Position numbers and translations under genes: made by a program
Shown here: piece after piece, positions 1 to 64,000 of the stretch
How the letters are laid out: each line of letters opens with the position of its first letter
Numbering within the stretch: position 1 is the stretch's first letter
The notes under the pieces: generated by a model
Databases searched by the model: none
Seen by the model: the letters and a program-made list of their open reading frames with translations, nothing else
What the model was told of the DNA's origin: nothing
DNA from: Sinimarinibacterium sp.
Lineage (GTDB): Bacteria > Pseudomonadota > Gammaproteobacteria > Nevskiales > Nevskiaceae
Length of the DNA: 64,000 bases
Assembly: GCA_041659605.1 (NCBI GenBank)
Contig: JBAZXW010000012.1
Span: forward strand, 138-64,137
Reading direction: 5' to 3'

Positions 1-420
1 GCTCTTGGCTTCGAGGAAGCGGAAGAACCCATCGTGACCTGCCTCGTCGCGCGCGAAGCGCAAGGCAAAATGGCCGGCGACGACGGTGTCTCCCGATGCC
101 TCCGCGTGCAGCGCGACCAGCGCGTCGCGCAGCAGGCCGGGGTCTTCAAGCTGGGAATCGGCGTGCAGAAACAGCAACCACTCGCCGCTGGCGGTGCGCG
201 CGCCGGCGTTCATCTGCCAGCCGCGACCGCGACCGCAATCGATCACGGTGGTCCCGCGCGCGCGCGCCAGTTCCACGGTGCCGTCGTCGGAACCGCCGTC
301 GGCAATCACGCATTCGAGGTCGATGCCCTGCTGGGCGCGCAGCGCGTCGAGCAGCGCCGGCAGCGCCTCGCGCTCGTTGAGCGTCGGGATGATGACGGAC
401 AGTCGGCCGGCGACGCTCAC
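1..420 (-). CDS. GT2 glycosyltransferase, TIGR04283-like (partial, runs off window start)
   Basis: Manual translation from GTG at 420: LSVIIPTLNERE...ADGGSDDGT...GRGWQMNAGA...WLLFLHADS; GTGA overlap with the stop of the upstream gene. Confidence 0.85.
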   Translation of the reverse strand, partial: MSVAGRLSVIIPTLNEREALPALLDALRAQQGIDLECVIADGGSDDGTVELARARGTTVIDCGRGRGWQMNAGARTASGEWLLFLHADSQLEDPGLLRDALVALHAEASGDTVVAGHFALRFARDEAGHDGFFRFLEAKS

Positions 421-1478
421 TGCAGAGGCGCGATCCACGCCGCGCGCAGGCCGCGGCGCGCGCGGATCGCCTGGATGGCCGGCGCCGCGTCGCTCTTGCT
501 CGGGTACTGTCCGCTGACCACGCGATAAGTGAGCCCGCCTTCATCACGCGCGACCTTCATCAGGCGCGCATCGAGGCCGGCGGCGCGCAGGCGTGCCGCC
601 TCCTTCTCGGCGGCGGCCTCCTCCGGCAGCGAGGCGAGCACGATGGTCCAGTCGCCGATCCCTTCGTCCGGCGCCGAGACCAGGGGCGCTGCCGGCTCCG
701 CGACCGGCTCCGCAGTCAGCGCCGCAGCCGGCGCAGAGGACGCCGCGTTGGGCACCGGCTCCAGGCCCTGCTCAGGCCGGGAGCGGGCGCCGGCTTCCGC
801 GTCCGGCCGCGGCTCGGTCGCGGCCATCGACGCCACCCACTGCATCGTCGGGTCGCCGGGGAATGCGGTCAGATTGAGGCGAGGCGCCATCGCACTGGCG
901 GAATTCGCGTTCTGCTCCAGCAGCCCCGACGCGGCGGCACGCAAGCAATATCCGGGCTCGTCCAGGCGGCGCGAGCCGAACGGCCCCTGCAGCTCGATTG
1001 CGCCGGACAGCAGGCAGACCTCCTCGACGTCGTTGCTGCGCTCGATCCAGATTTCCGCGCCGAACACGCGCAACCTGAGCGCCCCCATGTTGATCCGCAG
1101 ATCGGCCGGCGGAAGCTGCTGTTGCGAGCGCGCATTGATGCGCGCGGTGCCGTACTCCAGGATCAGCCGTGCGAGCCCGCTGCGCGCCGGCAGATCCTCG
1201 GCTTCGATGCTGTGCACGTACAGCGCGGACTCGACGCCCAGCGTGAGCGCACCGACCGGCGGCAGGTGCAGGACGATATGACCGTCCGCGCCGGTGCGGA
1301 CGCGATCGCCGGCCACGACCGGCTCGGCGACGCGCAGGCTGGCGCTCGCCTGCTCCGATTCGCGTGTCGCGCTGCCGTCCAGACGCACGACGTCGAAGCG
1401 CCGATCCTCGGCCTGCGCCGTCACGGCCGCCAGCAGTGCAAGCCCGGCGGCTGTGCGCGCAGATGCTCCGGCAATCAT
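417..1478 (-). CDS. Secreted FecR-domain protein with C-terminal SPOR domain
   Basis: C-terminal 353 aa of ORF 417..3662; signal-like N-terminus, FecR-like GDRVRTGADG...LTLGVES, Pro/Ala linker, SPOR-like WTIVLASL...YRVVSGQYPSKSDA; start at ATG 1478 chosen by eye. Confidence 0.75.
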   Translation of the reverse strand: MIAGASARTAAGLALLAAVTAQAEDRRFDVVRLDGSATRESEQASASLRVAEPVVAGDRVRTGADGHIVLHLPPVGALTLGVESALYVHSIEAEDLPARSGLARLILEYGTARINARSQQQLPPADLRINMGALRLRVFGAEIWIERSNDVEEVCLLSGAIELQGPFGSRRLDEPGYCLRAAASGLLEQNANSASAMAPRLNLTAFPGDPTMQWVASMAATEPRPDAEAGARSRPEQGLEPVPNAASSAPAAALTAEPVAEPAAPLVSAPDEGIGDWTIVLASLPEEAAAEKEAARLRAAGLDARLMKVARDEGGLTYRVVSGQYPSKSDAAPAIQAIRARRGLRAAWIAPLQ

Positions 1479-1706
1479 CACGAGCTTGGCCCCCGCAGTT
1501 CGGCAGTCCGCCTGCCGTCGGCCGCAAGCGTATGTCGAAAGCGCGCCACTGTCAGCCCGGGCTCGATCAAACGCTCTCTGGTTTTTTGCGGCCTGCTTCA
1601 ATACGATGGCGCCGCGGATACGACCGCCGTCCGTTTCCATGCCAGAACCATCCGAACCTCCCCAAGTTGAAGTGAATGTCGGCGGACTCCGATCCGCCGC
1701 AGCCGC

Positions 1707-3167
1707 ATGAGCGGCATCGTCGTCGTCGACCAGCGTTCCGACTGGCCGGTGGACATTCCCGGCATCGAGGTCGTGACCGCGTGGGACTATCTCACGCAGG
1801 AGCTGCACACGCGCGCGCGGCGTGTGCGCGTCTACAACCTGTGCCGCTCGTTCGCCTACCAGTCCAGCGGCTACTACGTGTCGCTGCTCGCCAGTGCACG
1901 CGGGCACAAGCCGCTGCCGGAAATCACGACGATCCAGGACCTCAAGCTCGCGGAGTCGCCGAGCATCATCAACGACGAGGTCGAGGAGCTGATCCAGCAT
2001 TCGCTGGCGCGCATCGGCTCGGCCGAGTACGTGATGAACGTCTACTTCGGCGAAAGCCTGGCCAAGCGCCACGAACGCCTCGCCCGCGCGCTGTTCAACC
2101 AGTTCCCGGCGCCGCTGCTGCAGGCCAAGTTCGTCTATCGCGGCGAGGAATGGCGTGTCGAGTCCCTGGGGCCGATCGCCCTGGGCGAGGTGCCGGCTTC
2201 GCACCACGAAGTGCTGTACGAGGCCGCGCGCGACTACTTCGCGCTCAAGCGTTCGCCGCGGCGCCGGCGCGAGCCCTCGCGCTACGACCTGGCGATTCTC
2301 GTGAACGACGATGAGAAGGAGCCGCCGTCGAACGCGCGCGCGCTCAAGCTGTTCGAGAAGTCCGCCGAGGATCTGGGCTTCGATGTCGAGTTCATCGACA
2401 AGAGCGATTACGGTCACGTCGCCGAGTTCGACGCGCTGTTCATCCGCGAGACCACCGCGGTCAACCATCACACCTACCGCTTTGCGCGGCGGGCGGCGCG
2501 TGAAGGCCTGGTCGTCGTCGATGACCCGCTGTCGATCCTGCGTGCGGCGAACAAGGTGTTCCTCGCCCAGCTGATGGAGCGTCATCGCATCCCGCAGCCG
2601 AAGACCATGCTGATCCACTCGCGCAACGTCAAGCAGGTCGCGACCGAGCTGGGCTTCCCGTGCGTGCTCAAGCAGCCGGACTCGCAGTTCTCCAAGGGCG
2701 TGATCAAGGTCGAGAGTGCGGCCGAGCTCAAGGCCAAAGCCAGCGACATGCTGGAGCGCTCGGACCTGATCATCGGCCAGAGCTTCGAGCCGACCGATTA
2801 CGACTGGCGTGTCGGCGTGCTCGACGGCCAGCCGCTCTACGCCTGCCGCTACTTCATGGCCAAGGACCACTGGCAGGTGGTCAAGCGCGCCGGCAACGGC
2901 GCCAAGGAAGAGGGCAATCACGAAACCCTTGCGGTCGAGGACGTGCCGGCGCCGGTGCTCAACACCGCCGTGCAGGCGGCGCGCGCGGTCGGCAACGGCC
3001 TCTACGGCGTCGACCTCAAGCAGTTCGGCAAGGTCGTCAAGGTCATCGAGGTCAACGACAACCCGAACGTCGATTACGGCGTCGAGGATCTGGTGCTCAA
3101 GGAAGCGTTGTACCGGCGCATCATGGAGTACTTCATCAAGCGCCTCGAAGCGCGCACGCGCACGTGA
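1707..3167 (+). CDS. RimK-family ATP-grasp ligase with N-terminal RLAN domain
   Basis: VYNLCRSFAYQSSGYYVSLLASARGH N-domain; ATP-grasp motifs VLKQPDSQFSKGVIK, YDWRVGVLDG, YGVDLKQ, IEVNDNPN. Confidence 0.9.
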   Translation: MSGIVVVDQRSDWPVDIPGIEVVTAWDYLTQELHTRARRVRVYNLCRSFAYQSSGYYVSLLASARGHKPLPEITTIQDLKLAESPSIINDEVEELIQHSLARIGSAEYVMNVYFGESLAKRHERLARALFNQFPAPLLQAKFVYRGEEWRVESLGPIALGEVPASHHEVLYEAARDYFALKRSPRRRREPSRYDLAILVNDDEKEPPSNARALKLFEKSAEDLGFDVEFIDKSDYGHVAEFDALFIRETTAVNHHTYRFARRAAREGLVVVDDPLSILRAANKVFLAQLMERHRIPQPKTMLIHSRNVKQVATELGFPCVLKQPDSQFSKGVIKVESAAELKAKASDMLERSDLIIGQSFEPTDYDWRVGVLDGQPLYACRYFMAKDHWQVVKRAGNGAKEEGNHETLAVEDVPAPVLNTAVQAARAVGNGLYGVDLKQFGKVVKVIEVNDNPNVDYGVEDLVLKEALYRRIMEYFIKRLEARTRT

Positions 3168-3628
3168 GCCGCCGGGCGCCGGGCGCGGTGCGGATCCGTC
3201 GCGCGCGCCCGGCCGATGCCGCGGCGATTCTGGCGCTGGAGGATGCGTTTCCGTCCGACCGCATGTCGGCGCGCAGCGTGCGTCGCTTCCTGTCCGCAGC
3301 GACGGCGCGCGCGGTGATCGCCGATCGGGATGGCGCGGTCGCCGGTGCGCTGATTCTGTTGTTGCGGCGCAACAGCCGGTGGGGGCGGATCTATTCGGTG
3401 GTCGTCGACCCGCGCCATCGCGGCCTGGGTCTTGGCCGGCGGCTGGTCGAGGCCGCCGAAACGCTGGCGCGGCGCGAAGGCTGCACCGGCGTCGGCCTGG
3501 AAGTCCGCGCCGACAACGATCCTGCGCGCAAGCTCTATCGTTCGCTGGGCTATGCCGAGGCCGCCGCGCTGCCGGCTTACTACCAGGATGGTGCGCCGGG
3601 CATCCGCCTGCGCAAGCCGTTCGGCTGA
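3164..3628 (+). CDS. GNAT family N-acetyltransferase (RimI-like)
   Basis: GTG overlapping the RimK stop (GTGA); RIYSVVVDPRHRGLGLGRRL acetyl-CoA motif, LEVRADN, LYRSLGY. Confidence 0.88.
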   Translation: MSRRAPGAVRIRRARPADAAAILALEDAFPSDRMSARSVRRFLSAATARAVIADRDGAVAGALILLLRRNSRWGRIYSVVVDPRHRGLGLGRRLVEAAETLARREGCTGVGLEVRADNDPARKLYRSLGYAEAAALPAYYQDGAPGIRLRKPFG

Positions 3629-3701
3629 AGTGTGCGAATTTGCCGCTAGATGGATGCGGCAAACTGATCTATCGTAGTCTCCTGCTTGGAGGAGAATAAC
3701 G

Positions 3702-5054
3702 ATGAAACATGCATTGCCGATCGCGGCGGTTCTGATGTTCGTGGCTCTGCCGCTGGCCGCGAAGGTCAGCCCCGAAGAGGCCGACCGCCTCAAGACCACG
3801 CTGACGCCGATGGGCGGAGAGCGCGCCGGCAACAAGGACGGCAGCATTCCGGAGTGGAGCGGCGGTTTCGCGACGTCGCCGTCGTGCTACCAGGGCCTGG
3901 GCACCCGCTACTGCGATCCGTTCCCCGAAGACAAGCCGCAGTTCACGATCACGGGGCAGAACTACAAGCAGTACGCGGACAAGCTCGGCGACGGCCAGAA
4001 GGCCATGTTCGAGAAGTTCCCGGCGTCCTACAAGATGCCGGTGTTCCAGACGCGGCGGACGGCGGTGTATCCGGACTTCGTCAACGAGGCGACCCACAAG
4101 AACGCGCTGGAAGCTGAGCTCGGCGGCGGCGGCGAGGCGCTGGTCAACGCAATCGTCGGCGTGCCGTTCCCGATTCCCAAGTCGGGCGTCGAGCCGGTGT
4201 GGAACCACAAGGTGCGCTATCGCGGCCAGAGCGGCCGCCGCTGGAACAACCAGGCGGCGGTGACGAGCAGCGGCGACTTCAACCTGGTGACGCTGCGCGA
4301 GGACGTGTTCTTCCCGTACTCACAGAAGGACGCGACGCCGGATGGGCTCGACAACGTCATCATCTACTTCCTGCAGATCGTCACGCAGCCGCCGCGCCTG
4401 GCCGGCACGATCACGCTGGTTCACGAGACGATGGACCAGGTCAAGGAACCGCGCCGCGCCTGGCAGTACAACCCCGGGCAGCGCCGCCTGCGCCGCGCCC
4501 CCAACGTCGCCTACGACAATCCGGGCACCGGTGCCGACGGCCTGCGCACCAACGACCAGACCGACACCTTCAACGGCGCCACCGACCGGTACACCTGGAA
4601 GATCGTCGGCAAGAAGGAGATGTACATCCCGTACAGCTCGTACCGGATCCACAGCGACCAGTACAAGTACAAGGACATCATCCAGAAGGGACACATCAAC
4701 CAGGATCTGACGCGCTACGAGCTGCACCGCGTGTGGATCGTCGAAGGCGAGGTCAAGCCGACGACGACGCACATCTACGCCAAGCGTCGTTTCTACCTCG
4801 ACGAGGACACCTGGCAGATCGCGCTGGTCGATATCCACGACCGCCGCGGCGCGATGTGGCGCTGGCAGGAGGCGCATCAGTTCCAGGCCTACGACCAGCC
4901 GTTCCCGGGCATCGCGATCGAGACGATCTATGACCTGCAGAACAACCGCTACCTGGCGCAGGTGATGAACAACGAGGATCCGGAAACCAAGGAGATGCCG
5001 TTCGTGCCGTCGTACTACGATCCGTCCAACGTGCAGAAGCAGGCGACGAAGTAG
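3702..5054 (+). CDS. DUF1329 family periplasmic/outer-membrane protein
   Basis: Signal peptide; LTPMGGERAGNKDGSIPEW, AWQYNPGQRRLRRAP, YAKRRFYLDEDTW typical of DUF1329; GGAGGA RBS. Confidence 0.88.
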   Translation: MKHALPIAAVLMFVALPLAAKVSPEEADRLKTTLTPMGGERAGNKDGSIPEWSGGFATSPSCYQGLGTRYCDPFPEDKPQFTITGQNYKQYADKLGDGQKAMFEKFPASYKMPVFQTRRTAVYPDFVNEATHKNALEAELGGGGEALVNAIVGVPFPIPKSGVEPVWNHKVRYRGQSGRRWNNQAAVTSSGDFNLVTLREDVFFPYSQKDATPDGLDNVIIYFLQIVTQPPRLAGTITLVHETMDQVKEPRRAWQYNPGQRRLRRAPNVAYDNPGTGADGLRTNDQTDTFNGATDRYTWKIVGKKEMYIPYSSYRIHSDQYKYKDIIQKGHINQDLTRYELHRVWIVEGEVKPTTTHIYAKRRFYLDEDTWQIALVDIHDRRGAMWRWQEAHQFQAYDQPFPGIAIETIYDLQNNRYLAQVMNNEDPETKEMPFVPSYYDPSNVQKQATK

Positions 5055-5061
5055 CAACGGC

Positions 5062-5094
5062 GCAGGGTGGGCTGAGCCGCAGGCGAAGCCCACC
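5062..5094. repeat. REP-like palindrome, family A (copy 1)
   Basis: GCAGGGTGGGCTGAGCCGCAGGCGAAGCCCACC, hairpin-forming and similar to 52482..52512. Confidence 0.7.
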
Positions 5095-5111
5095 GTTGGC
5101 GCTCACAAACG

Positions 5112-5139
5112 AAAAAGGCCGGCGAAAGCCGGCCTTTTT
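5112..5139. terminator. Bidirectional intrinsic terminator
   Basis: AAAAAGGCCGGCGAAAGCCGGCCTTTTT between convergent genes. Confidence 0.9.
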
Positions 5140-5157
5140 CTACTGCGGTGCAGCGCG

Positions 5158-5898
5158 TTACTTCTTCGCGTCCTTCTTGGCGTCCGCCTTCTCGACCGAG
5201 ATCAGCTCGACTTCGAAGACCAGCGCTTCGTTGGGGCCGATCTTCACGCCGGCGCCGCGCTCGCCGTAGGCGAGGTTCGACGGGATGTAGAACTTGTACT
5301 TCGCACCCGGCGTCATCAGCTGCACGCCCTCGGTCCAGCCCGGGATCACGTTGGCGAGCGGGAAGGTCACCGGCTGGCCGCGCGAGTAGGAGCTGTCGAA
5401 CTCCTCGCCGCTGATCAGCGTGCCCTTGTAGTGCACAGTGACGCGGTCTTCGGCGGTCGGCTTGTCGCCCTTGCCTTCGGTCATCACTTCGTACTGCAGG
5501 CCCGAAGCGGTGGTCTTCACGCCTTCCTTCTTGCCGTTCTCGGCGAGGAAGGCCTCGCCTTCCGCCTTGGCCTTGTCGGCCTGCGCGGCGCGCTCGGCCT
5601 TCTGGCGCTCCTGCATCTTCTTGGCGACGGTGTTCTTGATCTCTTCGCGCGCGGCGTCGTCGAGCTTGGGCGTGGTGCCCGCGAAGGCGTCGTCGAGGCC
5701 GGCCTTGAGCGCGGCGATGTCGACGTCGTCCTTGACCGGCTGCAGCGACTTGCCGAGATCGACGCCGATCGCGTAGCCGAATTTCTGTCCGTCGGTGTCC
5801 AGCGTCGCCGGGGCGACCGGCTCCTGACCCTGCTTCGTGCAACCTGCCATCAGCGCCAGCGCAAGCGCGGTCGCCGTCAACTTGAATGACTTGTTCAT
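5158..5898 (-). CDS. fkpA: FKBP-type peptidyl-prolyl isomerase with N-terminal dimerisation domain (FkpA/Mip-like lipoprotein)
   Basis: Start MNKSFK at 5898; lipobox-like LMAGC; GYAIGVDLG N-domain; VTVHYKGTL, FDSSY, VIPGWTEG, YGERG motifs. Confidence 0.9.
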   Translation of the reverse strand: MNKSFKLTATALALALMAGCTKQGQEPVAPATLDTDGQKFGYAIGVDLGKSLQPVKDDVDIAALKAGLDDAFAGTTPKLDDAAREEIKNTVAKKMQERQKAERAAQADKAKAEGEAFLAENGKKEGVKTTASGLQYEVMTEGKGDKPTAEDRVTVHYKGTLISGEEFDSSYSRGQPVTFPLANVIPGWTEGVQLMTPGAKYKFYIPSNLAYGERGAGVKIGPNEALVFEVELISVEKADAKKDAKK

Positions 5899-5995
5899 GA
5901 CTCCCCGGGGATACGAAAAAAGGGGCTCAACGCCCCAGCCGGCGCCGATTATAGCGCGCGCCCGGATACTGACCAGACCGCCGTTCAGGCGGCGG

Positions 5996-8506
5996 TCAGG
6001 AACCGTCCGCGGCCTTGACTGCCTCCGGTTGCTTGCGGCGCGACAGCAGCTGCAGCAGCATCTGCCGCGATTCGTCGGAGAGCAGTTCCTGCGAGCGTTC
6101 GGCGATACGGTCGATGCGCGCATCGACGGTCAGCCCGCGCTCGCCGGTCTCGGCGACCAGGCCGATCTCGATCAGCGTGTTCAGGTAGCCGCGGAACAGC
6201 GCCTTGTCGAAGAACTCCGGCGCGTCGCGCCCGGTCAGGATCGCCATGCGCTCGGCGAGCAGGCGGCAGTCCTCCTCGAAGCGCTCGCGCTGCAGATCCT
6301 GCTGACTGCGACGCTCTTCCGCGAGCAGCAGCGCGGTCATGCAGTAGCGCTCCAGCGTTTCGCCGAGCACGCGGCTGAGCATCGCCAGGGTCGAATAAGC
6401 CGGCTGACCGGCATCGGGTCGGCGCAGGCGCTCGCCTTCGCGGGTCAGCAGGCCGAGCTGCACCATCACTTCCAGCCAGCGCCGCGTCACCGCTTCGGTC
6501 TCATCCAGGCTCCAGCGCAGGAAGAACTCGGTGCGCAGGAACGGATACAGCGCGCGCACGCCGGTGACGATGACTTCGTCGGACAGCAGCAGGCGCGTGC
6601 GGAAGAAGTTGGCGATCAGCGACGGGATCGCGAACAGGTGCTGGATGTTATTGCGGTTGTAGGTCAGCGCGACGGCATCGCGCGCGGCGATGCCGTACAA
6701 ATCGCCCCAGGGATGCGGCACGCGCACGACGCGCGCGATCGCCGCGCTGATGTCGACGATCGCGCGCGGCGCTGTTTCGGGGATGTGCTGGTGCTCGCCA
6801 TAAGGGTTGCCCTTGAGCAGCCAGACCAGATGGCCGATCTGCTCGACCAGTTCATCCTCGGAGACGACGCGCTCCGGCGCCGACAGCAGGGCGAGCGCGG
6901 CAAAGCCGGTCGGATTGGCGACGGCGGCGGCGTTGATGCGCCGCGCGTTTTCCAGCGCCAGATCGGCGACGAAACGCTTGAAGCCCTCGGGCAATGCGCG
7001 CTCGTCGTCTGCTGCGCCGAAGTGCGCGCGCCAGTCCGGCAGGTTGCGGTCGGCGTAGTCCTGCAACTGGATCGGCTCGCCGAAATTGATGTAGGCCTTG
7101 CCGTAGGAGCGGCCGAGAATCTTGCCGGCCTTGAGCAAGCCCTCGGCCGATTCCTTCTGCTTCTTGGCGCCGCGCAGTTCCTTGGAATAGCTGCCGACTT
7201 CCCAGCAGCGGTCGTAACCGATGAACACCGGCACCAGCAGCACCTTGCGCGTGCTCTGCTTGAGCCCCGCTTCGATCACCATCGACAGCAGGCCGGTCTT
7301 GGGCGCGAGCAGGCGGCCGGTGCGGCTGCGCCCGCCTTCGGGAAAGAACTCGATCGAGTAGCCGCGCTGGATCAGCGAGTCGACGTAGGCGCGGAACACC
7401 GCGGTGTAGATGCGGTCGCCGGAAAAGCTGCGGCGCATGTAGAACGCGCCGCAGCGGCGCAGCAACCCGCCGACCGGCCAGAAGTTCAGGTTCACGCCAG
7501 CGGCGATGTGCGGCGGCACCAGGCCGGCGTGGTACAGCGAGTACGACACCAGCAGGTAGTCCGCATGCGAGCGGTGCGAGGGCATGTAGATGATCTCGTA
7601 CTGCTGCGCCCACTCGCGCACGCGGTCGAGACCGCGCACGTCGATGCCCGAGAACACGCGCTTGAAGACGATCAGGTTGAGGAAGCGTTCGAGGAAGCGC
7701 AGGCTCGCGGTCGAATAGTCGGCGGCGATCTCCTCGGCGCACTTGCGCGCATGGGCGCGCGTTTTTTCCAGTGACTGCCCCGACCCGGACTGGCGATTGC
7801 CAGTCTCCTGTTCGATCGCGCGCGTCACTCCCGGCGCGGCAAGCAGCGACTCGATGACCACGTGGCGGCGCAGCAGCGTCGGTCCCAGCGCCGCGGTACG
7901 CGCGCGCAGGAAGTGGAAGTGCAGCGCGCGCGTGAGCTTGCGGATCGCGGTGGTCGCGTCCGGGCCCCTGTCCATCTGCTCGCGGAACGACAGCGGCAGG
8001 CCGAAGTTGGCGAACACGTTGCGGCCGTGCGCCAGCATGATGAAGAACTTGCGCAGGCGGCCAGCCTGGATGCTGTCGGCGAAAATCAGCTTGAACCAGC
8101 TGGTCTCCGAGCCGGGATCGCGACCCCAGAAGATCGACACCGGGACGATCTGGGCCTCGAACGAATGGGTGGCGACGCCGGTTTCGATCAAGCGCAGCAG
8201 GTCGGAGTTGCGCACCCGCGTTTCCAGCAGCGCCGGCATGTAGACCACGCCGGCGCGCTCCGGCGTCGGGAAATTCGAACCGGTGCGGCTGGGCGGCGGC
8301 AGACCGAGCTCCTTGCAGATGCGGTCGAGCACGAAGTAGTCGACCCACGACCGGTTCGACAGCACGTAGACGACCGGCTTGGCGGGATCGAGCTTGAGCC
8401 CGTCCAGCAGCGGATACGGCGCAGTGCGGTAGATGATCGAACGGCCGAACGGCCGGAACAGCCACCACACGAGTTCGTACAGGACCCGGTTCAGCAACGC
8501 GCGCAT
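5996..8506 (-). CDS. plsB: Glycerol-3-phosphate 1-O-acyltransferase
   Basis: HRSHADY (HX4D), HIAAGVNL, FFPEGGRSRTG acyltransferase motifs; 836 aa. Confidence 0.95.
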   Translation of the reverse strand: MRALLNRVLYELVWWLFRPFGRSIIYRTAPYPLLDGLKLDPAKPVVYVLSNRSWVDYFVLDRICKELGLPPPSRTGSNFPTPERAGVVYMPALLETRVRNSDLLRLIETGVATHSFEAQIVPVSIFWGRDPGSETSWFKLIFADSIQAGRLRKFFIMLAHGRNVFANFGLPLSFREQMDRGPDATTAIRKLTRALHFHFLRARTAALGPTLLRRHVVIESLLAAPGVTRAIEQETGNRQSGSGQSLEKTRAHARKCAEEIAADYSTASLRFLERFLNLIVFKRVFSGIDVRGLDRVREWAQQYEIIYMPSHRSHADYLLVSYSLYHAGLVPPHIAAGVNLNFWPVGGLLRRCGAFYMRRSFSGDRIYTAVFRAYVDSLIQRGYSIEFFPEGGRSRTGRLLAPKTGLLSMVIEAGLKQSTRKVLLVPVFIGYDRCWEVGSYSKELRGAKKQKESAEGLLKAGKILGRSYGKAYINFGEPIQLQDYADRNLPDWRAHFGAADDERALPEGFKRFVADLALENARRINAAAVANPTGFAALALLSAPERVVSEDELVEQIGHLVWLLKGNPYGEHQHIPETAPRAIVDISAAIARVVRVPHPWGDLYGIAARDAVALTYNRNNIQHLFAIPSLIANFFRTRLLLSDEVIVTGVRALYPFLRTEFFLRWSLDETEAVTRRWLEVMVQLGLLTREGERLRRPDAGQPAYSTLAMLSRVLGETLERYCMTALLLAEERRSQQDLQRERFEEDCRLLAERMAILTGRDAPEFFDKALFRGYLNTLIEIGLVAETGERGLTVDARIDRIAERSQELLSDESRQMLLQLLSRRKQPEAVKAADGS

Positions 8507-8632
8507 GAGTCTCCCGATGTTCGGCCCTCCGCGCAGTTACGCGGACCCCAACGTCCGGGTTGATGTAACGCCCCCGGTCGGGCCAATGATCTGTTTCAAT
8601 GCCGGCAGTGTAACCCACGACTTGTGACGATC

Positions 8633-9124
8633 ATGACCGACGGCGCCCCTTCTGCCGCGCCCATCGATGCCGCGCGCGTCCGCGAAGTGCGCCGCCGCGC
8701 CGAAGCCCTGTCGCGCCTGCTCGATACCGCGTTTCGCATTCCCGGGACGCGAATCCGCTTCGGCATCGACGCATTGATCGGCCTGATTCCGGGCATCGGT
8801 GACGCTGCCGGCATCATCCTGGGGGGCTGGTTTCTGCTCGAAGGGCTGCGGACCGGCGCGCCGTCCGGCGTGCTGGCACGTATGGCCGCCAACATCGCCG
8901 TTGATGCGCTCGCAGGCTTCGTGCCGGTGCTCGGCGATGCCGTCGATGTCGCGTTCAAGGCCAATCGCCGCAACGCGCGGCTGCTCGAGGCGCATCTGGA
9001 CCGCCTCGAAGGCCGCACGCCGGAGCCGCGGAGTTGGAGCGATTACGCGCTGGGCGCGGCCATCGTCATCGGCGCCGGCCTGGCCCTGTATGGTGGCTGG
9101 AACCTGCTCGCCCGCCTGTTTTGA
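8633..9124 (+). CDS. DUF4112 domain membrane protein
   Basis: LLDTAFRIPGTRIRFGIDALIGLIPGIGD...VPVLGDAVDVAFKANRRN. Confidence 0.88.
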   Translation: MTDGAPSAAPIDAARVREVRRRAEALSRLLDTAFRIPGTRIRFGIDALIGLIPGIGDAAGIILGGWFLLEGLRTGAPSGVLARMAANIAVDALAGFVPVLGDAVDVAFKANRRNARLLEAHLDRLEGRTPEPRSWSDYALGAAIVIGAGLALYGGWNLLARLF

Positions 9125-9243
9125 AAGTCGGGGCCATGGATGGCTCCGACTTGCACAGGACGTGCATGCTGAGGGAATACACCCATGCAGGCTTTCCCGC
9201 GCGGCGGGCATAGTGCCGCCGCCGTCACACGACCGGAAACACA

Positions 9244-10743
9244 ATGACCGAAAAGACCTGGGCCGGACATCCGCGCGGCCTCGCCACGCTGTTCATGACC
9301 GAATTCTTCGAGCGCTTCACCTATTACGGGATGCGCGCGCTGCTGATTCTGTTCCTGACCGCGGCGGTGACGGCGGAGAACGCCGGCTTCGGTATTCCGC
9401 GCGAGTCGGCCGGCGCGATCTACGGGCTCTACACCGGCGCGGTCTACCTGTTCTCGCTCCCGGGCGGCTGGATCGCGGACCGTCTGATCGGCCAGCGCAA
9501 GGCCGTGTTCGTCGGCGGCGTGCTGATCATGCTCGGCAACTTCACGCTGTCGATCCCGGCGAATCCGCCGGTGTTCTACCTGGGCCTGGCGATCATCGTG
9601 ATGGGCGTCGGCCTGCTCAAGCCGAACATCTCGGCGATTGTCGGCGAGCTGTACAAGGGCCAGCCGGGCGCGCGACGCGACGCCGGCTTCTCGATCTTCT
9701 ACATGGGCATCAACCTGGGCGCGTTCATCGCACCGCTGATCGCAGGCACGATCGGCGAGGCCTGGTCCTGGCGCGGCGGCTTCTTCTGCGCCGGACTGTT
9801 CATGGGACTCGGTCTGCTGCAGTACAAAATGACCGAGGGCTATCTGGGCGAGGCCGGCCTGCGGCCGCATGCGTCCAGCGAGGCCGAGCGCGCGAAGGGC
9901 TGGAAGCTGCTGGCCGGCGCCGCTGCGGCAGTGATCGCACTGGTCGGCCTGCTGTTCACCGGCGTGATTCCGGTCGGTGTGAAGCAGCTCGCGCAGTTCG
10001 TCGGCAGTGGCATGGTCGCGCTGGCCTTCGTGTTCTTCGGCTATGTGCTGATCTTCGCCGACATCACCCGCGAGGAGCGCGGCCGCGTCGCGGTGATCGC
10101 GATCTTCTTCCTGTGCGCGGCGCTGTTCTGGGCCGGCTTCGAGCAGGCGGCAACAACCTTCAACCTGTTTGCGCAGGACTACACCGACCGCTCGGCGCTC
10201 GGCAGCTGGTTCCCGGACGCGATGCATCCGGCGTCCTGGTACCAGTCGGCGAACCCGCTCTACATCATCCTGCTGTCACCGTTCTTCGCCTGGCTGTGGG
10301 TGACGCTGGGCAAGCGCAACCTCGATCCCTCGGCGCCGGCCAAGTTCGGCCTGGGGCTGGTGCAACTGGGCTTGGGCTTCGTGGTCATCATGTGGGCTGC
10401 CGAGCTGGTCATTTCCAGCGGCGGCAAGGTCGCGCCGACCTGGTTGCTGCTGACCTATCTGGTACATACCACCGGCGAGCTATGCTTGTCGCCGGTGGGG
10501 CTGTCCAATGTCACCAAGCTGTCGCCGCCGCGCTACGTCGGCCAGATGATGGGCACCTGGTTCCTCGGCGCCGCGGTCGGTAATCTCGCCGCCGGCCTGA
10601 TCGGCGGCCACGTCGGTTCCGGCAGTGTCGACGACATGCCGAACCAGTTCCTGCAGATGGCGCTGATCGGCGGCGGCGCGGGCATTACGGTGCTGCTGTT
10701 CAGCGGCGTGATCAAGAAGCTCATGGGTTCGGCGGCCAACTGA
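9244..10743 (+). CDS. POT/PTR family proton-dependent oligopeptide transporter
   Basis: EFFERFTYYGM (ExxERFxYY), GGWIADR, FSIFYMGINLGAF, ELCLSPVGLS. Confidence 0.95.
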   Translation: MTEKTWAGHPRGLATLFMTEFFERFTYYGMRALLILFLTAAVTAENAGFGIPRESAGAIYGLYTGAVYLFSLPGGWIADRLIGQRKAVFVGGVLIMLGNFTLSIPANPPVFYLGLAIIVMGVGLLKPNISAIVGELYKGQPGARRDAGFSIFYMGINLGAFIAPLIAGTIGEAWSWRGGFFCAGLFMGLGLLQYKMTEGYLGEAGLRPHASSEAERAKGWKLLAGAAAAVIALVGLLFTGVIPVGVKQLAQFVGSGMVALAFVFFGYVLIFADITREERGRVAVIAIFFLCAALFWAGFEQAATTFNLFAQDYTDRSALGSWFPDAMHPASWYQSANPLYIILLSPFFAWLWVTLGKRNLDPSAPAKFGLGLVQLGLGFVVIMWAAELVISSGGKVAPTWLLLTYLVHTTGELCLSPVGLSNVTKLSPPRYVGQMMGTWFLGAAVGNLAAGLIGGHVGSGSVDDMPNQFLQMALIGGGAGITVLLFSGVIKKLMGSAAN

Positions 10744-10780
10744 GCCCCGGACCGTTTTCGATTCGAAGAGGAAGGATGCG

Positions 10781-12730
10781 ATGCGCAAGACCCTGATCTG
10801 TGCTGCGGCAGCCACGCTGCTGCTGAGTGCCTGCGGCAAGAAGGACGAAGCGACGGCTCCGGTGGCGGCCACCCCGGCCGGACCGACCGCCGCCGAAGCC
10901 GATGCCTTCGTCGCCAGCGTCAACGACGACTACCGCAAGCTGCTGCCGTACCTGAACTCGGCGCAGTGGGCGCAGGCGACCTACATCACCGATGACACGC
11001 AGATGATCGCGTCGCGCGCCAACGAGGAGTGGCTGGAATACCTCAGCCGCAAGGTGCAGGAGTCCAAGCGCTTCAACGACGTCGAGGCTTCGCCCGACAC
11101 CGAGCGCGGCATGCTCGCGCTCAAGCTGTCGACCGCCAATCCGGCGCCCAGCGATGCCACCAAGCGCGCCGAGCTGGCCAAGATCCTGTCGAAGATGGAA
11201 GCCAACTACGGCTCCGGCAAGTGGTGCAAGACCGACGGCCAGTGCCTGAGCCTCCCGGAGATCGAAAAGATCGTCAACGACCCGACTGCGAGCCCGGAGA
11301 CGCGCGCCGAGGCCTGGGCCGGCTGGCACGCGACGTCGAAATCGATCCGCCCCGACTACCAGCGCTTTGTCGAGCTGGGTAACGAGGGCGCCAAGGAGCT
11401 GGGCTTCGCCAACCTCGGCGAGATGTGGCGCGCCGGCTACGACATGTCGCCGGTGGAGTTCGACGCCGAAGTCGAACGCCTGTGGACGCAGGTCAAGCCG
11501 CTGTACGACGCGCTGCACTGCAACGTGCGCGCCAAGCTCAACGCCCAGCTCGGCGACGCCGTCGTACCCAAGGACGGCCTGATTCCGGCGCATCTGCTCG
11601 GCAACATGTGGGCGCAGCAGTGGAGCAACATCTATCCGCTGGTGGAGCCGTACCCCTCGACCGGCAAGGGTGGCGTCGGTTCGCTCGACGTCACCGCCGC
11701 GCTCAAGGAGCGCCGCGACACCGAGTACAAGAAGCGCGTCGCCGAGTTCAAGGGCAAGCCGACGGCGCTGGATCTGGCCGAGATCGAGCACCAGGCCGAC
11801 GCGGCGATGGCGGTCAACATGACCAAGATGGCCGAGGACTTCTACACCTCGCTCGGCTTCCCCAAGCTGCCGGATTCGTTCTGGGAGAAGTCGCTGCTGG
11901 TCAAGCCGCGCGATCGCGACGTGGTCTGCCACGCCAGCGCCTGGGACATGAACATGCAGGGCGACGTGCGCATCAAGCAGTGCATCGAGCCGGACGAGGA
12001 CCAGCTGACGACGATTCACCACGAGCTCGGCCACCTCTACTACGATCTGATGTACAACCCGCTGCCGCCGCTGTTCCAGGGCGCCGCGCATGATGGTTTC
12101 CATGAGGCGATCGGCGACACGGTGACGCTGTCGATGACACCCGAGCATCTGCACAAGATCGGCCTGGTGCCCGAGCAGAAGGCCGATCCGAAGGCCGTGA
12201 TCAACTCGCAGATGAAGCTGGCGCTGGACAAGATCGTGTTCCTGCCCTGGGGCAAGCTGGTCGACCAGTGGCGCTGGAAGGTGTTCGCCGGCGAGATCAA
12301 GCCCGAGGACTACAACGCCGGCTGGTGGCAGTTGCGCGAGCAGTACCAGGGCGTGAGCCCGCCGCTGGCGCGCGCCGAGTCCGACTTCGATCCGGGTGCC
12401 AAGTACCACATCCCCGGCAACACGCCGTACACGCGCTACTTCCTCGCCTTCATCCTGCAGTTCCAGTTCCAGAAAGCGCTGTGCGACGCCTCCGGCTTCG
12501 AGGGCCCGCTGCACGAGTGCGACATCTACGGCAACGCCGAGGCCGGCAAGCGCTTCATGGACATGCTGGCGCAGGGTGCGAGCCGGCCGTGGCCGGAGAC
12601 GCTGGAGAAGCTCACCGGCACGCGCGAGATGGACGGCAGCGCGCTGATCGAATACTTCGCGCCGCTGATGGACTACCTCGCCGAACAGAACAAGGGACTC
12701 TCCTGCGGCTGGGGCGCGGACAAGACCTGA
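10781..12730 (+). CDS. M2 family zinc metallopeptidase (ACE-like peptidyl-dipeptidase), lipoprotein
   Basis: Lipobox LSAC; HLLGNMWAQQW, HHELGH zinc motif, GFHEAIGD, FDPGAKYHIP. Confidence 0.95.
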   Translation: MRKTLICAAAATLLLSACGKKDEATAPVAATPAGPTAAEADAFVASVNDDYRKLLPYLNSAQWAQATYITDDTQMIASRANEEWLEYLSRKVQESKRFNDVEASPDTERGMLALKLSTANPAPSDATKRAELAKILSKMEANYGSGKWCKTDGQCLSLPEIEKIVNDPTASPETRAEAWAGWHATSKSIRPDYQRFVELGNEGAKELGFANLGEMWRAGYDMSPVEFDAEVERLWTQVKPLYDALHCNVRAKLNAQLGDAVVPKDGLIPAHLLGNMWAQQWSNIYPLVEPYPSTGKGGVGSLDVTAALKERRDTEYKKRVAEFKGKPTALDLAEIEHQADAAMAVNMTKMAEDFYTSLGFPKLPDSFWEKSLLVKPRDRDVVCHASAWDMNMQGDVRIKQCIEPDEDQLTTIHHELGHLYYDLMYNPLPPLFQGAAHDGFHEAIGDTVTLSMTPEHLHKIGLVPEQKADPKAVINSQMKLALDKIVFLPWGKLVDQWRWKVFAGEIKPEDYNAGWWQLREQYQGVSPPLARAESDFDPGAKYHIPGNTPYTRYFLAFILQFQFQKALCDASGFEGPLHECDIYGNAEAGKRFMDMLAQGASRPWPETLEKLTGTREMDGSALIEYFAPLMDYLAEQNKGLSCGWGADKT

Positions 12731-12760
12731 TCGCCCGACCGGCGGTAGCAAAGGCGGCGC

Positions 12761-12790
12761 AAAAGGCGGTGCTCAAGGCACCGCCTTTTT
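12761..12790 (+). terminator. Intrinsic terminator
   Basis: AAAAGGCGGTGCTCAAGGCACCGCCTTTTT downstream of the M2 peptidase. Confidence 0.85.
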
Positions 12791-12935
12791 GCTGGGCGCC
12801 GCACGCGCGAGAGGGCATCGCAGGCACCATCCCACTCGTCAGGCGGCGGCGGCCTGATGTCGCCGCTCAACGACAGTCGCACCGTGAATGCGGGCATCGT
12901 GGCTGCCACCCTGGCCGTGATTCGGACCTTGCCGG

Positions 12936-14225
12936 ATGAATCATCCCGCCGTACAGACTCTTGGCGACGACCACAGCGTATTGCCCCGCGCCGTCCTTGA
13001 CCGCGTGCGACAGGCGTTGGTCATCGACGACGACGATTTCGTCTGCAAGGTCGTCGCCGGCCAGCTGCGCAGCCTGGGGATCGAGAAAGTTGCGACTTCG
13101 GCCGGCGGACCGGATACGGTGCGGCTGCTCAACGAGGGCGGGCCGTTCGACCTGATCGTCTCCGACCTGTGCATGCCCAAGTTCGACGGCATCCAGCTGA
13201 TGCGTCTGGTCGCGGCGCGCCAGAGCAAGGCTGCCGTGCTCTACATCAGCTCGTCCGGGCATAAGCTGCTGGCGGCGGCGCGCGACCTGGCCGCGGAGCG
13301 CGGACTGCGCGTGCTGCAGGTGCAGGAGAAGCCGGTCGTTCGCGAGCGCCTGCGCGACGCCTTGCTGGAACTGCGCACCGACACGTCGGCCCCGTCCCGC
13401 AAGGGCGGTGCCGCCACCGCGGCGCCGAGTGTCGCCGAGCTGCGCCAGGCCATCGCGGACTACGAGATCCAGGTGTACGTGCAGCCGCAGATCGACGCGC
13501 GCAGCGGCGAGCTGCACGGCGTCGAGGCGCTGGCGCGCTGGCCCAGCGCGAAGTACGGCCCGGTGTCGCCGGAATATTTCGTCGCGCTCGCCGAAGCCAA
13601 CGAGCTGATCGACGATCTGACCGAGATGGTGCTGAAGAAGTCGCTGTTTGCCTGCGCGAAATGGGTCGGCGCCGGGCTCGACACGCACATCTCGGTGAAT
13701 TCACCGGTGGCGTCGATGTCCAATCTGATCCTGCCGGACACCATCGTCGCGCAGCTGGAGCGCCTCGATCTGCGCCCGGACCAGCTATCGATGGAAATCA
13801 CCGAGACCGGATTTCTCAAGGATCAGCAGAAGGCGCTCGATGTCCTCACGCGTCTGCGCCTGCGCGGCATTGGTCTGGCGATCGACGACTTCGGTTGCGG
13901 CCACTCGACCTTCCAGCAACTGCGGCGCATGCCCTTCAACGAACTCAAGATCGACCGCTCCTTCGTGCTCGGCATGTTCGTCGAGCGCGATGCGCGCAGC
14001 ATCGTGCGCTCCAGTCTTGAACTGGCGCGCGAACTCGAGATGTACGCCGTCGCGGAAGGCGTCGAGACCAGCGCGCATGCCGCGGCGCTGGCGCAGCTGG
14101 GCTGCGAGGTGCTGCAGGGCTATTACCTGTCGCGGCCGTTCCCGGCCGATCAGCTGCCGGCGTGGTGGCGGAAGAACGGCAACCGGCTGCGCGACCTGGC
14201 GCAGCGCGGCTGGGCCGACGGCTGA
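12936..14225 (+). CDS. REC-EAL response regulator (c-di-GMP phosphodiesterase)
   Basis: REC (VIDDD, DLCMP); EAL domain with EALARW, DDFGCG, ELKIDRSF, AEGVET, LQGY. Confidence 0.9.
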   Translation: MNHPAVQTLGDDHSVLPRAVLDRVRQALVIDDDDFVCKVVAGQLRSLGIEKVATSAGGPDTVRLLNEGGPFDLIVSDLCMPKFDGIQLMRLVAARQSKAAVLYISSSGHKLLAAARDLAAERGLRVLQVQEKPVVRERLRDALLELRTDTSAPSRKGGAATAAPSVAELRQAIADYEIQVYVQPQIDARSGELHGVEALARWPSAKYGPVSPEYFVALAEANELIDDLTEMVLKKSLFACAKWVGAGLDTHISVNSPVASMSNLILPDTIVAQLERLDLRPDQLSMEITETGFLKDQQKALDVLTRLRLRGIGLAIDDFGCGHSTFQQLRRMPFNELKIDRSFVLGMFVERDARSIVRSSLELARELEMYAVAEGVETSAHAAALAQLGCEVLQGYYLSRPFPADQLPAWWRKNGNRLRDLAQRGWADG

Positions 14226-14270
14226 CGCGTCACGCGCAAATCACACGGGCGCGCGCGGCCGATCGGGGCG

Positions 14271-14531
14271 TCAACGGGCCGTGTTGCCGAGCCGTTCCCG
14301 GAACCAGCGACGGATCGAGCCTGGGCCAACGCCATGCACGCGCTTGAAGGCCTTGCGGAACGCGGCTTCCGTTTCGTAGCCGACGCGCTCGGCCGCATTG
14401 GCCACGGAGATCTGTGGATTGCGCAGCAGCAGCTCGGCCTGGGTCATGCGCCAGCGCGTCAGGTATTCGATCGGCGTGGTGCCGACCAGCTCTGAAAACC
14501 TCTGCGCGAAACTGGCGCGGGACATGCCGAT
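14271..14531 (-). pseudogene. 3' remnant of an AraC-family regulator (HTH only)
   Basis: GMSRASFAQRFSELVGTTPIEYLTRWRM...VGYETEAAFRKAFKR; no N-terminal domain upstream. Confidence 0.8.
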
Positions 14532-14763
14532 GCGTTTTCTCACCGACCGCGACAATCGCGCCGCGGCCTGCCTGGGCATCCTCGCCGAGAACGGCCTGCC
14601 CATGGGCATGCAGGCGCTCGGCTATGACTCGGACGTGCCGCTGCCGACGGTGTTCATCACCGCGACCGGCGGGCGCGTGGTCTACAGCGACCTGACCGAA
14701 AACTACCGCATCCGTCCGGAGCCGGCCGAGTTCATCGCCGCGCTCGATCGCGCCGGCCTCTGA
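14530..14763 (+). pseudogene. 3' remnant of a peroxiredoxin/AhpC-TSA-like protein
   Basis: FLTDRDNRAA...LPTVFITATGGRVVYSDLTENYRIRPEP resembles a redoxin C-terminus; the CxxC-containing half is missing. Confidence 0.7.
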
Positions 14764-14779
14764 GATCAAGGTCGCCACG

Positions 14780-14959
14780 ATGCTCAAACGTGCACTGCTG
14801 CTGGCTCTGATCGTCGGCGTCATCGCCGCGTTCTTCGGCGTGGCCTGGGGCACTGTGCTGGTCTCGTTCGCGTCGACGCTATCGAGCATCTGTCATACGA
14901 CTGGATGCTCAACGCGGACTAGACGTCATGGCGGATACTCGACGCCGGCGTCAGGATGA
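14780..14959 (+). pseudogene. Short ORF, possible 5' stub of a TVP38/SNARE-associated membrane protein
   Basis: MLKRALLLALIVGVIAAFF hydrophobic start, then apparent loss of similarity; 59 aa. Confidence 0.35.
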
Positions 14960-15022
14960 TGGCTCACTGGTCGGGACTTCAGGTGGCCAGTTCGTTCAGC
15001 GCAGCCTTAACGGAGAACTGAC

Positions 15023-15889
<867 letters not shown>

Positions 15890-15895
15890 CTAACC

Positions 15896-16747
15896 ATGGC
15901 GCATGAATCGCCCTGGATGCGGCTGGCGCTCGCCCTCGTCGTCCTGGCGCTCTTCGCCTGCAGCGAGCCATCGGCGCCAGCGCCGACCCATGCTGACAGA
16001 CTTCACGGCAAGCTGGTCATCACCGGGTCGAGCACGGTCGCACCGCTGGTGGCGGAGATCGGCAAGCGCTTCGAGTCGCTGCACCCCGATGTGCGCGTGG
16101 ACGTGCAGACCGGCGGTTCGTCGCGTGGCATCGCCGACGCGCGCCAGGGCCTTGCGGACATCGGCATGGCGTCGCGCGCACTCAAGTCCGAGGAAAGCGA
16201 TCTGCACGGATTTGCGATCGCGCGCGACGGCGTCGCGGTGATTCTCAATGCCGCGAATCCCGTGCCGGCGTTGACCGACGATCAGGTCGTCGCGATCTAC
16301 ACCGGGCGCATCACGCGCTGGAGCGAGGTCGGCGGCGCCGACGCGCCGATCACGGTGGTCAACAAGGCCGAAGGGCGTTCCACGCTCGAGCTGTTCCTGC
16401 ATTACTTCAAGATCGAATCGCCCGCCGTGAAGGCGCACGTCGTGATCGGCGACAACGAGCAGGGCATCAAGACCGTGGCCGGAAATCCCGACGCGATCGG
16501 CTACGTTTCGGTCGGTGCGGCCGAGTACAGCGCGGCCCATGGCGTGCCGATCAAACTGCTGCCGATGAAGGGTGTCGTTGCCGCCATCGCCACGGTCAAG
16601 GACGGCAGCTTCCCGTTGTCGCGACCGCTGAATCTGGTGACGAAGGCCGAACCGGCAGGTTTGGCCCAGGCATTCATCGACTACGCCCGTTCGCCGGCCG
16701 TCCATGACCTCGTCGAGCAGCTCTACTTTGTTGCGCTGGAATCCTGA
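15896..16747 (+). CDS. pstS: Phosphate ABC transporter substrate-binding lipoprotein
   Basis: Lipobox LFAC; TGSSTV, TGGSSRG, DIGMASR, FPLSRPL. Confidence 0.88.
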   Translation: MAHESPWMRLALALVVLALFACSEPSAPAPTHADRLHGKLVITGSSTVAPLVAEIGKRFESLHPDVRVDVQTGGSSRGIADARQGLADIGMASRALKSEESDLHGFAIARDGVAVILNAANPVPALTDDQVVAIYTGRITRWSEVGGADAPITVVNKAEGRSTLELFLHYFKIESPAVKAHVVIGDNEQGIKTVAGNPDAIGYVSVGAAEYSAAHGVPIKLLPMKGVVAAIATVKDGSFPLSRPLNLVTKAEPAGLAQAFIDYARSPAVHDLVEQLYFVALES

Positions 16748-17597
16748 TCGCGTCCTTGCCGCCGGCCTGCGCCTGTGCGCCGCAGGCGCGGCGGCGATCG
16801 CTCTGCTGATCGCGGCGTTCCTCGCAGTGGAGTCGTGGCCGGCGCTGCGGCACCTGGGAATCGTGCGCTTCGTGACGGATCCCTCCTGGCATCCGGCCGC
16901 AGACGCCGCAGCAGGCACGTTCAACCTGCTGCCGATGGTCTGGGGAACGCTGTGCGCGACGGCCGGCGCCGTGCTGCTGGCCACGCCGCTGGGCGTGCTG
17001 TCCGCGCTCTTCATTCACCACTACGCCGCGCGTCCCGTCGCCCGCCTGCATCGCCGGATGATCGAGCTGCTGGCCGGCATCCCGTCGGTCGTCTACGGGT
17101 TCTGGGGTCTGGTCGTGCTCGTGCCGCTGATTCGCGCGGTTCAGCCGCCGGGCGCGAGTCTGCTTGCCGGCATCCTGATCCTGACGCTGATGATCCTGCC
17201 GACGATCGCGCTGATGGCGGATGCGGCGCTCGCGGCTATTCCCGCGGCACAGTTGCGGGCCGCGGCGGCGCTGGGACTCTCGCGCGGGCGCACCGTCGTC
17301 GGCGTCGTGTTGCCGGCGGCGCGCTCGGGCCTGCTGACCGGCGTGGTGCTCGGCACCGGCCGCGCGATCGGTGAAACGATGGCGGTGCTGATGGTCTGCG
17401 GCAACGTCGTGCAGACGCCGGACTCGCTGTTCGATCCGGTGCGCACGTTGGCCGCCAACATCGCGCTGGAGATGGCCTATGCGATGGGCGACCATCGATC
17501 GGCGCTGTTCGTCAGCGGGCTCGTGCTGCTGGCGATGATCGCCGCGCTGATCGGGATCGCGGCGCGGCTGCGGCCGCAGGCGGTGGCTCATGCCTAG
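16731..17597 (+). CDS. pstC: Phosphate ABC transporter permease
   Basis: ELLAGIPSVVYGFWG, GRAIGETMAVLMV, RTLAANIALE; TTG start at 16731 uncertain. Confidence 0.88.
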   Translation: MRWNPDRVLAAGLRLCAAGAAAIALLIAAFLAVESWPALRHLGIVRFVTDPSWHPAADAAAGTFNLLPMVWGTLCATAGAVLLATPLGVLSALFIHHYAARPVARLHRRMIELLAGIPSVVYGFWGLVVLVPLIRAVQPPGASLLAGILILTLMILPTIALMADAALAAIPAAQLRAAAALGLSRGRTVVGVVLPAARSGLLTGVVLGTGRAIGETMAVLMVCGNVVQTPDSLFDPVRTLAANIALEMAYAMGDHRSALFVSGLVLLAMIAALIGIAARLRPQAVAHA

Positions 17598-18420
17598 ATT
17601 CGATGCACTGCTCGTGCACGGTGCCGCGCTGACGGTGGCCGCGGTGTTCTGCTGGCTGCTGGGCGATCTCGCCTGGCACGGGCTTGGCCAGATCGACTGG
17701 ACGTTCCTGACGAGTGCGCCGCGCGATGCCGGCCGCGCGGGCGGCATCGGTCCGATCCTGGTGTCCACGATGCTCATCCTTGCCGTGTGCATGGGTGTCA
17801 GCGTCCCGCTCGGCGTGGGCGCCGCGGTCTTCCTGTCCGAGTACACCGCCACCGCGTCGTCGTTCGGTCGCGCGGTCGGGCACAGTCTCGATGTGCTCGC
17901 CGGCATTCCGTCGATCGTGTTCGGCCTGTTCGGCAGTGCGTTTTTCTGCGTCGTCCTGGGGCTGGGTTTTTCGATCCTGTCCGGCGGCCTCACGCTGGCC
18001 TGCATGGTGCTGCCGATCCTGATCCGCGCGACCGAAGAAGGCCTGCGCGCGGTCCCCGACGACGTTCGCCACGGCGCCGCGGCGCTGGGCCTGTCGCGGA
18101 CCCGCACGCTGTTCAGCTTGCTGCTGCCGGCGGCGGCGCCGGGCCTGCTCGTCGGCCTGGTGCTGGGCATCGGCCGTGCGCTGGCGGAAACCGCGGCGCT
18201 GATCTTCACCAGCGGCTATGTCGACCGCATGCCGGAGTCGCTGATGGATTCCGGCCGCGCGCTGTCGCTGCACATCTTCGACCTGTCGATGAACATCAGC
18301 GGCGGCAATGCGAACGCCTATGCGTCGGCCGTCGTGCTCGTCGTTCTGCTGCTCGCCATCAATCTCACCGCGTCCTGGATCACCGGTCGCTGGCTGCATC
18401 GCCGGAGTTTTGTCGTATGA
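17590..18420 (+). CDS. pstA: Phosphate ABC transporter permease
   Basis: AGGIGPILVST, LAGIPSIVFGLFG, GRALAETAAL. Confidence 0.9.
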   Translation: MPRFDALLVHGAALTVAAVFCWLLGDLAWHGLGQIDWTFLTSAPRDAGRAGGIGPILVSTMLILAVCMGVSVPLGVGAAVFLSEYTATASSFGRAVGHSLDVLAGIPSIVFGLFGSAFFCVVLGLGFSILSGGLTLACMVLPILIRATEEGLRAVPDDVRHGAAALGLSRTRTLFSLLLPAAAPGLLVGLVLGIGRALAETAALIFTSGYVDRMPESLMDSGRALSLHIFDLSMNISGGNANAYASAVVLVVLLLAINLTASWITGRWLHRRSFVV

Positions 18421-19235
18421 GTGTCCTCGCCTCGCCGTGCTGTTCCACGCCCCCCGAGGCGGCCGCCCCCCGGACCGTGATGGAGATCGAGCGCCTGGGC
18501 CTGGCCTATCACGGCGCCTGGGCCTTCCGCGACGTGTCGCTGCAGATCCCCGCGAACACCGTGACCGCGCTGATCGGCCCTTCCGGCTGCGGCAAGACCA
18601 GCTTCCTGAGCTGCCTGAACCGACTGAGCGACCTGATTCCGGGCTGTACGACTGAAGGCAGCGTACGTCTGCGCGGGCGTGACATTCGCGATCGCGACGT
18701 TGACGTCGTCGCGCTGCGCCGCCAGGTCGGCATGATTTTCCAGAAGCCCAATCCGTTCGCGCTGTCGATCCGGCGCAATATCGAGCTGCCGCTGCGCGAA
18801 ATCGGCGTCCGCGATCGCAGCGAAGTCGATGCCATTGTCGAGCGCGTGCTGCGCGAAGTCGGGCTGTGGGAGGAAGTGAAGGACCGCCTCCAGGCGCCGG
18901 CACTCGCTTTGTCCGGCGGCCAGCAGCAGCGCCTGTGCATCGCGCGTGCGTTGACGCTGCAGCCCGAACTGCTGCTGATGGACGAGCCCTGCAGCGCGCT
19001 CGATCCGATCGCATCCGGCGTCGTCGAGGATCTGATCGCGCAGCTGAAACAGCGCTACAGCGTGCTGATCGTCACCCACAACCTCGCGCAGGCCCGGCGT
19101 ATCTCCGATCGCTGCGGAGTGTTCTGGGTGCGCGGCGGCACTGGCGGGCTCGTCGAATGCGGGGAAACGGGTTGCATTTTTGAGTGCCCGACTGACCCTG
19201 TCACCGCCGCCTACGTGCAGGGGCGACGGGGATGA
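18417..19235 (+). CDS. pstB: Phosphate ABC transporter ATPase
   Basis: GPSGCGKT, VGMIFQKPNPF, LSGGQQQRLCIARAL, LLMDEPCSALDP; ATG overlaps the pstA stop. Confidence 0.93.
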   Translation: MSVLASPCCSTPPEAAAPRTVMEIERLGLAYHGAWAFRDVSLQIPANTVTALIGPSGCGKTSFLSCLNRLSDLIPGCTTEGSVRLRGRDIRDRDVDVVALRRQVGMIFQKPNPFALSIRRNIELPLREIGVRDRSEVDAIVERVLREVGLWEEVKDRLQAPALALSGGQQQRLCIARALTLQPELLLMDEPCSALDPIASGVVEDLIAQLKQRYSVLIVTHNLAQARRISDRCGVFWVRGGTGGLVECGETGCIFECPTDPVTAAYVQGRRG

Positions 19236-19450
19236 GAGACTCCCTCGCCACAGCGCTCGCGCCAGAACACCTACGCCGCACGGGCCTGATCGCGCTCATC
19301 GTCGGCAGCTGGCTTACGGCGTTCAATCACGGCGATGCGCTGCTCGCGGGCGCTTGGAGCGCCAAGCTCGCGCTCAAGGTGTTCCTGAACTACCTGACGC
19401 CCTTCGTCGTGGCCAATCTGGGTCTGCTGTCGCGGCACACGACACCCTGA
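19232..19450 (+). CDS. Small membrane protein, NrtS-like
   Basis: ATGA-coupled to pstB; IALIVGSWLTAFNHGDALLAG...NYLTPFVVANLG resembles the NrtS family pattern. Confidence 0.7.
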   Translation: MRDSLATALAPEHLRRTGLIALIVGSWLTAFNHGDALLAGAWSAKLALKVFLNYLTPFVVANLGLLSRHTTP

Positions 19451-21114
19451 TCGGCGGCAGGCGGGGGCAAATAAATCATCCGCCGGGCGGACTGTCGGAC
19501 CGCTCCGTACCAAGGGCTGCCGTTCGCGATCTTGGCGTGGGTGTCGCCGACCGACTCGGAGCGGCAGTTTGAATAGGACCTGCCTTGATTGGAGACCTGA
19601 CTTACAGGCGCGCCTGGACGCGCTCGCAACACCGAGAGCGCAGCCATACTCGCCAGGACCAGCCAGAACAGACTGTCGCCGAAGCGCGCGTACGGCGTCA
19701 GGTCGCTGCGCAGCGGTGCGCGTTGCGCACTGAACGCTGACGTCTCGGCGTCGCCGGCGGCGAGCCACCTGCCGCTCGGCAGCACCATCCCCGCAGATCC
19801 GCCGTTCACCGACCGCAGCAGGCTGCGGCGCAGTTCGACGGCGTGGATCCGCGCCATTGCCAGATCCAGCTCGCCGCCGCGCCAATCGCGAAACAGCGAC
19901 AGGTTCGCCTGCTGCAGCAGCACCTGCGCGCCCGCATTCACGGCGCGGCGCAAGTCGTGGCGGAAGTGGATCTCGTAGCAGATCGCCGCCAGCAGCGGCG
20001 GCAGCTCGGCGGCGGCGATGGGGGAGCCGGCCTCGGCGAGCGGATCCGAAGCTTCCAGCAACGGTCGCTCGATCGCCGGCACCCGCCGCGCCTTGCGCCG
20101 CTCGGCCTGGATGCCTGCCGGCGTCACCAGTCGCGTGGTCAGTATGTCGTCCGCGAGATGGCAGGTGATTAAGAGTGGCGTGTCCAGCTCCGCGGCGAGG
20201 CGCTGCGCCGCGATGCAGCTGCGATCCGGCAGGCGTGTCACGCGCGGCGTCTCCGGCCACAGCACCAGCGCGACGTCGGGGTTCGCCGCCACCCCGGCGC
20301 GCGTCAGCTCGATCGCCGAGCGCGGCGCCGACAGGCCGAGGTCGCGGGTCAGCATCGCGTCCGGGGTTCCGCTGGGCCATTGCGCCTGCAGCGTCAATAC
20401 CGTCAACCGCTCGCTGGGCTCGGAGTCGACCTGCGGGAGGCGCCAGACGCCGTAACCGAGCGCGAGCGCCGCCGGCACCAGCACCGCGAGCACCGCGCCG
20501 CGGTTGCCGGCGCCGGGCCAGCACTGCGCCAGCCCCGCGTTGAGCGTCAGCAGCAAGCCGAGCAGCAGCGGCTCACCGCCGATCTCGGCCAGTTGCGTCA
20601 GCAGCGGCCAGCGCGAAATCAGCACCGCCGGCGTGTACATGAAGACCTGCGGGCAGCACAGGATCGCGCTGGCTAAGCCGAAGCCCGCGATCCATGGCGC
20701 AATTGCGCCGCGCTGCAGGCGCGGCAGCGCGCACCACAGCGCGCCGAACAGCGCGAACGGCGCCGCGACCGCGCCGAACAGCACCGCCAGCTCCAGGTCG
20801 CCGCGCCACGACGGGTGCACCGAAGTCACCGCGTGGTAGAACGGCGGGAACTTGCCTGGCACGGCGTAGCACAGCCCGGCTACCAGCCCCCACGCCGTCG
20901 CCGCCCGTGGGCGCAACCCGCGCAGGCACAGGAAGTACGGCGTCAGCGCCAGCACCGCGAATACCGGCTGGTCGCCGAGCCCGGGCGTCGCCGCCCAGAC
21001 CAGCAGCGCCGTCAGCATGCAGCAGGCGCTGCGCGCGGCCGCGGCGTGCATCCAATGCAGCGCCGCCGCGGGGATGACGATGCCAGCCGTCGAGGCGATC
21101 GTTGCGCTGTTCAC
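19390..21114 (-). CDS. Divergent apolipoprotein N-acyltransferase-like protein (membrane domain plus nitrilase fold)
   Basis: Multiple TM helices, then VLWPET (E), RRKARRVPAIE (K), ICYEIHF (C), IHAVELRRSLLRSVNGG; the C-terminal ~60 aa look like read-through. Confidence 0.75.
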   Translation of the reverse strand: MNSATIASTAGIVIPAAALHWMHAAAARSACCMLTALLVWAATPGLGDQPVFAVLALTPYFLCLRGLRPRAATAWGLVAGLCYAVPGKFPPFYHAVTSVHPSWRGDLELAVLFGAVAAPFALFGALWCALPRLQRGAIAPWIAGFGLASAILCCPQVFMYTPAVLISRWPLLTQLAEIGGEPLLLGLLLTLNAGLAQCWPGAGNRGAVLAVLVPAALALGYGVWRLPQVDSEPSERLTVLTLQAQWPSGTPDAMLTRDLGLSAPRSAIELTRAGVAANPDVALVLWPETPRVTRLPDRSCIAAQRLAAELDTPLLITCHLADDILTTRLVTPAGIQAERRKARRVPAIERPLLEASDPLAEAGSPIAAAELPPLLAAICYEIHFRHDLRRAVNAGAQVLLQQANLSLFRDWRGGELDLAMARIHAVELRRSLLRSVNGGSAGMVLPSGRWLAAGDAETSAFSAQRAPLRSDLTPYARFGDSLFWLVLASMAALSVLRARPGAPVSQVSNQGRSYSNCRSESVGDTHAKIANGSPWYGAVRQSARRMIYLPPPAADQGVVCRDSRPRLATTKGVR

Positions 21115-21126
21115 GTTGCTTGCGAC

Positions 21127-22479
21127 CTAGTCGTTGTCGTCGATGCGCACGCGCTCGGCCAGCTGCGCGCCAGGCTTTGCGTTTCTGATGCGACCGAGGC
21201 GCAGGCCCACGTACTCCAGCGGCTCGGCGATCTGGTCGTCGACCAGGGCGAGGGTGACGCTCGCGGTGGTCTGGCCGGGCGCGAAGCTGACGACGCCGCT
21301 CGTCGCGCTGTAGTCGTCGGGGCGGACTGCGGAGCCGCCCAAGCGCAGCGGCACGCTGACTATCGCCTTCGACGGCGCCGACAGCGACAGGTTCACTTGC
21401 ACGTGGGCGCCTTCGACGACGGTGCGATTGGCCGCGTCGGTGAATCGCAGCTCCGGCAGCGGCACGGCGTCACCCCAGGTATAGCCAAGCGACTTGGGCG
21501 GGCCGTAGCCGTATTCGACGACGCCATCGGCATTGGTCCGCGATCCTTCCATCAGCAAAGTCATCGGTAGCGACGCCGCGTCGAACCCGGCAGGCAGCAG
21601 CGGATCGGTGTAGTCGCGGCCCGGCACCCAGTGGCCCTGGGCGATCTGCGGCGCATTTTGGATCGGTTGGAAGCTCTTGAAGTAGAGCACCAGCCAGACG
21701 CTGTCGGGCTGCGTCAGCTCGTAGCCGACCATCGTCGGGTTCACGCGGTCGCCGATCCTCACGGGGACCGAGTAGACGTAGTCGTTGTCGACGTCGCGGA
21801 TGTCGACGATGAGTTCCTGCAGATGGCCGTGGCGATCGGTGGTGTAGCGCAGGTCCGCCAGCGCGCCCTTGAACTCGTAGTCGCTGTAGTCGTGCCCGGC
21901 CTGTATCTCCTCGAACTCGCGGTACAGGACGTAGGGCGCCCAGTGCAGGCGACCGGGCCGCGTGAAGAACGGATCGTCCGCCGCCGGCACGAAGTCCGGA
22001 TCGAGCAGGTACGAGGACAGCAGGCGCGGCACGCCGTCGCCGATGTCCATGAACATCGGCTCGCGCTGCCAGCCGGGGACGGCGTAGTGCGTCGCGTCGA
22101 TCGGCGTCGCCATCAGGCTATAGGCGACGAGCAGCAGGTCCACGTTGCCGGCCCGGAACGGGAAGGTGACCACGCCGTGGACTTCGTCCCAGCTGCCGCC
22201 GAGGGCACCCCTCAGCGTTTCGCCGTCGGGCGGTCGCGCCGTGGTCGCGGCGACGAGCTTGGCCCGGTGCGCCTGGTCGTGATAGGCCGCGTAACCCGGC
22301 GTCGGTCGCTGGCTGGGCTGCTTGAAGGCCAGTTTTGCATCTACTGGTACGCTAGATCCGCCGAGATTGCAGTTGATCGGGGTGGCGCTGCCCGAGGCGC
22401 TGTGCAGGGCGATCAGTCCGGCGACCGCGGCGACCAGGGCGCGGCGTGCGCCAGGCAGGGTAATCGATCGATGCTTCAT
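21127..22479 (-). CDS. Secreted protein with unknown N-terminal domain and C-terminal Calx-beta domain
   Basis: Start MKHRSI at 22479 with GGAGAG RBS and signal peptide; C-terminal DDYSATSGVVSFAPGQTTASVTLALVDDQIAEPLE...RIDDND. Confidence 0.8.
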   Translation of the reverse strand: MKHRSITLPGARRALVAAVAGLIALHSASGSATPINCNLGGSSVPVDAKLAFKQPSQRPTPGYAAYHDQAHRAKLVAATTARPPDGETLRGALGGSWDEVHGVVTFPFRAGNVDLLLVAYSLMATPIDATHYAVPGWQREPMFMDIGDGVPRLLSSYLLDPDFVPAADDPFFTRPGRLHWAPYVLYREFEEIQAGHDYSDYEFKGALADLRYTTDRHGHLQELIVDIRDVDNDYVYSVPVRIGDRVNPTMVGYELTQPDSVWLVLYFKSFQPIQNAPQIAQGHWVPGRDYTDPLLPAGFDAASLPMTLLMEGSRTNADGVVEYGYGPPKSLGYTWGDAVPLPELRFTDAANRTVVEGAHVQVNLSLSAPSKAIVSVPLRLGGSAVRPDDYSATSGVVSFAPGQTTASVTLALVDDQIAEPLEYVGLRLGRIRNAKPGAQLAERVRIDDND

Positions 22480-22527
22480 GTCAGCTCTCCTGTGTGTGTC
22501 TGTTGTACGCGCGACGGCCCGCCGACG

Positions 22528-22547
22528 AATCACGAATTCATGTGATT
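22528..22547. promoter_or_regulatory. 20-bp imperfect palindrome, copy 1 (candidate operator)
   Basis: AATCACGAATTCATGTGATT, about 50 bp upstream of the Calx-beta gene start. Confidence 0.6.
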
Positions 22548-22910
22548 GGGTGCAGCGAACAATCCGACGACCGCGCGGCCGATGGCGCGCGGGCTGCTGT
22601 CCTTCAACAGGCAGCCGTGCGCGCCGGCCGCCAGCGCCGCACGCTGGCGCGGGCAGCTGTCGAAAACGCTCATGACGATGATCCGCGTGCCCGCGCGCAG
22701 CGCTTCCGGGATCAGGTCGCCGCCGTCGCCGTCCGGCAGGCCGAGGTCGAGCAACAGCGCGTCGGGCGTCCGTGCGTCGAGCTCGGCGCGGGCCTGGGCA
22801 CAATTGCCGGCGGTGGCGAGCAGTTGCAGCCCGGGGTCCTCGGCAATCGCTGCCGCGAGGCGCTCGCGTGTGCGGGGATCGTCTTCGACCAGTAGGACGG
22901 TATAGGCCAT
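22530..22910 (-). CDS. Stand-alone REC domain protein (NarL-like, no HTH)
   Basis: VLLVEDD, LLLDLGLPDG, LLKD; clearly similar to the REC of 24819..25484. Confidence 0.75.
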   Translation of the reverse strand: MAYTVLLVEDDPRTRERLAAAIAEDPGLQLLATAGNCAQARAELDARTPDALLLDLGLPDGDGGDLIPEALRAGTRIIVMSVFDSCPRQRAALAAGAHGCLLKDSSPRAIGRAVVGLFAAPNHMNS

Positions 22911-22942
22911 GCGCGCAGTGTCCGCGCGCAGCCACGCCGCGT

Positions 22943-22962
22943 AATCACGAATTCATGTGATT
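22943..22962. promoter_or_regulatory. 20-bp imperfect palindrome, copy 2 (identical to copy 1)
   Basis: AATCACGAATTCATGTGATT, about 33 bp upstream of the REC-only gene start. Confidence 0.6.
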
Positions 22963-22971
22963 CGGGTCGGG

Positions 22972-24813
22972 TTATGACCCGGTGGGCACCCACAGAACGA
23001 TGCGTGTGCCAGGCGAAACCGATTCGAAATCCAGCCGCCCGCCCATCTTCTGCGCGCGCACGCGCATGTTGGACAGGCCATAGCCGCCGGATTCGACTCC
23101 CGCCGGATCGAAGCCCGCGCCGTCGTCGCGCAGCTCGACCCTCACGCCGTTTTCATGCGAGCTCGCGCCGACGCTGAAGGTCTGCGCGCCGGCATGCTTC
23201 ACCGTGTTCGTGAACGCCTCCTGCACCACGCGCATCAGCTGGAGTGTGGCGCCGCGCTCCAGCGCGAGCGACTCCGGCAGGGCCTGCATGTCCCATTCGA
23301 GTGCCAGGCCCGCGTCCTCGGCCAGGCGCGCGATCCGCTCGCGCAAGGTGGCCAGCGCGGCGCGCAGCGTGCCGCTACCCTGGTCGAGCGAATAGATCAT
23401 CAGCCGCAGGTCGTCGAGCGCGCTGCGCAGGGACTGCGCGGCGGCGGAATCCCTTTCCCCCTGCAGGTCGAGGCCCGCAAGGGTGGATACGAGCGTGCCA
23501 CCCAGGCCGTCGTGCATGTCGCGCTGGATGCGCTCGCGCTCGTCGGCGAGCAGGCGCTGCTGCTCGCTGCGCCTGAGCTCCTCGTAGGTGCGCTCCAGCT
23601 CCGCCTGCTTCTGCCGGACGCGGTCGTCGAGCTCGCGGTTGAGCGTTTCCGATTCGCGCAGGGCGCCAAGGAAGCGCGCGATCAGGATCGACGTGAAGAC
23701 GCCGATCCCGAGCCAGATCATGTAGTGGAAGTACTCCCCGTCGAAGGGCGCGAGCAGGCCGTTCTCCATCAACACGTCGCGGCCGCCGGCGGCCAGCAGC
23801 GAAGCCGCCGCGGTCAGCATCCAGACCGAGGACGCCGTGCGCTGCTGCCACGCGTGGCGCACGAACAGCGACACCGGATAGAAGCCGAAGGCGAATGTAA
23901 GCGCCGAGCAGACCGTCACGGCAAGCGTGGAGAAGTTCGCGGGGCTGGCGATTGCCACTGCCGCCATCGCCAGCGCGCCGAGCGCGCTGTACCCGCCCAG
24001 GAAAGCCGCCAGCCGCGGCCGCGACAGGCCGAGGAAGTGCAGACCGAACACGGTGACCGCCGCGATCATCCAGGCACGCGACACGTGGTGCAGCCATTCC
24101 CACCACACCGATGGCAGCGACAGTCCGGTGGAAACCAGGCCCAGGCAATGCAGCACGACCGCCGGCATGGTCAGCGAATACCAAAGGTACACGCGCTCCT
24201 CGCGGCGGCCCCACCACACCGCGAACATCACCAAGCCGAGCACCAGCACGGCCACGATCAGGACGTAGATGGATTGGACGTTGAGGAACTGGCGCAGGTC
24301 GAAATACGGCTGCAGTTGCGCCAGCGGACCGAGATAGACCTGCTGCAAGAAGCCGCTCCCGGACGGCTCAGCGCGCAGCTCCACCGCGATGTCGTTGGCC
24401 CCGCTGCGCAACAACCGCCCCGGGACGCGGAACAGCAGCGGGCGGAAGCTGTAACGCGCCAGCGGCTCCTGCATGCTGCCACCATCGCCGATGCGCTCGC
24501 CGTTGACGTACACGGCGGCGTTCAGGCTCAGGCTCGGGAGGTAGATCACCCACGCCTCGTCCGGCGCCGAGGCGAGTTGCGCGGCAGTCTCGTAGCGCGC
24601 GCCGCGCAGCTCCGGCGCGAACTCGCGCCACTGGTTCGGGAGGACGGTGCTCGGGGACACCAGCACCGCCGGATCGAGGCCGACCAGGGTCCAGCGCCCG
24701 CCGCCTGCAAGCCAGGCGTCCGGCGGCTGGATCCGGTGCAGCCCGACGAGGGTGGCGACGAATCCCAGCCAGGCCAGCAACCCAAGCAGCGAACGCCAGC
24801 CGAGCGAGCTCAC
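22972..24813 (-). CDS. Membrane sensor histidine kinase (periplasmic sugar-binding-like domain, 7TM region, HisKA_3 type)
   Basis: GTG start at 24813; ERERIQRDMHDGLGG H-box, QEAFTNTVKHA, DDGAGFD, GYGLSNMRVRA. Confidence 0.88.
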   Translation of the reverse strand: MSSLGWRSLLGLLAWLGFVATLVGLHRIQPPDAWLAGGGRWTLVGLDPAVLVSPSTVLPNQWREFAPELRGARYETAAQLASAPDEAWVIYLPSLSLNAAVYVNGERIGDGGSMQEPLARYSFRPLLFRVPGRLLRSGANDIAVELRAEPSGSGFLQQVYLGPLAQLQPYFDLRQFLNVQSIYVLIVAVLVLGLVMFAVWWGRREERVYLWYSLTMPAVVLHCLGLVSTGLSLPSVWWEWLHHVSRAWMIAAVTVFGLHFLGLSRPRLAAFLGGYSALGALAMAAVAIASPANFSTLAVTVCSALTFAFGFYPVSLFVRHAWQQRTASSVWMLTAAASLLAAGGRDVLMENGLLAPFDGEYFHYMIWLGIGVFTSILIARFLGALRESETLNRELDDRVRQKQAELERTYEELRRSEQQRLLADERERIQRDMHDGLGGTLVSTLAGLDLQGERDSAAAQSLRSALDDLRLMIYSLDQGSGTLRAALATLRERIARLAEDAGLALEWDMQALPESLALERGATLQLMRVVQEAFTNTVKHAGAQTFSVGASSHENGVRVELRDDGAGFDPAGVESGGYGLSNMRVRAQKMGGRLDFESVSPGTRIVLWVPTGS

Positions 24814-24818
24814 GCTTG

Positions 24819-25484
24819 TTAGTTCCGCGGCCGCGTCAGCAGGCCGCGCTGCTCGGCCTCGCGCACCGCTTTGCCGCGCGAATTGACGGCAAGCTTGTCG
24901 TAGATGTGCTTGATGTGCGTGCCCACCGTATTGATGGAGATGAACAGCCGGGTGGCGATCTCGGCGTAGGAGCAGCCGTCTGCCACCAGTTGCAGGACGC
25001 CGATCTCGCGGGCGGAAAGCTCGTCGACGAGCTTCGCCGCGGGCATCGGCACCAACGCCGGCGCGGCCTGCAGGTGCTTGAGCAGGTAACGCGCGACCGC
25101 GGCACTGATCGGCGAGCCGCCGGCCAGCAGGTCCGCGATGGCGCGCCCGATCTCGCGCTCGCTGGCGTCCTTGAGCAGGTAGCCGCTGGCGCCGGCGCGG
25201 ATCGCCTCGACCACGTGCGCCTCGTCGCCGAACACGGTGATGACCATGCTTCGCGCTTGCGGATGCGCGGCGCATGTCTCGCGGATCAGGTCGGCGCCGG
25301 AGCCGTCCGGCAAACCGAGATCGGTAAGCAGGACATCTGGCGCGACGCGCACCAGCTGGGCGCGCGCTTCAGCACAGCTGCCAACGTCGGCGATGAGGCA
25401 GAGCGCCGGGTTGGCTGCGATCGCGCGCGCCAGCCGGGCGCGGGTTCGCGCATCGTCCTCGACCAGCAAGATCCGGTGCGGCAC
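24819..25484 (-). CDS. NarL/LuxR family response regulator
   Basis: REC plus LSAREIGVLQLVADGCSYAEIATRLFISINTVGTHIKHIYDKL HTH. Confidence 0.93.
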   Translation of the reverse strand: MPHRILLVEDDARTRARLARAIAANPALCLIADVGSCAEARAQLVRVAPDVLLTDLGLPDGSGADLIRETCAAHPQARSMVITVFGDEAHVVEAIRAGASGYLLKDASEREIGRAIADLLAGGSPISAAVARYLLKHLQAAPALVPMPAAKLVDELSAREIGVLQLVADGCSYAEIATRLFISINTVGTHIKHIYDKLAVNSRGKAVREAEQRGLLTRPRN

Positions 25485-25691
25485 GGTCAGTCAAGCCCCC
25501 GATTGACGAACGACAGTATGGATGCATTTGGGTGAACGCATGTCCGGGACGGCGGTAACCAGACGCAACCGCAGTGGAAAGCCCATAGGTCTCCGCCATG
25601 GCCTGTGCGCGCCGCCTGCCGTCCAGGCCGACCCCGCGACCGACTCCAACGGGCTGATCAGCGACCGTGGTCACGGCGGCCGTAGCAGAGG

Positions 25692-26648
25692 TTACCTGTC
25701 CGGGCATAGATGGATTTCAATCGTCGAGTGAACAATCTCCTCGTGGATCGACAATCGTTTGCGCACAGTCTCCGGCGTAAGCGTTGCATCATGGGTGACG
25801 ACAGATAACGCACACGAATAGACCCGCTTGCCGACTCGCCACACATGCAGGTCGGTGATCCTCGTTTCGCCGGCACCTGTTTCGACCGCTTCACGAATTT
25901 CATCGACAACAGGGTGATCCATCTCGCGATCCAGCAAGACCTTGCCGGTATCGACGATCAGGCCTTTGGCCCACACAGCCACCAGGACGGCGCCGACGAT
26001 ACCCATGACCGGGTCCAGCCACGACCATCCGAAGAACCAGCCGCCGATCAGTGCGACGATCGCGAGGACTGAAGTCGCCGCATCGGCGACCACGTGGAGA
26101 TAAGCCGACTTCAAGTTCAGGTCATGATGAGCGCCGTGAGAATGCTCGTGCTCTTCGTGCGAGTGCCCATGTCCATGCGGATGGTCGTGATGGTGCGCCT
26201 TGCCGAGAATCAGTGCGCAGAGCAGGTTGACCAGTAGCCCCAGAACCGCAACGACGATCGCCTCCCGATAGTGAATCGGTTGGGGCGAGAAGATGCGCTC
26301 AGTCGAACCGATCACCATCATCGCGGCGACGCCAAGCAGGACGATCGCGCTGGCAAAGCCGCCCAGAATCTCGATCTTCCAGGTGCCGAACGCGAAACGC
26401 GGATCCCGCGCGTAGCGGCGCGCGGTGGCATATGCCATCGCGCTCAAGCCAATGGCGACCGTGTGGGAGCTCATGTGCCACCCATCGGCCAGCAGTGCCA
26501 TCGAGTTGAACCACCAGCCCGCGACGATCTCGACGATCATCATCGCCGCAGTGATCCACATCACCACCCGGGTGCTGCGCTCCGCGGACGCGTTGCTCGT
26601 ATCGAACGCGTGCTCGTGCTTCCACGCGGAAAGGTTTTCGGTATGCAT
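25692..26648 (-). CDS. dmeF: CDF family Co/Ni efflux transporter, DmeF-like
   Basis: Start MHTENL; SMALLADGWHM, His-rich loop HHHDHPHGHGHSHEEHEHSHGAHH, AYLHVVADA, DLHVWRVG. Confidence 0.88.
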   Translation of the reverse strand: MHTENLSAWKHEHAFDTSNASAERSTRVVMWITAAMMIVEIVAGWWFNSMALLADGWHMSSHTVAIGLSAMAYATARRYARDPRFAFGTWKIEILGGFASAIVLLGVAAMMVIGSTERIFSPQPIHYREAIVVAVLGLLVNLLCALILGKAHHHDHPHGHGHSHEEHEHSHGAHHDLNLKSAYLHVVADAATSVLAIVALIGGWFFGWSWLDPVMGIVGAVLVAVWAKGLIVDTGKVLLDREMDHPVVDEIREAVETGAGETRITDLHVWRVGKRVYSCALSVVTHDATLTPETVRKRLSIHEEIVHSTIEIHLCPDR

Positions 26649-26673
26649 TTCGCCCTCGTATCGGCGGGGTGAA

Positions 26674-27252
26674 TCAGAAGCCAAGCGTGGCACCAGCACC
26701 CAGCAAGGTTGCAGTACCCAAGACGGCGAATATCGCAGCGGCAATCGAATGCACCAGCTTCATCGGTATTTTCTTGGCCAGCCGGTCGCCGACGAAGACC
26801 GCCGGAACATCCGCGATCAGCATGCCCAAGGTCGTGCCGATCACGACCAGGACGGGCGCCGCATAGTGGGCGGCCATCGCGACCGTGGCAATCTGGGTCT
26901 TGTCACCCATCTCGGCCAGGAAGAAGGTGATCAGCGTCGCGCCGAACACCCCGAATCGCTTCGCGACCTTGGTTTCTTCTTCCTCGATCTCGTCCGGAAT
27001 CAGGGTCCAGAGGGCCATGCCGATAAACGAGAGCCCGAGCACCCAGCGCAGCACCTCCGGGCGCAGAACGGCCGTGATCCACGCGCCAAGCGCGCCGGCG
27101 ATGCCGTGGTTGACAACGGTCGCCGCCAGAATGCCGGCAATGATCGGCAGCGGCTTCTTGAAGCGGGCGGCGAGAATAAAAGCGAGGAGCTGGGTTTTGT
27201 CGCCGATTTCCGCGAGAGCAACAACACCGGTCGAGACGAAGAGCGATTCCAT
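26674..27252 (-). CDS. TMEM165/GDT1 (UPF0016) family Mn2+ exporter
   Basis: Two ExGDKTQ motifs (AEIGDKTQL, AEMGDKTQI); start MESLFV at 27252. Confidence 0.92.
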   Translation of the reverse strand: MESLFVSTGVVALAEIGDKTQLLAFILAARFKKPLPIIAGILAATVVNHGIAGALGAWITAVLRPEVLRWVLGLSFIGMALWTLIPDEIEEEETKVAKRFGVFGATLITFFLAEMGDKTQIATVAMAAHYAAPVLVVIGTTLGMLIADVPAVFVGDRLAKKIPMKLVHSIAAAIFAVLGTATLLGAGATLGF

Positions 27253-27309
27253 GACGATTCCACGGCCGGCATCAGACGAATGACCACGACGCAACCCCGG
27301 CCATCGGAG

Positions 27310-27422
27310 GCGTTGTGGTCAATGGTCTTGCCATGCGCAGGGACCGTTTACGCCATGGCCTGTGGGCCAAGTGTGTTGACGTAAACCTCTTCGTGACGAA
27401 GAGCGGCTACTCCCCAGTGACC
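27310..27422 (-). ncRNA. yybP-ykoY manganese riboswitch
   Basis: Minus strand GGGGAGTAGCC...CGTCAACACACTTGGC...GCCATGGCG...GGCAAGACCATTGACC directly upstream of the TMEM165 gene; boundaries approximate. Confidence 0.85.
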
Positions 27423-27607
27423 CGACGATATTACCACGTAGAGCCGGCGGGCTCCGTCGAACGCAGGGCCAGAAGCAGGATCAAACGTTCCTGATTGCTG
27501 TCAAATTCTGTCCGTGCCGTTCGACTACCGTGTGAAGGCGCCGGATGAATGACCGGCGCGAGGGCTAAAGGGCGGCTGAGGCTGCACTCAAGCAAAGGAG
27601 AGCAACG

Positions 27608-28093
27608 ATGAACAAGAACACGATCTGCCTGTGGTACGACCACGATGCGGAGGCGGCTGCACGCTTCTATGCCCGGACGTTTCCCGACAGCACCGTCGGC
27701 CAGGTATTCCGGGCGCCGTCCGACTTCCCGGGCGGGAAGGCGGGTCAGGTCTTGACGGTCGAGTTCACTGTCTGCGGCGTGCCGTGCCTCGGCCTCAATG
27801 GCGGGAACGCGTTCCAGCACAACGAGGCTTTCTCATTTCAGATCGCCACCGACGATCAGGAGGAAACGGATCGTTACTGGAATGCCATCGTCGATAACGG
27901 CGGTGCAGAGAGCGCGTGCGGCTGGTGCAAGGACAAATGGGGACTTTCGTGGCAGATCACCCCGCGCGTCCTGACCGAAGCAATGACCGCAGGTGGTGAC
28001 GTGGCCAAGCGTGCATTCGCGGCGATGATGGAGATGCGGAAGATCGACGTCGCCAAGATCGAGGCGGCAGCGCGCGGAAAGACATCTGCCTAG
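27608..28093 (+). CDS. VOC/PhnB-like (3-demethylubiquinone-9 3-methyltransferase family) protein
   Basis: ICLWYDHDAEAAARFY, LGLNGG, CGWCKDKWGLSWQITP. Confidence 0.9.
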   Translation: MNKNTICLWYDHDAEAAARFYARTFPDSTVGQVFRAPSDFPGGKAGQVLTVEFTVCGVPCLGLNGGNAFQHNEAFSFQIATDDQEETDRYWNAIVDNGGAESACGWCKDKWGLSWQITPRVLTEAMTAGGDVAKRAFAAMMEMRKIDVAKIEAAARGKTSA

Positions 28094-28192
28094 CGGGTTC
28101 GCGGCGTAGGCGAATGTCTCAGACGTGCCATCAAGAGACGTTCGGGCCAGCAGCCCGACCGCTCCGTGTCGACCCATAGCCGCCGGCCGTGC

Positions 28193-28324
28193 CGTCTCGA
28201 GGCGGAAATGGAGTGGATCGAGCGTTACCGCCAGGTGTGGGACGCGCGCTTCGATGCGCTGGACGGTGTCATCGACGAATTCAAACGACAGGAGAAGGCC
28301 CGTGGCCGCAAGAAAAGTAGGTGA
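28193..28324 (+). pseudogene. 3' remnant of an ArsR/SmtB-family regulator
   Basis: Manual translation RLEAEMEWIERYRQVWDARFDALDGVIDEFKRQE, the usual C-terminus of ArsR proteins preceding SRPBCC genes; HTH absent. Confidence 0.65.
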
Positions 28325-28799
28325 ATCTCAGCGCACGACGGCACAGAAGAAGTCGGAGCGCGAGGTCGTCGTCACGCGGACGTTCAACGCGCCCGCGCGG
28401 CTCGTGTTCGAGGCGTGGTCCAAGCCCGAGTTGTTCAAGAAGTGGTGGGTGCCCCGCTCCATGGGCATGACACTTCGCTCGTGCGAGCTGGACGTGCGTA
28501 CCGGCGGCAAATATCGCCTGGTGTTCGGCGACGATCCTGCGAACCCGATGGCGTTCTTCGGCAAGTACCTCGAGGTGGTGCCTTACAAGCGCATCGTCTG
28601 GACGAACGAGGAAAGCGGCGACGCGGGATCCGTCACCACCGTGACGTTCGAAGAGCGCGACGGCAAGACGCTGCTCGTCATGAGCGAGCTATATCCCACG
28701 AAGGAGGCGCTCGACGCGGCCGGCACCGGCGCACAGGAAGCGATGAACGAGACGTTCGGACAGCTCGACGAACTGCTCGCCGAGCTATCCGCGCGTTGA
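28302..28799 (+). CDS. SRPBCC/AHSA1-like domain protein
   Basis: EVVVTRTFNAPARLVFEAWSKPEL, DVRTGGKYRL; GTG start at 28302. Confidence 0.88.
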   Translation: MAARKVGESQRTTAQKKSEREVVVTRTFNAPARLVFEAWSKPELFKKWWVPRSMGMTLRSCELDVRTGGKYRLVFGDDPANPMAFFGKYLEVVPYKRIVWTNEESGDAGSVTTVTFEERDGKTLLVMSELYPTKEALDAAGTGAQEAMNETFGQLDELLAELSAR

Positions 28800-28820
28800 C
28801 TCCGTTCGCGCTGAAACCGT

Positions 28821-28979
28821 TACCGGCGACGCAAGACGATTCCAGAACCCGTATTTGGATGGATCAAACAGGCCCTCGGCTTCCGGAGATTCAGCATGCG
28901 CGGACTCGAAGCGGCGAAATCCGAATGGAACCTCATCTGCGCGGCGGTGAATTTGAAGCGGATGCACAGCTTGGAATAG
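28821..28979 (+). mobile_element. 3' fragment of an IS1182-family transposase
   Basis: Manual translation YRRRKTIPEPVFGWIKQALGFRRFSMRGLEAAKSEWNLICAAVNLKRM. Confidence 0.8.
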
Positions 28980-29035
28980 AGTCCGGCGTGAAAAGGCCGG
29001 ACAAACGATGCAAGAGGCCAACAGCCCGGCCTCGG

Positions 29036-29650
29036 CTACTTCTGCGCCCAGGCGCCATTGACGTCCTGATACCACCAGCCCGCCTGCGCCTTGGCGATCC
29101 AGCGGCTCGCGAACACTTCGCGGATCTGCGCTTCCCATTGCGGCTGGCCGTTGGCGGTGGCGATCTCGCGGTACAGCGCGGCTCGGTCGCTGTTTTCGTT
29201 GGCGACCAGCGTGCGCACGGCATTGCGGCTGGCCAGCGGTACGGCGGCAGGATCGCGTACCGTCACATAGCCGTCCGCGGTCAGGCCGACGGTACCGGCG
29301 GACATCAGCGGCTTGAGTTCGGCGAAGCGGCGCTCCATCAGCGTCTTCAGGCGCACGATTTCCGGCGACGAGATGTCGATGTTCGGTTCGGCGGCCTGGG
29401 CCGCGGGAATCAGCACGTCGAGTGCGCGCAGCGCAACGGCCTGCAGGGCGCTGCCGAGCGACGAAGTCGGCTCGGGTGTCGCGGGAACCGGGCCGGGCAC
29501 GAGCGGCTGATCGGCGCTGCCCCAGACATCGTCGATGATGCGATCGGCGGCCTTTTCCGCAGCGGCGGCGGGGAAGTAGACGTTGATCGTGACGCAGGCG
29601 CTCATCGAAGCGAGCACGGCGGCGAGCAGGCCGGTTCGGAGAGGGGTCAT
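29036..29650 (-). CDS. YdbL/DUF1318 family lipoprotein
   Basis: Lipobox MSAC, VTINVYFPAAAAEKAAD, ENSDRAALYREIA, WIAKAQAGWWYQ. Confidence 0.85.
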   Translation of the reverse strand: MTPLRTGLLAAVLASMSACVTINVYFPAAAAEKAADRIIDDVWGSADQPLVPGPVPATPEPTSSLGSALQAVALRALDVLIPAAQAAEPNIDISSPEIVRLKTLMERRFAELKPLMSAGTVGLTADGYVTVRDPAAVPLASRNAVRTLVANENSDRAALYREIATANGQPQWEAQIREVFASRWIAKAQAGWWYQDVNGAWAQK

Positions 29651-29717
29651 CGCGCACTCCATCGAGGCTGGGAGGAATGCAGTATAGAGCGCCAAACCGG
29701 ACGGCCCGTGAACGCCG

Positions 29718-31556
29718 TCAGCGCAGCTCGCTGCTCACCTGTGCCGGCCCGCTCTTGCCGATGCCCTTGAGCTGCGCGAGGAACACCGGCCAGCTGACCT
29801 GCGTCGAGTAGCCGACGACGTCGATGCGCGGCAGGCCGCGGCCCTGCACCAGCACGTAGCCATTGCTGCCGCCGCCACTGCGGCGCTTCGCCGGTCCGAT
29901 GCCGTTCATGCGGCACACGCCGTTGTCGAGCACGCAGCTCCAGCCGATGCGCGCGTAGGCGAAATCGTCGAAGACGCTGAAGAAGCCGCGCGACAGCAGG
30001 CCGGTCGGGCCGCCGCCGATCGACGAGATGCTGTCGATCGCGCGCTGCGAGATGCGCCGCGGCGAGTCGTCGTCCGCCGACGAGTAAAGCCGCGCGTTCA
30101 TCGCCACCGGTTCCCAGCCGATCAGGCGCAGGCCGTCGAAATCGCCGTCGAGCCGCCCGGTGATGCGGCCGAAGTCGAAGGCGCCGGTGACCGCTGCAAG
30201 ATCGAGGCGGCGCAGGCGCAGATCCGCCTTCACGCGCGGCAGCGGGCCGAACGGCTCGATCACGCTCAGATTGCGCACCTCGATCTGCCCGTCGAAGGCG
30301 GCCGCGGTCAGCGTGCCGTCGATGTCGAGCCGGCGCTCGCGCAGTCGCAATCCGGGCAGCGTGCCGGCGAGCGTGCCGGCGAACTCGGGCCAGCCGAGGG
30401 CGCGGCACAGGGCCGGCAGGTCGATCGGCAACAGCTGCATCTGCACGTCTGCGCCCATCTGCTCGTTGCCGATGTCGCTGAGCACGAACCGTTTCAGCTC
30501 CAGCGCGCCGTCCAGCACCGGCAGCCGCGCCGGTGCCGTCAACGCGAAGTCGCGCGCGGCCGTTGCGAAGTCGAGCTGCGCGGCGCCGAGCGGGATGCGG
30601 CCGACGACGCCCTCGCGCCAACGCAGCACGGAACCCTGCACGGGTGTCTGCGTCTGCCAGTTCAGCGCGCCGTTGAGGCCGTTCAGCACCACTGCGGGAC
30701 CGGGCGCGGCGACCGTCATATCGTCGACGTCGATGTGCAGCTGTTGCAGAGCGCCGTCGCGGACATCGGCGCGCAGGGCGGCCGTGCCGGCCAGTTCCAG
30801 ATCGTGCAGCGGCGTCGTCGCGAGGAAGGGACGCAGATACAACTCGGCCGCCGCCGCGGCGTTGGCGAGCGACAGCTCGATCGCAACGCGGTGATGCGCG
30901 AGCGCCTGTGCGGGATCCACTTCTCCGCGGGCCGTCAGCGTGCCGATGCCGGTCTGTTCGATCTGCAGCCGCTCCACGCGCACCGGGCCGGTCGCGGGCC
31001 GGATTGCGCGCCCATCGAAGCGCAGGGGATGCACGCCGAAGTCGAAAAAGGCCGGTTCGACATAGGCCTGGCCGCCGAGCGTGCGCAGCTGCCATTCCAG
31101 CGTCTGCGTTGCCGAAGCTGCGCTGGCGCGGCCCTGCAGCGACAGGTGCAGTTGATCGGCGGCGATGCGCCCGTCCGCGCTGTTGTAGCTCAGCAGCAGG
31201 TCGGCGCGACGCAGATCGGCGCGCCAGCGCCCGGAAGCGTTGGCGGACAGGTCGACCACCGCGTCGAGCGTCCCCAGATCCGCGACCTCGACCTGTGCGG
31301 CGAGGCCGTCGCAACCGATGGCGGCGCTGCGCAGCAACGGGCAGCGGAGGCGGACCCGCGCAGGTCCGACCGGACTGGCGGCGTGCGTCAGCGAGCCCAG
31401 TTCGACTTCGGCGGCGCCGTCGGTTCGCCAGTCGGCGCGCATGGACTCGATCCGCCAGTCCGCGCCCTCGATGCGGCCGACGCTCAGCTCGACGCGATCC
31501 ACCGCGTCGGCGGCGAAGCTGAGGCACAGCATGGCGAACCAGTACGGGTGTCGCAT
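29718..31556 (-). CDS. Secreted beta-rich protein, YdbH/AsmA-like
   Basis: Signal peptide, beta-strand-rich; C-terminal FGRITGRLDG...ISQRAIDSISSIGGG; upstream of the YdbL-like gene. Confidence 0.65.
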   Translation of the reverse strand: MRHPYWFAMLCLSFAADAVDRVELSVGRIEGADWRIESMRADWRTDGAAEVELGSLTHAASPVGPARVRLRCPLLRSAAIGCDGLAAQVEVADLGTLDAVVDLSANASGRWRADLRRADLLLSYNSADGRIAADQLHLSLQGRASAASATQTLEWQLRTLGGQAYVEPAFFDFGVHPLRFDGRAIRPATGPVRVERLQIEQTGIGTLTARGEVDPAQALAHHRVAIELSLANAAAAAELYLRPFLATTPLHDLELAGTAALRADVRDGALQQLHIDVDDMTVAAPGPAVVLNGLNGALNWQTQTPVQGSVLRWREGVVGRIPLGAAQLDFATAARDFALTAPARLPVLDGALELKRFVLSDIGNEQMGADVQMQLLPIDLPALCRALGWPEFAGTLAGTLPGLRLRERRLDIDGTLTAAAFDGQIEVRNLSVIEPFGPLPRVKADLRLRRLDLAAVTGAFDFGRITGRLDGDFDGLRLIGWEPVAMNARLYSSADDDSPRRISQRAIDSISSIGGGPTGLLSRGFFSVFDDFAYARIGWSCVLDNGVCRMNGIGPAKRRSGGGSNGYVLVQGRGLPRIDVVGYSTQVSWPVFLAQLKGIGKSGPAQVSSELR

Positions 31557-31624
31557 GCGGACATCATGGCAGCTAGCAGCCTGTCGGGCTTCTGCCCGAC
31601 AGGCTGCTAGACTCGCCCTTCAGC

Positions 31625-33397
31625 ATGAACCCACGCACGGTCCTCGCAGAGAGTCCGCTGTTCGAGCGCCTGACACCGGCGGCGCTCGACGCGCTGGCCG
31701 CGCAGGCTGAAATCGTCGAGATTCCCAGCGGCCGCACGCTGTTCGAGCGCGGCACGGCGCCGGACAGCATCTACATCGTCGCGACCGGACGCCTGTGTGC
31801 GGTGCTGCCGGATGGCGCCATTGCAGGCACCATCGGCCGGCTTGAGCCGATCGGCGAGATCGGCGCGCTGTCCGGCGAGACGCGCGTCGCCGCGGTGCAC
31901 GCAGTGCGTGACAGCGCGCTGATCCGCATCCCGGCCAAGCATCTCTATGCGGTGATCAGCCAGCACCCCGACGCGCTCGCCGAGATGACGCGCGTGATCA
32001 TCCAGCGCATGCGCCAGAACCAGCGTGTGCAACGGCTCGAACACCAGCGGCAGCTGCGCTGCATCGCGGTCGTGCCGGCGACGCCGGATGTCGACGTGGC
32101 GATGGTCGCGCGCCGGCTGCGCGAGGCGCTGGCGTCGACGCGCTCGCCGATGCTGATCGACGCGCAGACCGTCGATGCGGCCCTCGGTCCCGGAACGTCA
32201 CAGGCACGCCTCGACAGCGGCGAGGAGAACCGGCGCCTAGTCGAATTTCTCAACCGGGCCGAAGTCGAGCGCGAGTACCTGATGTATCTGTCCGGCGGAC
32301 ATGCCGATCCCTGGGCGCGGCGCTGCATGCGCCAGGCCGATCGCATCCTGTTCGTCGTCAATGCCTCGGCACCTGCGGTGGTCACGCCGATGGTCGACGA
32401 GTTGCGGCGCTGCGGTGCCCGCGCCCCGGTCGAAGTCATCGTGATCCGCCCGGAAGGCCAGGCGGCCGGACCGGTGCTGACCTGGCGCGAGCACGTCGGC
32501 GCGCAGGCGCATTACTTCGTGCGCCGCGACCACACCGGCGACTTCGCCAGTCTCGCGCGCCAGCTCACCGGGCGCGGTGTCGGCCTGGTGCTCGGCGGCG
32601 GCGGTGCGCGTGGCTTCGCCCACATCGGCCTGATCCGCGCGCTGCACGAGCTCAACATCCCGGTCGACGTCGTCGGCGGCACCAGCATGGGCGCGTTCTT
32701 TTCGGCCCTGGTCGCCTGCGGCTACGACCACAACGAGATCCTGCATATCGCCCGCGAGACTTTCGTCAAGACCAACCAGCTCAACGACTACCTGTTCCCC
32801 AGCGTCTCGCTGATCCGCGGGCGCAAGTTCGTGCGCCGCATGCACGAGATTTTCGACGAGCGCCAGATCCAGGAGCTGCGCAAGCCGTACTTCTGCATGT
32901 CGACCAACCTCACGCGCGGCCGCTCGGTGACGCACGACCGCGGGCCGGTCTACATGTGGGTCGCGACCAGCATGGCGGTGCCGGGCGTGGCGCCGCCGGT
33001 GGTCTATCGTGGCGAACTGCTGTGCGACGGCGCGGTCGTCAACAGTCTGCCGACCGACGTGATGCAGAGCCTGGAACGCGGGCCGATCATCGCCTCGGAC
33101 GTCAGCACCGAAGGCGGTCTTGCCGCGCCGGGCATCGAAGGGCCCGATCCCGAGGGGCTGTTCAACCTGAAAGGCGACTTCGAAAAGCCGCGCCTGTTCT
33201 CGATCATCTTCCGCACCGCGACGCTGACCAGCGAAAGCGGAACCGCGCAGCGCGCGGCGCGCGCCGACGTCTATCTGCGCATGCCGGTCAACGGCATCGG
33301 CCTGTTCGACTGGAAGAAGCTCGACGAAGTGGTCGAACGCGGCTATCGCCACGCGCTGGAGCAGCTGCAGCCGGTGCGCGACAAGCTCGGCGTGTAG
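31625..33397 (+). CDS. cNMP-binding patatin-like phospholipase (NTE-like)
   Basis: N-terminal cNMP domain (IGEIGAL...R); GGGGARG, GTSMG, DGA motifs. Confidence 0.92.
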   Translation: MNPRTVLAESPLFERLTPAALDALAAQAEIVEIPSGRTLFERGTAPDSIYIVATGRLCAVLPDGAIAGTIGRLEPIGEIGALSGETRVAAVHAVRDSALIRIPAKHLYAVISQHPDALAEMTRVIIQRMRQNQRVQRLEHQRQLRCIAVVPATPDVDVAMVARRLREALASTRSPMLIDAQTVDAALGPGTSQARLDSGEENRRLVEFLNRAEVEREYLMYLSGGHADPWARRCMRQADRILFVVNASAPAVVTPMVDELRRCGARAPVEVIVIRPEGQAAGPVLTWREHVGAQAHYFVRRDHTGDFASLARQLTGRGVGLVLGGGGARGFAHIGLIRALHELNIPVDVVGGTSMGAFFSALVACGYDHNEILHIARETFVKTNQLNDYLFPSVSLIRGRKFVRRMHEIFDERQIQELRKPYFCMSTNLTRGRSVTHDRGPVYMWVATSMAVPGVAPPVVYRGELLCDGAVVNSLPTDVMQSLERGPIIASDVSTEGGLAAPGIEGPDPEGLFNLKGDFEKPRLFSIIFRTATLTSESGTAQRAARADVYLRMPVNGIGLFDWKKLDEVVERGYRHALEQLQPVRDKLGV

Positions 33398-33400
33398 CCA

Positions 33401-33462
33401 GTAGCCCGGGTGAAACCCGGGGCGACGCCGGCGTGATCTTCCCCGGGCTGCGCCCGGGCTAC
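33401..33462. repeat. GTAG-type REP doublet, family B (copy 1)
   Basis: GTAGCCCGGGTGAAACCCGGGG...CCCCGGGCTGCGCCCGGGCTAC, inverted arms. Confidence 0.8.
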
Positions 33463-33522
33463 GACGCTCAATAATAAGCCCGCGGCGTGGGGCCGCGGGC
33501 TTGGAGAGCGAGCGCTGCGCGC

Positions 33523-34737
33523 CTACTCGGTGAGCACGTGGAACTCGACGCGGCGGTTCAGGCCGCGGCCTTCTTCGGTCTCGTTGTCGGCGATCGGGTT
33601 CTCTTCGCCATGACCCACGCTTTCGAGGCGGTCGCCGGCGCTGCCGCGGTCGATCAGGTAGTTGCGCACGGATGCGGCGCGCGCCACCGACAGGTGCTTG
33701 TTGTACGCGTCGGTGCCCTTCGCGTCGGTATTGCCGATGATCTCCAGGCGCAGGTCCGGCTGGTTGCGCAGACCGATCGCGACACGGTCGAGCACGACGC
33801 GGGCGTCGCGCGTCAGCTTCGCCGAATCGAACTCGAAGTGCACCGCCTTGAGCACGATCACGGTCTGCTCTTCGGACACGCAGCCGGTGATGTCGACCTT
33901 GAACCCGGGCGGAGTATCCGGGCAGGCATCCTCAGCGTTGGCCACGCCATCGCCATCCTGGTCGACCGGGCAGCCCGTTGCGTCGACAGCGGTGCCCGCC
34001 GGCGTGGCGGGGCACTGGTCCGTGGTGTCAATGACGCCATCGCCGTCGGTGTCGGAAGTGGCCAGGACCGGCTGCGCCGGGCAGCCGGTGGCGTCGACAG
34101 CGGTGCCGAACGGCGTATCCGGACAGGCGTCCGCGGTGTCGAGAACGCCATCGTGATCGTCATCGATGTCGCCGTGACGCAGCACCTTCTCGGGTTCGGC
34201 GGCAACAGCGCCGAAGGCGTAGAGCAGGCCGAGGTTCAGGCGCGCGTCGTAGAGCACGTCCTCGTCGGGGTAGGTGTCGCTGTTGAAAATGGCGTAGTAA
34301 CGACCTTCGGCACGCAGCTGCAGGCGGTCGCTGCCGGCCTGGAAGCCGACGCCGGCGTCGACATACGGCGACAGCTCTTCCTCGATGCCGTAATCCTCCC
34401 AGAAGCTGCCGAGGCCGCCGAGGATGAACACGCCAAAGCGCGGCGATCCGCCCAGATAGCGGAGGTCGAGCCCGGCGCCGTAGCCGGCGTCGCGGCCGCT
34501 GCCGTCTTCCAGGTCGGTGCGCTGCCCGAACGCGTTGAGTTCCAGGCTCAGCCAGGGGTTCATCGGGGCGCCGTAGAGGATGTGCCAGCCGGGCCCGTTG
34601 TCGGTGCCGCGCACGCTGTCGGGCAGCACATAGCTGCCCATCACGCCGAGGTAGTTCGGCGGCGCATCGGCGGCTGCGCTGGCGCCGGACGCCAGGGCAA
34701 GTGCCAATGCCGCGGCTGCGCAGAAGATTCGCATCAT
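33523..34737 (-). CDS. OmpA family protein (beta-barrel, TSP3-like Ca-binding repeats, OmpA C-domain), paralogue 1
   Basis: Start MMRIFC; repeats DxDxDGVxDxxDxCPxTP; VHFEFDSAKL, GNTDAKG, LSVARAASV, NRRVEF. Confidence 0.92.
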   Translation of the reverse strand: MMRIFCAAAALALALASGASAAADAPPNYLGVMGSYVLPDSVRGTDNGPGWHILYGAPMNPWLSLELNAFGQRTDLEDGSGRDAGYGAGLDLRYLGGSPRFGVFILGGLGSFWEDYGIEEELSPYVDAGVGFQAGSDRLQLRAEGRYYAIFNSDTYPDEDVLYDARLNLGLLYAFGAVAAEPEKVLRHGDIDDDHDGVLDTADACPDTPFGTAVDATGCPAQPVLATSDTDGDGVIDTTDQCPATPAGTAVDATGCPVDQDGDGVANAEDACPDTPPGFKVDITGCVSEEQTVIVLKAVHFEFDSAKLTRDARVVLDRVAIGLRNQPDLRLEIIGNTDAKGTDAYNKHLSVARAASVRNYLIDRGSAGDRLESVGHGEENPIADNETEEGRGLNRRVEFHVLTE

Positions 34738-34797
34738 CGGGGTCCCCCTATTTGTTTGGACTGTTGCGGTCTGCGCGCTGCCGCGCAGAGCCGTGGG

Positions 34798-34820
34798 TGC
34801 CCATATATTACGCAACTTCA
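34798..34820 (-). promoter_or_regulatory. Conserved upstream element of ompA paralogue 1
   Basis: Minus strand TGAAGTTGCGTAATATATGGGCA; 22/23 identical to 36104..36126; contains a TAATAT -10-like hexamer. Confidence 0.6.
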
Positions 34821-34859
34821 CCCGGGCCGCGACCCGATGGCGCCGGCGGCGCCTGACCG

Positions 34860-36047
34860 CTATTCGGTCAGCACGCGGAATTCGACGCGCCGGTTCTGCG
34901 CCCGACCTTCCTCGGTGTCGTTGTCGGCGATCGGAAATTCCTCGCCGTGGCCGGCGGTTTCGAGCCGGCTGCCGGAGATGCCGCGATCGATCAGGTAATT
35001 GCGCACCGAAGCGGCGCGCGCGACCGACAGATGCCGGTTGTAGGCGTCGCTACCCTTGGAATCGGTGTTGCCGATGATCTCGACACGCAGGTTCGGCTGG
35101 TTGCGCAGGCCCTCGGCGACACGGTCGAGCACGACGCGCGCATCGCGCATCAGCACCGCCGAATCGAACTCGAAATGCACCGCCTTGAGCACGATGACCG
35201 TCTGCTCGCCGGACACGCAGCCGCTGGCATCGACCTTGAAGCCTGGCGGGGTCTGCGGACAGGCGTCCTGGGCATTGGGCACGCCGTCGCCGTCCTCGTC
35301 GAGCGGGCAGCCGTTGGCGTCGACCGCCGTGCCGGCCGGGGTGCCGGGGCACTGGTCGGTATCGTCGGCAACGCCATCGCCGTCGCTGTCTCCGGGGGCT
35401 GCAGCCTGTGCCGGGCAACCTTTCTCGTCCACCGGCACCGCGAACGGCGTATCGGGGCAGGCGTCGATGTCGTCGCTGACGCCGTCCTGGTCAAGATCGC
35501 CGATTGCCGGCGCAGTGCTGCCCAGGCTGTACTGCACGCCGAGGTTCACGCGGGCGTCGTAGACCACGTCGTCGTCGGGAAACAGATCGCGATTGAAGAT
35601 CGCGTAATAGCGCCCTTCGACGCGTCCCTTCAGTCGGCCGCTGCCGACCTGGAGGCCGAGGCCGACGTTGGCGAACGGCGAAAGCTGCTGATCGACGTAA
35701 ATGTCCTCCCAGATGCCGCCCAGACCGCCGAGCGCGAATACGCCGATCAGCGGCGAGCCGCGCAGATAGCGCAGGCCCAGGCCCAGGCCGTAGGCGACAT
35801 CGTGACCGCCGCCGCCTTCGAGTTCGGTACGCTGGCCGAAGGCGTCGAGTTCCATGCTCACGTGGTCGGCGACCGGCCGGCCGTAGACCAGCTGCCAGCC
35901 GGCGTCTTCCGCGGTGCCGCGGGCATCGTCGGGGATGACGTAACTGCCCATCGCGCTGACGTAATCATCCCGGTCTGCGGCCACCGCGGCCGTGCAGGAC
36001 AGGGCGGACAGCAGCAGCGCCAGCGCAGCGCGGGAGGCTCGGTTCAT
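34860..36047 (-). CDS. OmpA family protein, paralogue 2
   Basis: Same architecture and long stretches of identity with 33523..34737. Confidence 0.92.
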   Translation of the reverse strand: MNRASRAALALLLSALSCTAAVAADRDDYVSAMGSYVIPDDARGTAEDAGWQLVYGRPVADHVSMELDAFGQRTELEGGGGHDVAYGLGLGLRYLRGSPLIGVFALGGLGGIWEDIYVDQQLSPFANVGLGLQVGSGRLKGRVEGRYYAIFNRDLFPDDDVVYDARVNLGVQYSLGSTAPAIGDLDQDGVSDDIDACPDTPFAVPVDEKGCPAQAAAPGDSDGDGVADDTDQCPGTPAGTAVDANGCPLDEDGDGVPNAQDACPQTPPGFKVDASGCVSGEQTVIVLKAVHFEFDSAVLMRDARVVLDRVAEGLRNQPNLRVEIIGNTDSKGSDAYNRHLSVARAASVRNYLIDRGISGSRLETAGHGEEFPIADNDTEEGRAQNRRVEFRVLTE

Positions 36048-36103
36048 CAGATACCCCAGGTGGATCGTGTCTTCTGATCGAGGTTTCGCTCCGTCGATCA
36101 GCC

Positions 36104-36126
36104 TGCCCGTATATTACGCAACTTCA
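36104..36126 (-). promoter_or_regulatory. Conserved upstream element of ompA paralogue 2
   Basis: Minus strand TGAAGTTGCGTAATATACGGGCA. Confidence 0.6.
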
Positions 36127-36161
36127 TTCACCCCGCACCCGCGGACACTATCCGGCGTGAC

Positions 36162-38444
36162 ATGCACCCCAGAAAATTCGCGTTCGCCCTGGCATTCCTG
36201 CTGACGATGCCGACTGCGCATGCGCTTGCCGATACACAGGCGTACCCCGCCGCAAAGCGCGGCACGGTGACGGACGACTATTTCGGCACCAAGGTCGCCG
36301 ATCCGTACCGTTGGCTCGAAGACGTCGACGCGCCGGACACCCGCGCCTGGGTCGAGGCGCAGAACGGGCTGAGCCTGCCGCTGCTGGCGCAGCTGCCGGA
36401 CCGCGAGCCGATCCGCCAGCGCCTGACCGAACTGTGGAATTACGAGCGTTACGGCGCGGTGCAGAAGGTGGCCGGGCGCTACTTCTACAGCAGGAACGAC
36501 GGCCTGCAGAACCAGTCCGTGCTCTATGTGCAGGATGGTTGGGACACTGCGCCGCGCGCGCTGCTCGACCCGAATCTGCTCGCCGCCGACGGCACCGTCG
36601 CACTGACCGACTACGAGGTTTCGCCGGATGGTCGCTGGCTGGCCTACGCGACCGCGGCCGCCGGTTCCGACTGGAACGAGTTTCGCGTGCGCGCCGTCGC
36701 CGACGGCAAGGACAACGATGACGTTCTGCGCCGCATCAAGTTTTCCAGCATCGCCTGGACAAAGGACGCGAAGGGTTTCTTCTATTCGCGTTATCCCAGT
36801 CCTGTGGGCAGTCCGGAGGGCGATGCGCCGAATGGCGCGAGCGCGGGCACCTTCGACGATCTGGCCAACCAGAAGCTCCACTACCACCGCGTTGGCACGC
36901 CGCAGAGCGACGACGTGCTGGTCTACGCGGTGCCCGAAGAACCGAAGTGGGGTTTCGTCCCGAAAGTCACCGACGACGGCCGCTATCTGATCATCACGAT
37001 CTGGCGCGGCTCGGCCAACGAGTACCGCGTCCATGTGAAGGATCTCGGCGACCCGCTCAAGCCGCGGCTCGATGCGCCGGCACTTAAGCTGGTCGACGAA
37101 TTCGCAGCCGAATATGCGCTGGCCGGCAGTGTCGGCTCGCGTCTGTATTTCCGCACCAACCTCGGCGTCGAACGCGGTCGCATCGTCGCGATTGATCTCG
37201 ACAAGCCCGCGCGCGAGCACTGGATCAGCGTCGTGCCGGAACAGGCCGACACGCTGCAGCACGCGCTGTTCGCAGGCGACGGCATCGTCGCGCTGTACAT
37301 GCACGACGCGACCTCGCGCCTGCGCCGCTACGCGCTCGACGGCAAGCCGGCGGGCGAGATCGCGCTGCCGGGCCTGGGCAGCGTGCCGGACTTGTCGCTG
37401 GGCGGCATCCAGATCAGCGGCAAGCCGGGCGCCGACGAACTGTTCTATGCATTCACCTCGTTCAGCCAGCCGGCAACCAATTACGTTTACGACCTGACAC
37501 GCGGGCAGGGGCGCGTGCTGCAGCCGCTGAAACTCAACTTCGATCCGGCCGACTACGTCACCGAGCAGGTGTTCTACCCGTCCGCGGACGGCACCAAGAT
37601 CCCGATGTTCATCACCTACCGCAAGGGTCTCAAGCGCGACAACGGCAATCCGACGCATCTCTACGGATACGGCGGTTTCAAGATCGCGCTGACGCCGACC
37701 TTTTCGGTGCCCAACCTCGTGTGGATGGAGCGCGGCGGTGTGTTCGCGCAGGCCAATCTGCGCGGCGGCGGCGAGTTCGGCCGCGCCTGGCACGAGGCCG
37801 GGACCAAGGAACGCAAGCAGAACGTGTTCGACGACTTCGCCGCGGCGGCGAAGTACCTGATCAGCAACGGCTGGACCGCGACGCGGCATCTGGCGATCAG
37901 CGGACGTTCGAACGGCGGTCTGCTGGTCGGGGCGACCCTGAACCAGCATCCGGGTCTGTTCGCTGCGGCGCTGCCGGCGGTCGGCGTGATGGACATGCTG
38001 CGCTACCACCGGTTCACCATCGGCTGGGCCTGGGCCGGCGACTACGGCACCTCGGAAACGAAGGAAGGCTTCGACTACCTGCGCAAGTACTCGCCGGTGC
38101 ACAACGTCAGGGCCGAAGAGCAGTACCCGGCGGTGCTGGTCACGACCGCCGATCACGACGACCGTGTCGTGCCGGGGCATTCGTACAAGTACACGGCTGC
38201 GCTGCAGGCGGCGCAGGCGGAGTTCCGGCGCAGCTGCAGCTCGATCAGGATCAACGAGGTCATGCGCGTGGGCCCCGGTGAACCCGATGCGGCGGATCTG
38301 GCCGCGCAACAGTGTGCCGACGAGCACCCGATCCTGATCCGCATCGACGTCAAGGCCGGCCACGGTGCCGGCAAGCCGATCGGCAAGCTGATCGAGGAAG
38401 AAGCCGACAAGCTCGCCTTCATGCGGCACTACACGGCGCGCTGA
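36162..38444 (+). CDS. Secreted prolyl oligopeptidase (S9A)
   Basis: Signal peptide; VADPYRWLE, GRSNGG (Ser), ADHDDRV (Asp), AGHGAGK (His). Confidence 0.95.
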   Translation: MHPRKFAFALAFLLTMPTAHALADTQAYPAAKRGTVTDDYFGTKVADPYRWLEDVDAPDTRAWVEAQNGLSLPLLAQLPDREPIRQRLTELWNYERYGAVQKVAGRYFYSRNDGLQNQSVLYVQDGWDTAPRALLDPNLLAADGTVALTDYEVSPDGRWLAYATAAAGSDWNEFRVRAVADGKDNDDVLRRIKFSSIAWTKDAKGFFYSRYPSPVGSPEGDAPNGASAGTFDDLANQKLHYHRVGTPQSDDVLVYAVPEEPKWGFVPKVTDDGRYLIITIWRGSANEYRVHVKDLGDPLKPRLDAPALKLVDEFAAEYALAGSVGSRLYFRTNLGVERGRIVAIDLDKPAREHWISVVPEQADTLQHALFAGDGIVALYMHDATSRLRRYALDGKPAGEIALPGLGSVPDLSLGGIQISGKPGADELFYAFTSFSQPATNYVYDLTRGQGRVLQPLKLNFDPADYVTEQVFYPSADGTKIPMFITYRKGLKRDNGNPTHLYGYGGFKIALTPTFSVPNLVWMERGGVFAQANLRGGGEFGRAWHEAGTKERKQNVFDDFAAAAKYLISNGWTATRHLAISGRSNGGLLVGATLNQHPGLFAAALPAVGVMDMLRYHRFTIGWAWAGDYGTSETKEGFDYLRKYSPVHNVRAEEQYPAVLVTTADHDDRVVPGHSYKYTAALQAAQAEFRRSCSSIRINEVMRVGPGEPDAADLAAQQCADEHPILIRIDVKAGHGAGKPIGKLIEEEADKLAFMRHYTAR

Positions 38445-38604
38445 TCGCGTTTCCCGAAGTATTTCTTATCCATAAGACGCTGCGCAGAACGGTCACCCCG
38501 GTTTCCTGAAAGGGCGTATGGTGCCTGCGGGCCGGTACGTGCCATCTCATCCATGCCGTCCGGCCTTGTGTGTTTCCTGTCGGAAAACAACAAAGGAGTC
38601 GGAC

Positions 38605-39057
38605 ATGCGAAATTTCACGAAGCTTGCGGCGTTGATTCTGGGATTTGCGTCCTTTGCCGTGCGCGCGGACCTGGAGCCGTGGAAGGACTACGACATCAGC
38701 GAGTCCGTGTGGAGTGTGACCACGGTCAGGGTCGACTCGAACATGGGCGACGCCTATCTCGAAGGCCTGCGCGAAACCTGGGTGCCGGGAAACGAGATTT
38801 CCAAGAAGCTCGGCCAGATCGAGGATTACTGGATCTACTCCAGTGACCTGCCGGACAGCGGCGACTTCAACCTCTTGCTGGTCGTCAAATTCAAGGACAC
38901 TGACGCGCTGGCGCCGAACAAGGCGCGCTACGACGCGTTCATGAAAGCCTATACCAAGGATCGCTCGGACAAGGCGACGGCGAAGGCGCAGAAGGACTAT
39001 CCGGGGATGCGCAAGCTGACCGGCAATTATCTGATGCGCGAGATCAAGTTCAAGTGA
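38605..39057 (+). CDS. Secreted hypothetical protein
   Basis: AAAGGAG RBS, signal peptide ending AVRA, host-like codon usage; no recognised domain. Confidence 0.75.
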   Translation: MRNFTKLAALILGFASFAVRADLEPWKDYDISESVWSVTTVRVDSNMGDAYLEGLRETWVPGNEISKKLGQIEDYWIYSSDLPDSGDFNLLLVVKFKDTDALAPNKARYDAFMKAYTKDRSDKATAKAQKDYPGMRKLTGNYLMREIKFK

Positions 39058-39080
39058 GCTGAACCCATCGCGGAGGTGGA

Positions 39081-39146
39081 GTAGCCCGGGTGAAACCCGG
39101 GGCAACATCGGCTGTCGCCCGAATCCCCGGGCTGCGCCCGGGCTAC
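39081..39146. repeat. GTAG-type REP doublet, family B (copy 2)
   Basis: Arms identical to 33401..33462 with a different spacer. Confidence 0.8.
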
Positions 39147-39185
39147 ACGCCGCATCCCCGCTGAGTCGGTCCGCTGGATTGGCCG
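39130..39185 (+). repeat. 56-bp direct repeat, left copy
   Basis: GGCTGCGCCCGGGCTACACGCCGCATCCCCGCTGAGTCGGTCCGCTGGATTGGCCG, identical to 41419..41474. Confidence 0.92.
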
Positions 39186-39395
39186 TAGGTACCGACGTGA
39201 TCGGTCCATGGCTGCGAACCGAAGCGGCACGGCTTCGTAGTGTCGTCCACCCCCGACAGCTCTCCCGTGGCGGTGGGGAGTAATACTCTTGGTAAACCCT
39301 CTCGTCCGTGGTGAGATACGCGTCGGTCGCTCGCGTGGGGCGCGGGCCAATCGAGCTGGTTGTTCCGGCTGAAAATTAGAGGCATTGGGGGGGCG

Positions 39396-41453
39396 ATGCG
39401 AACTGCACGGGCGATACTCGCCGCCGCGGCATACCTTGGCTTTTTCTGCAGTTGTTCGACATGGGCGCTTGAGCCTGGTGACTTTCGCGCACCAGCGCAG
39501 CAGTTCGACAGCGACTCCGGGCTGGACGTCATACGCCCGAACGTAGCGGGCTCGGCAACCGGAGACGTCGTCGTCGGCTGGGCAGAGTATCCGCGGCAGG
39601 ACTCTGGGGACTCGCCTGCTGGCTTCGTTCGCTTCTTCCGCGCCGACGGCAATCCGCGAGGTGAGCAGCAGCGTCTTTATTACGGCGCCCCCGATACGCT
39701 GTACTCGGAGACCGACGTTGGCATCGACGATTCCGGCGTCTCGACGGCGACCTGGATATCCACTTATATCGGCGGAGGCCAGCACGTCCCGACGTTGCGC
39801 TACCAACGCTTCACGCGTGACGGCGCCGCGCTGTCTCCGCCGGACAGCATCGATCTGAGGGATGCGGCCGTCAGTCCTCCGCATCTGGCCGTATCCGCTG
39901 GGGGTGACGCGATCATCGTGTGGCGGCAGACGTCCTTTTCGTCAAACATCCCGGAGATCCGAGCCTTCCGTCTCGACAAGAACGGCAACGTCGCCGGTGC
40001 GCCATTCACGATCGTCACCCTGCCCGCTGGATCGGCATATCCCTTGCCAGCAGTTGCGATGGACGCGACCGGCAACGCGGTCGTCGTCTGGCGGACGGGG
40101 AGCAACATCTATGCCCGACGCATCCGCGTGGATGGAACGACGAGCAGCATTGCGCAAGTCAACACGACCGAGGCCGACGCACGCGGCACGCCCGACGTCG
40201 GCGTGGACCGCGAAGGTGGTTTCACCGTGACGTGGATCGGTACGTCCGGTGAAAGTGTAATGCGCCGTCGCTACGGGCCGGGTGGCGGGGCGCTCGAAAC
40301 GGAAGTCGAAATCTTTGCCGGATTGTCGCTGTCCCCTTCGATCGGCACGGATGCGGATGGCGACACGGTGATTGCCTGGGGCGCCGACAGCTTCACGCGG
40401 CTTGTCGCACAGACGTTCGACGCGCAGGGTTTAGCCACAGCGCCTGCCGTAGTCGTCGCCGAGTCGGACCGCGAGGTTGTCGAACGACCGAGAGTTGCGG
40501 TCGACGGCGACGGCGATGCTGTGTTCGCCTGGCAATTCACGTTGCTTGGGGATAACGGCAGCGGAGTGCGAAACGGCTTCATTCGCAGGTCTGTCGGCCC
40601 CGAAAGTGTGGACCTTGCCGTCTCGGTCAGCGACGGACAAGCTGAAGCAGCTGCCGCCAGCGGATCGACGTACACCGTTTCGGTGCGGAACACGCACGCG
40701 GTCGCGTCGCCCGGCGTCGGCCAAGCCGATGGGGTGGTGCTCCAACTCGCTGCGCCGGCGGAACCGCAGGCCCTGTCCGGCACAGCGACCGACAGTTGGG
40801 AATGCGCGGGCACCCAGACGCTCGAATGTACCCTGGCTGAGCCCCTCGCTGCGGGCGCCGAAGCGCGCCTGACGTTGGTACTAACCCGGCCCGACGATGA
40901 TTGCCAGCAGGCTCAGACGACGGCATCGATCGCTGCTGCGCAGTTCGATGCCGGCACCGCGAACAACGCAGCGGTCGACACGACCCTGGTCGGTAAGCCC
41001 GGAACGATCGAATTCGACAGCTCCGCACTATCGGCTCGGGAAGATGTCTCGCCGTTGCAGATCGGCGTGCGCAGATCCGGCGGTTGCCTCGGCGATATTT
41101 CTGTCGCCTACGCGACCGAAGACGTTTCGACAGAGTCAGGGTTCGACTTCGTTGGCGGCGAAAGTTTCACGTTCCCCAGCGGCGAGACACAGCTCCGGTT
41201 GCCAATCGACATCGTGGACGACGCCGATGGAGAGGCCACCGAAACCTTCGACGTCGTGCTGACTTCGGCCTCGAACGGGGCCTCAGTCGGTGAGCAATCC
41301 CGAACAACCGTATCCATCATGGACGACGATGGCAGCGGCGGCGGTGCGTTCTCGTTGCATCTGCTTCTGTTCCTGGTGGGCGTCGCCCTCGTCCGACTGG
41401 ATGTTCGGACGTGCGGCTGGCTGCGCCCGGGCTACACGCCGCATCCCCGCTGA
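39396..41453 (+). CDS. Secreted multidomain surface protein: 7 propeller-like repeats, DUF11, Calx-beta, GlyGly-CTERM-like anchor
   Basis: ATG 39396 after a G-rich RBS; seven PxVxxDxxGxxxxxW repeats; VDLAVSVSD...YTVSVRN; TFPSGET...IVDDADGEATETF; GSGGGAFSLHLLLFLVGVALVR. Confidence 0.82.
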   Translation: MRTARAILAAAAYLGFFCSCSTWALEPGDFRAPAQQFDSDSGLDVIRPNVAGSATGDVVVGWAEYPRQDSGDSPAGFVRFFRADGNPRGEQQRLYYGAPDTLYSETDVGIDDSGVSTATWISTYIGGGQHVPTLRYQRFTRDGAALSPPDSIDLRDAAVSPPHLAVSAGGDAIIVWRQTSFSSNIPEIRAFRLDKNGNVAGAPFTIVTLPAGSAYPLPAVAMDATGNAVVVWRTGSNIYARRIRVDGTTSSIAQVNTTEADARGTPDVGVDREGGFTVTWIGTSGESVMRRRYGPGGGALETEVEIFAGLSLSPSIGTDADGDTVIAWGADSFTRLVAQTFDAQGLATAPAVVVAESDREVVERPRVAVDGDGDAVFAWQFTLLGDNGSGVRNGFIRRSVGPESVDLAVSVSDGQAEAAAASGSTYTVSVRNTHAVASPGVGQADGVVLQLAAPAEPQALSGTATDSWECAGTQTLECTLAEPLAAGAEARLTLVLTRPDDDCQQAQTTASIAAAQFDAGTANNAAVDTTLVGKPGTIEFDSSALSAREDVSPLQIGVRRSGGCLGDISVAYATEDVSTESGFDFVGGESFTFPSGETQLRLPIDIVDDADGEATETFDVVLTSASNGASVGEQSRTTVSIMDDDGSGGGAFSLHLLLFLVGVALVRLDVRTCGWLRPGYTPHPR

Positions 41454-41474
41454 GTCGGTCCGCTGGATTGGCCG
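41419..41474 (+). repeat. 56-bp direct repeat, right copy
   Basis: Identical to 39130..39185; supplies the stop codon of the upstream gene. Confidence 0.92.
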
Positions 41475-41509
41475 CAGCGACATCAGTAAACGACGGTTCA
41501 GCCTTGCTG

Positions 41510-41558
41510 CGTACGCTGGCGTATGGATAGAGTGATTCCGCCCATACGCCTGCGCATG
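41510..41558. promoter_or_regulatory. Two CATACGC-N2-GCGTATG-like palindromes (candidate TetR operators)
   Basis: CGTACGCTGGCGTATG (41510..41525) and CATACGCCTGCGCATG (41543..41558) just upstream of the TetR start. Confidence 0.6.
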
Positions 41559-41565
41559 TCGTTGC

Positions 41566-42180
41566 ATGAAGCCTGCTGCTCCCGCTACTGAAGCCCGCCA
41601 GAACCTGACCGTCGAGGATTGGGCGCGCGCCGCGCTCGACACGATGGCCGGCGGTGGCCTTGATGCGGTCGCGGTGGAGCCGCTGGCGCGCCAGCTCGGC
41701 GTCACCAAGGGCAGCTTCTACTGGCACTTTGCCAATCGCGAAGCGCTGCTGCGCGCGGCGCTGGAGCTGTGGGAGCGGCGCGAGACTGCGGACGTGCTTG
41801 CGCGCGTCGGCGACGAAGCCGATCCCTACGAGCGCATCGTCAAGGTCTTCAAGGAAGCCAACGCCGGATACCGCTCCGGGCGTCTGTATCTGGCGATCGC
41901 CGCCGCCGAGGACCATCCCTTGGTCAGCGAGTTTGTGCGCCGCGTGTCGGAACGGCGCATGGCCTATCTGGTCGAATGTTACGAGGCGCTCGGATTCGAC
42001 CCCGCGCGCGCGCAGCATTGGGCGCGCTTCGCCTATGCCACTTTCATGGGCAATCTGCAGATCCGCCGCGACACGCCGCAGCTGATGCCCACCGGCGCGC
42101 CGTTCAATGAATATCTGAAGTTGATGATCAAGACGCTCATTCCGCGCGACGGCTTAGAACGCCCGCCCGCGGTGAGCTGA
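41566..42180 (+). CDS. TetR/AcrR family transcriptional regulator
   Basis: AVAVEPLARQLGVTKGSFYWHF HTH. Confidence 0.93.
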   Translation: MKPAAPATEARQNLTVEDWARAALDTMAGGGLDAVAVEPLARQLGVTKGSFYWHFANREALLRAALELWERRETADVLARVGDEADPYERIVKVFKEANAGYRSGRLYLAIAAAEDHPLVSEFVRRVSERRMAYLVECYEALGFDPARAQHWARFAYATFMGNLQIRRDTPQLMPTGAPFNEYLKLMIKTLIPRDGLERPPAVS

Positions 42181-42199
42181 CTTTTTTGCGGAGAGACTC

Positions 42200-44689
42200 A
42201 TGTCCACCCTCATCCTGACCCTGATCGCCATCGCCTCTGGCTGGTGCCTGGCCTTCATCGGTGCGCCGCTGATCGCCTGGACCGCGGCCGCCGGCGCCTT
42301 GCTGTTCGGCCTCAAGGTCGCCGGCAGCATCGGCACCACCGCATTCGTCGTGGCGGGCGGCATTTACCTTGTGCTCGCGTTGCTGCTGAACCTGCGCCCG
42401 CTGCGTCGCGCGCTCTTGACCAGGCCCTTGTTCGGCGCGTTCAAGAAGGTACTGCCGGAGATGTCGTCGACCGAGCGCGAGGCGCTCGAAGCCGGCGACA
42501 CCTGGTGGGAGGCCGAGATGTTCCGCGGTCGACCCGACTGGGCCAAGCTGCTCGCGTTCAAGTACACGCCATTGACAGCGGAGGAGCAGTCCTTCCTCGA
42601 CAACGAGTGCGAGGAACTGTGCAAGCTCTGCGACGACTGGAAGATCGAGTTCGAGGACAAGGATCTGTCCCCCGAGGTCTGGGCCTACATCCGCCAGCAC
42701 AAGTTCCTCGCGATGCTGATCAAGAAGGAATACGGCGGTCTCGGCTTCTCGGCGAACGCGCAGTCGGCGGTCGTCACCAAGCTCGCGACCAAGTCGATCT
42801 CGATGGCCGTCACGGTGATGGTGCCGAACTCGCTCGGCCCCGGTGAGCTCTTGATGTACTACGGCACCGACGCGCAGAAGAAGCAGTGGCTGCCGGGCCT
42901 GGTGTCGGGCAAGGAGATTCCGTGCTTCGGCCTGACCGGGCCGGAAGTCGGCTCGGACGCGACCGCGATGCCGGACCTGGGCGTGGTCTGCTACGGCGAG
43001 CACGACGGCAACAAGGTGCTCGGCATCAAGCTGAACTTCTCGAAGCGTTACATCACCCTGGCGCCGATCGCGACGGTCGTCGGCCTCGCGTTCAAGCTGC
43101 GCGATCCGGACGGCCTGCTCGGCGACAAGTCGAAGTCGGCCAACAATGGCGAGTGGGGCATCACCTGCGCGCTGGTCCCGGCCGGGCACCCCGGCGTGCA
43201 GATCGGCCGCCGCCACTATCCGGGCGCGGCCTTCCACAACGGCACGATCCACGGCCGCGACGTGTTCATTCCGGTCGACTGGATCATCGGCGGCCCGGCG
43301 ATGGCCGGCAAAGGCTGGCGCATGCTGGTCGAGTGCCTGTCCGCGGGGCGCGGCATCTCGTTGCCGGCGCTGGCGACCGCGGCCGGCCAGACCGCGTATC
43401 GCATGATCGGCATCTACGGGCGCTTCCGCCGCCAGTTCAAGGTCGCGATCGGCAAGTTCGAGGGCGTGCAGGAAGCCACCGGCCGCATTGCCGGTTTCGG
43501 CTACACGCTCGAGGCGATGCGCATCATGACCGCGTCCGCGGTCGACCACTGCGCGCCGTCGGTGGTCACCGCGATTGCCAAGTACCACATGACCGAGCTG
43601 ATGCGGAAAGTCGTTTCCGACAGCATGGACGTGATGGCCGGCAAGGCGATCCAGCAGGGGCCGCGCAATTTCGTCGCAACGGCCTACAAGACGACGCCGG
43701 TGGCGATCACCGTCGAAGGCGCGAACATCCTCACACGCAACCTGATGATCTTCGGCCAGGGCGCAATCCGCTGCCACGAATATGTGTTCCCGGAGATGGA
43801 GGCGGCGCGCGAGAACGACCTCGTCGCCTTCGACCGGCTGCTGTTCGGGCACATCGGTTTCTCGATCAACCGCGCCGTGCGCGCGCTGACGCTCGGCCTG
43901 ACCGGCGCGCGCCTGGCGAAATCGCCGGTCGCCGGCGAACTTGCTGCCTACTTCCGCGACCTGGAGCGTTTCTCCGCCGCGCTGGCGTTCTGCTCCGACC
44001 TGACGATGGGGGTGCTCGGCGGCAAGCTCAAGTTCATGGAGCGCCTGTCGGCGCGTCTGGGCGATGCGCTGAGCCAGCTCTACATCGCGTCCTGCGTGGC
44101 CAAGTACTACCTCGAAGGCTCGAAGAGCGAGGCCGAGCTCGCGCACGCGCGCTGGGCGCTCGACCATGCCTTGAGCGAGGTCGCCAAGGCCTTCGACGAG
44201 TTCCTGCACAACTTTCCGGTGGCCTGGGCCCGCGTCGTCATGCGCGCGGTCGTGTTCCCGCTCGGCAACCACTTCCGCCCGGTATCGGATCAGGTCAATG
44301 CCCGCGTCGCCGATCTGCTGCTCGAGCAGACCGACGTGCGCGAGCGCCTGTCGTGGCTGGTGTTCAAGAACGGCGGCGCACATGATGCGGTTGGCCGCAT
44401 GGAACATGCGTGGGCGGTATCGCACGAAACCGAAGGCGCCTACCTCAAGTTCTATCGCCTGGCCGCGAACGACGAACTTGCCGGCGACACCGTCGCCGAG
44501 CGCCTGCGCGATGCGGTCACCCGCAAGCTGATGACGCGCGACGAAGCCGACCAGGCCGAGGCCTACGACAAGCTGCGCTACGACGTGATCCTCACCGACG
44601 ACTTCAGCCAGGCCTACATCGCCGGCGACTACGGCGCCGACTGCGCCGAAGTGATCGAGATGGCCACCGTGCGCGCGCGCGTCGCCTGA
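42200..44689 (+). CDS. fadE: Long-chain acyl-CoA dehydrogenase (FadE type, N-terminal TM, DUF1974-like C-terminus)
   Basis: VMVPNSLGPGELL, FGLTGPEVGSDA, ITVEGANILTR, IFGQGAIRCH. Confidence 0.9.
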   Translation: MSTLILTLIAIASGWCLAFIGAPLIAWTAAAGALLFGLKVAGSIGTTAFVVAGGIYLVLALLLNLRPLRRALLTRPLFGAFKKVLPEMSSTEREALEAGDTWWEAEMFRGRPDWAKLLAFKYTPLTAEEQSFLDNECEELCKLCDDWKIEFEDKDLSPEVWAYIRQHKFLAMLIKKEYGGLGFSANAQSAVVTKLATKSISMAVTVMVPNSLGPGELLMYYGTDAQKKQWLPGLVSGKEIPCFGLTGPEVGSDATAMPDLGVVCYGEHDGNKVLGIKLNFSKRYITLAPIATVVGLAFKLRDPDGLLGDKSKSANNGEWGITCALVPAGHPGVQIGRRHYPGAAFHNGTIHGRDVFIPVDWIIGGPAMAGKGWRMLVECLSAGRGISLPALATAAGQTAYRMIGIYGRFRRQFKVAIGKFEGVQEATGRIAGFGYTLEAMRIMTASAVDHCAPSVVTAIAKYHMTELMRKVVSDSMDVMAGKAIQQGPRNFVATAYKTTPVAITVEGANILTRNLMIFGQGAIRCHEYVFPEMEAARENDLVAFDRLLFGHIGFSINRAVRALTLGLTGARLAKSPVAGELAAYFRDLERFSAALAFCSDLTMGVLGGKLKFMERLSARLGDALSQLYIASCVAKYYLEGSKSEAELAHARWALDHALSEVAKAFDEFLHNFPVAWARVVMRAVVFPLGNHFRPVSDQVNARVADLLLEQTDVRERLSWLVFKNGGAHDAVGRMEHAWAVSHETEGAYLKFYRLAANDELAGDTVAERLRDAVTRKLMTRDEADQAEAYDKLRYDVILTDDFSQAYIAGDYGADCAEVIEMATVRARVA

Positions 44690-44766
44690 ACCGGCGCAAC
44701 GATCAGCATCAAGAGTGTGTGACCTTGGGCCGGACAGGCGATCGTCCTGCCCATTTCAGCAATTTC

Positions 44767-45264
44767 TCAGCCTGCGGACATCAGACCCGTGTCCGATTGA
44801 TCCGGAGCGGACTCGACGATCTCGAGTCGACCGGCGGAGGATTGCTCGGTGCGCCGGAGCGGATCGTCCGGGTCCGGACGCGTGACGTAGATCGACACCG
44901 TGTGCGCGGCCAGGTTGTAGACCTCGCTGACGGTTTCGCCGCTCGCGGGTTCGACGCGGTTCACGAAATACACGCCGGCGGAGACCATGCGGATCGAGAC
45001 CTGCTCGGTTCCCGAGTCGCCGCTGCGCGGGCCGCCGATGATCTTCCAGTGCGCCGAATGCTCGTCGACGAAGCGCCGCTCGACGAATTCGCCGTCCGGC
45101 ATTGCATAACGCAAGGTCAAGCCCTCGATCTGCGTGGGGCCGTCGCGGTCGACTTCGGTAAAGTAACCGCCGGATATCCGCGCGAATACCAGCGCAAGCA
45201 GTGCCAAGCCCAGAGCGGGTTTGAGCATGCGTCCCCATCGCTTCGACTTCCTTGTTCTGTTCAT
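44767..45264 (-). CDS. Exported small beta-barrel protein, MoaF N-terminal-like
   Basis: N-terminal TM; HWKIIGGP...VYFVNRVE..GETVSEVYNL resembles the MoaF/PAD-like fold. Confidence 0.5.
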   Translation of the reverse strand: MNRTRKSKRWGRMLKPALGLALLALVFARISGGYFTEVDRDGPTQIEGLTLRYAMPDGEFVERRFVDEHSAHWKIIGGPRSGDSGTEQVSIRMVSAGVYFVNRVEPASGETVSEVYNLAAHTVSIYVTRPDPDDPLRRTEQSSAGRLEIVESAPDQSDTGLMSAG

Positions 45265-45514
45265 CCTCGCCCCCGTGGTGGCACGTGCGTCAATGACCGT
45301 CTCATCCGTGAATCGGTTCCATAAGAGCCGGAGACTTGCATACGGGCGCTGAACAAGCGCTGACCATCCGGCCTACGGCGCGAGGCTCAACCGAGGTAGA
45401 AGACATAGCCCGCCAGCAGCGCGTCGATGTCCCCTTTTGCCGGGCGTCTATCCTCACGATCTGCCCGTTTTTCACCACTACTCGGCCCGGTGGGGGTGTG
45501 CGATATTGACCCGC

Positions 45515-46477
45515 ATGGAAATCTTCCACCTCGTCAGGGGCCAGGCGCCGCAGCGAATCGACTCGCTGGGGGCGACGCCGACGGAGGGTTTCATCTGGCT
45601 GGACTTCGTCCGCGACCGGGACGCGGACTGGGAGGCGTGGCCGCGACGCCTGCTCGGCGTGGAGCTGGATCCACGGCACGTGCAGGACAGCCGCGATGCG
45701 GGGCATAAGGCGTTCTTCGACGTGGCCCCCGGCTACGACTTGTTGGTGTTCGAGGAAATCGCGCCGCAAGGCGACCAGTTTCGTCTGGAAACCCGCAGTG
45801 CCGCGCTGTTCCTGTTCGAGCGGCTGCTCGTATCGGTGCGCGCGGAAGACAATCTCAGTTTCGACGTGCTGAAGCGGAGGTTCGCCGATGGCACGACGCG
45901 CTCGCCGGGCAGCGTGCGGGTGTTGACCGAGATCCTGCTCGACGAGATGGCGGACCGGCTGCTCGCCGTCGGCGAGGACTTCAATCAGCAGCTCGAAGAG
46001 CTGCAGGCGAGCCTGCTGAATCCGAAGAGCGCGTTCAAGGACTGGGCGCAGCTGCTCGACGGACGCCGCGACGCCTACCGGATCGAATGGCTGTGCCGGA
46101 ACCAGCTCAAGGTGCTGGAGCGCTGGCACCGCAACAGCGTCTTCGAATGGAGCAATCCCGAGGAAACGCGCCTGCACGACATCGGCGAACACATCGGCCT
46201 GTTGCGCGACGCCGCGGCCGACCTCGAGCGCCACATCGAGGCGGCTGTGCAGATCTACTTTGCGTCGACGGCGTACCGCACCAACGAGATCGTGCGCACC
46301 CTGACCGTGTTCTCGGCGATCTTCCTGCCGCTGACCTTCCTCGCCGGCGTCTACGGCATGAACTTCGAGGTGATGCCGGAGCTGAGGCTGAGTTTCGGCT
46401 ACCCGCTCTTGCTCGTCGTCATGATCCTGCTGGCGATCCTGTTGCTGCGCTTTTTCCGCCGGCGCGGGTATTTCTGA
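45515..46477 (+). CDS. corA: CorA family Mg2+/Co2+ transporter
   Basis: TNEIVRTLTVFSAIFLPLTFLAGVYGMNF (GMN motif); start chosen at ATG 45515. Confidence 0.88.
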   Translation: MEIFHLVRGQAPQRIDSLGATPTEGFIWLDFVRDRDADWEAWPRRLLGVELDPRHVQDSRDAGHKAFFDVAPGYDLLVFEEIAPQGDQFRLETRSAALFLFERLLVSVRAEDNLSFDVLKRRFADGTTRSPGSVRVLTEILLDEMADRLLAVGEDFNQQLEELQASLLNPKSAFKDWAQLLDGRRDAYRIEWLCRNQLKVLERWHRNSVFEWSNPEETRLHDIGEHIGLLRDAAADLERHIEAAVQIYFASTAYRTNEIVRTLTVFSAIFLPLTFLAGVYGMNFEVMPELRLSFGYPLLLVVMILLAILLLRFFRRRGYF

Positions 46478-46495
46478 AACCGCGCCGCGCGGCGT

Positions 46496-47674
46496 CTACG
46501 CCACCTCGAACAAGCCCGCGGCGCCCATGCCGCCGCCGATGCACATCGTCGCGACGACGTACTTCACGCCGCGGCGCTTGCCTTCGATCAGCGCGTGTCC
46601 GACCAGGCGCGTGCCGGAGACGCCGTACGGATGGCCGACCGCAATCGCGCCGCCGTCGACGTTGAGGCGCTCGTCGGGGATGCCCAGCTTGTCGCGGCAG
46701 TACAGCACCTGCACGGCAAAGGCCTCGTTGAGTTCCCACAGGCCGACGTCGTCGATCTTCACACCGGTGCGTTCCAGCAGGCGCGGAATCGCGAACACCG
46801 GGCCGATGCCCATCTCGTCCGGCTCGCAGCCGGCGACCGCGAAGCCGCGGAAGATGCCCAGCGGCTTGAGCCCGCGCTTCTCGGCGAGCTTGGCGTTCAT
46901 GATCACGCAGGCGGCGCCGCCGTCGGAGAACTGGCTTGCATTGCCGGCGGCGATCACGCCGCCCGGCGTCGCCGCCTTGATCCTGGCGACAGCTTCGTAG
47001 GTCGTGCCGGCACGGATGCCCTCGTCCTTGCTGGCCGTGACTTCACGCGTGACCAGCATGCCGGTCTTCTTGTCGGCGACGCCGGTGGTGACGGTGATCG
47101 GCGCGATCTCATCTTTGAACTTGCCGGCGGCCTGCGCGGCCTCGGCGCGCTGCTGGCTGCGCGCGCCGTACTCATCCTGGCGCTCGCGCGCAATGCCGTA
47201 GCGCTTCGCGACCGTCTCGGCGGTCTGCAGCATCGGCCAGTAGACCTCCGGCTTGTGCTGCTTGAGCCAGCTGTCCATCACCATGTGCTGGTTCATCTCG
47301 TTCTGCACGCAGGAGATCGACTCGACGCCGCCGGCGACGATCACCGGCACCTGGTCGACGATCACGCGCTGCGCGGCCATCGCGATGGTCTGCAGACCGG
47401 ACGAGCAAAAGCGGTTCACCGTCACGCCCGAGGTCGTCACCGGCAGGCCGGCGCGCAGTGCGCACTGGCGCGCGATGTTGGCGCCGTTCGCGCCCTCCGG
47501 ATTGGCGCAGCCCATCAGCACGTCCTCGACCTCGGCCGGATCGACGCCGGCACGTTCGACGGCGTGCTTGACCGCGTGACCGCCCAGCGTCGCGCTGTGC
47601 GTCATGTTGAAGGACCCGCGCCAGGACTTTGCGAGCGGCGTGCGGGCAACGGAAACGATTACGGCGTCGGTCAT
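46496..47674 (-). CDS. Acetyl-CoA C-acyltransferase (thiolase), PimB-like
   Basis: [28 protein letters not shown]. Confidence 0.95.
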
Positions 47675-47693
47675 GTTCGGGTTCCTCGTCTGT

Positions 47694-47766
47694 CGTCATT
47701 CCCGCGCAAGCGGGAATCCAGCGCCGTGTTCGCGGCTCATGGATGCCCGCCTCCGCGGGCATGACG
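47694..47766. repeat. Palindromic intergenic repeat, family C, with ATTCCC-N8-GGGAAT core
   Basis: CGTCATTCCCGCGCAAGCGGGAATCCA...TGGATGCCCGCCTCCGCGGGCATGACG. Confidence 0.75.
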
Positions 47767-47778
47767 TGAATTGCGTGA

Positions 47779-49884
47779 TCAGTTGAACGTCTTTCCTTCC
47801 GCAGCCAGCTTCGCCAGCAGCGCTGCGGGCTCCCAGAACTTCGCGTCCGCGCCCGGCTGCGCCGCAAACTCGCGCATGCGCCGCGCGACACCGTAGAGGC
47901 CGACGCTGTCGGCGTAGAGCATGGGTCCGCCGCGGTGCAGCGGGAAGCCGTAGCCGTTGAGGTAGACCATGTCGATGTCGGAGGCGCGCAGCGCAATGCC
48001 TTCCTCGAGAATGCGTGTACCTTCGTTGACCAGCGCGTACACCAGGCGCTCGACGATCTCGGCGTCGTCGATTTTGCGCGGCGTGATGCCGGCCTCCTTG
48101 CGATAGCCGGTGATCAGCGCCTCGACTTCGGCGTCCGGATACGCCGTGCGATCACCCGGCTTGTACGCATACCAGCCCTTGCCGGTCTTTTGCCCGTAGC
48201 GCCCGGCTTCGCACAGACGGTCGGCGACGACGGCCCTGGACAGGTCCGGGTGCTCGGCGTAGTGGCGCTTGCGCACGTACCAGCCGACGTCGTTGCCGGC
48301 GAGGTCGGACATGCGGAACGGGCCCATCGCGAAGCCGAACTTCTCGACCGCCCTGTCGACCTGCTGCGGCAGCGCGCCTTCATCGAGCAGGCGCAGCGCC
48401 ACGACGCTGTACTTGTTGATCATGCGGTTGCCGATGAAGCCGTCGCAGACGCCGGCAACGACCGGCAGCTTCCTGATCGTCTTCGCCAGCTTCATCACCG
48501 TCGCCAGCACGTCCTTCGCGGTCTTTTCGCCGCGCACGACTTCGAGCAGGCGCATGACGTTCGCCGGCGAGAAGAAGTGGGTGCCGACGACGTCCTGCGG
48601 GCGCTTGGTGAACGCGGCGATCCGGTTCACGTCCAGCGTCGAGGTGTTGGTCGCCAGGATCGCGCCCGGCTTCATCACCGTGTCGAGCGTCTCGAACACG
48701 GTCTTCTTCACCGCCATGTCCTCGAACACCGCCTCGATGACGATGTCGGCGTCCTTGATCTCGGCGTATTCGAGCGTCGGCTGGATCAGTGCCATGCGCG
48801 CTTCGAGCTTGTCCTGCGTGAGCTTGCCCTTCTTCAGCGCGCTCTCGTAGTTCTTGCGGATCACGCCCAGGCCGCGTTCCAGCGCCTCGGCCTTCATTTC
48901 CAGCACCTTCACCGGGATGCCTGCGTTGGCGAAGTTCATCGCGATGCCGCCGCCCATCGTGCCGGCGCCGATCACGGCGGCGGACTTGATCGCCCGCACC
49001 GGCGTGTCCTCGGGCACATCCGGGATCTTGGTGCAGGCGCGCTCGCCGAAGAAGGCATGGCGCAGCGCCTTCGACTCCGGCGTGCCGAGCAGGAATGCAA
49101 AGCCATCACGCTCGGCGGCCAGACCCTCGTCGAAGGTCTTGCTGGTCACCGCCGCGGCGACCGCGTCGATGCACTTGATCGGCGCCGGGAACGAGCCCAC
49201 CATGCCACGCGCCGTGTTGCGCGCGAACTGGAAGTAGGCCTCAGCTTCCGGATGCGTGCATTTCATGTCGCGCACGCGCTTGAGGGGGCGCTGCTCGGCG
49301 ACGACTTTCGCGGCGAACGCGAGTGCGCCGGCTTGAAGAGTTCCGGTGACGATCTCGTCGAAGAGCGCGGTCTGCGCGAGCTGCTGCGCCGGCACCGTGT
49401 TGCCGGACACGATCATGTTCAGCGCGACTTCGACGCCGACCACGCGCGGCAGGCGCTGCGTGCCGCCGCCACCGGGCAGCAGGCCAAGCTTGACCTCCGG
49501 CAGTGCGATCTGCGCATCGGCGAGCGCGACGCGGAAGTGACAGCCCAGCGCCAGCTCGAGGCCGCCGCCCATGCAGGTGCCGGAGATCGCGGCGATCACC
49601 GGCTTGGTGCTGCGCTCGATCGCATTGATCACCGTGTGCAGGTTCGGCTCGGCGAGCATCTTCGGCGAGTTGAACTCGCGGATGTCGGCGCCGCCGCTGA
49701 AGGCTTTGTCGGTGCCGGTCAGCACGATCGCCCGGATCGCCGCATCGGCGTTGGCGCGGTCGAGCCCGGCGAGGATGCCGCTGCGCAGGTCCAGACCCAG
49801 GCCGTTGACTGGCGGGTTGTTCATCGCGATCACAGCCGTGTGGCCGTGCACCACATAGGTGGTGACACCGGTGCTGACGCTCAT
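47779..49884 (-). CDS. Enoyl-CoA hydratase/3-hydroxyacyl-CoA dehydrogenase, PimF-like
   Basis: [21 protein letters not shown]; GAGTMG, EAVFE, HFFSPA, GFIGNR. Confidence 0.93.
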
Positions 49885-50112
49885 GGGCGCTCCCTCGGGT
49901 TTGAACGAAAGTGCCGCAGCCTAGGCCCGCGGCGAAGGTGCGGACAAATGAAATCGCCGAATCACCAGCTATCAATGCAGCGCATGATCGCAGGCCGGCC
50001 AGCATGAGAACCGCTTATGCACGGCAATGCGGCGGTTTCATTTGTCCGCCCCGGCGGCGCCGCCTAAGCTGCCGGGCGAGTTTCGTTTCAAGTCTTCGTC
50101 ACGGAGTGCGGG

Positions 50113-51324
<1,212 letters not shown>

Positions 51325-51340
51325 TGTGCAGAGTTCGACG

Positions 51341-52477
51341 ATGAATTTCAACTTCAGCGAAGAGCAGCAGCAATTCCGCGACAGCCTCGAGCGCTACATC
51401 CGAGAGGCCTATGACTTCGAGTCGCGCCGCAAGATCCTCAAATCAGAGGCCGGCTACAGTCGCGAAGTCTGGCAACAGCTCGCCGAAATGGGCGCGCTCG
51501 CGATCACGCTGCCGGAAGCGCACGGCGGCTTCGGCGGCAATGCCTTCGACACCGTGCTGGTGATGGAAGCGCTCGGCCGTGGCCTCGTCGTCGAACCGTA
51601 CCTGTCGACGGTCGTGCTCGGCGCCGGGCTGGTCAGCGACGCCGGCAGCGACACGCAGAAGGCGGACGTCCTCAACGCCGTCGCCACCGGCGAGCGCCTG
51701 CTCGCGCTCGCCCACGGCGAGCCCGGCAGCCGCTACGCACTGTCGCAGGTCGCGACGACGGCAAAGAAGGATGGCGGCAACTGGGTGCTCAACGGCAGCA
51801 AGGCCGTCGTCCTGCACGGTGATACCGCCGACCAGCTGATCGTGTCGGTACGCAGCGCCGGTGGCGCGCGCGACGCGCAGGGCATCTCGCTGTTCCTGGT
51901 CGACGCGAACGCCGCCGGCGTGACGCGCCACGCCTATCCGACGCAGGACGGCGGCCGCGCCGCCGACATCGCGCTGGCCAACGTACGCGTCCCCGACAGC
52001 GCCCGACTCGGCGCCGAGGGCGCCGCGCTGCCGCTGCTCGAACACGCGATCGACCGTGCCATCGCCGCGCTGTGCGCCGAAGCCGTCGGCGCGATGTCGG
52101 CGACGATCGAGCAGACCGTCAACTACCTGAAGACGCGCAAGCAGTTCGGCGTGCCGATCGGCACCTTCCAGGCGCTGCAGCACCGCGCCGTCGAGATGTA
52201 CCTGCACGCCGAGCAGGCGCGTTCGATGAGCTGGCTCGCCGCCGCCAAGCTCGACGCCCCGCGCGACGAACGCCGCCACGCCGTGTCCGCTGCGAAAGTG
52301 CTGGTCGCGCAGAGCGCCCGCTACGTCGGCCAGCAGGCCGTGCAGCTGCACGGCGGCATCGGCGTCACCGACGAGCTGGCCGTGAGCCACTACTTCAAGC
52401 GCCTGACCATGATCTCGCTGCTGTTCGGCGACATCGACCACCACCTAGCGCTGTTCGGTGAGCAGATGGCCGCGTAA
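51341..52477 (+). CDS. Acyl-CoA dehydrogenase, PimD-like small subunit
   Basis: RKQFGVPIGTFQALQHR, VQLHGGIGVTDE; lacks the catalytic Glu motif, as expected for a beta subunit. Confidence 0.9.
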   Translation: MNFNFSEEQQQFRDSLERYIREAYDFESRRKILKSEAGYSREVWQQLAEMGALAITLPEAHGGFGGNAFDTVLVMEALGRGLVVEPYLSTVVLGAGLVSDAGSDTQKADVLNAVATGERLLALAHGEPGSRYALSQVATTAKKDGGNWVLNGSKAVVLHGDTADQLIVSVRSAGGARDAQGISLFLVDANAAGVTRHAYPTQDGGRAADIALANVRVPDSARLGAEGAALPLLEHAIDRAIAALCAEAVGAMSATIEQTVNYLKTRKQFGVPIGTFQALQHRAVEMYLHAEQARSMSWLAAAKLDAPRDERRHAVSAAKVLVAQSARYVGQQAVQLHGGIGVTDELAVSHYFKRLTMISLLFGDIDHHLALFGEQMAA

Positions 52478-52481
52478 CTGC

Positions 52482-52512
52482 GTAGGTTAGGCTGAGCGCA
52501 GCGAAGCCCAAC
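52482..52512. repeat. REP-like palindrome, family A (copy 2)
   Basis: GTAGGTTAGGCTGAGCGCAGCGAAGCCCAAC. Confidence 0.75.
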
Positions 52513-52521
52513 GTCTGTGTC

Positions 52522-52914
52522 ATGACCCGCAAGCCCACGCCTCGACGCCATCGCGATCCGGAGCTCGCCGACATGGAGCGATTCTCACCGCTCCTCGACG
52601 ACGAGCCGACGCTGTCGTCGAGCGGCACCTTCACGGTGGAGGCGACGGTCTGGCGTTACACCGGAGCGGGTGGATGGCACTTCGCAAATCTGCCCGAGGC
52701 CTTGTCGGCCGAGATCCGCGCGAAGTACGCGAAGTCACCGCGGGGCTGGGGGTCGATTCCGGTGCAGATCCGGATCGGCGAAACCGAGTGGGACACGTCG
52801 CTGTTCCTCGCGCGCAAGACTCGATCCTATCTGTTCGCCATCAAGGCCAGTGTCCGCAAGGACGAGGGCATCGTCGACGGCAGCCGGATCACGGCTTACG
52901 TACGTATCCGGTAG
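52522..52914 (+). CDS. DUF1905 domain protein
   Basis: GGWHFANLP, RGWGSIPV, WDTSLF, YLFAIKASVRK; true start may be 52573. Confidence 0.8.
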   Translation: MTRKPTPRRHRDPELADMERFSPLLDDEPTLSSSGTFTVEATVWRYTGAGGWHFANLPEALSAEIRAKYAKSPRGWGSIPVQIRIGETEWDTSLFLARKTRSYLFAIKASVRKDEGIVDGSRITAYVRIR

Positions 52915-52938
52915 CGCGACGAACTTCGGGTAACCACT

Positions 52939-54036
52939 TCAATCGCCGCGGCCATCCAGGTCGGGCCACGGCAAGTCCTCCCATCGACCTGCGACGACAT
53001 CGGCATCGATGTCGCCAGCGAGTTTCCAGGCGTCTTGGCGTTCCCAGGCCGAGGCCGCGTACCAGTAGTGCTCGATGCCGGATTCGCCCCGCTGGCATGG
53101 GTCGGTATTGCCCATGCAGCGATAGCTGCGGTACCAGCGCGCCTGCTCGGTGCAGTCAAATCCGGCCCGGCAGGCCGAGAGCAGCCAGGCCAGACCCGCA
53201 ACGCTGGGCTGATCGATCAGCGCGCCGGTGGCATCGGCGAACAACAGCCACCGTGCATAGGCGCGACCGCCGGCCAGCGCTCGCTCCAACTGCGCGCGGC
53301 GCGCACCGGCGTCGAGCGGCCCAGGCCGCAGCGCCTGCTCCGCGAGGGCCGGCGCGTAACCGGCCCGCACGGCGCGCTCGAACCAGACCGAACCGACTTC
53401 GGTGTCCGCTCCCGGCCGATCCTCTCCCAAAGCGTCGGCAAGCGCGCTCCAGTCGCGCTGGGCGAAGCCGGAGCAGCGGCGCGAGACAACGTTCCACTCG
53501 TCGCGCTCCTCAGGCGAGAGCGAGGCGAGGTCGTTCTCCATCTGCGCGTCGAGGCGCGCGGCGCCCAGGGTGTCCAGAGCGAGGTAGCTGCGACACTCCT
53601 CGATCACCAAGTAGACGAAATAGGCGCTGGCGCCGTCGCCCTGCTGGGCTGCAGGCAGGCGGGCCAGCGCGAAGGCCAGCGCATCGGCGGCGCGCTCGTA
53701 GTCGCGGTGAACCGGGTCCTCGTAGGCCGGGGCGCGACGGCCCTGAGCGACGACATCGAGATCGGGATCGTCGCGGTCGGATTGGACGACCGCGAGGGCC
53801 GGCGCCTGCGGGTCGGGCAGCAGGCGCGGACGAAACGGCTCGACGGCGGCATGAGCCCGTGGCGCGGCCATCGCGCCGGCAGCTTGGGGCGCTGCCGGCA
53901 GCCAGCGCGCTTCGAGCACGACCAGGCCGGCGAACATGACCAGCAACCACGCCTGTATCCGGACGGAGAACAACGACGCACCTCCCGCAAAGGCCTGGCC
54001 CGATCTTAGTCTCGGGGCAGCCTCGTTCGAGCGCAC
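52939..54036 (-). CDS. Hypothetical membrane-anchored/secreted helical Cys-containing protein
   Basis: N-terminal hydrophobic segment, Sel1-like WFERAVRAGYAPA, paired cysteines; start uncertain (53937 possible). Confidence 0.6.
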   Translation of the reverse strand: MRSNEAAPRLRSGQAFAGGASLFSVRIQAWLLVMFAGLVVLEARWLPAAPQAAGAMAAPRAHAAVEPFRPRLLPDPQAPALAVVQSDRDDPDLDVVAQGRRAPAYEDPVHRDYERAADALAFALARLPAAQQGDGASAYFVYLVIEECRSYLALDTLGAARLDAQMENDLASLSPEERDEWNVVSRRCSGFAQRDWSALADALGEDRPGADTEVGSVWFERAVRAGYAPALAEQALRPGPLDAGARRAQLERALAGGRAYARWLLFADATGALIDQPSVAGLAWLLSACRAGFDCTEQARWYRSYRCMGNTDPCQRGESGIEHYWYAASAWERQDAWKLAGDIDADVVAGRWEDLPWPDLDGRGD

Positions 54037-54098
54037 GTTTATTCAACAGTAAATGCCCATGCGCGCACTAAGCTCCTCCTGATCCCGGAGAAAAAGCC

Positions 54099-54521
54099 AT
54101 GGCACTTGCAGAACCCGCACTACCGCTTCCTGATCTCTTCGCGCGCTATCACGTCGGCTGGGAAACCAAAAACCCGAATCTGATCGCGTCGCTCCATTCG
54201 AACGACACGATCTTCCATCTTCATGACGGTTCCGCTGCGGTCCATGGCCGCGACGCGTTGCGGCAGAATTGCATCGACCTGTTCGCGCGCTTCGATTTCA
54301 CGCACGAGGTGGGCCGCAGACTCTATGGCGATGATCACTGGGTCGTCGAATGGACGATGGTTCTGGCGCTCAAGGAACCGGGGGGCGCGCCGTTCACGGC
54401 CAGGGTCGAAATGCTCGATGTGGTGACAGTCAGTCCCCGCGGCGAGGTCACGCGCAAGGACGTCTACATGAATGGCGCCCAGGCGCAGGCCGCGTTCGCC
54501 CGAGCCGGGATCCAGCGTTAG
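54099..54521 (+). CDS. NTF2/SnoaL-like protein
   Basis: LHSNDTIFH, VHGRDALR, WVVEWTM, GEVTRKDVY. Confidence 0.8.
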   Translation: MALAEPALPLPDLFARYHVGWETKNPNLIASLHSNDTIFHLHDGSAAVHGRDALRQNCIDLFARFDFTHEVGRRLYGDDHWVVEWTMVLALKEPGGAPFTARVEMLDVVTVSPRGEVTRKDVYMNGAQAQAAFARAGIQR

Positions 54522-54622
54522 CGGATGGACTGGCGCTCGCCGCCATGTTGAGCGGCACTTCAGTCGATCCCGTCGGGCGCAGGCGTGCTACCGGTGGTTT
54601 GCTGCAAACGATCGGTTTGCCG

Positions 54623-55330
54623 ATGATGGCGATCATGCCGGCTCCCGTATCTCCCTTCACCAACACGATACTGCCCATCAAGGTCAGACGCCTCGCGGCG
54701 CATCCGAACGTTGTCATGGCCGTGCTGGCCGGACGGACGGGCCCGATCATCGTCGAGCAAGATGGGGTGTGCGTGACCGGCGATGTCGTGCTGGTCCGGC
54801 CGGGAGTCGTACACGGCGTCCTGTGCGGGGAACGTGGCGCGGACGTCCTCTACCTCAACGGGCTGACATTTCCCTTCGAGGCACCGTTGGCAGTGCCGCT
54901 CAAGGGCATCCTTGAACAGCTGGCCCACCGATCATTGGGTTGCGATCCGGGCGCATCAGAGGAATTGCGGGCAAGGCTGGCGTTCGCGACCGGTCCGCTT
55001 CCGACGAAGATTGCCGACATCGTAAGGGCCACGCAGGCCGATCCCATGCGGCGCGTGACGCAGAACGAGCTGGCGCGATATCTCGACATGGAGCGGACGC
55101 GGGCGCTGCGCTGTTTCAAGGCGGCGACGGGGCTGACATTTCGCCAGTTCAAGCGGTGGTCCGGCCTGCAGCATGCCGCGCAACAAATGGCTCGGCGCAC
55201 GCTCGTGCGGACAGCGGCGATGGATGCCGGTTTCGCAGATACCGCACATCTTTCGCGCGTGTTCAGGAGCACATTCGGGGTTTCGCCCGGCATGGCGATT
55301 GCCGAGCTGGACCATCTGGAAAGTGAGTAG
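54623..55330 (+). CDS. AraC family transcriptional regulator
   Basis: Cupin-like VLVRPGVVH; HTH AAMDAGFADTAHLSRVFRSTFG; start uncertain. Confidence 0.82.
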   Translation: MMAIMPAPVSPFTNTILPIKVRRLAAHPNVVMAVLAGRTGPIIVEQDGVCVTGDVVLVRPGVVHGVLCGERGADVLYLNGLTFPFEAPLAVPLKGILEQLAHRSLGCDPGASEELRARLAFATGPLPTKIADIVRATQADPMRRVTQNELARYLDMERTRALRCFKAATGLTFRQFKRWSGLQHAAQQMARRTLVRTAAMDAGFADTAHLSRVFRSTFGVSPGMAIAELDHLESE

Positions 55331-55385
55331 CGGGATTCGACCCGGCGCGGACATTCCGAGCAGCAGAGATTGGGCGCGCTCCGTA

Positions 55386-56720
55386 TCAGGACTTCACGGA
55401 GGACAGCTGCCATTGGCCGGGGATGCCCTTGAGCTCACGTGATCCGCGATCCTCGAAGGCAATGCCCGATCCGGCAACGAGATCCTTGACGATGCTGGAA
55501 ACGAATATTTCATTCGGCTGCGCCTGCGCGGCGATACGCGCCGCGATGTGCACAGTGATTCCGCCGAGCTTCGTATCGATGACCTGGCATTCCCCGGTAT
55601 GGGCGCCTGCGCGAACGTCGACACCCAGCTTGCGTGCGCCATCCCGAATCGCCTCGGTACAGCGGATCGCGCGCGCGGGTCCGTCGAACGCGGCGAACAG
55701 CCCGTCTCCCGCCGTGTCCAGTTCGCGTCCGCGAAATCGCTGCAACTCAGATCGGGCCAGCGCGTAAAAGCGCTCGAGAACCTCGCGCCAACGAGAATCA
55801 CCGAACTCTGCGGCCAGCGCCGTCGATCCTGCGATGTCGGCAAACAGAATCGTCGCCAGGACCCGATCGGACGCGTGACCGTGCAGCTCGCCCGTCAGGA
55901 ACATCTCGATCGCATCAAGCTCCGCTTCGGGAGCAATCCAGAAGAAATGATCGGGGCTCGAAAACTGGACCAGCTTTGCACCCCGGATGTTCTGCGCAAG
56001 GTGGCGGCCGCCCTGTATGGGCAAAATCCGGTCCCGGTCACGGTGAAGGACAAGCGTTGGAACAGTGATTGCCGGCAACACGGCCCGCACGTCGATCTCG
56101 TAGACCATTCGCATGAGCGCCACCGCTGCTCCTGGGCTAGAGGCGCGCCGTTGAAAGCGTGCCCAGCGCTCGCGCGCACTTGCGTCATTTGCCTGTGATG
56201 GCGCGAACGCACCCAGAAGGACCCCGGTTCCCCAGCCGCTTTCCATGCGATCGAGGAGCGCTTGCTTCTGCTCAGACGTGCCACCCCAAGGGTAGTCTTC
56301 CGACCAGGCCCCGCGAGCAAACGTGTTGACCAGCACCAGCGCCGAGGTGCGTTCCGGATAGGTCGCCGCAAACAGCAGGCACATCGGGCCACCCTCGGAG
56401 GCGCCGATCAGCGTGGCGCGCCGCGAGCCGGCCGCATCCATCACGGCGCGCACGTCGTCCATGCGTTCCTCCAGCGTCGGCAGGTCCTGAGCGGGCACAG
56501 CATCGGACATGCCCGTTCCGCGCTTGTCGAAGATGATCAGTCGCGCGAACGATGCAAGGCGTCTGAAATACCGGTTCATCTGCGGGTCTTCCCACGCGTA
56601 TTCCACATGGGAAACAAACCCTGGCACGAACACGACGTCGACGGGCCCAGCCCCGGTCACCTGGTAGGCGATGTTGTAGCGCCCGCTTTTTGCGTAGCGC
56701 GTTTCCGGGTGCGACAACAT
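55386..56720 (-). CDS. Alpha/beta hydrolase fused to a class III nucleotide cyclase (LipJ-like)
   Basis: FDKRGTGMSD, GASEGG, DHF; TILFADIAGST, DTAGDG, GAHTGE, VHIAARI. Confidence 0.92.
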   Translation of the reverse strand: MLSHPETRYAKSGRYNIAYQVTGAGPVDVVFVPGFVSHVEYAWEDPQMNRYFRRLASFARLIIFDKRGTGMSDAVPAQDLPTLEERMDDVRAVMDAAGSRRATLIGASEGGPMCLLFAATYPERTSALVLVNTFARGAWSEDYPWGGTSEQKQALLDRMESGWGTGVLLGAFAPSQANDASARERWARFQRRASSPGAAVALMRMVYEIDVRAVLPAITVPTLVLHRDRDRILPIQGGRHLAQNIRGAKLVQFSSPDHFFWIAPEAELDAIEMFLTGELHGHASDRVLATILFADIAGSTALAAEFGDSRWREVLERFYALARSELQRFRGRELDTAGDGLFAAFDGPARAIRCTEAIRDGARKLGVDVRAGAHTGECQVIDTKLGGITVHIAARIAAQAQPNEIFVSSIVKDLVAGSGIAFEDRGSRELKGIPGQWQLSSVKS

Positions 56721-57068
56721 AACGTCAGTCCTCAGCCAATATTTGGCGCAGCGTCACGGGCGATCGTGATGCGCGATCAACAGTCATCCGCACCATTGCA
56801 TATTTGCGGGCCTGACGCTCCGAAAATAGCGTATCGACCTGAGTACCTGATGATCGACCGATGTCCGCTCCTGGCCGGGCAGAGACCGTCATCGACCCTG
56901 AGGCGACATTCGCTCAACTCCAAAGCAGCCAGTCGAACGGGGCGAAAGCGGCCAATGGCACGGCCGGTGGTACTTTTTTGACCGCGATGCGCTGTCGACC
57001 CCATCTTCTCGTGCTCGGTGCGGTAGATGACAGATGCAAGCCCACGCCTGCCTCCACAATAGGAGGTC

Positions 57069-58250
57069 ATGAATGCATCACTGTCTACCGTCTCCACGGG
57101 GCGCCGGGGCAACAAGCCCGCCCGAGCGGCTTCGCTCAAGCTGACGCCGCGCTCTGGCCGGATATTGCAAAGCACTTTCCGACCGCATCCTCTGTGGTCG
57201 AGCGCGCATCTGCAAACGATCGCGACCTTGTTGCGGCCTGCGCCCAAACTCACCCAGCGCCGTGAGCGGCTGGAGTTGGGCGATGGTGATTTCCTGGATC
57301 TGGGCTGGAGCGGAGACCACAATTCAAGTGGCCCCCTCGCGGTGCTGGTCCATGGACTCGCTGGCGGCTTTGAGTCCAAGTATCTGCTTGGCACCGCCTC
57401 GCAACTCATTGCGCAAGGTTGGCGCACGGTCATCATGCAATTGCGCGGCGCGGGGCCTGAGCCGAACCGTTTGCACCGCTGCTACGACCAGGGCGACACC
57501 GAAGACCTGCGTTACGTCTGGCACCTGTTGCGGGCGCGCGAGCCCAAGGCGTTCATCGCGTCGGTAGGTTGGTCGCTGGGCGGTAACGTCACCCTCAAGG
57601 CGTTGGCGGAGGAGGGCGAGGCGGCGCCAATCAATATCGCAGCAGCGGCATCCGTGCCCTTCAATATCCGGCCGTGCGCCGAGCGCTTGCGCACAGGCTT
57701 CTCGCGCATCTATCAGACGCATCTGCTCGGCTACTTGAAGGATGCGTTGCGACGAAAGCACCCGAAAATTCCACTGTCGCCGCTCGTCAATTTATCCGCC
57801 GCACTCGCGGCGCAGAGTTTCATTGAGTATGACGAGGCTTACACCGCGCCGTTGGCGGGTTATCGCGACGTTGAGGATTACTACACGCACGCTTCTTGCG
57901 GACAGTTCTTGAAGGACATCCGCCGCTCGACTCTGGTGGTGCATGCGCTGGATGATCCCTTCATGACGAGCGACATCATTCCCGCTGTGGAAACCTTGTC
58001 GCAACATGTGACACTGGAAGTCGCGCACAGCGGCGGGCATGTGGGCTTCATCAGCGCCGGCGCGCTCGGCCAACCATATTGCTGGCTCGAGCGCAGGCTG
58101 ACGGAGTTTCTGCACGAGGGTTTTGAGCGGGCCGGTGAGCGGGTATCGGCTTTTGGAGCGCCCGCACCTTTGCGGATCACTCCAAAGTCCGGGGCCGATA
58201 ATCGTGACGACTGGCTTCCGCTCTTGCAATCTTCCTTGACGTCTCCGTAG
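57069..58250 (+). CDS. YheT-like alpha/beta hydrolase (UPF0017)
   Basis: HLQTI, VHGLAGG, GWSLGGN, HALDDPF, GGHVGF. Confidence 0.88.
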   Translation: MNASLSTVSTGRRGNKPARAASLKLTPRSGRILQSTFRPHPLWSSAHLQTIATLLRPAPKLTQRRERLELGDGDFLDLGWSGDHNSSGPLAVLVHGLAGGFESKYLLGTASQLIAQGWRTVIMQLRGAGPEPNRLHRCYDQGDTEDLRYVWHLLRAREPKAFIASVGWSLGGNVTLKALAEEGEAAPINIAAAASVPFNIRPCAERLRTGFSRIYQTHLLGYLKDALRRKHPKIPLSPLVNLSAALAAQSFIEYDEAYTAPLAGYRDVEDYYTHASCGQFLKDIRRSTLVVHALDDPFMTSDIIPAVETLSQHVTLEVAHSGGHVGFISAGALGQPYCWLERRLTEFLHEGFERAGERVSAFGAPAPLRITPKSGADNRDDWLPLLQSSLTSP

Positions 58251-58322
58251 CCGTCCTGAATCTCACCGACCGTGCTTTGAACCTTGCGGGCGATGCAGGC
58301 TGACTAGATTGCTCATACTTGC

Positions 58323-58336
58323 GTGTGCTGACGCAC
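58323..58336. promoter_or_regulatory. GTGYG-N4-CGCAC palindrome, copy 1
   Basis: GTGTGCTGACGCAC followed by CGA, upstream of the AI-2E gene. Confidence 0.55.
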
Positions 58337-58438
58337 CGAGTGCAGCCGTTTGCTGCGCTCAAGCTGATGAGACACAGATGAGCGGTGTTCTTGGTCGTGC
58401 AAACATTTCAGCCGAAAAGCATCGCGAGCGAGCGCGCA

Positions 58439-59602
58439 ATGGCGACATCGTTCGACAGCCCCCCGATCGAACCCGCCGCGTGTGGCTCGGCTGGCGCAGA
58501 TTCGGTTGCAGCCGACCTCACGACGCTGCCTCTCTCTGTGAAAGTGGGAGTCTGGATTCTCGCGTTCATCGCAGTCGTCGCAGCGCTTTATCTTGCGCGG
58601 GCGTTCGTCGTTCCACTGTTGATCGGAATACTTACCAGCTATGCACTGGGCCCCATCGTAACGTGGCTGAAGGCGCGTCACATTCCACGCTTTGTCGGTG
58701 CGGCGCTGGTGCTGGCGGCACTGATCGGTGGTGTGTCTTGGGCCATTTTCTCTTTGGGAGACGATGCTGCCTCGGTCATCCAGAAGCTTCCCGAAGCGGC
58801 GCGCAAGGTCCGCCAGCACATCAGTGATGCGCGGGCGGGCGGCCCGACCGCGCTGCAGAACTTCCAGGAAGCTGCCGCAGAACTGCAAGGTGCTGCGGCG
58901 GATGCGTCAGGACCAGAAAAGCCGGTCTTGCGCACCGTCGCGACCCCGCCCAGCGTCTGGTTGCGCGACTACATGCTGAACCAGTCCGCGCTGCTGTTCA
59001 CGGTGATCGCGCAAACGCCGATTGTTCTGCTGCTTGCGTATTTTCTATTGGCGTCCGGTGCGCATTTCCGACGAAAGCTCGTGCAGCTGGTTGGCCCGTC
59101 CTTGTCCCGCAAGAAAGATGCGGTGGGGATTCTCGAAGAGATCGATGTACAGGTTCAACGCTATTTGCTGGCGATGATGGGATCGAATGTCCTCGTCGCC
59201 GTCGGAACCTGGCTTGCGTTCGAGGCGCTGGGAATGGAACAGGCGGGCGTATGGGGCGTCACAGCGGGCGTGCTTCACTTCATCCCCTACCTCGGCCCGA
59301 TCGTGTTTGCGATGGCAAGCGGGATGGCTGGATTCATGCAGTTCGGCGCAACGCTCCATGCATTTGCAGTTGCCGGCGTATCGCTGCTGGTGGCCGCTGC
59401 GGTCGGATCCGTGATCATGACGTGGGTGCAGAGTCGCTCCTCACGTGTGAATGCTGCAGTGCTGTTCATCGCCTTGCTGTTCTTCGCGTGGCTGTGGGGC
59501 ATCTGGGGCCTGCTGCTTGGGGCGCCATTACTCGCGATCGCCAAGGTGATCTGCGATCGCGTCGATTCGCTCAAGCATGTCGGCGAGCTCCTTGGGCGTT
59601 AG
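58439..59602 (+). CDS. AI-2E family transporter (PerM-like)
   Basis: LHFIPYLGP, LFFAWLWGIWGLLLGAPLL; start MATSF at 58439 or 58385. Confidence 0.9.
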   Translation: MATSFDSPPIEPAACGSAGADSVAADLTTLPLSVKVGVWILAFIAVVAALYLARAFVVPLLIGILTSYALGPIVTWLKARHIPRFVGAALVLAALIGGVSWAIFSLGDDAASVIQKLPEAARKVRQHISDARAGGPTALQNFQEAAAELQGAAADASGPEKPVLRTVATPPSVWLRDYMLNQSALLFTVIAQTPIVLLLAYFLLASGAHFRRKLVQLVGPSLSRKKDAVGILEEIDVQVQRYLLAMMGSNVLVAVGTWLAFEALGMEQAGVWGVTAGVLHFIPYLGPIVFAMASGMAGFMQFGATLHAFAVAGVSLLVAAAVGSVIMTWVQSRSSRVNAAVLFIALLFFAWLWGIWGLLLGAPLLAIAKVICDRVDSLKHVGELLGR

Positions 59603-59630
59603 CCCGATGCGCAGGTCGAAGGAGCGACGG

Positions 59631-59650
59631 TCTGTGTGATGCCGCACCGA
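59631..59650. promoter_or_regulatory. GTGYG-N4-CGCAC palindrome, copy 2
   Basis: TCTGTGTGATGCCGCACCGA upstream of 59709. Confidence 0.6.
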
Positions 59651-59708
59651 CCCGCTTAGCCGTTTTGCGACATTCTGCGTACGTGGTTGCTTGGTGGAGA
59701 AGTGAAAG

Positions 59709-59927
59709 ATGGACGCACTAAAAGTCGTTGCAGCCTTGGTGATCGTCGCAGGCGCGCTCGGACTAGTGTATGGCGGCTTCAGCTACACCAAGGAGACTCA
59801 CCACACCGACCTCGGGCCGATCCACATGTCGGTCGACGAAAAGCAGCACGTCAATTTTCCCGTCTGGCTCGGCGTGGGGGCGGTCGTGCTTGGCGGTGTG
59901 CTGCTGGTTATGGGCCGGAAAGCCTAG
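59709..59927 (+). CDS. Small two-TM membrane protein
   Basis: GGFSYTKETHHTDLGPIHMSVDEKQHVNFPVWLGVG; GGAGA RBS. Confidence 0.8.
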   Translation: MDALKVVAALVIVAGALGLVYGGFSYTKETHHTDLGPIHMSVDEKQHVNFPVWLGVGAVVLGGVLLVMGRKA

Positions 59928-60024
59928 CGCACGCAGCCATCCGCAGTTGGCTTGCCGCGCGCCGGGCTGGCGGACAAGGCTCTAAAGCAACGGCCTCACG
60001 CCCTCTGAACAAAGAGGTTGTTCC

Positions 60025-60399
60025 ATGGACGCATACACGATGATGAAGACCGCGGCGCTGCTACTGGCGATCGCGGCAGGTGGCGGCCTTCTGATGGCCG
60101 GCATTCGTTTTAGCGGCAAGGATCGTCCACCGTCCGCCATCGCGATGCTGCACGGACTGCTAGCGGCCGGAGCATTGACCCTTCTGATCTATGCGGCGGT
60201 TGTGGCGGGAGTTCCGCCGATGGCGCAACTGTCGATTGCAGTGCTGGTCGTCGCTGCGCTCATCGGCACCTGGATCAATCTGAAATTTCATTCGCAAATG
60301 CAGGCTCTCCCGATCAAGGGGGTCGTCGCGCACGCGCTGGTGGCAGTCGCGGGGTTCGTGCTGCTCCTCGTCGTCCTGCTCAGGCCGCACGCCGGCTGA
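60025..60399 (+). CDS. Four-TM hypothetical membrane protein
   Basis: AMLHGLLAAG and AHALVAVAG His-containing helices; GAGG RBS. Confidence 0.75.
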   Translation: MDAYTMMKTAALLLAIAAGGGLLMAGIRFSGKDRPPSAIAMLHGLLAAGALTLLIYAAVVAGVPPMAQLSIAVLVVAALIGTWINLKFHSQMQALPIKGVVAHALVAVAGFVLLLVVLLRPHAG

Positions 60400-60428
60400 C
60401 CTGCGTCCGCGGCCGAAGGAGTTCTCAT

Positions 60429-61196
60429 ATGTCTGACACCCCCGCGCCGCGACAAAACCATCTGCTTGGCGCCTTGTCTGAGCGGGCCTTGACCCGCCTG
60501 CGCCCGCATCTCGAACTGGCGTCGATGCCGCTCGGCAAGATTTTGTACGACGCGGGCGAGACCATGCGTCACGTGTACTTCCCGACCGACTGCATCGTGT
60601 CGCTGCTCCAGGTGATGGAAAACGGAGCATCAGGCGAGATTGCGGTGGTCGGTAATGAAGGCCTGATCGGAATCGCTTCGTTCATGGGCGGTGAAAGCAC
60701 TCCCAGCCGCGCGATCGTGCAGAGCGCAGGCTCCGCATACCGGCTCTCCGGCGAGCGGCTCAACGAAGAGTTCAACCGTCACGGCGAAATGATGCGGCTA
60801 TTGCTCTGCTATACCCAATCCCTCATCTCGCAAATGTCCCAGACCGCGGCGTGCAACAAGCATCATCCCATTGACCAGCAGCTGTGCCGCTGGCTTCTGC
60901 TGTCTCTGGATCGTCTGCAGAGCAACCGGATGACCATGACCCAGGAGCTGGTGTCCCACATGCTTGGCGTCGGACATGCGGCGGTCGATGAGGCAGCCGC
61001 AACGTTGCAGAAGAGCGGCGCGATCATCTATGCCGGCGGTCAATTCACGGTGCTCGACCGGCCGAAGCTCGAGCAGCTGTGTTGCGAGTGTTACGCCGCG
61101 GTCAAGAATGAAACTCACAGCCTTTGTCCCTATCTCGCGCCGATCACCGCGCGCCAGCGCCCGGTCCCAGCGCTCGATTCAGTGCCGGTTGCCTAA
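60429..61196 (+). CDS. Crp/Fnr family regulator with altered recognition helix
   Basis: VYFPTDCIVSLL, VGNEGLIG, QTAACNKHH, QQLCRWLL, MTQELVSHMLGV. Confidence 0.9.
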   Translation: MSDTPAPRQNHLLGALSERALTRLRPHLELASMPLGKILYDAGETMRHVYFPTDCIVSLLQVMENGASGEIAVVGNEGLIGIASFMGGESTPSRAIVQSAGSAYRLSGERLNEEFNRHGEMMRLLLCYTQSLISQMSQTAACNKHHPIDQQLCRWLLLSLDRLQSNRMTMTQELVSHMLGVGHAAVDEAAATLQKSGAIIYAGGQFTVLDRPKLEQLCCECYAAVKNETHSLCPYLAPITARQRPVPALDSVPVA

Positions 61197-61270
61197 GCCC
61201 AGCTCCATCCCAAGGTCGCCAGTATCGTGGACAGTTGGCGATGATCCGTGCAATCCGCTGCGGCTGCCGC

Positions 61271-61290
61271 TCGGTGCGATATCGCACGGA
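61271..61290. promoter_or_regulatory. GTGYG-N4-CGCAC palindrome, copy 3
   Basis: TCGGTGCGATATCGCACGGA with a perfect 14-bp palindromic core, upstream of DUF3309. Confidence 0.6.
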
Positions 61291-61393
61291 GAACCACTCT
61301 TCGAAGCGTTACTCTCTAAGTCCGAAGTGACTCTGCGCCGTGAGTCCCGGCATGTGTCTCGAAAGAGACCAATGATCGGCGAGGAGAAATAAG

Positions 61394-61552
61394 ATGAGCT
61401 TGGGAATGATTCTGTTGATCGTCCTGGTGCTGTTGCTGCTCGGCGTGATCCCTACCTGGCCGCATAGCAAGTCGTGGGGTTACGGTCCGAGCGGTGGATT
61501 GAGCGTCGTGCTGGTCGTCATCCTTGTATTGGTCCTCATGGGCAAGTTCTAG
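61394..61552 (+). CDS. DUF3309 family small membrane protein (not in ORF track)
   Basis: Manual translation MSLGMILLIVLVLLLLGVIPTWPHSKSWGYGPSGGLSVVLVVILVLVLMGKF; GAGGAG RBS. Confidence 0.9.
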   Translation: MSLGMILLIVLVLLLLGVIPTWPHSKSWGYGPSGGLSVVLVVILVLVLMGKF

Positions 61553-61565
61553 CGAGGAGTCAGGA

Positions 61566-61790
61566 ATGCACCACTATCATCTGCGGCTGCTGGGCGATCA
61601 CTGGGCCTTGCTTGAAGAAGGTGCTGCTGTTGCAACCAAGACCTTCTGGACCAAAAAAGAAGGAGTGAGCTACAGCCTGTGCTTCATTGGACACTACGGC
61701 GGCTCGCTCGCAATCCACCGGGTCAACGGCAGCCTTCAGGAAGAGCGCACGTGTCCGGGCGGGCTGGAGCCGATCCGCATCGCAGCGTGA
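61566..61790 (+). CDS. DUF2188-like small protein
   Basis: WALLEEG...TKKEG...SLAIHRVNGSLQEERT; GAGGAG RBS. Confidence 0.7.
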   Translation: MHHYHLRLLGDHWALLEEGAAVATKTFWTKKEGVSYSLCFIGHYGGSLAIHRVNGSLQEERTCPGGLEPIRIAA

Positions 61791-61823
61791 TCCGGATTGC
61801 TCGGATCGTTTTGACGACGTGCT

Positions 61824-62342
61824 GTGATTGCCAGTCGAGCGGCGCTCCGCGATGGCGCAATCACCGGCAGTGTGGCCAGTGTGGTTTCGTCGCTGGCACT
61901 CATGGCCTTGTCACGCATTGAAACGGGGCACCCGTTTGCTGCGGCCAACGCAATCAGTCATTGGTTATGGAGGGGCGAGTCTTTCCGTCAGAACGGACCG
62001 ACCATCCGCTACACGCTTGCCGGTTACGCGATCCACCACTCGGCATCGGTGCTCTGGGGCATCGTCGCTGAGAAACTATTCGCGAACAACAGCGCTGACC
62101 GACCGGCAGCCCGGGTGCTTCGCAACGCAGCGCTGACGGCTGTCGCCGCCAGCGTGGGTGACTACTTGGTGGTTTCCAGGCGGTTCACACCGGGCGTCGA
62201 AATGCGCCTCTCGCGTGGCGCGGTCGCGTTGTTCTACCTTTCGTTCGCCGCAGGGCTCGCCGCCGGAATGACTTATGTGCGCGCTCGAAAGACCGCGTCT
62301 GAATCCACTGAAAGGAGCGACCCGTGCTCGGACGACATCTGA
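61824..62342 (+). CDS. Hypothetical membrane protein
   Basis: [34 protein letters not shown]; four hydrophobic segments. Confidence 0.72.
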
Positions 62343-63640
62343 TTCTCGCTGCCGTAGTCGCCGCGATGCTGGGAGCGTGCGCAAGCAATTCCCAACTACC
62401 GGTGTCCGCGGGCGTTGGACCCAATCCGACCCTCCCGCCGCCCGACAAGGAGTTGATCCCCAGAGTGTACGTTGCAGAGGGCGTGGGCTGGCCTGCGGGG
62501 ATGACGCCCGTCGCCGCTCCGGGCATGCAAGTGAACGCGTTTGCCCATGGCTTGGTCCATCCGCGCTGGCTGCACGTTCTGCCCAACGGCGACGTTCTGG
62601 TCGCCGAAACCAATGCCCCGCCGAGGCCCGCGGAAGGCAAGGGCATCAAAGCCTGGTTCATGAAGCTGTTCATGAAGAAGGCCGGCGCCGGCGGGCCAAG
62701 CGCAAATCGCATTACCCTGTTGCGGGATGCCGACGGTGACGGCGTTGCCGATGTGCAAGTGCCGTTTATCGAAGGGCTGAACTCGCCGTTCGGGATGGCC
62801 TTGGTCAACGGCGATTTCTATGTAGCGAACAGCGACGCAATCATGCGGTTCCCCTACGTGAAGGGACAGGATCGCATCACCACGCCCGGCATCAAGCTGC
62901 TTGATTTGCCGGCCGGTCCGCATAACCACCACTGGACCAAGAGCCTCATCGCCAGTTCCGACGGCAGCAAGCTCTACGCGACCATCGGCTCCAACAGCAA
63001 TGTGGGTGACAACGGCATGCAGTGGGAGGAAAGCCGCGCGGCGATCTGGGAGATTGATCGCGCGACCGGAAGCCATCGCACTCTCGCTTCCGGAATCCGC
63101 AACCCCAACGGCATGGCGTGGGAACCGCGTACCGGTGCCTTGTGGGTCGTGGTCAATGAACGCGACGAAATCGGCGGCGACCTGGTGCCGGACTACATGA
63201 CCGCGGTGCGCGACGGTGCATTTTACGGCTGGCCCTACAGTTACTACGGCCAGCACGTTGACGAGCGGCCGCAGCCGTCGCGGCCTGACCTGGTGGCCCG
63301 CGCGATCGTCCCGGACTACGCGCTCGGCTCGCACACCGCTTCGTTGGGCTTGGTGTATTCCGACGGCGAGTCTCACCTGCAGCAGTTCGGGAGCGGAATG
63401 CTTATCGGCCAGCATGGCTCCTGGAATCGCAAGCCGCGCAGCGGATATAAAGTCATCTTCGTGCCGTTCCAGGACGGCAGGCCAGCGGGCGATCCGATCG
63501 ATGTGCTGACAGGATTTCTGGATGACGCCAAGGACATCGCCCATGGAAGGCCGGTGGGTGTTGTCATTGACAGGCAAGGGGCGTTGCTCGTCGCTGATGA
63601 TGTGGGAAACACGGTCTGGCGCGTGACGCGGTTACGTTGA
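62324..63640 (+). CDS. Sorbosone dehydrogenase-family (PQQ-type propeller) lipoprotein
   Basis: Lipobox LGAC; [44 protein letters not shown]. Confidence 0.9.
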
Positions 63641-63734
63641 ACGACTGCTTACGGGAAAGTCCAGAACGACCTGCGGCGGGCCGCCCATGGCCGGGGAGAG
63701 TCGCTCGCCGCGCTGCGCTGACCGGCAGCCTTCA

Positions 63735-64000
63735 TCAGCGGTGCTCCGATCCGATGCGGCGACGCGCCGCATTCAGCAGTGCTTTCGAATAGAGCACGTG
63801 GAAACCGGTCAGCCATCGGAACGTGCGTCGGTTCATCGCAGTTTTGGTGACGGCCGATCCGAAGTAGAGGCGCGTGCGCGGTGAGCCGCCGACAGTCACC
63901 GGCTCGACCATGAACCAGGAGCGCGTGCTGCCGAAGATGTCGCACATCAGCAACTGTTGGTCGGTGCGCGCTTCCAGTTGCCAGGCGGCGAAGCGATCGA
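63735..64000 (-). CDS. Hypothetical protein, C-terminal part (runs in from beyond window end)
   Basis: Open frame DRFAAWQLEARTDQQLLMCDIFGSTRSWF...RLYFGSAV...GFHVLYSKALL. Confidence 0.7.
   Translation of the reverse strand, partial: DRFAAWQLEARTDQQLLMCDIFGSTRSWFMVEPVTVGGSPRTRLYFGSAVTKTAMNRRTFRWLTGFHVLYSKALLNAARRRIGSEHR

Follow-up and report, generated by a model that had tools for sequence, protein, structure and literature searches.

Introduction

Why a divergent relative of the acyltransferase Lnt should be encoded directly beside a secreted protein without a lipobox, together with a local two-component system, is the question raised by the locus analysed here. Lnt attaches the third fatty acyl chain of bacterial lipoproteins, reaches its lipid substrates by means of its membrane domain, and counts as a housekeeping enzyme that serves lipobox lipoproteins in general; it is also a drug target. 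In the window, that is, the whole stretch of 64,000 nucleotides of DNA that was analysed, five co-oriented genes were found on the minus strand where the initial annotation had placed them (Table 1), and they encode a response regulator, a sensor histidine kinase, a receiver-only protein, a secreted protein (X) and the Lnt-like enzyme. The initial annotation regarded these genes as a self-contained cassette. Such a cassette does exist in the window, but it is not conserved as a set of five genes, and the unit that is kept is X together with the Lnt-like gene. The divergent Lnt relative and the rare secreted protein X point to a candidate envelope-modification module, undescribed so far. Literature searches found the X/Lnt-like pair described nowhere; a RiPP-lipoprotein hybrid that they returned was irrelevant to the pair and was set aside, and PADLOC gave nothing meaningful for the five cassette proteins.

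Table 1. Features of the locus and their positions in the window
Feature	Position	Strand	Basis or remark
NarL/FixJ-type response regulator, REC and GerE HTH, 221 aa	24819-25484	-	Pfam
Sensor histidine kinase, 613 aa	22972-24813	-	GTG start 5 nt past the regulator stop
Repeat copy A, 47 nt, operator and putative promoter	22919-22965	-	Upstream of the receiver-only gene
Receiver-only response regulator, 126 aa	22530-22910	-	Pfam Response_reg, 8e-17
Repeat copy B, 47 nt	22504-22550	-	Upstream of X; dyad TCACAT-GAAT-TCGTGA
Secreted protein X, 450 aa	21127-22479	-	ATG start after GGAGAG
X, signal-like N-terminus	aa 1 to ~33, then linker	-	Sequence
X, all-beta conserved core, ~260 aa	aa 85-345, nt 21445-22227	-	Modelled
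X, Calx-beta domain (PF03160)	aa 360-430, nt 21190-21402	-	Pfam, 30.5 bits vs cut-off 27
Lnt-like membrane acyltransferase (predicted), 574 aa	19390-21114	-	GTG start 12 nt past the X stop
Lnt-like enzyme, triad	E288 20251-20253, K341 20092-20094, C379 19978-19980	-	Alignment to Lnt
Lnt-like enzyme, C-terminal extension, ~70 aa, non-conserved	19390-19608	-	Clade alignment

The Lnt-like enzyme

The Lnt-like enzyme is predicted to consist of a multi-pass N-terminal membrane domain, a nitrilase-type domain and a final transmembrane helix, and its hydrophobic segments are co-linear with those of canonical Lnt in the alignment. Public annotations of its start differ between ATG 21018 (542 aa) and GTG 21114 (574 aa), of which the latter is favoured because the spacing between X and the Lnt-like gene is tight in the relatives. 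Residues 114-449 align to positions 32-394 of the 395 in the lnt model (TIGR00546), with a score of 75.5 bits that does not reach the equivalog cut-off of 132.9; the score on Pfam CN_hydrolase is 22.0 against a cut-off of 23.2, and in a phmmer comparison with E. coli Lnt only the last ~130 aa align (E 1e-9). E288 (within WPE), K341 and C379 (within ICYE) fall in the triad columns of canonical Lnt, the corresponding motif of E. coli Lnt being AAICYEI. The WPE, K and CYE residues are kept across a clade of Lnt-like enzymes that are 40-49% identical and match one another at E<=1e-45, as against >=1e-7 to canonical Lnt. The clade is rare, with about 10 clusters among 5.8 billion, and where canonical Lnt has N-D-x-W-F, on the C-terminal side of the catalytic Cys, its members have N-[FL]-x-x-F-R. 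The intact triad and the score below the equivalog cut-off fit the initial view of an E-K-C enzyme too divergent to resemble the housekeeping Lnt. In architecture, E-K-C triad and ICYE motif the enzyme agrees with Lnt (TIGR00546; PDB 5N6H, 5XHQ and 5VRG), whereas the Lnt-like gene is paired with one lipobox-less secreted protein and would stand under a local regulator.

The secreted protein X

No lipobox is present in X, as had been claimed, when the pattern [LVI][ASTVI][GAS]C is applied at the end of the signal peptide; the sole early cysteine, C37, follows P-I-N. Among the ~55 members of the X family, a strict lipobox occurs in two, and four more fit under a loose pattern only, so that it is lacking in about 50 of 55. 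The signal-like N-terminus and the rarity of the lipobox in the family indicate that X is an exported protein other than a standard lipoprotein. X was also considered as an atypical lipoprotein, as many members have a cysteine immediately behind the signal peptide (often C-x4-C), and this idea was rejected, because the cysteine is absent in several members and residues -3 to -1 seldom fit a lipobox.

The unrecognised domain reported initially in X was likewise found to lack relatives: residues 85-345 match nothing, Calx-beta is the sole Pfam match of the protein, and Pfam searches with all 19 close X members and NCBIfam searches with 8 X homologues gave nothing meaningful. AlphaFold modelled the core with pLDDT >90 from a 19-sequence alignment; the 19 sequences were needed, since a 6-sequence alignment gave an unusable model (pLDDT 33). 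Foldseek comparison of the core model with PDB and BFVD returned no fold match (TM <= 0.13, no E < 0.001), and a profile search of PDB sequences with X returned no match. The protein is rare (49 matches among 1.84 billion representative proteins). Across 42 X sequences the best-conserved residues are W137, Y132, Y198, D229 and D244, whereas none of the Lys, Cys or Ser positions is invariant, and the N-terminal regions of the homologues are poorly conserved, so that no acceptor motif is visible there.

The C-terminal ends of X vary widely. About half of the homologues, as judged by eye, carry a tail like that of GlyGly-CTERM proteins, and in 17 of the 19 members of the close subfamily the protein ends with a hydrophobic helix between a Gly/Ser-rich motif and an Arg cluster; the NCBIfam tail models all remained sub-threshold on the X homologues (best, MYXO-CTERM at 17.9 bits against 20). 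X of the window ends in ...ERVRIDDND after the Calx-beta domain, without a hydrophobic tail, and tail-less X proteins accompanied by an enzyme with intact WPE and CYE occur in the window, L018, L024, L025/26, L023/27 and L028. A tripartite layout has been described for GlyGly-CTERM signals (PMC6219818), for which rhombosortase is given as the known partner (PMC3237569, PMC6219818). The Gly/Ser motif, hydrophobic helix and basic cluster of most close X homologues resemble this system; in contrast, X of the window is tail-less and carries a Calx-beta domain, and the enzyme beside it does not belong to the rhomboid proteases. With a GlyGly-CTERM-like tail, no tail or a Calx-beta domain, the family offers a natural test case for the swapping of anchoring modes.

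Conservation of the X/Lnt-like pair

A refutation foreseen at the outset, that the pair would never co-occur elsewhere, is contradicted by its gene neighbourhoods. X adjoins the Lnt-like gene in 14 of the 15 informative lineages from metagenomes and MAGs (the window, L001-4, L005/13, L006, L007/8, L009/10, L011/12/14, L015-17, L018, L020, L023/27, L024, L025/26 and L028), and in the reverse look-up X adjoins all four members of the Lnt-like clade that were examined. The metagenome scan used the tail-less X subgroup as the query, the broad 42-sequence alignment being too divergent, and a scan of genome contigs yielded just two loci, both in Oceanococcus/Oceanococcaceae MAGs and both also recovered by the other searches; the genome of the window was not among its results. 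The exception is L021/22, where X occurs without the enzyme, beside an IS200-like element; in the very distant member P0097, a helicase gene follows. The arrangement of the pair varies. The order is reversed in L018, with a 4-bp overlap, the two genes are convergent in L023/27 and L024, and a gene for an M23 peptidase lies between them in L015. Intergenic gaps from X to the Lnt-like gene measure 3-20 nt or are replaced by an overlap, which suggests translational coupling of the two genes.

The local regulators differ as well. AraC-type regulators, which carry AraC_binding_2, are the commonest; two lineages have a two-component system, and a single one has an ECF sigma factor together with a Ser/Thr kinase. 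The remaining neighbours of the pair are different in each lineage.

The two-component system and its putative operator

The NarL-type regulator, the 7TM kinase and the extra receiver recognised initially are all supported by Pfam matches. In the regulator, Response_reg (8e-17) and GerE (3.5e-16) are matched and D55 is the predicted phospho-acceptor, and its scores lie under every NCBIfam equivalog cut-off. The kinase comprises, in order, an extracytoplasmic N-terminal region, a 7TMR-DISM block of seven transmembrane helices (PF07695, 31.8 bits against a cut-off of 29), a coiled coil, HisKA_3 (21.5 bits, just under the cut-off of 24) and HATPase_c. Its H-box reads RDMHDGLGG with H434 as the H-box histidine, and the transmitter matches the MctS, MadS and NarQ models at E 1e-19 to 1e-22. 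The receiver with a GerE/LuxR HTH in the regulator, and the H-box with HATPase_c in the kinase, are the features of a NarL/FixJ two-component system. In contrast, the periplasmic sugar-binding-like sensor domain that had been ascribed to the kinase was not recovered, as its N-terminal 185 aa are without a Pfam match even at E<=10; in this region of the kinase and of its orthologue in L001, no DISMED-type domain was detected by Pfam at the same threshold, a divergent one being possible. In L001, the other lineage with a two-component system, the regulator flanking the pair is 53% identical to that of the window, and the kinase encoded directly upstream of X is 39% identical over the full length.

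The receiver-only protein is 54% identical to the receiver of the regulator, of which it is a paralogue, and retains D10, D11, D55 and K103. Its gene is missing from L001, and both this gene and, within the X family, the Calx-beta domain are found only in the window and in a 93%-identical relative. The 7TM block, the HisKA_3/HATPase transmitter, the REC-GerE regulator and the dyad operator are common to this locus and to systems of a 7TMR-DISM kinase with a NarL/FixJ regulator, whereas the locus differs from them in having no DISMED match, no equivalog assignment, and an extra receiver-only paralogue with its own copy of the operator.

Identical 20-bp palindromes had been reported upstream of two promoters. 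The two copies are indeed identical, but the palindrome is imperfect, in that just the outer 6+6 bases pair. The 20-mer AATCACATGAATTCGTGATT occurs exactly twice in the window, at 22528-22547 (copy B) and 22943-22962 (copy A), against a chance expectation of 0.07, and two matches were obtained in 0 of 100 shuffles. It is embedded in a 47-nt direct repeat whose copies are 81% identical (family D4). The dyad centre lies 42.5 nt upstream of the receiver-only ATG at 22910 in copy A and 58.5 nt upstream of the X ATG in copy B, and the final codons and the stop of the receiver-only gene fall within the copy B dyad. In L001, a related dyad, TCGCAT-ATTC-ATGCGA, is located 69.5 nt upstream of X. A dyad of the form TCRCAT-N4-..GYGA therefore precedes X in both two-component lineages, with a second copy before the receiver-only gene in the window, and among the 28 loci scanned the string ATCRCATGAAT is confined to the two sites in the window and to the region preceding X in L001-4. 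A scan for sigma-70-like promoters near the dyads found none, and a terminator scan was uninformative. Control of the module by the NarL-type regulator is plausible, because a dyad with the same centre stands upstream of X in the sole other two-component lineage.

Proposed mechanism

The explanation preferred here, though tentatively, treats X and the Lnt-like gene as a conserved two-gene module that would be controlled in this locus by the two-component system and in which X would be acylated by its dedicated enzyme. An extracytoplasmic signal would activate the 7TMR-DISM kinase, which would phosphorylate the NarL-type regulator. The phosphorylated regulator could then bind the dyad TCACAT-N4-TCGTGA, which precedes two targets, namely the receiver-only paralogue, which is probably a phosphate sink that gives feedback, and the X/Lnt-like operon. 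Following export of X, the enzyme may act on it with an active site that, by homology with Lnt, would lie on the periplasmic side of the inner membrane. The likeliest acyl acceptor on X would be the N-terminal alpha-amine, since the X family has no invariant Lys, Cys or Ser, and the reaction would yield an envelope protein that carries lipid although it has no lipobox. That the enzyme acylates or anchors X is what we infer. Counted against it is the C-terminal membrane tail that many X homologues already have, which would make an extra lipid anchor less needed.

That the pair represents a new lipidation pathway, in which a dedicated N-acyltransferase acylates the lipobox-free, Sec-exported X from phospholipid and bypasses Lgt and LspA, is considered unlikely. 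If it were true, the pathway would parallel, in prokaryotes, the acylation of Hedgehog or Wnt, and X would have a fold so far unseen among solved structures.

Alternative explanations

X may instead be an obligate partner, ligand-binding or substrate-presenting, with which the enzyme N-acylates or de-acylates a third envelope molecule, such as an amine-bearing lipid, a glycan or lipoproteins generally, and the pair would then act as an inducible envelope-remodelling module; this is possible, although we regard it with some doubt. The conserved Asp, Trp and Tyr residues of X look more like a ligand-binding site, as the aromatic and acidic character of the top-conserved positions in 42 sequences is typical of binding sites, and would fit a partner and not a substrate. 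The N-terminus of X shows no conserved acceptor motif, and its anchoring varies freely, as would be expected if only closeness to the membrane enzyme counts. AraC-type regulators with AraC_binding_2 are of the small-molecule type and suggest induction by a compound, and an inducible enzyme of lipoprotein acylation has a precedent in the copper-inducible Lit2 of Firmicutes. However, no candidate for the third substrate is consistently encoded nearby, and X has no detectable similarity to binding or carrier folds.

The remaining explanations concern the enzyme itself. It could be an amidase or hydrolase that cleaves an amide bond of X, or of a ligand bound by X, in the manner of many nitrilase-superfamily members. 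The E-K-C triad is common to amidases and transferases of that superfamily, and the change from N-D-x-W-F to N-[FL]-x-x-F-R hints at a different substrate. The architecture and the best database match are specifically those of Lnt, however, which makes this activity improbable. A sortase-like reaction, in which the tail of X is cleaved via a thioester and the new C-terminus is joined to a lipid amine, would suit the tripartite tails in 17 of the 19 close X proteins and an interfacial active site that is well placed for such a reaction, yet it is very improbable in view of the intact enzyme in the window and at least five other lineages with tail-less X, and of tails that resemble ordinary GlyGly-CTERM signals, the partner of which is rhombosortase. 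As tail-less X proteins keep the enzyme, a role in tail processing is contradicted as a general explanation and was rejected. It is equally hard to believe that the gene is the housekeeping lnt, intact or in decay, with X as an incidental neighbour. Lnt is the sole family matched and no second lnt gene was found within the 64-kb window, but the score falls far below the equivalog cut-off (75.5 versus 132.9 bits), the enzyme belongs to a distinct, full-length clade that reaches canonical Lnt only at E around 1e-7, the ORF and the triad, conserved in that clade, are intact, X is adjacent in 14 of 15 lineages, and the clade is rare whereas the housekeeping Lnt is widespread. The decay of a housekeeping copy, which the initial annotation had named as a possible refutation, is thereby contradicted.

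Relation to other acylation systems

The acylation of X by an adjacent, dedicated enzyme would follow the same genetic logic as HlyC/HlyA and CyaC/CyaA, in which an acyltransferase gene lies beside that of its single protein substrate; HlyC and CyaC are cytoplasmic, acyl-ACP-dependent enzymes of an unrelated fold that acylate internal lysines of RTX toxins. Non-canonical acylation of lipoproteins is described for Lit/Lit2, LnsAB and the Bacteroides Lnb (PMC8275575, PMC7387801, bioRxiv 2024.05.31.596883). These systems are sometimes inducible and mobile; unlike the Lnt-like enzyme, they are unrelated to the nitrilase superfamily and act on lipobox lipoproteins generally, without a dedicated adjacent partner.

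A separate, triad-bearing Lnt clade that is tied to a lipobox-less partner suggests that the Lnt scaffold has taken on an additional, specific role in the envelope. Work on the pair could uncover a new acyl acceptor or a new route by which surface proteins of bacteria are lipidated, and would give a function to an all-beta family without known relatives. As a separate observation, a gene for a Hydrolase_4-type alpha/beta-hydrolase comes after the enzyme gene in L009/10, and such a hydrolase might loosely fit the turnover of a lysophospholipid by-product.

Conserved pairing of protein X with an Lnt-like enzyme

The secreted protein X and the Lnt-like membrane enzyme (Lnt, apolipoprotein N-acyltransferase) constitute a rare, robustly conserved two-gene module, in which an exported all-beta protein is accompanied by a catalytically intact enzyme of the Lnt clade under various local regulators. 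Every reachable neighbourhood of X homologues in metagenomes and MAGs (loci L001-L028; joined numbers denote one lineage) was inspected, and X was adjacent to an Lnt-clade gene in 14 of the 15 informative lineages, the window included. The refuting condition named in the initial annotation, a pair that never co-occurs elsewhere, was contradicted by this recurrence. In the exceptional lineage L021/22 (L022 3130-5615), an IS200-like transposase and a VapBC-type toxin-antitoxin pair directly follow X and no Lnt-like gene is adjacent, which suggests that the pair was broken by insertion. P0097, a very distant X member (E 1e-6), has a helicase gene downstream, and its upstream side lies beyond the contig. 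X lacks the C-terminal tail described below in L018, L024, L025/26, L023/27, and L028, and the neighbouring enzyme has WPE and CYE motifs in all of them; given also the varied gene order and regulators, the pairing is independent of tail, order, and regulator.

Gene arrangements around X in the lineages outside the window
Lineage	Arrangement
L001-4	kinase, X, Lnt-like, regulator
L005/13	AraC, X, Lnt-like
L006	X, Lnt-like
L007/8	AraC, X, Lnt-like
L009/10	divergent AraC, X, Lnt-like, alpha/beta-hydrolase (Abhydrolase_1/Hydrolase_4; L009 9528-10433, L010 2951-3856)
L011/12/14	divergent AraC, X, Lnt-like
L015-17	AraC, X, M23 peptidase (L015 11110-11739), Lnt-like
L018	ECF sigma, Ser/Thr kinase, Lnt-like (Lnt-like/X overlap of 4 bp)
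L020	X, Lnt-like
L023/27 and L024	X and Lnt-like convergent
L025/26 and L028	AraC, X, Lnt-like

The Lnt-like enzyme

The sole family match of the Lnt-like protein is TIGR00546 (residues 114-449, almost the full model length), with a score of 75.5 bits that is far below the equivalog cut-off of 132.9, and phmmer aligns E. coli Lnt structures with only its C-terminal ~130 residues (E 1e-9), a stretch that contains AAICYEI at the catalytic Cys. Among 5.8 billion clusters, nine relatives were found at 35-49% identity (E 1e-45 to 1e-124), and ordinary Lnt proteins appeared only at E ~1e-7 after a wide gap, so that by sequence the Lnt-like proteins form a small clade apart from ordinary Lnt. The E-K-C triad recognized in the initial annotation is present as E288, K341, and C379. 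The window enzyme was aligned with ten members of the clade and four Lnt sequences of canonical type; E288 (WPE) and K341 do not vary in any of them, and C379 (ICYE) is kept in every clade member and replaced by Ser in one canonical-type sequence. Because the triad is conserved, the enzyme looks catalytically competent, and a decayed lnt copy was rejected. Canonical Lnt carries N-D-x-W-F ~30 residues past the catalytic Cys, whereas the clade has N-[FL]-x-x-F-R instead. No second lnt-related gene was found elsewhere in the window.

Public annotations place the start either at ATG 21018 (542 aa) or at GTG 21114 (574 aa); the positions at issue are 21018, 21051, and 21114. A start at 21018 would cut into the first conserved hydrophobic segment of the family, and the X-to-Lnt-like spacing of 3-20 nt in relatives favours GTG 21114, which lies 12 nt past the X stop codon. 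The final ~70 residues are unconserved in the family, their coding region overlaps a convergent ORF by 60 nt, and a terminator-like hairpin lies inside it; this extension may reflect a lost stop codon, or its translation may differ from the ORF as drawn.

Family, fold, and termini of protein X

As had been noticed from the sequence, X contains an unrecognized domain, residues 85-345 having no Pfam or NCBIfam match; the Calx-beta domain scored 30.5 bits (cut-off 27). The X N-terminal part initially retrieved five relatives (39-43% identity), profile searching enlarged this set to 19, and exhaustively scanning 1.84 billion representative proteins with an HMM gave only 49 matches at E<=1e-3 (18 of them at E<=1e-30), which indicates a rare family. 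AlphaFold modelling reached pLDDT 33 with a 6-sequence alignment and above 90 for the core 85-345 with 19 sequences, predicting an all-beta fold of ~20 strands. A Foldseek search of this model against PDB and BFVD gave nothing similar (none at E<0.001; TM<=0.13), and searching PDB sequences with a profile gave no match either. Across 42 sequences, conservation is highest at V100, W137, D244, and P286, followed by Y132, P151, Y198, D229, G243, and P258, with no invariant Lys, Ser, or Cys.

Of the 19 members of the close subfamily, 17 terminate in a segment rich in Gly/Ser that is followed by ~13 hydrophobic residues and a cluster of Arg (e.g., ...GGGSSGALGPWLLLLMLGAGLRRR), matching the tripartite layout given for GlyGly-CTERM signals (PMC6219818), and several remoter members carry textbook GlyGly-CTERM-like tails (e.g., SSGGGTFDWMIVLFAGLGGYRLIARRK). 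No curated tail model matched X at its cut-off, the top one being MYXO-CTERM (17.9 bits vs 20). The tail is missing in about half of the wider family, and among the X proteins examined only window X has Calx-beta at this position. Window X has no lipobox, in agreement with the initial annotation; a strict lipobox occurs in 2 of ~55 members, and 4 more fit a loose pattern only. Many members (e.g., P0004, P0045, P0051, P0062, and P0100), though not all, carry a C-x4-C motif, often C-x-x-P-x-C, behind the signal peptide. This motif may form a disulfide loop or serve as a site of non-canonical modification; window X retains the second Cys alone (C37). The signal peptide contains ARRALV (window 22440-22479; X residues 10-14), readable as a weak twin-arginine motif. 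As the RR pair is missing in the homologues, export via Sec is more likely. P0059, a metagenomic protein of 727 aa, joins two full X units in a single ORF, each with its own signal peptide, canonical lipobox (SLTAC), and GlyGly-CTERM-like tail; either the unit was duplicated in tandem or two separate genes have been read as a single one, and the protein would be among the few X proteins fitting a standard lipoprotein.

Possible function of the pair

The Lnt enzyme family is already known; the dedicated pairing and the partner family X are new, and the substrate may be. No description of the pairing was found in the literature, and no PADLOC model covers it. In the likeliest, still tentative reading, the enzyme would follow the Lnt mechanism with the acceptor on X itself: an acyl chain would be transferred from a phospholipid to the Cys as a thioester and then from the thioester to an amine of an acceptor on X. 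The main rival, that X is a binding partner with which the enzyme modifies a third envelope molecule, is conceivable and somewhat less likely.

An amidase reaction by the Lnt-like enzyme is improbable. Processing of the X tail is most unlikely because the enzyme encoded next to tail-less X still has its WPE and CYE motifs, and a sortase-like tail processor was ruled out for this reason. There is similarly very little probability that the gene is an incidental housekeeping Lnt; the pair recurs across lineages, and ordinary Lnt is widely separated from the clade.

Organization and regulation of the cassette

The five genes are co-oriented, as first described, and lie head to tail between a Mn2+-riboswitch-controlled GDT1/CDF operon upstream and a convergent pst operon downstream. 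The riboswitch and the two genes behind it, directly upstream on the same strand, probably form a Mn-export operon.

Features of the cassette and its borders (window coordinates)
Feature	Position	Strand	Remarks
Mn2+ (yybP-ykoY) riboswitch	27256-27427	minus	102.6 bits
GDT1/UPF0016 cation antiporter gene	26674-27294	minus	behind riboswitch
CDF cation-efflux gene	25692-26744	minus	behind riboswitch
NarL/FixJ-type response regulator, 221 aa	24819-25484	minus	Response_reg + GerE domains
7TMR-DISM sensor kinase, 613 aa	22972-24813	minus	7TMR-DISM block, HisKA_3, HATPase_c
20-mer repeat	22943-22962
Receiver-only protein, 126 aa	22530-22910	minus	54% identity to regulator's receiver
20-mer repeat	22528-22547
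Protein X, 450 aa	21127-22479	minus	signal-like N-terminus, Calx-beta at 360-430
Lnt-like protein, 574 aa	19390-21114	minus	GTG start; TIGR00546 match
Lnt-like C-terminal extension	19390-19608	minus
Terminator-like hairpin	19478-19492
Convergent 72-aa ORF	19232-19450		behind pstB

The kinase starts at GTG 24813, 5 nt beyond the regulator stop codon; its seven-helix 7TMR-DISM block scored 31.8 bits (cut-off 29) and HisKA_3 21.5 bits, slightly below the cut-off of 24, with the H-box RDMHDGLGG containing H434. The sugar-binding-like sensor domain initially assigned to it was not confirmed. The receiver-only protein retains D10, D11, D55, and K103, and the X ATG is preceded by GGAGAG.

The 20-mer AATCACATGAATTCGTGATT occurs in two identical copies, with no third site even with one mismatch (chance expectation 0.07). 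The identity claimed in the initial annotation stands, and the palindrome is imperfect, complementarity being limited to the outer 6+6 bases. Each copy is embedded in one unit of a 47-nt direct repeat (81% identity). The first unit stops 9 nt short of the receiver-only ATG, and the second, within which the receiver-only stop codon falls, stops 25 nt short of the X ATG. Outside the window, this two-component system occurs in lineage L001-4 only (kinase 39%, regulator 53% identity), where the kinase-X intergenic region contains the perfect dyad TCGCAT-ATTC-ATGCGA. Aligned on a common centre, this dyad and the window site share TCRCAT (-8 to -3) and GYGAT (+5 to +9), and the centre lies upstream of the X start codon by 58.5 nt in the window and 69.5 nt in L001. 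The 11-mer ATCRCATGAAT occurs in L001-4 alone among 28 loci scanned and, in the window, only at the two 20-mer sites. The shared dyad upstream of X in both two-component lineages supports the inferred control of X and the Lnt-like gene by the NarL-type regulator. No dyad was found upstream of the regulator gene itself, and a promoter scan detected no sigma-70-like promoter. L001 has no counterpart of the receiver-only gene, which in the window has an operator copy to itself; the most plausible reading is a feedback element specific to this lineage, whose product probably acts as a phosphate sink.

The window originates from a groundwater metagenome assembly. Soil metagenome contigs ~93% identical over 19623-25511 carry the whole cassette, with both the receiver-only gene and the region of X that contains Calx-beta, and the window flanks beyond both borders had no soil-contig match at >=85% identity. 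Since one soil contig continues for 967 nt past 25511 without a window match, the cassette of this relative may lie in a different genomic context. Even for PstA, the protein collection contained no relative at 90% identity. Those relatives of the module that carry a taxonomic name are MAGs of Oceanococcus and Oceanococcaceae.

What the first reader, a model, noticed from the sequence alone, without database searches (positions are those of the whole stretch)
22528..22962. Two identical 20-bp palindromes AATCAC-N8-GTGATT bracketing the REC-only gene
Exact copies at 22528..22547 and 22943..22962, each 33-50 bp upstream of a start codon, are AT-rich in a GC-rich background. The half-site orientation is opposite to a CRP box. 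The best candidate binder is the linked NarL-type regulator. Identity even in the spacer could also reflect a recombination or duplication event.
Basis: partly seen in the sequence, partly recalled or inferred. Interest (0 to 1): 0.62.

Follow-up and report, generated by a model that had tools for sequence, protein, structure and literature searches.

The report
Paired regulator boxes flanking a receiver gene
The two identical 20-bp palindromes are real and conserved in every related gene cassette, placed like docking sites for the neighbouring NarL-type regulator at two promoters, one driving a small decoy-like receiver gene and one a secreted-protein gene; this is a new DNA motif of a well-known kind, not a new kind of system.

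Summary
Observation confirmed: AATCACGAATTCATGTGATT lies at 22528-22547 and 22943-22962, exactly 20 bp each, the only two copies in 64 kb. All genes are on the minus strand: NarL-type regulator, 7TMR-DISM/HisKA_3 kinase, box U, REC-only gene, box D (it supplies the REC-only stop codon), secreted Calx-beta protein. Twelve distinct related cassettes from metagenomes all carry exactly two boxes flanking their REC-only gene. Box U is followed at exactly 20 nt by an NANNNT hexamer in 13/13 loci. That hexamer ends 6-7 nt before an ATG with no Shine-Dalgarno in 12 of them, which suggests a box centred near -42.5 and a leaderless mRNA. Box D has its only TATAAT-like peak at the same +20 offset. The arms and the regulator's recognition helix are both nearly invariant. 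Best reading (about 0.68): class-II-type operators of the cassette's own regulator, giving regulator-induced expression of a receiver paralogue (probable negative feedback) and of a variable cargo gene. In 11 of 12 cassettes the boxes are mirror images and co-vary (p about 1e-4); only the window's lineage has them in direct orientation, stably. This co-variation is unexplained. Binding and transcript starts are untested.

The parts
22943..22962 (-). Box U: 20-bp element, read on the coding strand as AATCAC ATGAATTC GTGATT. It starts 9 nt after the kinase stop codon and ends 32 nt before the REC-only ATG. Inferred operator centred near -42.5 of the REC-only promoter.
   Evidence: The same position is kept in all 13 loci that include it.
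22917..22922 (-). -10-like hexamer GACACT, 20 nt after box U and 6 nt before the ATG.
   Evidence: NANNNT at offset +20 in 13/13 loci and at no other offset in 3 or more loci. Assigning it as a promoter element is inference.
22530..22910 (-). REC-only gene (126 aa), 54% identical to the receiver domain of the cassette's regulator. ATG start, no Shine-Dalgarno, probably leaderless. The stop codon TGA lies inside box D.
   Evidence: Pfam Response_reg, E 8e-17; BLASTP against the regulator; orthologues at 55-69% identity.
22528..22547 (-). Box D: identical 20-mer in the same (direct) orientation. It overlaps the last five codons and the stop of the REC-only gene and ends 48 nt before the cargo gene ATG. 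Inferred operator of the cargo promoter.
   Evidence: A box in the equivalent place in all 12 distinct cassettes, mirror-oriented in the other 11.
22502..22507 (-). -10-like hexamer TACAAC, 20 nt after box D, followed by a (CA)n run and the Shine-Dalgarno GGAGAG (22485-22490).
   Evidence: Offset +20 is the only offset with a mean of at least 2.5 matches to TATAAT across the D copies (3.3/6). Most copies lack the -11 A, so this call is weaker.
21127..22479 (-). Cargo gene 1: secreted protein (signal-peptide-like N-terminus) with a Calx-beta domain.
   Evidence: Pfam; sequence. The cargo differs among cassettes.
19390..21114 (-). Cargo gene 2: divergent Lnt-like (apolipoprotein N-acyltransferase / CN_hydrolase) protein, below the family cut-offs.
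22972..24813 (-). Sensor histidine kinase (613 aa from GTG 24813): 7TMR-DISM_7TM, HisKA_3 and HATPase_c domains. The longer 767-aa ORF overlaps the regulator gene and is an overcall.
   Evidence: Pfam; GC3 frame plot; sequence.
24819..25484 (-). NarL/LuxR-type response regulator (REC + GerE HTH), the proposed binder of both boxes. There is no box upstream of its own gene.
   Evidence: Pfam; closest solved structures DevR/DosR, ChrA, VraR, NarL; recognition helix nearly invariant across cassettes; weight-matrix scan.

Best explanation
The two 20-mers are operator boxes for a dimeric DNA-binding protein, most likely the phosphorylated NarL/LuxR-type regulator encoded two genes upstream. Each box sits where a class-II activator sits, centred about 42.5 bp upstream of the inferred transcript start and taking the place of a -35 element. 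Box U drives the REC-only gene, probably as a leaderless mRNA that starts at its ATG. Box D overlaps the end of the REC-only gene and drives the downstream secreted-protein cargo. On this reading, kinase stimulation switches on the cargo together with a stand-alone receiver that is a paralogue of the regulator's own receiver domain. That receiver could drain phosphate from the kinase or titrate the kinase or regulator, giving negative feedback. Shown here: existence, conservation, geometry and restriction of the boxes to this cassette. Inferred: who binds, where transcription starts, and the feedback role.
For: (1) Twelve distinct cassettes (window, L001, L002, L020, L021, L102, L103 with duplicate L104, L105, L106, L107, L108, L109 with duplicate L110) with REC-only proteins only 55-69% identical all carry exactly two boxes flanking the REC-only gene; L111 shows box U before its contig ends. 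(2) The conservation is at nucleotide level. The box is read as N-H-E-F-M-stop in some orthologues and in another frame (S-P-I-H-V-T-T) in others. The conserved unit is exactly 20 bp, with no identity in the flanks. (3) Geometry of box U: an NANNNT hexamer lies at exactly +20 in 13/13 loci. In 12 of the 13 an ATG follows it 6-7 nt later (32-33 nt after the box), always ATG and with no Shine-Dalgarno. In L105 the called start lies 64 nt after the box. (4) Geometry of box D: the only TATAAT-like peak is also at +20 (mean 3.3/6), followed by a 5'UTR of variable length with a Shine-Dalgarno. (5) The arms AATCAC/GTGATT are nearly invariant and dyad-symmetric, and the regulator's recognition helix (NTVGTHIKHIYDK) is nearly invariant too. 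The one cassette with an arm change in both boxes (L103, AATCAT) is the one with a K-to-S change in that helix. (6) Specificity: each locus has exactly two sites at 24-42 bits and nothing else above 8 bits. Eighty loci of more distant NarL-type regulators have no box. Cassettes with a regulator at least 73% identical always have the boxes; the next tier (45-59%) never does. (7) Mobile or toxin-antitoxin genes are inserted between the kinase and box U in three cassettes without disturbing the box-to-ATG unit, so the REC-only gene has its own promoter. (8) Precedent: NarL activates from a site centred at -44.5 (PMC7419079 abstract). From my own knowledge, 20-bp palindromic boxes for this protein family include the lux box at -42.5 and the DosR box. 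(9) The window's direct orientation is stable in two diverged strains, as expected if a symmetric dimer reads the box in either orientation.
Against: There are no binding data and no transcript-start data; no RNA run exists for this organism. The box matches no consensus known to me for the family (NarL heptamer TACYYMT, lux box, DosR box). An arm-to-arm spacing of 14 bp is wider than in typical sites for this family. The asymmetric 8-bp spacer is conserved and the two boxes of a cassette co-vary (p 1.5e-4). A plain symmetric-dimer model does not predict this, and changes in the recognition helix do not explain it except in L103. Most hexamers after box D lack the -11 A. No box precedes the regulator's own gene.
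Confidence: 0.68

Rival explanations
1. The boxes are operators at these two promoters, but they are bound by a different DNA-binding protein, such as a global or unlinked regulator, and not by the cassette's NarL-type regulator.
For: The geometry evidence says nothing about who binds. The box resembles no known NarL-family consensus. The 12-14 bp spacing of the TCAC/GTGA cores is nearer to Crp/Fnr-like geometry, though in the opposite orientation. There is no box at the regulator's own promoter.
Against: The boxes occur only in cassettes that carry this regulator subfamily and never elsewhere in about 500 kb of fetched loci or in the 64-kb window. The invariant arms parallel an invariant recognition helix, and the L103 arm change coincides with a helix substitution.
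Confidence: 0.12
2. The selected feature is RNA. In a read-through transcript the two mirror-image copies pair into a 17-20-bp duplex, or their hairpin loops kiss, looping out the REC-only cistron for processing (for example by RNase III), stabilisation or translational insulation.
For: In 11 of 12 distinct cassettes the copies are reverse complements of each other (15-20 of 20 Watson-Crick pairs, against 8-12 within a copy in most) and they co-vary. In L103 an arm change breaks each copy's own palindrome but keeps complementarity between the copies. The 32 nt upstream of the ATG tend to fold into a hairpin that buries the AUG (mean z -1.75).
Against: The window's lineage has direct copies (12 of 20 pairs) and is stable. 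None of the mismatches between copies is a G-U wobble. The arms are invariant across 55-69% protein divergence instead of drifting with compensation. D copies differ from U copies in systematic ways. The covariation prediction failed in L107. There is no Rfam hit. The local hairpins are not more stable than shuffles.
Confidence: 0.08
3. The copies are core sites for a site-specific recombinase (6-bp inverted arms with an 8-bp asymmetric overlap). They would allow inversion (mirror copies) or excision (direct copies, as in the window) of the REC-only segment, or mark the joint where cargo genes are swapped.
For: The 6-8-6 architecture with a spacer that must match between partner sites would explain the co-variation. 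The cargo genes downstream of box D differ among cassettes. Mobile genes cluster next to box U in three cassettes, including a Y1 transposase in L102.
Against: No recombinase gene belongs to the cassette. The REC-only gene has the same orientation in 12/12 distinct cassettes. Direct repeats persist without deletion in two strains 4-5% diverged, and no excision or inversion joint is seen, although only contigs could be read. The fixed distance to the -10-like hexamers has no role in this model.
Confidence: 0.05
4. The repeat in the window is a functionless scar of a local duplication or insertion, or a member of a genome-wide REP-like family.
For: Exact 20/20 identity in direct orientation looks like a duplication junction. 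The genome-wide copy number could not be checked.
Against: Conservation of both boxes at fixed positions in 12 distinct cassettes. Only two copies in 64 kb and in every locus. No identity extends beyond 20 bp. The 17-mer core occurs in 185,579 species genomes only at chance level and in unrelated contexts.
Confidence: 0.02

Closest known systems
lux box / LuxR-type class-II activator sites (from my own knowledge: a 20-bp imperfect palindrome centred at -42.5 of luxI)
   Same: A 20-bp dyad-symmetric site. The inferred centre is near -42.5, overlapping a missing -35. The candidate binder has the same GerE/LuxR-type HTH.
   Different: Different sequence. The binder here would be a phosphorylation-controlled response regulator, not an autoinducer receptor. 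Two boxes flank one small gene. Binding is untested.
NarL and DevR/DosR operators (NarL 7-2-7 sites, e.g. at -44.5 of ogt, PMC7419079; from my own knowledge, the DosR 20-bp palindromic box)
   Same: The regulator is closest to DevR/DosR, ChrA, VraR and NarL among solved structures. Activation from about -44 is documented for NarL. The kinase has the NarX-type HisKA_3 domain.
   Different: The box does not match TACYYMT heptamers or the DosR consensus. The arms are 14 bp apart centre to centre. The regulator is below the cut-off of every curated equivalog family.
Phosphate-sink or decoy single-domain receivers in two-component systems (e.g. the threshold devices modelled in PMC4214558; kinase sequestration by response regulators in PMC10368727)
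   Same: A stand-alone receiver encoded next to its kinase and paralogous to the cognate regulator (54% identity), with the acidic pocket, acceptor Asp and Lys kept in nearly all orthologues.
   Different: Here the decoy appears to be transcribed from a promoter controlled by the same system, and probably as a leaderless mRNA. Its biochemical role is untested, and one orthologue (P0008) has Asn at the acceptor position. I took only the titles and abstracts of these two papers.
Lambda PRM / cI (from my own knowledge: an activator at about -42 driving a leaderless mRNA)
   Same: The combination of a class-II-positioned operator and a transcript that would begin at the A of the ATG.
   Different: Unrelated proteins and sequence. 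The leaderless start here is inferred only from a -10-like hexamer 6-7 nt upstream of an ATG without a Shine-Dalgarno.
CRP/FNR boxes (TGTGA-N6-TCACA)
   Same: They share the TCAC/GTGA tetranucleotides and dyad symmetry.
   Different: The half-sites face the other way (TCAC-N8-GTGA) with different spacing. No Crp/Fnr gene is part of the cassette.

Membership tests
Operator of a NarL/LuxR-type (GerE HTH) response regulator | Dyad-symmetric site of about 16-20 bp | tested here: met
   AATCAC-N8-GTGATT. The arms are nearly invariant in 24 copies from 13 loci.
Operator of a NarL/LuxR-type (GerE HTH) response regulator | Physically bound by the regulator's HTH dimer | not testable with these tools
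   Only indirect evidence: co-occurrence with the regulator subfamily and invariant arms paired with an invariant recognition helix.
Operator of a NarL/LuxR-type (GerE HTH) response regulator | Match to a described consensus of the family (NarL TACYYMT 7-2-7, lux box, DosR box) | tested here: not met
   By inspection of the 20-mer. A literature word search found no described AATCAC/GTGATT box for a response regulator. It would be a new specificity.
Class-II activator-dependent promoter | Activator site centred about -41.5 to -44.5, overlapping or replacing the -35, at a fixed distance from the -10 | tested here: met
   Box end to hexamer is 20 nt in 13/13 U copies, and the D copies peak at the same offset. 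There is no consensus sigma-70 -35/-10 pair in the region. The transcript start itself was not mapped.
Leaderless mRNA gene | A -10 element 6-7 nt upstream of an AUG start, no Shine-Dalgarno, transcript start at the A of the AUG | tested here: inconclusive
   The sequence features are met in 12 of 13 loci. L105 is the exception; its called start lies 64 nt after the box. Transcript-start mapping was impossible because there are no RNA runs.
CRP/FNR box | TGTGA-N6-TCACA half-site orientation and spacing | tested here: not met
   Orientation reversed and spacer 8 bp.
REP/BIME-like dispersed extragenic palindromes | Many dispersed copies per genome | tested here: inconclusive
   Two copies in 64 kb and two per locus in 12 distinct cassettes, never elsewhere in those loci.
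Tyrosine-recombinase core site pair | Inverted arms around a 6-8-bp asymmetric overlap that is identical in partner sites | tested here: met
   6-8-6 layout. The spacers co-vary within cassettes. This is a formal resemblance only.
Tyrosine-recombinase core site pair | A cognate recombinase, and recombined (inverted or excised) forms in populations | tested here: not met
   No recombinase gene in the cassettes. The REC-only gene has the same orientation in 12/12 distinct cassettes. No credible joints were seen in runs X1 or X2, though only contigs were available.
Long-range RNA duplex / RNase III processing stem | Complementarity kept by compensatory changes, including G-U intermediates, in all members | tested here: not met
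   Complementarity is 15-20 of 20 in 11 cassettes but 12 of 20 in the window. There are no G-U pairs among the mismatches. The L107 prediction failed.

The most novel reading that the evidence does not exclude
The boxes may do two jobs. As DNA they would be operators. In addition, they would be kept as mirror-image, co-evolving repeats because, in read-through transcripts from the kinase gene, they pair (or their loops kiss) and loop out or insulate the REC-only cistron. Only the leaderless transcript from the box-U promoter would then be translated. Under this reading the window's lineage, with direct copies, is a natural variant that has lost the RNA function.
Probability: 0.1. Interest if true: 0.7.

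Novelty: new member of a known kind. Interest (0 to 1): 0.42.

Why it matters
It gives a concrete, testable wiring diagram for an uncharacterised two-component family found so far only in uncultured soil and groundwater bacteria (source names such as Nevskiales and Betaproteobacteria). A 7TMR-DISM kinase and NarL-type regulator would switch on, through two sharply defined 20-bp boxes, a receiver-only paralogue and a swappable secreted-protein cargo. The box, the fixed box-to-hexamer distance and the probable leaderless start make the REC-only gene a clean candidate for a self-induced decoy or phosphate sink. This design has been discussed in theory but rarely has both the cis elements and the decoy so clearly delimited. 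The mirror-image, co-varying boxes are a small unsolved point about how operator pairs evolve. The weight matrix from this work can be used to find the regulon in any genome that carries the cassette.

Tried and rejected

(2) Scan of 185,579 species genomes for the 17-mer core. It gave 17 single hits, of the order I expect by chance (my own arithmetic: about 70 for a random 17-mer in 1.2e12 bases). They are in unrelated, mostly AT-rich taxa. The two proteobacterial hits encode a conserved NHEFMW peptide inside membrane GGDEF proteins and are a coincidence. The window's genome and the cassette family are not in that collection with this exact core.

(3) Metagenome scan with the REC-only alignment. 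It returned 80 loci of more distant NarL-type regulators (52% identity at most), and none has the box. This is useful as a negative control only.

(4) RNA ideas. Local hairpins at the boxes are no more stable than shuffles on the coding strand (z -0.9 and -1.75). There is no Rfam family. A consensus hairpin upstream of the ATG has an unfavourable covariation term in a fixed register, although the locus-specific hairpins are on average more stable than shuffles.

(5) Regulator-operator co-evolution as the cause of the spacer co-variation. Rejected in general, because the recognition helix does not change with the spacer variants; L103 may be an exception.

(6) Sigma-54 or MerR-like promoter readings of the conserved bases. 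Rejected by eye, because the spacings do not fit.

(7) Excision or inversion variants. None was seen, but only assembler contigs were available.

(8) RNA-seq. No run holds the stretch.

(9) Literature. There is no described AATCAC/GTGATT box for a response regulator and no paper on this cassette.

Full report
**1. The observation**

The window holds two exact copies of AATCACGAATTCATGTGATT, at 22528-22547 and 22943-22962. The identity is exactly 20 bp; the neighbouring bases differ.

- With up to two arm mismatches allowed there are still only these two matches in 64 kb.
- A weight matrix built later from all family copies scores them at 41.6 bits and finds nothing else above 8 bits. Shuffled windows reach at most about 15 bits.
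- The boxes are 35% GC in a window of 66% GC.
- An independent Logan assembly of the source sample (groundwater metagenome, run X1) reproduces the stretch with no difference.
- A relative about 95-96% identical in an unrelated soil run (X2) keeps both 20-mers unchanged and in the same orientation, while its flanks carry 3.5-5% substitutions.

**2. Gene context**

GC3 analysis and Pfam place every gene here on the minus strand:

| Feature | Coordinates | Notes |
|---|---|---|
| NarL/LuxR-type response regulator | 25484 to 24819 | REC + GerE HTH |
| Sensor kinase | 24813 (GTG) to 22972 | 7TMR-DISM_7TM, HisKA_3, HATPase_c; the 767-aa ORF is an overcall |
| Box U | 22962 to 22943 | |
| REC-only gene | 22910 to 22530 | 126 aa |
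| Box D | 22547 to 22528 | |
| Secreted Calx-beta protein | 22479 to 21127 | |
| Divergent Lnt-like protein | 21114 to 19390 | |

The REC-only protein is 54% identical to the regulator's own receiver domain. Its stop codon TGA (22532-22530) lies inside box D, so its last residues N-H-M-N-S are box sequence. No curated NCBIfam equivalog reaches its cut-off for any of these proteins. The closest solved relatives of the regulator are DevR/DosR, ChrA, VraR and NarL.

**3. Relatives**

A search with the REC-only protein found a family of stand-alone receivers at 55-69% identity, all from metagenomes or MAGs, with source names such as Nevskiales and Betaproteobacteria. Many of them end in N-H-E-F-M-stop or N-H-Q-F-M-stop, which is the box read in frame. 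Others read the same nucleotides in another frame (S-P-I-H-V-T-T). The nucleotides are therefore what is conserved, not the peptide.

I fetched the DNA around these proteins. This gave 12 distinct cassettes, counting the window, and one more locus (L111) that shows only box U. L104 and L110 duplicate L103 and L109.

- Every cassette has the order regulator, kinase, box, REC-only gene, box, large secreted protein wherever the contig reaches those genes.
- Every cassette has exactly two boxes and no third site.
- Cassettes whose regulator is at least 73% identical to the window's always have the REC-only gene and the boxes.
- The next tier (regulator 45-59% identical, kinase about 30%) has neither.
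- No relative lacks the interval or keeps a single box.

**4. Geometry**

Box U:
- In all 13 loci it is followed at exactly 20 nt by a hexamer with A at position 2 and T at position 6 (GACACT, AACACT, GATGCT, CACACT, CACGCT, TACCCT). No other offset shows this in three or more loci.
- In 12 of the 13 loci an ATG start codon follows 6-7 nt after the hexamer, that is 32-33 nt after the box. It is always ATG and no Shine-Dalgarno precedes it. In L105 the called start lies 64 nt after the box.
- If the hexamer is a -10 element at -12 to -7, the box centre lies at -42.5 and the transcript would begin at the A of the ATG, giving a leaderless mRNA. That step is inference.

Box D:
- Its only TATAAT-like peak is at the same +20 offset (TACAAC in the window; TTTAAT, CGTAAT, CCCAAT, TTTACT, TTCACT, CCAAAT and CGAAAT elsewhere; mean 3.3 of 6 matches).
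- It is followed by a 5'UTR of variable length with a Shine-Dalgarno before the cargo gene.
- Most of these hexamers lack the -11 A, so this promoter call is weaker.

The consensus scan finds no sigma-70 -35/-10 pair and no terminator in the region, as expected for activator-dependent promoters. Three cassettes have mobile or toxin-antitoxin genes inserted between the kinase and box U: a Y1 transposase in L102, an AbiEii pair in L103, and two PIN-type pairs in L107. The box-to-ATG unit is intact in each, which argues that the REC-only gene has its own promoter.

**5. Who binds**

The arms AATCAC/GTGATT are nearly invariant in 24 copies (and the copies added). The regulator's recognition helix (NTVGTHIKHIYDK) is nearly invariant in the seven cassettes where it can be read. 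The one cassette with an arm change in both boxes (L103, AATCAT) also has a K-to-S change in that helix. The boxes occur only together with this regulator subfamily.

Proteins of this family bind 16-20-bp palindromes as dimers, and NarL activates from -44.5 at the ogt promoter (PMC7419079 abstract). From my own knowledge, the lux box is centred at -42.5 and the DosR box is a 20-bp palindrome.

I therefore read the boxes as class-II-type operators of the cassette's own regulator, with confidence about 0.68. A further 0.12 goes to the same operator role with a different binder. No binding or transcript-start data exist, and no RNA run holds the stretch.

**6. Likely logic (inferred)**

The regulator and kinase genes have no box upstream of them. 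When activated, the regulator would switch on two things.

- The cargo. It differs among cassettes: Calx-beta plus Lnt-like in the window; DUF7355, FG-GAP/Calx-beta giants, a Reprolysin-like protease and unknowns elsewhere.
- The REC-only paralogue. It keeps the acidic pocket, the acceptor Asp and the conserved Lys in nearly all orthologues. It could compete for the kinase's phosphoryl groups or titrate the kinase or regulator, giving negative feedback. The threshold and sink designs in PMC4214558 and PMC10368727 are comparable; I took only their titles and abstracts.

**7. What remains unexplained**

Once the copies are oriented, almost all 20 positions are conserved, including the asymmetric spacer. 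The box can be described as two unlike half-sites:
- half-site A: AATCAC-ATGA
- half-site B: AATCAC-GAAT

These are two of the ways of shortening a virtual 22-bp perfect palindrome, AATCACATGAATTCATGTGATT, to 20 bp. L105 uses the third, symmetric way.

In 11 of the 12 distinct cassettes, box U is A-B' and box D is its mirror image, B-A'. Only the window's lineage has A-B' twice. Within a cassette the two boxes match each other better than they match boxes of other cassettes: 17.5 against 16.2 of 20 positions, permutation p 1.5e-4, or 1.7e-3 without L105. Examples are GGAT/GGAT in L002 and L103, CAAT/CAAT in L021, and the L103 arm change.

The co-variation is partial. L020 and L106 break it, and my prediction for L107 failed. 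It is not explained by changes in the recognition helix.

I tested RNA pairing as an explanation and the evidence is against it:
- no G-U pairs among the mismatches
- invariant arms
- systematic differences between U and D copies
- the stable direct arrangement in the window

A recombination-site reading fits the 6-8-6 form. It has no recombinase and no flipped or excised forms, and it gives no role to the fixed promoter distance. Two Nevskiales MAGs each carry two cassettes whose B half-sites differ (L103/L104 against L109/L110). Insulation between paralogous systems is therefore a possible driver, but I could not test it.

**8. The window's peculiarity**

It reflects a flip of the spacer (or of the whole 20-mer) of box D, or its conversion from box U, in this lineage. 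This was a one-off event that evidently does no harm, because it persists in two strains that differ by 4-5%. That fits a symmetric dimer able to read the box in either orientation.

**9. Limits**

- All relatives come from metagenomes, several on short contigs.
- Reads were available only as assembler contigs, which hide rare variants.

**10. Verdict**

This is a new box sequence for a well-known kind of regulator, in a tidy and previously undescribed cassette. The mirror-image, co-varying box pair is an unexplained detail. Interest is moderate.

Noticed in passing
L102:654-1154; L103:2502-3923; L107:39-1437: Mobile or toxin-antitoxin genes sit exactly between the kinase gene and box U in three cassettes: a Y1 transposase in L102, an AbiEii pair in L103, and MazE/PIN plus PIN/Phd pairs in L107. 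This short intergenic spot seems to be a permissive or preferred landing site.
   Followed up: partly
window 19390-22479 compared with L001:6490-8277, L002:3163-6681, L102:1790-5299, L109:696-2327: The gene after box D differs from cassette to cassette: Calx-beta plus Lnt-like, DUF7355, FG-GAP/Calx-beta proteins of about 1170 aa, a Reprolysin-like protease, and unknowns. The regulator-kinase-REC module is conserved. The window's five genes are therefore not a fixed system; the cargo is swappable.
   Followed up: partly
window 22908-22942 and the equivalent 32 nt in L001, L021, L102, L103, L106: The stretch between box U and the ATG tends to fold into a GC-rich hairpin that buries the start codon (mean z -1.75 over 8 loci; L001 z -4.6). 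The window's own hairpin is not significant (z -0.8), and a fixed-register consensus shows no covariation. It could silence translation from read-through transcripts.
   Followed up: partly
P0008 / L108:382-774: One REC-only orthologue has Asn in place of the phospho-acceptor Asp (LLVNLGLPDG). In that lineage the protein cannot act as a phosphate sink and would have to work by binding alone.
   Followed up: no
window 22491-22500: A short (CA)n run lies in the predicted 5'UTR of the Calx-beta gene. It differs by one CA unit in the roughly 95%-identical relative in run X2.
   Followed up: no
window 24813-25275: The 767-aa ORF listed for the kinase overlaps the regulator gene in another frame. 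The GC3 profile shows that the kinase really starts at GTG 24813, 5 nt after the regulator's stop codon (613 aa).
   Followed up: yes
L103/L104 and L109/L110 (assemblies GCA_050740155.1 and GCA_050740175.1): Each of these two Nevskiales MAGs carries two different cassettes of this family. Their boxes differ in the B half-site (AATCATGGAT against AATCACGAAT). Paralogous systems co-exist and may need to be insulated from each other.
   Followed up: partly
L011:3168-3187; L014:4189-4208: The 17-mer core also occurs inside membrane GGDEF (diguanylate cyclase) genes, where it encodes a conserved NHEFMW peptide. This is a coding coincidence unrelated to the cassette.
   Followed up: yes

Follow-up and report, generated by a model that had tools for sequence, protein, structure and literature searches.

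The locus described here lies in a 64-kb stretch of DNA from Sinimarinibacterium sp. (contig JBAZXW010000012.1), hereafter called the window, and centers on a surface-protein gene enclosed by two copies of a short direct repeat, R. The left conserved flank is a gene for an S9 prolyl oligopeptidase (36162..38444, + strand), which shows 66 to 75% amino acid identity to the gene upstream of tetR in four relatives (L054, L058, L064, and L067). The right conserved flank is formed by the genes for a tetR-family regulator (41566-42180, + strand) and a FadE-type acyl-CoA dehydrogenase (42200-44689, + strand), with amino acid identities in relatives of 82 to 88% and 81 to 88%, respectively. Between these flanks lie, from left to right, p179 (38518..39057, + strand), a GTAG-type, REPIN-like REP doublet (39081..39146), the left copy of the repeat (R1, 39130..39185, + strand), inserted DNA of 2233 bp (39186..41418, + strand), and the right copy (R2, 41419..41474, + strand).

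p179 is a 179-aa ORF, probably encoding a secreted protein of ~150 aa that starts at MRNFTKL, and gives the spacer another accessory gene apart from the one in the insert. Its homologues (53 loci in one-genome-per-species GTDB contigs) are 48 to 69% identical, belong to other gammaproteobacteria, and share no synteny, which made them useless for locating an empty site; searches against Pfam, NCBIfam, and PADLOC gave no match.

REP doublets and repeat R

The left unit of the doublet (GTAGCCCGGGTGAAACCCGGGG, 39081-39102) is on the + strand and the right unit (GTAGCCCGGGCGCAGCCCGGGG, 39125-39146) on the − strand, and together they form a single long hairpin (−24.2 kcal/mol, z = −3.96). The 5' GTAG, the GC-rich hairpin, the inverted pairing, and the occurrence of two intergenic doublets within 64 kb identify the elements as GTAG-type REPs/REPINs; Rfam returned just one sub-threshold miRNA match to the hairpin, which is meaningless. 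The only other doublet in the window (33401-33462) is near-identical, likewise forms a long hairpin (z = −3.4), and carries no insertion.

A preliminary description of this DNA reported a perfect 56-bp direct repeat that starts inside a REP arm and consists of that right arm plus about 39 bp of unique sequence, and both statements hold. R is present as two identical direct copies of 56 nt (39130-39185 and 41419-41474), 2289 nt apart from start to start, and the match reaches 59 nt if one mismatch is allowed. R opens with 17 nt (GGCTGCGCCCGGGCTAC) that make up the GTAG-proximal part of the doublet's right unit. The 39-nt non-REP part has two exact copies in the window and none in 100 shuffles, and the 64 kb contain no other long perfect noncoding direct repeat. 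Apart from the half REP, no inverted-repeat or core-site structure was found inside R, and an exact 23-nt part of R had no match in JGI metagenome contigs.

The two copies differ in their surroundings. The 5' side of R1 is native and completes the intact REP, and its 3' side adjoins the insert. The 5' side of R2 is a truncated half REP without a hairpin partner, and 41380-41440 folds no more stably than shuffles do (z = −0.46). The 3' side of R2 is native: its last 9 nt run unbroken into a motif (41466..41482, + strand; GATTGGCCG within R2, continued by CAGCGACA in the downstream DNA) that five Nevskiales relatives have conserved upstream of tetR; this was seen when the reconstructed empty site was aligned (MAFFT) with the orthologous spacers of L058, L063, L054, L064, and L066. 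The same motif is cut at the junction between R1 and the insert. As judged from these contexts, R is lineage-specific host sequence.

The inserted DNA and its gene

The insert comprises 210 bp of upstream sequence and a gene that lacks its last few codons and its stop. The corresponding ORF (39396..41453, + strand) encodes a secreted protein of 685 aa, which comprises a signal peptide, a repeat region of about 400 aa showing a D-G-x-x-V-V-W-like motif, DUF11/CLIPPER and Calx-beta domains, and a GlyGly-CTERM-like tail. Pfam matches were obtained for Calx-beta (4.8e-12) and DUF11 (3e-07), and PDB matches covered the Calx-beta part only. These domains are the basis for calling the protein a putative adhesin. 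The window encodes a second Calx-beta protein (21127-22935), which has nothing but this domain in common with the first and was rejected as a paralogue.

GlyGly-CTERM signals, which are sorted by rhombosortase, consist of a Gly/Ser-rich motif, a hydrophobic helix, and basic residues (PMC6219818, PMC3237569). The tail of the 685-aa protein reads GSGGGAFS, then LHLLLFLVGVALV (hydrophobic helix), then a stretch beginning RLDVR, and the 19 aa after the helix are encoded in part by R2. This layout recurs in all full-length homologues, where GGG precedes a helix and basic residues at the C terminus; the sole NCBIfam GlyGly-CTERM match, SVAGG, is weak (26.6 bits against a cut-off of 150). The ORF lacks a stop codon of its own and is closed by R2, which contains its final 35 nt with the TGA at 41451-41453 and supplies the last 11 residues and the stop. 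A tryptophan codon spans the junction, with T in the insert and GG in R2, and the protein ends RTCG followed by WLRPGYTPHPR, compared to RTARWRLH in the homologue P0289. The insert ends about four codons (within about 15 nt) short of the native end of the gene.

Homologues are 46 to 57% identical to the protein, the closest full-length one at 57%. Those with the same architecture, in Sinimarinibacterium flocculans, Sinimarinibacterium sp. CAU 1509, and a JGI contig, occupy three different loci, where neither flanking repeats nor REPs were found. Among JGI metagenome contigs the protein had remote matches only (25 to 38% identity). The GC3 of the enclosed ORF (0.73) is the lowest of the first 41 ORFs (median, 0.87), in agreement with the more A/T-rich codon usage first noted for this gene. 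Its GC3, its absence from relatives, and the presence of homologues elsewhere make the insert look foreign and horizontally acquired; it is a recent acquisition of 2.2 kb with one surface-protein gene.

The claim that the unit lacks a recombinase was also correct. Its only ORF is the one with DUF11 and Calx-beta domains, and no recombinase, transposase, integrase, or RAYT gene was found among the about 48 ORFs of the 64-kb window. There were no terminal inverted repeats in any of the 57 cyclic permutations (best terminal match, 12/20; longest exact run, 5 nt), no integron core or inverse-core sites in or around either copy of R, and nothing above shuffles in a promoter and terminator scan. Derivation from a plasmid was considered and rejected; searches gave no DNA match and only remote protein matches. 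The junctions may show 2 nt of microhomology, as judged from the sequence of this locus. A small hairpin is located at 41390-41409, and the right end of the insert lies 13 nt beyond it. With 210 bp of upstream sequence at one end and a gene that breaks off before its native stop at the other, the insert is an arbitrary-looking fragment.

These features set the insert apart from several known systems. Like the target-site duplications of transposable elements, R represents host DNA repeated directly on both sides of the insert, but 56 bp compares with the usual 2 to 14 bp, and the insert has arbitrary-looking ends and a gene without a stop; a DDE transposon or IS was rejected for the length of the duplication and for the lack of terminal inverted repeats and transposase. 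Integron gene cassettes are likewise single-gene units without their own recombinase, with the stop codon near or inside the recombination site. In contrast to these cassettes, the locus has no attC structure, GTTRRRY/RYYYAAC core sites, or intI, and 210 bp of upstream sequence belong to the unit itself. An integron cassette was therefore rejected, no core or inverse-core sites being found in or around either copy of R and no integrase in the window. An XerCD-type element was rejected because its defining features are missing, dif having been compared by eye with the gammaproteobacterial consensus.

The empty site and support for the junctions

The expectation that relatives would show an empty site was confirmed at genus or family distance (66 to 75% amino acid identity of the S9 peptidase), the comparison covering relatives of that distance. 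In four of them (L054, L058, L059, and L064) the S9 peptidase gene is followed by a spacer of ~200 to 240 bp and then tetR, and this order, with a spacer of ~200 bp, is that of the three closest relatives. Both the insert and p179 are missing between the S9 peptidase gene and tetR in L054, L058, and L064, in which the former gene directly precedes the latter, and in L058 a GTAG palindromic doublet likewise stands at the start of the spacer. In L067 the spacer is occupied by other inserted DNA (Abi_alpha and a 432-aa protein), and no repeat accompanies it. Because R is native on both outer sides and the relatives have the order S9 peptidase, spacer, tetR, the ancestral site consisted of the REP doublet, 39 nt, and then the tetR upstream region, with a single R that was duplicated by the insertion. 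The converse arrangement, in which R2 is ancestral and the DNA from p179 to the insert arrived as one block, was rejected, as the block would have to bring an exact copy of host-specific sequence.

Closer relatives were sought in public assemblies and metagenomes. Exact look-ups with the proteins encoded in the window gave no entry in public assemblies. One metagenome (X2) holds the strain, with four near-identical contigs in 19 kb, which is too sparse for evidence on the empty site. Four others (X7 to X10) contain relatives with ~90% nucleotide identity that have p179; no cassette was found in them at ≥88% identity, among contigs of 150 to 700 nt of which none spans the site. A soil metagenome (X3) yielded only two near-identical contigs (99.3%) over 19 kb, both of them inside the insert (p about 0.014).

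The junctions were checked independently in the Logan k=31 contigs of the source groundwater metagenome run (X1), where all four recur. R is one unbranched 56-nt unitig, and contigs break exactly at R: the contig over 38021-39159 stops 30 nt into R, as expected at a k=31 branch point, and a single contig (depth 11.5) spans 39156-41448. Depths are 9.8 for the left flank, 20.9 for R, 11.5 for the insert, and 9.2 for the right flank. R is present at two copies per genome and is not an assembler artefact, an explanation that the preliminary description had put forward for checking. A mis-threaded graph, in which the empty site with one R is chromosomal and the 2.3-kb unit comes from a separate circle or a different organism, would nevertheless leave the same words at k=31, A-R-B-R-C being equivalent to A-R-C plus a B-R circle, and the Logan contigs cannot separate the two. 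We regard this as scarcely credible: the depths fit one insert per chromosome, and a free circle would reach equal abundance only by coincidence. Without a replication gene, a circle of 2.3 kb is also an implausible replicon, ordinary reads should easily span a 56-bp repeat, and the source contig, 109 kb long on record, threads through R.

Origin of the insertion

Circle integration classically produces identical direct repeats around a unit such as this one with a single gene, and the preliminary description proposed a circular cassette that integrated at a REP site. A circle of 2289 bp (the insert and one R) would have integrated within R, either through a site-specific recombinase encoded elsewhere or by a Campbell-type single crossover, and could excise again. 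Several observations are compatible with this. First, the stop codon lies in R, so that the circle too would hold a complete ORF. Second, the gene family occupies different loci in different genomes. Third, the pair of soil contigs inside the insert hints at the gene elsewhere without these flanks. However, R combines REP sequence with tetR upstream sequence orthologous to relatives' spacers and is found as host DNA in both of its outer contexts. Because R is host-specific, a foreign circle could not bring it, and R is a target duplication rather than an element-borne att site. A circle with R requires an earlier excision from the same site, which explains the maintenance of the arrangement but not its origin. 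For Campbell-type integration the homology-insert-homology product with identical copies is as expected, but the circle must carry exactly these 56 host bp, and no source is evident. With no recombinase in the window, no inverted-repeat or core-site structure in R beyond half a REP, no such flanks at the homologues, and no match of the 23-nt part of R in JGI metagenome contigs, we consider integration of a circle rather unlikely.

The same features bear on the comparison with genomic islands and islets bounded by attL and attR (tyrosine-recombinase elements and integrase-less, CIME-type ones). These are also foreign segments between identical direct repeats of tens of base pairs, are excisable in principle, and are expected to leave one repeat copy at the empty site. 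Here, the direct repeats are present, but no recombinase gene occurs in the unit or elsewhere among the window's ~48 ORFs, the target is neither a tRNA gene nor the 3' end of a gene, the unit is one truncated gene, and the repeat is lineage-specific intergenic DNA that an incoming element could not carry. The further suggestion of an excisable unit stands in principle, given the identical 56-bp copies. No att-like features were found.

The position of R next to a REP doublet raises the question of whether REPs were involved. According to a passage in PMC3733652 that cites Tobes and Pareja 2006, some IS elements target REPs. A REP-associated Y1 (HUH) transposase (RAYT) of the genome may have acted through a nick in the REP hairpin to capture or insert the cargo, in which case REPs would be entry points for genes; the left edge of the duplication is inside the stem of the right REP unit, and the right end of the insert lies shortly past a small hairpin. 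Transposition of the IS200/IS605 type, catalyzed by Y1 enzymes, needs hairpins at both ends and produces no target duplication. R2 has only half a REP, with a fold no better than shuffles, and a 56-bp duplication is present; an IS200/IS605-like or RAYT-mobilized element (REPIN/PATE type) was rejected on these grounds. In addition, the break is within the stem and on its GTAG-distal side rather than at the GTAG flank, the window contains no RAYT gene, and the second doublet is unoccupied. Pseudomonas fluorescens shows the opposite tendency, its mobile elements and strain-specific genes falling in REP deserts (PMC3390384). Capture by a RAYT is thus improbable.

The idea of REPs as landing pads for swapping adhesins was not sustained and rests on one case. 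R touches the REP at one edge only, and its other edge cuts a conserved non-REP motif; the doublet at 33401-33462 is empty, the homologues at three loci have no repeats or REPs, and the L067 spacer received its insertion without a repeat. The broader proposition, that REP hairpins (via RAYT or hairpin-provoked breaks) are recurrent entry points in Nevskiales for single-gene cargo with a long host duplication, making recombinase-free, precisely excisable surface-protein cassettes, is very improbable. If the pattern recurred genome-wide, it would give REPs a role in gene capture that is unassigned in the present literature, for which one case on one metagenome-assembled contig is insufficient.

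We favor, with a probability of about one-half, an illegitimate insertion with target duplication: R would be host target DNA that was duplicated when about 2.23 kb of foreign DNA inserted once between the REP doublet and the region upstream of tetR-fadE. We infer that the event was not site-specific and involved no dedicated cassette recombinase. Two routes are conceivable. Two breaks on opposite strands, 56 bp apart, could have been filled in and joined to a linear fragment, or a replication template switch could have left the chromosome after 39185 and returned at 39130. In either case, one break would lie in the stem of the REP hairpin, which is of a kind known to promote recombination, and the other in the conserved motif upstream of tetR, which the duplication would restore. 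REP sequences are said to have been found at the join points of tandem duplications by Shyamala and colleagues in 1990. The locus resembles such REP/BIME hot spots in that one breakpoint is in a REP hairpin stem, REPs being documented for both insertion and illegitimate joining. It differs from them in that something other than an IS was inserted, the second breakpoint is outside any REP, and 56 bp rather than a large tandem segment is duplicated.

Some points count against illegitimate insertion. To our knowledge, 56 bp is far above the duplications usual in bacterial transposition or end joining, and we know of no well-described bacterial precedent. The right end of the insert, within about 15 nt of the native end of the gene, is a tight fit for a random break, and a recombinase encoded outside the 64-kb window may have acted in trans.

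If illegitimate insertion is correct, the locus would be a clear-cut natural case of a route, seldom documented, by which a single foreign gene enters a chromosome without mobile-element machinery. The foreign gene was completed by host sequence, its stop codon coming from the REP-adjacent repeat. The duplication would have kept the upstream region of the neighboring tetR, and it would have left the acquired gene precisely deletable, as the identical copies of R should allow exact, RecA-dependent loss of the insert.

The repeat and its ancestral locus

The 56-bp perfect direct repeat seen in the preliminary description is present in two identical copies, R1 (39130-39185) and R2 (41419-41474; GGCTGCGCCCGGGCTACACGCCGCATCCCCGCTGAGTCGGTCCGCTGGATTGGCCG in both), which lie 2289 nt apart and bracket an insert of 2233 bp (39186-41418) containing one gene. 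Within the window, the 39-nt non-REP part of the repeat is confined to these two copies, and it occurs in 0 of 100 shuffles; no other long perfect noncoding direct repeat was found in the 64 kb. The repeat starts within a REP arm, as had been proposed: the first 17 nt of R1 are part of the right unit of a GTAG-type REP doublet (39081-39146), which is near-identical to a second doublet (33401-33462). Both doublets form long hairpin folds (z = -4.0 and -3.4); the R2 region has a half REP only and folds no better than shuffles.

The window originates from a groundwater metagenome, and 99% of its sampled words are present in the source run (X1). An assembly artefact was assessed with Logan's independent k=31 contigs of this run, which break exactly where a 56-nt repeat predicts (one ends at 39159, one covers 39156-41448, and one starts at 41445). 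The repeat is one unbranched 56-nt unitig with a depth of 20.9, and depths are 9.8, 11.5, and 9.2 for the left flank, insert, and right flank, respectively. The contig breaks and depths together indicate that all four junctions exist in reads and that the insert is present at about one copy per chromosome. As 31-nt words are too short to thread a 56-nt repeat, an empty site together with a separate 2.3-kb circle of equal abundance would formally fit these data, but it is improbable, since the abundances would have to match by chance and the 2.3-kb replicon would have no replication gene.

TetR, encoded to the right of the insert, is 82 to 88% identical to homologues in Sinimarinibacterium, Solimonas, and Fontimonas, and these protein identities assign the organism to the Nevskiales. 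The closest available contigs (L054, L058/L059, and L064) carry the S9 prolyl oligopeptidase gene, then a spacer of ∼200 to 240 bp, and then tetR-fadE (identities of 86 to 88% for TetR, 68 to 75% for S9, and, where on the contig [L058 and L059], 85 to 88% for FadE), a state without the insert, as was to be looked for in relatives. The upstream order patatin, OmpA, S9 is common to the window, L058, and L064. OmpA-family genes with thrombospondin type 3 repeats form a tandem pair in the window (33523-36047; paralogues, 81% identical over 300 nt), while L064 has one copy and L058 two. At the position in L058 orthologous to 39081-39146, there is a GTAG-ended palindromic doublet of different sequence (7747-7817; GTAGGCTGGGAT...), whose GTAG includes the stop codon TAG of the S9 gene; REP-type elements are found at one orthologous site with sequences differing between lineages.

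Alignment of the reconstructed empty site (39058-39185 plus 41475-41575) to the orthologous spacers of five relatives showed conservation of the motif GATTG[GA]C..GCGACA, which spans the end of the repeat and the DNA after R2. The R1-insert junction interrupts this motif and R2 restores it. The join downstream of R2 is ancestral, because the motif straddles it. So is the join between the left flank and R1, since with R1 the REP doublet is whole and has the same form as that at 33401-33462. The ancestral state was therefore the REP doublet, 39 nt, and the tetR upstream region, with one copy of the repeat; 56 bp of host DNA was duplicated by the insertion. Two palindromes upstream of tetR (41508-41558; form ATACGC-N3-GCGTATGG / CCATACGCCTGCGCATG), kept in all five aligned relatives, are probably TetR operators of the tetR-fadE unit.

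The inserted gene

The inserted open reading frame (ORF) (39396-41453; 685 amino acids [aa]) encodes a signal peptide, ∼400 aa of repeats, DUF11/CLIPPER and Calx-beta domains, and the tail GSGGGAFS-LHLLLFLVGVALV-RLDVR. In its three-part arrangement, this tail resembles GlyGly-CTERM sorting signals (PMC6219818, PMC3237569), although no curated model matched at threshold. A second Calx-beta protein (602 aa; 21127-22935, minus strand) is unrelated to the inserted gene product outside Calx-beta. A 47-nt direct repeat (22504-22550 and 22919-22965; 81% identical), containing the palindrome ATCACGAATTCATGTGATT, has one copy inside the 5′ part of this second ORF and the other across its start and the short spacer before a histidine kinase gene (22972-25275), and is possibly a regulator binding site.

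The codon usage of the inserted gene is more A/T rich, as first noticed, its GC3 of 0.73 being the lowest of the first 41 ORFs (median, 0.87). Elsewhere, a run of ORFs at 54099-63640 has a GC3 of 0.73 to 0.77 (versus ∼0.87 outside it) and may reflect acquisition of a larger region. Among its products are a SnoaL-like protein, a protein in which an alpha/beta-hydrolase is fused with an adenylate/guanylate cyclase domain, a further hydrolase, a regulator of the Crp type, and a GSDH/NHL protein.

The insert carries 210 bp of the gene's own upstream DNA and no stop codon for its ORF. The protein instead ends in RTCG, a W whose codon (T|GG) spans the junction, and LRPGYTPHPR*, which is read from R2. 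The homologue P0289 ends RTARWRLH*, indicating that the fragment was cut ∼4 codons before the native end. There is no terminator-like structure from the end of the ORF to tetR (41454-41565), as the half REP is unable to form its hairpin, and transcription of the inserted gene may consequently read into tetR-fadE.

An exhaustive HMMER search found proteins of the same architecture (∼670 aa), with identities to the inserted protein of 57% (P0289; JGI), 46% (both Sinimarinibacterium sp. CAU 1509 [P0279] and S. flocculans [P0283]), and 36% (P0178). The homologues occupy three mutually different loci, all other than that of the insert, and no long flanking repeats or REPs were found at these three. 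Across 19 kb, soil metagenome X3 has just two full-length contigs that are near-identical (99.3%), and both lie within the insert (P ∼0.014 under uniform coverage); 9% of the insert's words are present in X3/X4, which are not among the listed holders of the 9.5-kb right flank. These contigs and words suggest, if weakly, that the gene also occurs without these flanks, consistent with recent transfer.

Origin of the insertion

The inserted fragment is foreign, its ends look arbitrary, and a duplication of host sequence brackets it. The structure resembles an attL/attR-bounded islet, the product of Campbell integration, and the target duplication of a transposon, but it lacks the hallmarks of each family that was open to testing here. 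The cassette was correctly described as lacking a recombinase, and no recombinase, transposase, or RAYT gene is encoded anywhere in the 64-kb window; nor is there an element-borne att site. No terminal inverted repeats were found in any of 57 cyclic permutations of the unit, there are no integron core sites, and the duplication is not of short, fixed length. A duplication of 56 bp is unusually long for bacteria.

Integration of a circular cassette at a REP site, as first proposed, predicts the same product. For this, the circle must already contain 56 bp of intergenic DNA belonging to this lineage; the model can therefore account for an excised unit integrating again, but not for how the arrangement first arose. 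The data do not match a RAYT-type mechanism: Y1 transposition requires a hairpin at each end and leaves no duplication, but here a 56-bp duplication is present and R2 has only half a REP.

A single illegitimate insertion is the simplest account. Two breaks 56 bp apart, one on each strand, could have undergone fill-in and joining to a linear piece of DNA; alternatively, replication could have switched template and come back 56 bp behind its departure point. One break would lie in the REP hairpin stem. REPs are known recombinogenic sites, and Shyamala et al. (1990) reportedly found them at duplication join points. PMC3733652 cites the insertion of IS elements into REPs. The structure is best classified as one more single gene acquired horizontally and inserted next to a REP through illegitimate recombination, with a target duplication of unusual length. 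The broader suggestion that REPs act as landing pads for adhesin swapping draws on one case and is unsupported by the second doublet, the homologue loci, or the other insertion in the same spacer.

A variable spacer

That other insertion, in the relative L067 (5653-8001; ENA contig k141_704535), differs in content: its two genes encode a protein of 432 aa and an abortive-infection-like protein (Abi_alpha), and it has no flanking repeats. The window itself has another accessory insertion besides the cassette, a 179-aa ORF (38518-39057; region 38445-39080; GC1, 0.52; GC3, 0.80) located after the stop codon of the S9 gene and before the REP doublet. Its product, predicted to be a secreted protein of ∼150 aa, has no family match, and the ORF is absent from L054, L058, and L064. 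Homologues in GTDB genome contigs (48 to 69% identical) are from Steroidobacteraceae/Woeseiaceae-type MAGs without shared synteny; the ORF lies beside S9 in relatives of ∼90% nucleotide identity in soil metagenomes X7 to X10. The spacer between the S9 peptidase gene and tetR is variable, and within this clade it appears to receive accessory genes recurrently.

Follow-up and report, generated by a model that had tools for sequence, protein, structure and literature searches.

Palindromic boxes and genes at the locus

The window analysed here, a stretch of 64 kb, contains a cluster of small stress and envelope genes together with a gene for a Crp/Fnr-family protein, and three intergenic sites of the cluster hold a palindromic box (Table 1). 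The exact core GTGYG-N4-CGCAC lies at 58323-58336, 59634-59647 and 61274-61287, and no fourth exact copy is present in the 64 kb window. The boxes span less than 3 kb and each is found on the same side of its own gene. From the end of box 1 there are 100 bp to ATG 58439 of the AI-2E gene (45 bp to GTG 58385), from box 2 58 bp to ATG 59709 and from box 3 103 bp to ATG 61394, in agreement with the spacing of 60-110 bp given in a first-pass annotation of this DNA. The palindrome had there been written as three copies of TCKGTGYG-N4-CGCACSGA beginning at 58323: boxes 2 and 3 match this pattern exactly, box 1 deviates at two positions of its left flank (TGC for TCK), and 58323 is the first position of the box 1 core, the 20-mer itself beginning at 58320. 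The GC content of the cluster is 0.61-0.63 as against ~0.67, and it is possibly acquired DNA; the sequencing runs that contain cluster DNA are of groundwater metagenome DNA only.

Table 1. Boxes, -10-like hexamers and genes of the cluster (window coordinates)
Feature	Position	Strand	Sequence or evidence	Remarks
Box 1	58320..58339	.	TGCGTGTGCTGACGCACCGA	21.7 bits
-10-like hexamer	58360..58365	+	CAAGCT	starts +30.5 from box 1 centre; predicted transcription start ~58372
AI-2E family transporter gene	58385..59602	+	Pfam PF01594, E 1.2e-43	ORF opens GTG 58385, likely start ATG 58439
Box 2	59631..59650	.	TCTGTGTGATGCCGCACCGA	21.9 bits
-10-like hexamer	59671..59676	+	CATTCT	starts +30.5 from box 2 centre; predicted transcription start ~59683
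72-aa two-helix membrane protein	59709..59927	+	ORF	first gene after box 2
124-aa membrane protein	60025..60399	+	no family match	probably in operon with 72-aa gene
Crp/Fnr-family protein, altered helix GHAAVD	60429..61196	+	cNMP_binding PF00027 and HTH_Crp_2 PF13545	
Box 3	61271..61290	.	TCGGTGCGATATCGCACGGA	24.6 bits
-10-like hexamer	61310..61315	+	TACTCT	starts +29.5 from box 3 centre; predicted transcription start ~61322
DUF3309 membrane peptide, 52 aa	61394..61552	+	Pfam PF11752, E 3.3e-22	first gene after box 3
DUF2188 protein	61566..61790	+	gene order	probably co-transcribed with DUF3309 gene
Membrane protein	61824..62342	+	no family match	ORF 172 aa, called 146 aa on matching Logan contig
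Secreted GSDH-like protein (PQQ-type sugar dehydrogenase fold)	62324..63640	+		possibly end of box 3 operon

Several of these genes have counterparts behind boxes elsewhere. An AI-2E homologue likewise follows a box in one related locus (L014), a 27.3-bit box stands 65 bp before a homologue of the 72-aa membrane protein in another (L045), boxes precede DUF3309-type genes at 7 other loci, and GSDH-like homologues with a box of their own were found in three (L044, L052 and L077). The gene of the Crp-like protein starts 29 bp after the 124-aa gene, so that the box 2 promoter probably drives it as well.

The number of exact cores is not significant (3 observed and 1.17 expected, with at least 3 in 9 of 100 shuffles), and the case for the boxes therefore rests on their clustering, on their scores with a matrix from other species and on the conservation of positions that had not been selected for. 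The weight matrix used for scoring was built from other species only, with the window excluded; it gives the three boxes 21.7-24.6 bits, compared with 10.1 bits for the next-best site in the 64 kb.

Recurrence of the box and its promoter geometry

In symmetrised form the box consensus is TCnGTGCGCTAGCGCACnGA, a two-fold symmetric sequence with 5-bp arms. The CRP-type GTG-N8-CAC geometry noted in the first-pass annotation is present in this consensus and in all three window boxes. Positions outside the search pattern are strongly non-random in the related loci: 78% of cases have T at -2 and 78% have A at +17, and the spacer prefers C/T/A/G at 56-58%. At arm position 4 the base is C in 82% of cases and T in the other 18%; G at position 5 (100%) follows from the selection.

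Beside 80 orthologues of the Crp-like gene of the cluster we counted 177 sites scoring 14 bits or more, compared with 4.75 in shuffles (~37-fold), the loci having been picked via the regulator, so that co-occurrence is biased. This bias is offset by a reverse test starting from box-only loci: 50 of 120 metagenome loci, for which a perfect box was the sole selection criterion, encode a relative of the regulator. Among these 50 relatives 33 share at least 55% identity with the intact orthologue, each of those with a readable helix carries one of the RREGV/IT type, and the box frequently lies 78-310 bp upstream of the relative's gene. At least one site occurs in 65 of 81 loci. By our own gene calls, which are crude in the orthologue loci, 172 of 180 sites lie between genes; with the annotation of three RefSeq records it is 14 of 14. 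The pair of box and regulator recurs in Gamma- and Betaproteobacteria, in metagenome genomes of Acidobacteria and Desulfovibrio type and on mobile elements including pKLC102. Counting against the association, no box was found within 40 kb of a Burkholderia cenocepacia orthologue (helix RRSGVT), whose record is unannotated there.

The genes most often found after boxes are those for the regulator or a paralogue (33 loci), BON proteins (14), glycine-zipper lipoproteins (12) and PLD-like proteins (11), followed by PAS-GGDEF (9), DUF3309 (8), fatty-acid hydroxylase (8) and CsbD (6); PRC-barrel, SPFH and DUF5670 genes account for 5 loci each. The earlier proposal that the palindrome defines a regulon is supported, its members being small genes of stress and envelope type.

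At 120 of 159 sites a -10-like hexamer (YAnnnT) begins at +28.5 to +30.5 relative to the box centre, compared with 9-27 at control offsets, 45 of 132 phased hexamers being without a called gene start 15-300 bp downstream. In an independent box-seeded set the phased hexamer is present in 55 of 100 cases as against 6-15 at control offsets. On the side facing the gene, each of the three window boxes shows a hexamer of this type, and many phased hexamers are of the form TAnnCT. No sigma-70 -35/-10 pair was found in the window box region, nor a -35 hexamer. An EcfG-type promoter (GAAC...CGTT) at box 3, judged by eye, was discarded for its too short spacing. The observed spacing is the geometry expected of a class II (-41.5) activator, and all three window boxes fit this predicted arrangement.

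We consider it very unlikely that the palindrome is instead the operator of an unrelated regulator travelling with the island, or an RNA or DNA hairpin such as a terminator, an attenuator or a REP-like repeat. Such a hairpin could be suspected from the AI-2E stop codon 29 bp before box 2 and from arms that are able to pair as a 5-bp stem, and linkage by itself does not identify the binder. However, a hairpin of 5 bp around a loop of 4 nt is weak, no Rfam family or terminator-like site was found at the boxes, and the conserved T and A at -2 and +17 lie outside any stem; on the last two grounds a terminator, RNA or REP element was rejected. The fixed distance to a -10-like element on either side and the siting in front of genes are as one would expect for the site of a protein, GTG-N8-CAC arms suit a recognition helix with Arg-Glu, and searches starting from the box alone recover the Crp-like gene as the partner. 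Judged from the sequence patterns, the three palindromes are real promoter boxes that belong to a widespread CRP-type stress regulon, with binding being predicted.

The resident Crp-like protein

The best PDB match for the regulator is GlxR (E ~1e-3), and identity to solved CRP-type proteins amounts to ~20%. In the GlxR alignment R183-E184 of the orthologues fall on the CRP-type Arg-Glu pair (CRP R180/E181). The recognition helix reads RREGVT in 118 of 118 other orthologues but GHAAVD in the window protein, whose identity with the compared orthologues is 65-72%. R182, R183, E184, G185, T187 and R203 are 100% conserved in the 118 orthologues and all of them are changed in the window protein, the conserved wing Arg203 being replaced by Gly203. 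The sensor domain, the dimer helix and the invariant C142, C153, C219, C221, H145 and H146 are kept. The gene is under purifying selection (dN/dS 0.13), with values of 0.42 for the helix, 0.10 for the sensor and 0.03 for the C-terminal part.

The closest relative of the window protein is 85% identical and likewise lacks Arg-Arg-Glu. Both proteins share G182, D187, G203 and F206, so the loss of the helix predates their split. The relative's gene carries a 19.5-bit box 65 bp upstream, at a synonymous divergence of 0.64, and the promoter block of box 1 is homologous to the block in front of it. The box core is the same in both lineages and the 4 differences in 20 positions all fall on low-information positions. 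The boxes thus appear to be still under selection, as the relative has kept its box despite a synonymous divergence of 0.64. The helix itself differs within this small clade (GHAAVDE in the window protein, GPDAVDK in the relative), which together with the raised helix dN/dS looks more like relaxed constraint than like a new fixed specificity.

The earlier assignment of the binder to a Crp/Fnr subfamily with a member in the cluster is upheld by the site enrichment, by the reverse test and by the Arg-Glu pair kept in the orthologues, whereas the cluster's own paralogue, with its changed helix and without Arg203, is a poor candidate binder of the boxes. It might still bind them via other contacts, for example His183, Lys195 and Thr171-Gln172, the last two being retained, and autoregulate from box 2. 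It is the sole family member in the window, its gene sits in a box-driven operon and is under purifying selection, and the closest relative keeps a box before its own gene. We regard such binding as unlikely, since six residues that are otherwise invariant have all been replaced, three or four positive charges are gone with an Asp gained, and the helix varies within the clade at a dN/dS well above that of the sensor; moreover, the boxes keep the canonical consensus that pairs with RREGVT.

No second member of the Crp subfamily is encoded in the 64 kb window. As the resident protein is devoid of the DNA-reading residues, the boxes are most likely occupied in the host by a predicted intact paralogue encoded elsewhere in the genome, outside the window. 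With a regulator that has lost DNA binding, no second family member in the window and a stretch of lower GC that may have been acquired, one could also take the boxes for decaying relics in a host without another binder and hence without present function. This is quite improbable given their high scores, intact cores and correctly phased -10-like hexamers at all three sites, and because the core has been preserved in both lineages after the loss of the helix.

A candidate regulon and its relation to known systems

We therefore return to the intact paralogue as the likely partner of the boxes and assign a probability of roughly 0.7 to the following scheme: the boxes are operators of an uncharacterised Crp/Fnr subfamily, act by class II activation and are bound here by the predicted intact paralogue. 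Intact members of the subfamily are recognised by the helix GVRREGVTEAAGKLQ, the C-terminal LEQLCCECY, four invariant Cys and two invariant His; the helix of this CCECY-type Crp subfamily is RREGVTEAAGKLQ. A dimer of an intact member would bind the consensus box, the Arg-Glu at the CRP R180/E181 positions reading the GTG/CAC arms. With its centre ~41.5 bp upstream of the transcription start the box would take the place of the -35 element, a position that suggests class II activation by the regulator, and the promoters driven in this way would be without a -35 hexamer. The box 1 promoter would serve the AI-2E transporter gene, the box 2 promoter the genes of the 72-aa and 124-aa membrane proteins and of the Crp-like protein, and the box 3 promoter the DUF3309, DUF2188, membrane protein and GSDH-like genes.

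A further step can be put forward as a possible, if doubtful, extension: the intact activator would induce the DNA-blind but sensor-competent paralogue, which would in turn damp the response, either through mixed dimers that are inactive or by taking the signal away, and the regulon may sense redox state or metal via the four Cys and two His. If true, this would be poison-subunit feedback built into an undescribed general stress regulon. The locus in any case offers a local natural experiment, with intact boxes beside a regulator that has no DNA-reading residues and is still under selection.

Literature searches for the motif, or for a link of Crp with DUF3309, of Crp/Fnr with CsbD/BON or of Crp with pKLC102, returned nothing relevant; the regulon and its Crp/Fnr subfamily are apparently undescribed so far, as the first-pass annotation had supposed for the motif. 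DUF3309, CsbD, BON, DUF5670, SPFH and PRC-barrel genes are among the commonest unexplained bacterial stress genes, and the control of small stress proteins is known mainly via alternative sigma factors. Here, such genes have one clear operator and one candidate activator in common. One protein, a 20-bp box and a predictable regulon provide a directly testable handle on the timing of induction and on the signal of the cysteine-rich regulator.

Among known systems, the E. coli cAMP-CRP class II sites (TGTGA-N6-TCACA at -41.5, for example galP1) share the two-fold symmetry and the GTG-N8-CAC geometry with the boxes. Further likenesses to E. coli CRP are the central CTAG preference and the Arg-Glu at the R180/E181 positions of the intact regulators; the phasing of the site ~30 bp from a -10-like hexamer, where it would take the place of the -35, is suggestive of class II promoters. 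However, the half-site is GTGCG here and GTGA(T) in CRP, a conserved T stands 3 bp beyond the GTG, the four invariant Cys and two invariant His of the subfamily are absent from CRP, and small genes for stress and envelope functions are targeted as opposed to catabolic operons. An E. coli-type CRP box was rejected, as arm position 4 is C or T with no A:T pair after the GTG and the orthologues carry Glu at the R185 position.

The lxa regulon of Burkholderia cenocepacia is activated by low oxygen and has the motif TGA-N6-TCA that is common to Anr/Fnr boxes; it resembles the present case in having a Crp/Fnr activator, many boxes in an island of stress-type genes (USP, BON-type and others) and regulators that are themselves induced (PMC3721108). 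CgrA of Rhodospirillum centenum, a cGMP-dependent Crp-family regulator of cyst development that binds TGTGA-N6-TCACA, is comparable as a Crp-family activator that runs a dormancy- or desiccation-type programme together with its own operon (PMC4681086). CgrA was rejected as the same system owing to its E. coli-type CRP box, different subfamily and different gene set. The lxa regulon, with its Anr-like motif, and an FNR/Anr box (TTGAT-N4-ATCAA) were likewise rejected: the arms here are GTGCG/CGCAC, and the subfamily is without the N-terminal Cys cluster of FNR, its cysteines being located in the C-terminal tail and around the dimer helix. In Bacillus subtilis Fnr a 4Fe-4S cluster is held by C-terminal cysteines and a residue of the central helix. 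The subfamily similarly has conserved Cys in the C-terminal tail (C219, C221) and Cys and His in the central helix region (C142, C153, H145, H146) but not at the N-terminus; the DNA box differs, and a close sequence relationship is not detectable.

The kinds of genes overlap with those of the general stress regulons under alternative sigma factors, RpoS (E. coli), SigB (Bacillus) and EcfG (Alphaproteobacteria), in respect of BON/OsmY, CsbD/YjbJ, PRC-barrel and SPFH proteins and small membrane peptides, whereas control here would be exerted via an activator box with no sigma-specific promoter. The TAnnCT -10 hexamers resemble RpoS-preferred -10 elements in sequence.

A palindromic box within and beyond the window

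Exact matches to GTGYG-N4-CGCAC occur three times in the 64 kb scanned (58323–58336, 59634–59647 and 61274–61287), which confirms that three palindromes are present. The first-pass annotation had described a three-copy TCKGTGYG-N4-CGCACSGA palindrome; two copies fit this pattern exactly, but box 1 carries two mismatches in its left flank. All three boxes are intergenic and each lies 5′ of a plus-strand gene. The core count by itself is not significant (3 observed versus 1.17 expected, with at least three in 9 of 100 shuffles), and the case must therefore stand on other evidence.

Features of the box region in the window
Feature	Position	Strand	Description
Hydrolase-cyclase gene	55386–56720	-	alpha/beta-hydrolase fused to class III adenylate/guanylate cyclase domain; ~1.6 kb upstream of box 1
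Box 1	58320–58339		TGCGTGTGCTGACGCACCGA; upstream of AI-2E transporter gene (PF01594), + strand
-10-like hexamer CAAGCT	58360–58365	+	start +30.5 from box 1 centre
Box 2	59631–59650		TCTGTGTGATGCCGCACCGA; upstream of 72-aa membrane protein gene, + strand
-10-like hexamer CATTCT	59671–59676	+	start +30.5 from box 2 centre
Crp/Fnr-family gene	60429–61196	+	255 aa; cNMP_binding and HTH_Crp_2 domains
Box 3	61271–61290		TCGGTGCGATATCGCACGGA; upstream of DUF3309 peptide gene (PF11752), + strand
-10-like hexamer TACTCT	61310–61315	+	start +29.5 from box 3 centre

A scan with one genome per species yielded 80 loci encoding orthologues of the window regulator at 59–70% identity, from Chromobacteriaceae, Aeromonas, Pseudomonas, Steroidobacteraceae, Alkalimonas, Halomonas, Acidobacteria and Desulfovibrio-type metagenome genomes. 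The exact core was found 54 times in these 893 kb, and positions that had not been selected for were strongly biased: T at -2 (78%) and C at -1 (53%) in the flank, and C-T-A-G in the spacer (56–58% per position), giving the consensus TCnGTGCGCTAGCGCACnGA. With a symmetric weight matrix derived from the 80 loci, the window left out, these loci yielded 177 sites scoring 14 bits or more, versus 4.75 in Markov shuffles (218 versus 13 at 12 bits or more). Together with the window, 65 of 81 loci carry at least one site and 172 of 180 sites are intergenic by rough gene calls, those in the related loci being crude. Positional enrichment, which had been named beforehand as a test of the motif, was thus found. 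The window boxes score 21.7, 21.9 and 24.6 bits by this matrix; the next-highest score anywhere in the 64 kb is 10.1 bits.

In three RefSeq-annotated records, which served as an independent control, all 14 sites lie between annotated genes: six on Acidovorax plasmid pACDW039_1 (at two BON genes, both Crp genes and a small gene 5′ of a glucoamylase-family gene), three on Variovorax sp. WDL1 plasmid 3 (one 5′ of a universal stress protein gene) and five on pKLC102 of Pseudomonas aeruginosa (NC_019202.1; 11124–11202, 13183–13202 and 17321–17397). The latter lie among the regulator operon and genes for a GH94 glucan synthase, a small hypothetical protein and a fatty-acid desaturase; pKLC102 encodes an intact orthologue, that is, a family member with recognition helix RREGVT, 86% identical to the Pseudomonas knackmussii query orthologue.

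In order to avoid the bias of choosing loci through the regulator, we also searched metagenome contigs with the perfect box TCNGTGCGCTAGCGCACNGA, which gave 120 loci of 5.3 kb mean length. A relative of the regulator is encoded in 50 of them, often with the box 78–310 bp upstream of its gene; 33 relatives share 55% identity or more with the intact orthologue, with an RREGV/IT helix in every readable case. Among the 55 loci of at least 5 kb, 28 contain a relative; for a gene at one or few copies per genome, the expected share of random 5 kb stretches would be far below 1%. A further 92 sites scoring 14 bits or more lie in the 640 kb of box-seeded loci; ~3 are predicted from the shuffle rate of the 80-locus set.

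Genes downstream of the boxes and promoter geometry

Proteins encoded 3′ of the sites were clustered and assigned to Pfam families. The regulator itself or a linked paralogue leads (33 loci), followed by BON (14), glycine-zipper 2TM lipoprotein (12), PLD-like (11), PAS-GGDEF (9), DUF3309 and fatty-acid hydroxylase (8 each), CsbD (6), PRC-barrel, SPFH and DUF5670 (5 each), fatty-acid desaturase and GSDH-like (3 each), and AI-2E and the 72-aa membrane protein (2 each), the window being counted for DUF3309, AI-2E and the 72-aa protein. All three window targets therefore have a box-linked counterpart outside the window. The recurrence of BON, CsbD, DUF3309, SPFH, PRC-barrel and other families upholds the earlier claim of a stress-type regulon and supports a predicted regulon of general stress and envelope genes.

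In 24 of 87 oriented sites a TAnnnT hexamer begins at +28.5 or +29.5 relative to the box centre, versus ~0.5 per other offset, with a mirror peak on the opposite side. Counting either side, YAnnnT is found at +28.5 to +30.5 at 120 of 159 unique sites versus 9–27 at control offsets, and the same phasing recurs in the independent box-seeded set (55 of 100 versus 6–15). If the -10 hexamer is placed at -12 to -7, the box centre falls near -41.5, as it does at class II promoters of CRP and FNR. No sigma-70 -35/-10 pair was found in the box region of the window, and neither an Rfam match nor a terminator at the boxes. An intact member of the regulator family would bind the box and activate transcription in class II fashion, with transcription starting downstream of the phased hexamer.

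Phased hexamers of related loci favour TAnnCT (TACTGT, TAGCCT, TATACT, TACTCT), resembling RpoS-preferred -10 elements. A conserved block, TCAAGCTGATGA(n2–3)ACACAGATGA, lies 3′ of box 1 (58359–58385) and in the locus of the regulator's closest relative (595–625); it is common to the AI-2E promoter and the promoter of that relative's regulator gene, continues beyond the -10-like hexamer, and might serve as a leader or an additional control element.

The regulator family and its altered member in the window

All orthologues carry MLGVRREGVTEAAGKLQKLGVI.Y.RG.ITV, then LEQLCCECY. In an alignment to GlxR, R183-E184 of the orthologues match the Arg-Glu pair of CRP-type helices, which in CRP reads the GTG arm. 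At the R185 position the orthologues have Glu, which could explain CG in place of the A of TGTGA. R182, R183, E184, G185, T187 and R203 are 100% conserved in 118 orthologues; in the window protein they are replaced by G, H, A, A, D and G (helix GHAAVD versus RREGVT). It is a singleton cluster in a collection of 5.8 billion proteins, and its only close relative, metagenomic and 85% identical, has the helix GPDAVD, with R203 missing as well. Comparison of the two genes gives an overall dN/dS of 0.13 (synonymous divergence 0.64); the sensor part has 0.10, the Cys-rich tail 0.03 and the recognition helix 0.42. The window protein is thus maintained by purifying selection, with a DNA-reading surface that looks relaxed.

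The close relative's own gene, which is divergent from a CsbD gene, retains a box of 19.5 bits at 65 bp upstream, within a promoter block homologous to that of box 1; the two boxes differ at 4 of 20 positions, all of low information. Selection thus seems to act on the boxes even though the resident regulator is unlikely to read them. The probable reader is therefore an intact paralogue encoded outside the window; none is encoded within its 64 kb. The earlier proposal that the Crp paralogue of the cluster binds the boxes thus holds for the family, which is linked to them, but probably not for this copy, in which six invariant helix and wing residues are replaced.

A second paralogue, 30–45% identical, adjoins the first in most of the 80 loci, with helix RRAGVT or RRVGVT and a C-terminal C.CY; its genes are also preceded by boxes, and it is absent from the window. 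A Burkholderia cenocepacia orthologue (NZ_CP091013.1, 50866–91567) has the helix RRSGVTEAALKLQ, and no site reaching 13 bits turned up in the matrix scan within 40 kb; its branch of the family may recognise another box or act on distant targets.

Signal, origin and relation to known systems

All 120 family members compared share C142, C153, C219, C221, H145 and H146, and an FNR-type N-terminal Cys cluster is absent from the family. This suggests, as a reasonable guess, a metal or iron-sulfur redox site formed by the dimer-helix region and the C-terminal tail; Bacillus subtilis Fnr reportedly has a similar C-terminal cysteine layout. The hydrolase-cyclase fusion, with no box in front of its gene, could supply a nucleotide signal to proteins with a cNMP domain, and together with the PAS-GGDEF targets it hints at links to nucleotide second messengers.

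The cluster looks like acquired DNA: between 54000 and 64000 GC is 0.61–0.63 versus about 0.67 elsewhere, and third-codon-position GC is ~0.72–0.77 versus ~0.9. The window stems from a groundwater metagenome assembly; the regulator family also occurs on plasmids and integrative elements.

The predicted regulon is widespread. In agreement with the first-pass annotation, which knew of no described regulon for this motif, literature searches found no paper on motif or regulator, and a term search of a 2023 review of CRP proteins gave nothing matching. Box and subfamily differ from the Burkholderia cenocepacia lxa motif (TGA-N6-TCA; PMC3721108), the CgrA box (TGTGA-N6-TCACA; PMC4681086), the E. 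coli CRP box and the FNR/Anr box. In geometry and proposed mechanism, the system follows class II activators of the CRP/FNR type; by these sequence comparisons, the family is a predicted Crp/Fnr-type class II activator with a box of its own.
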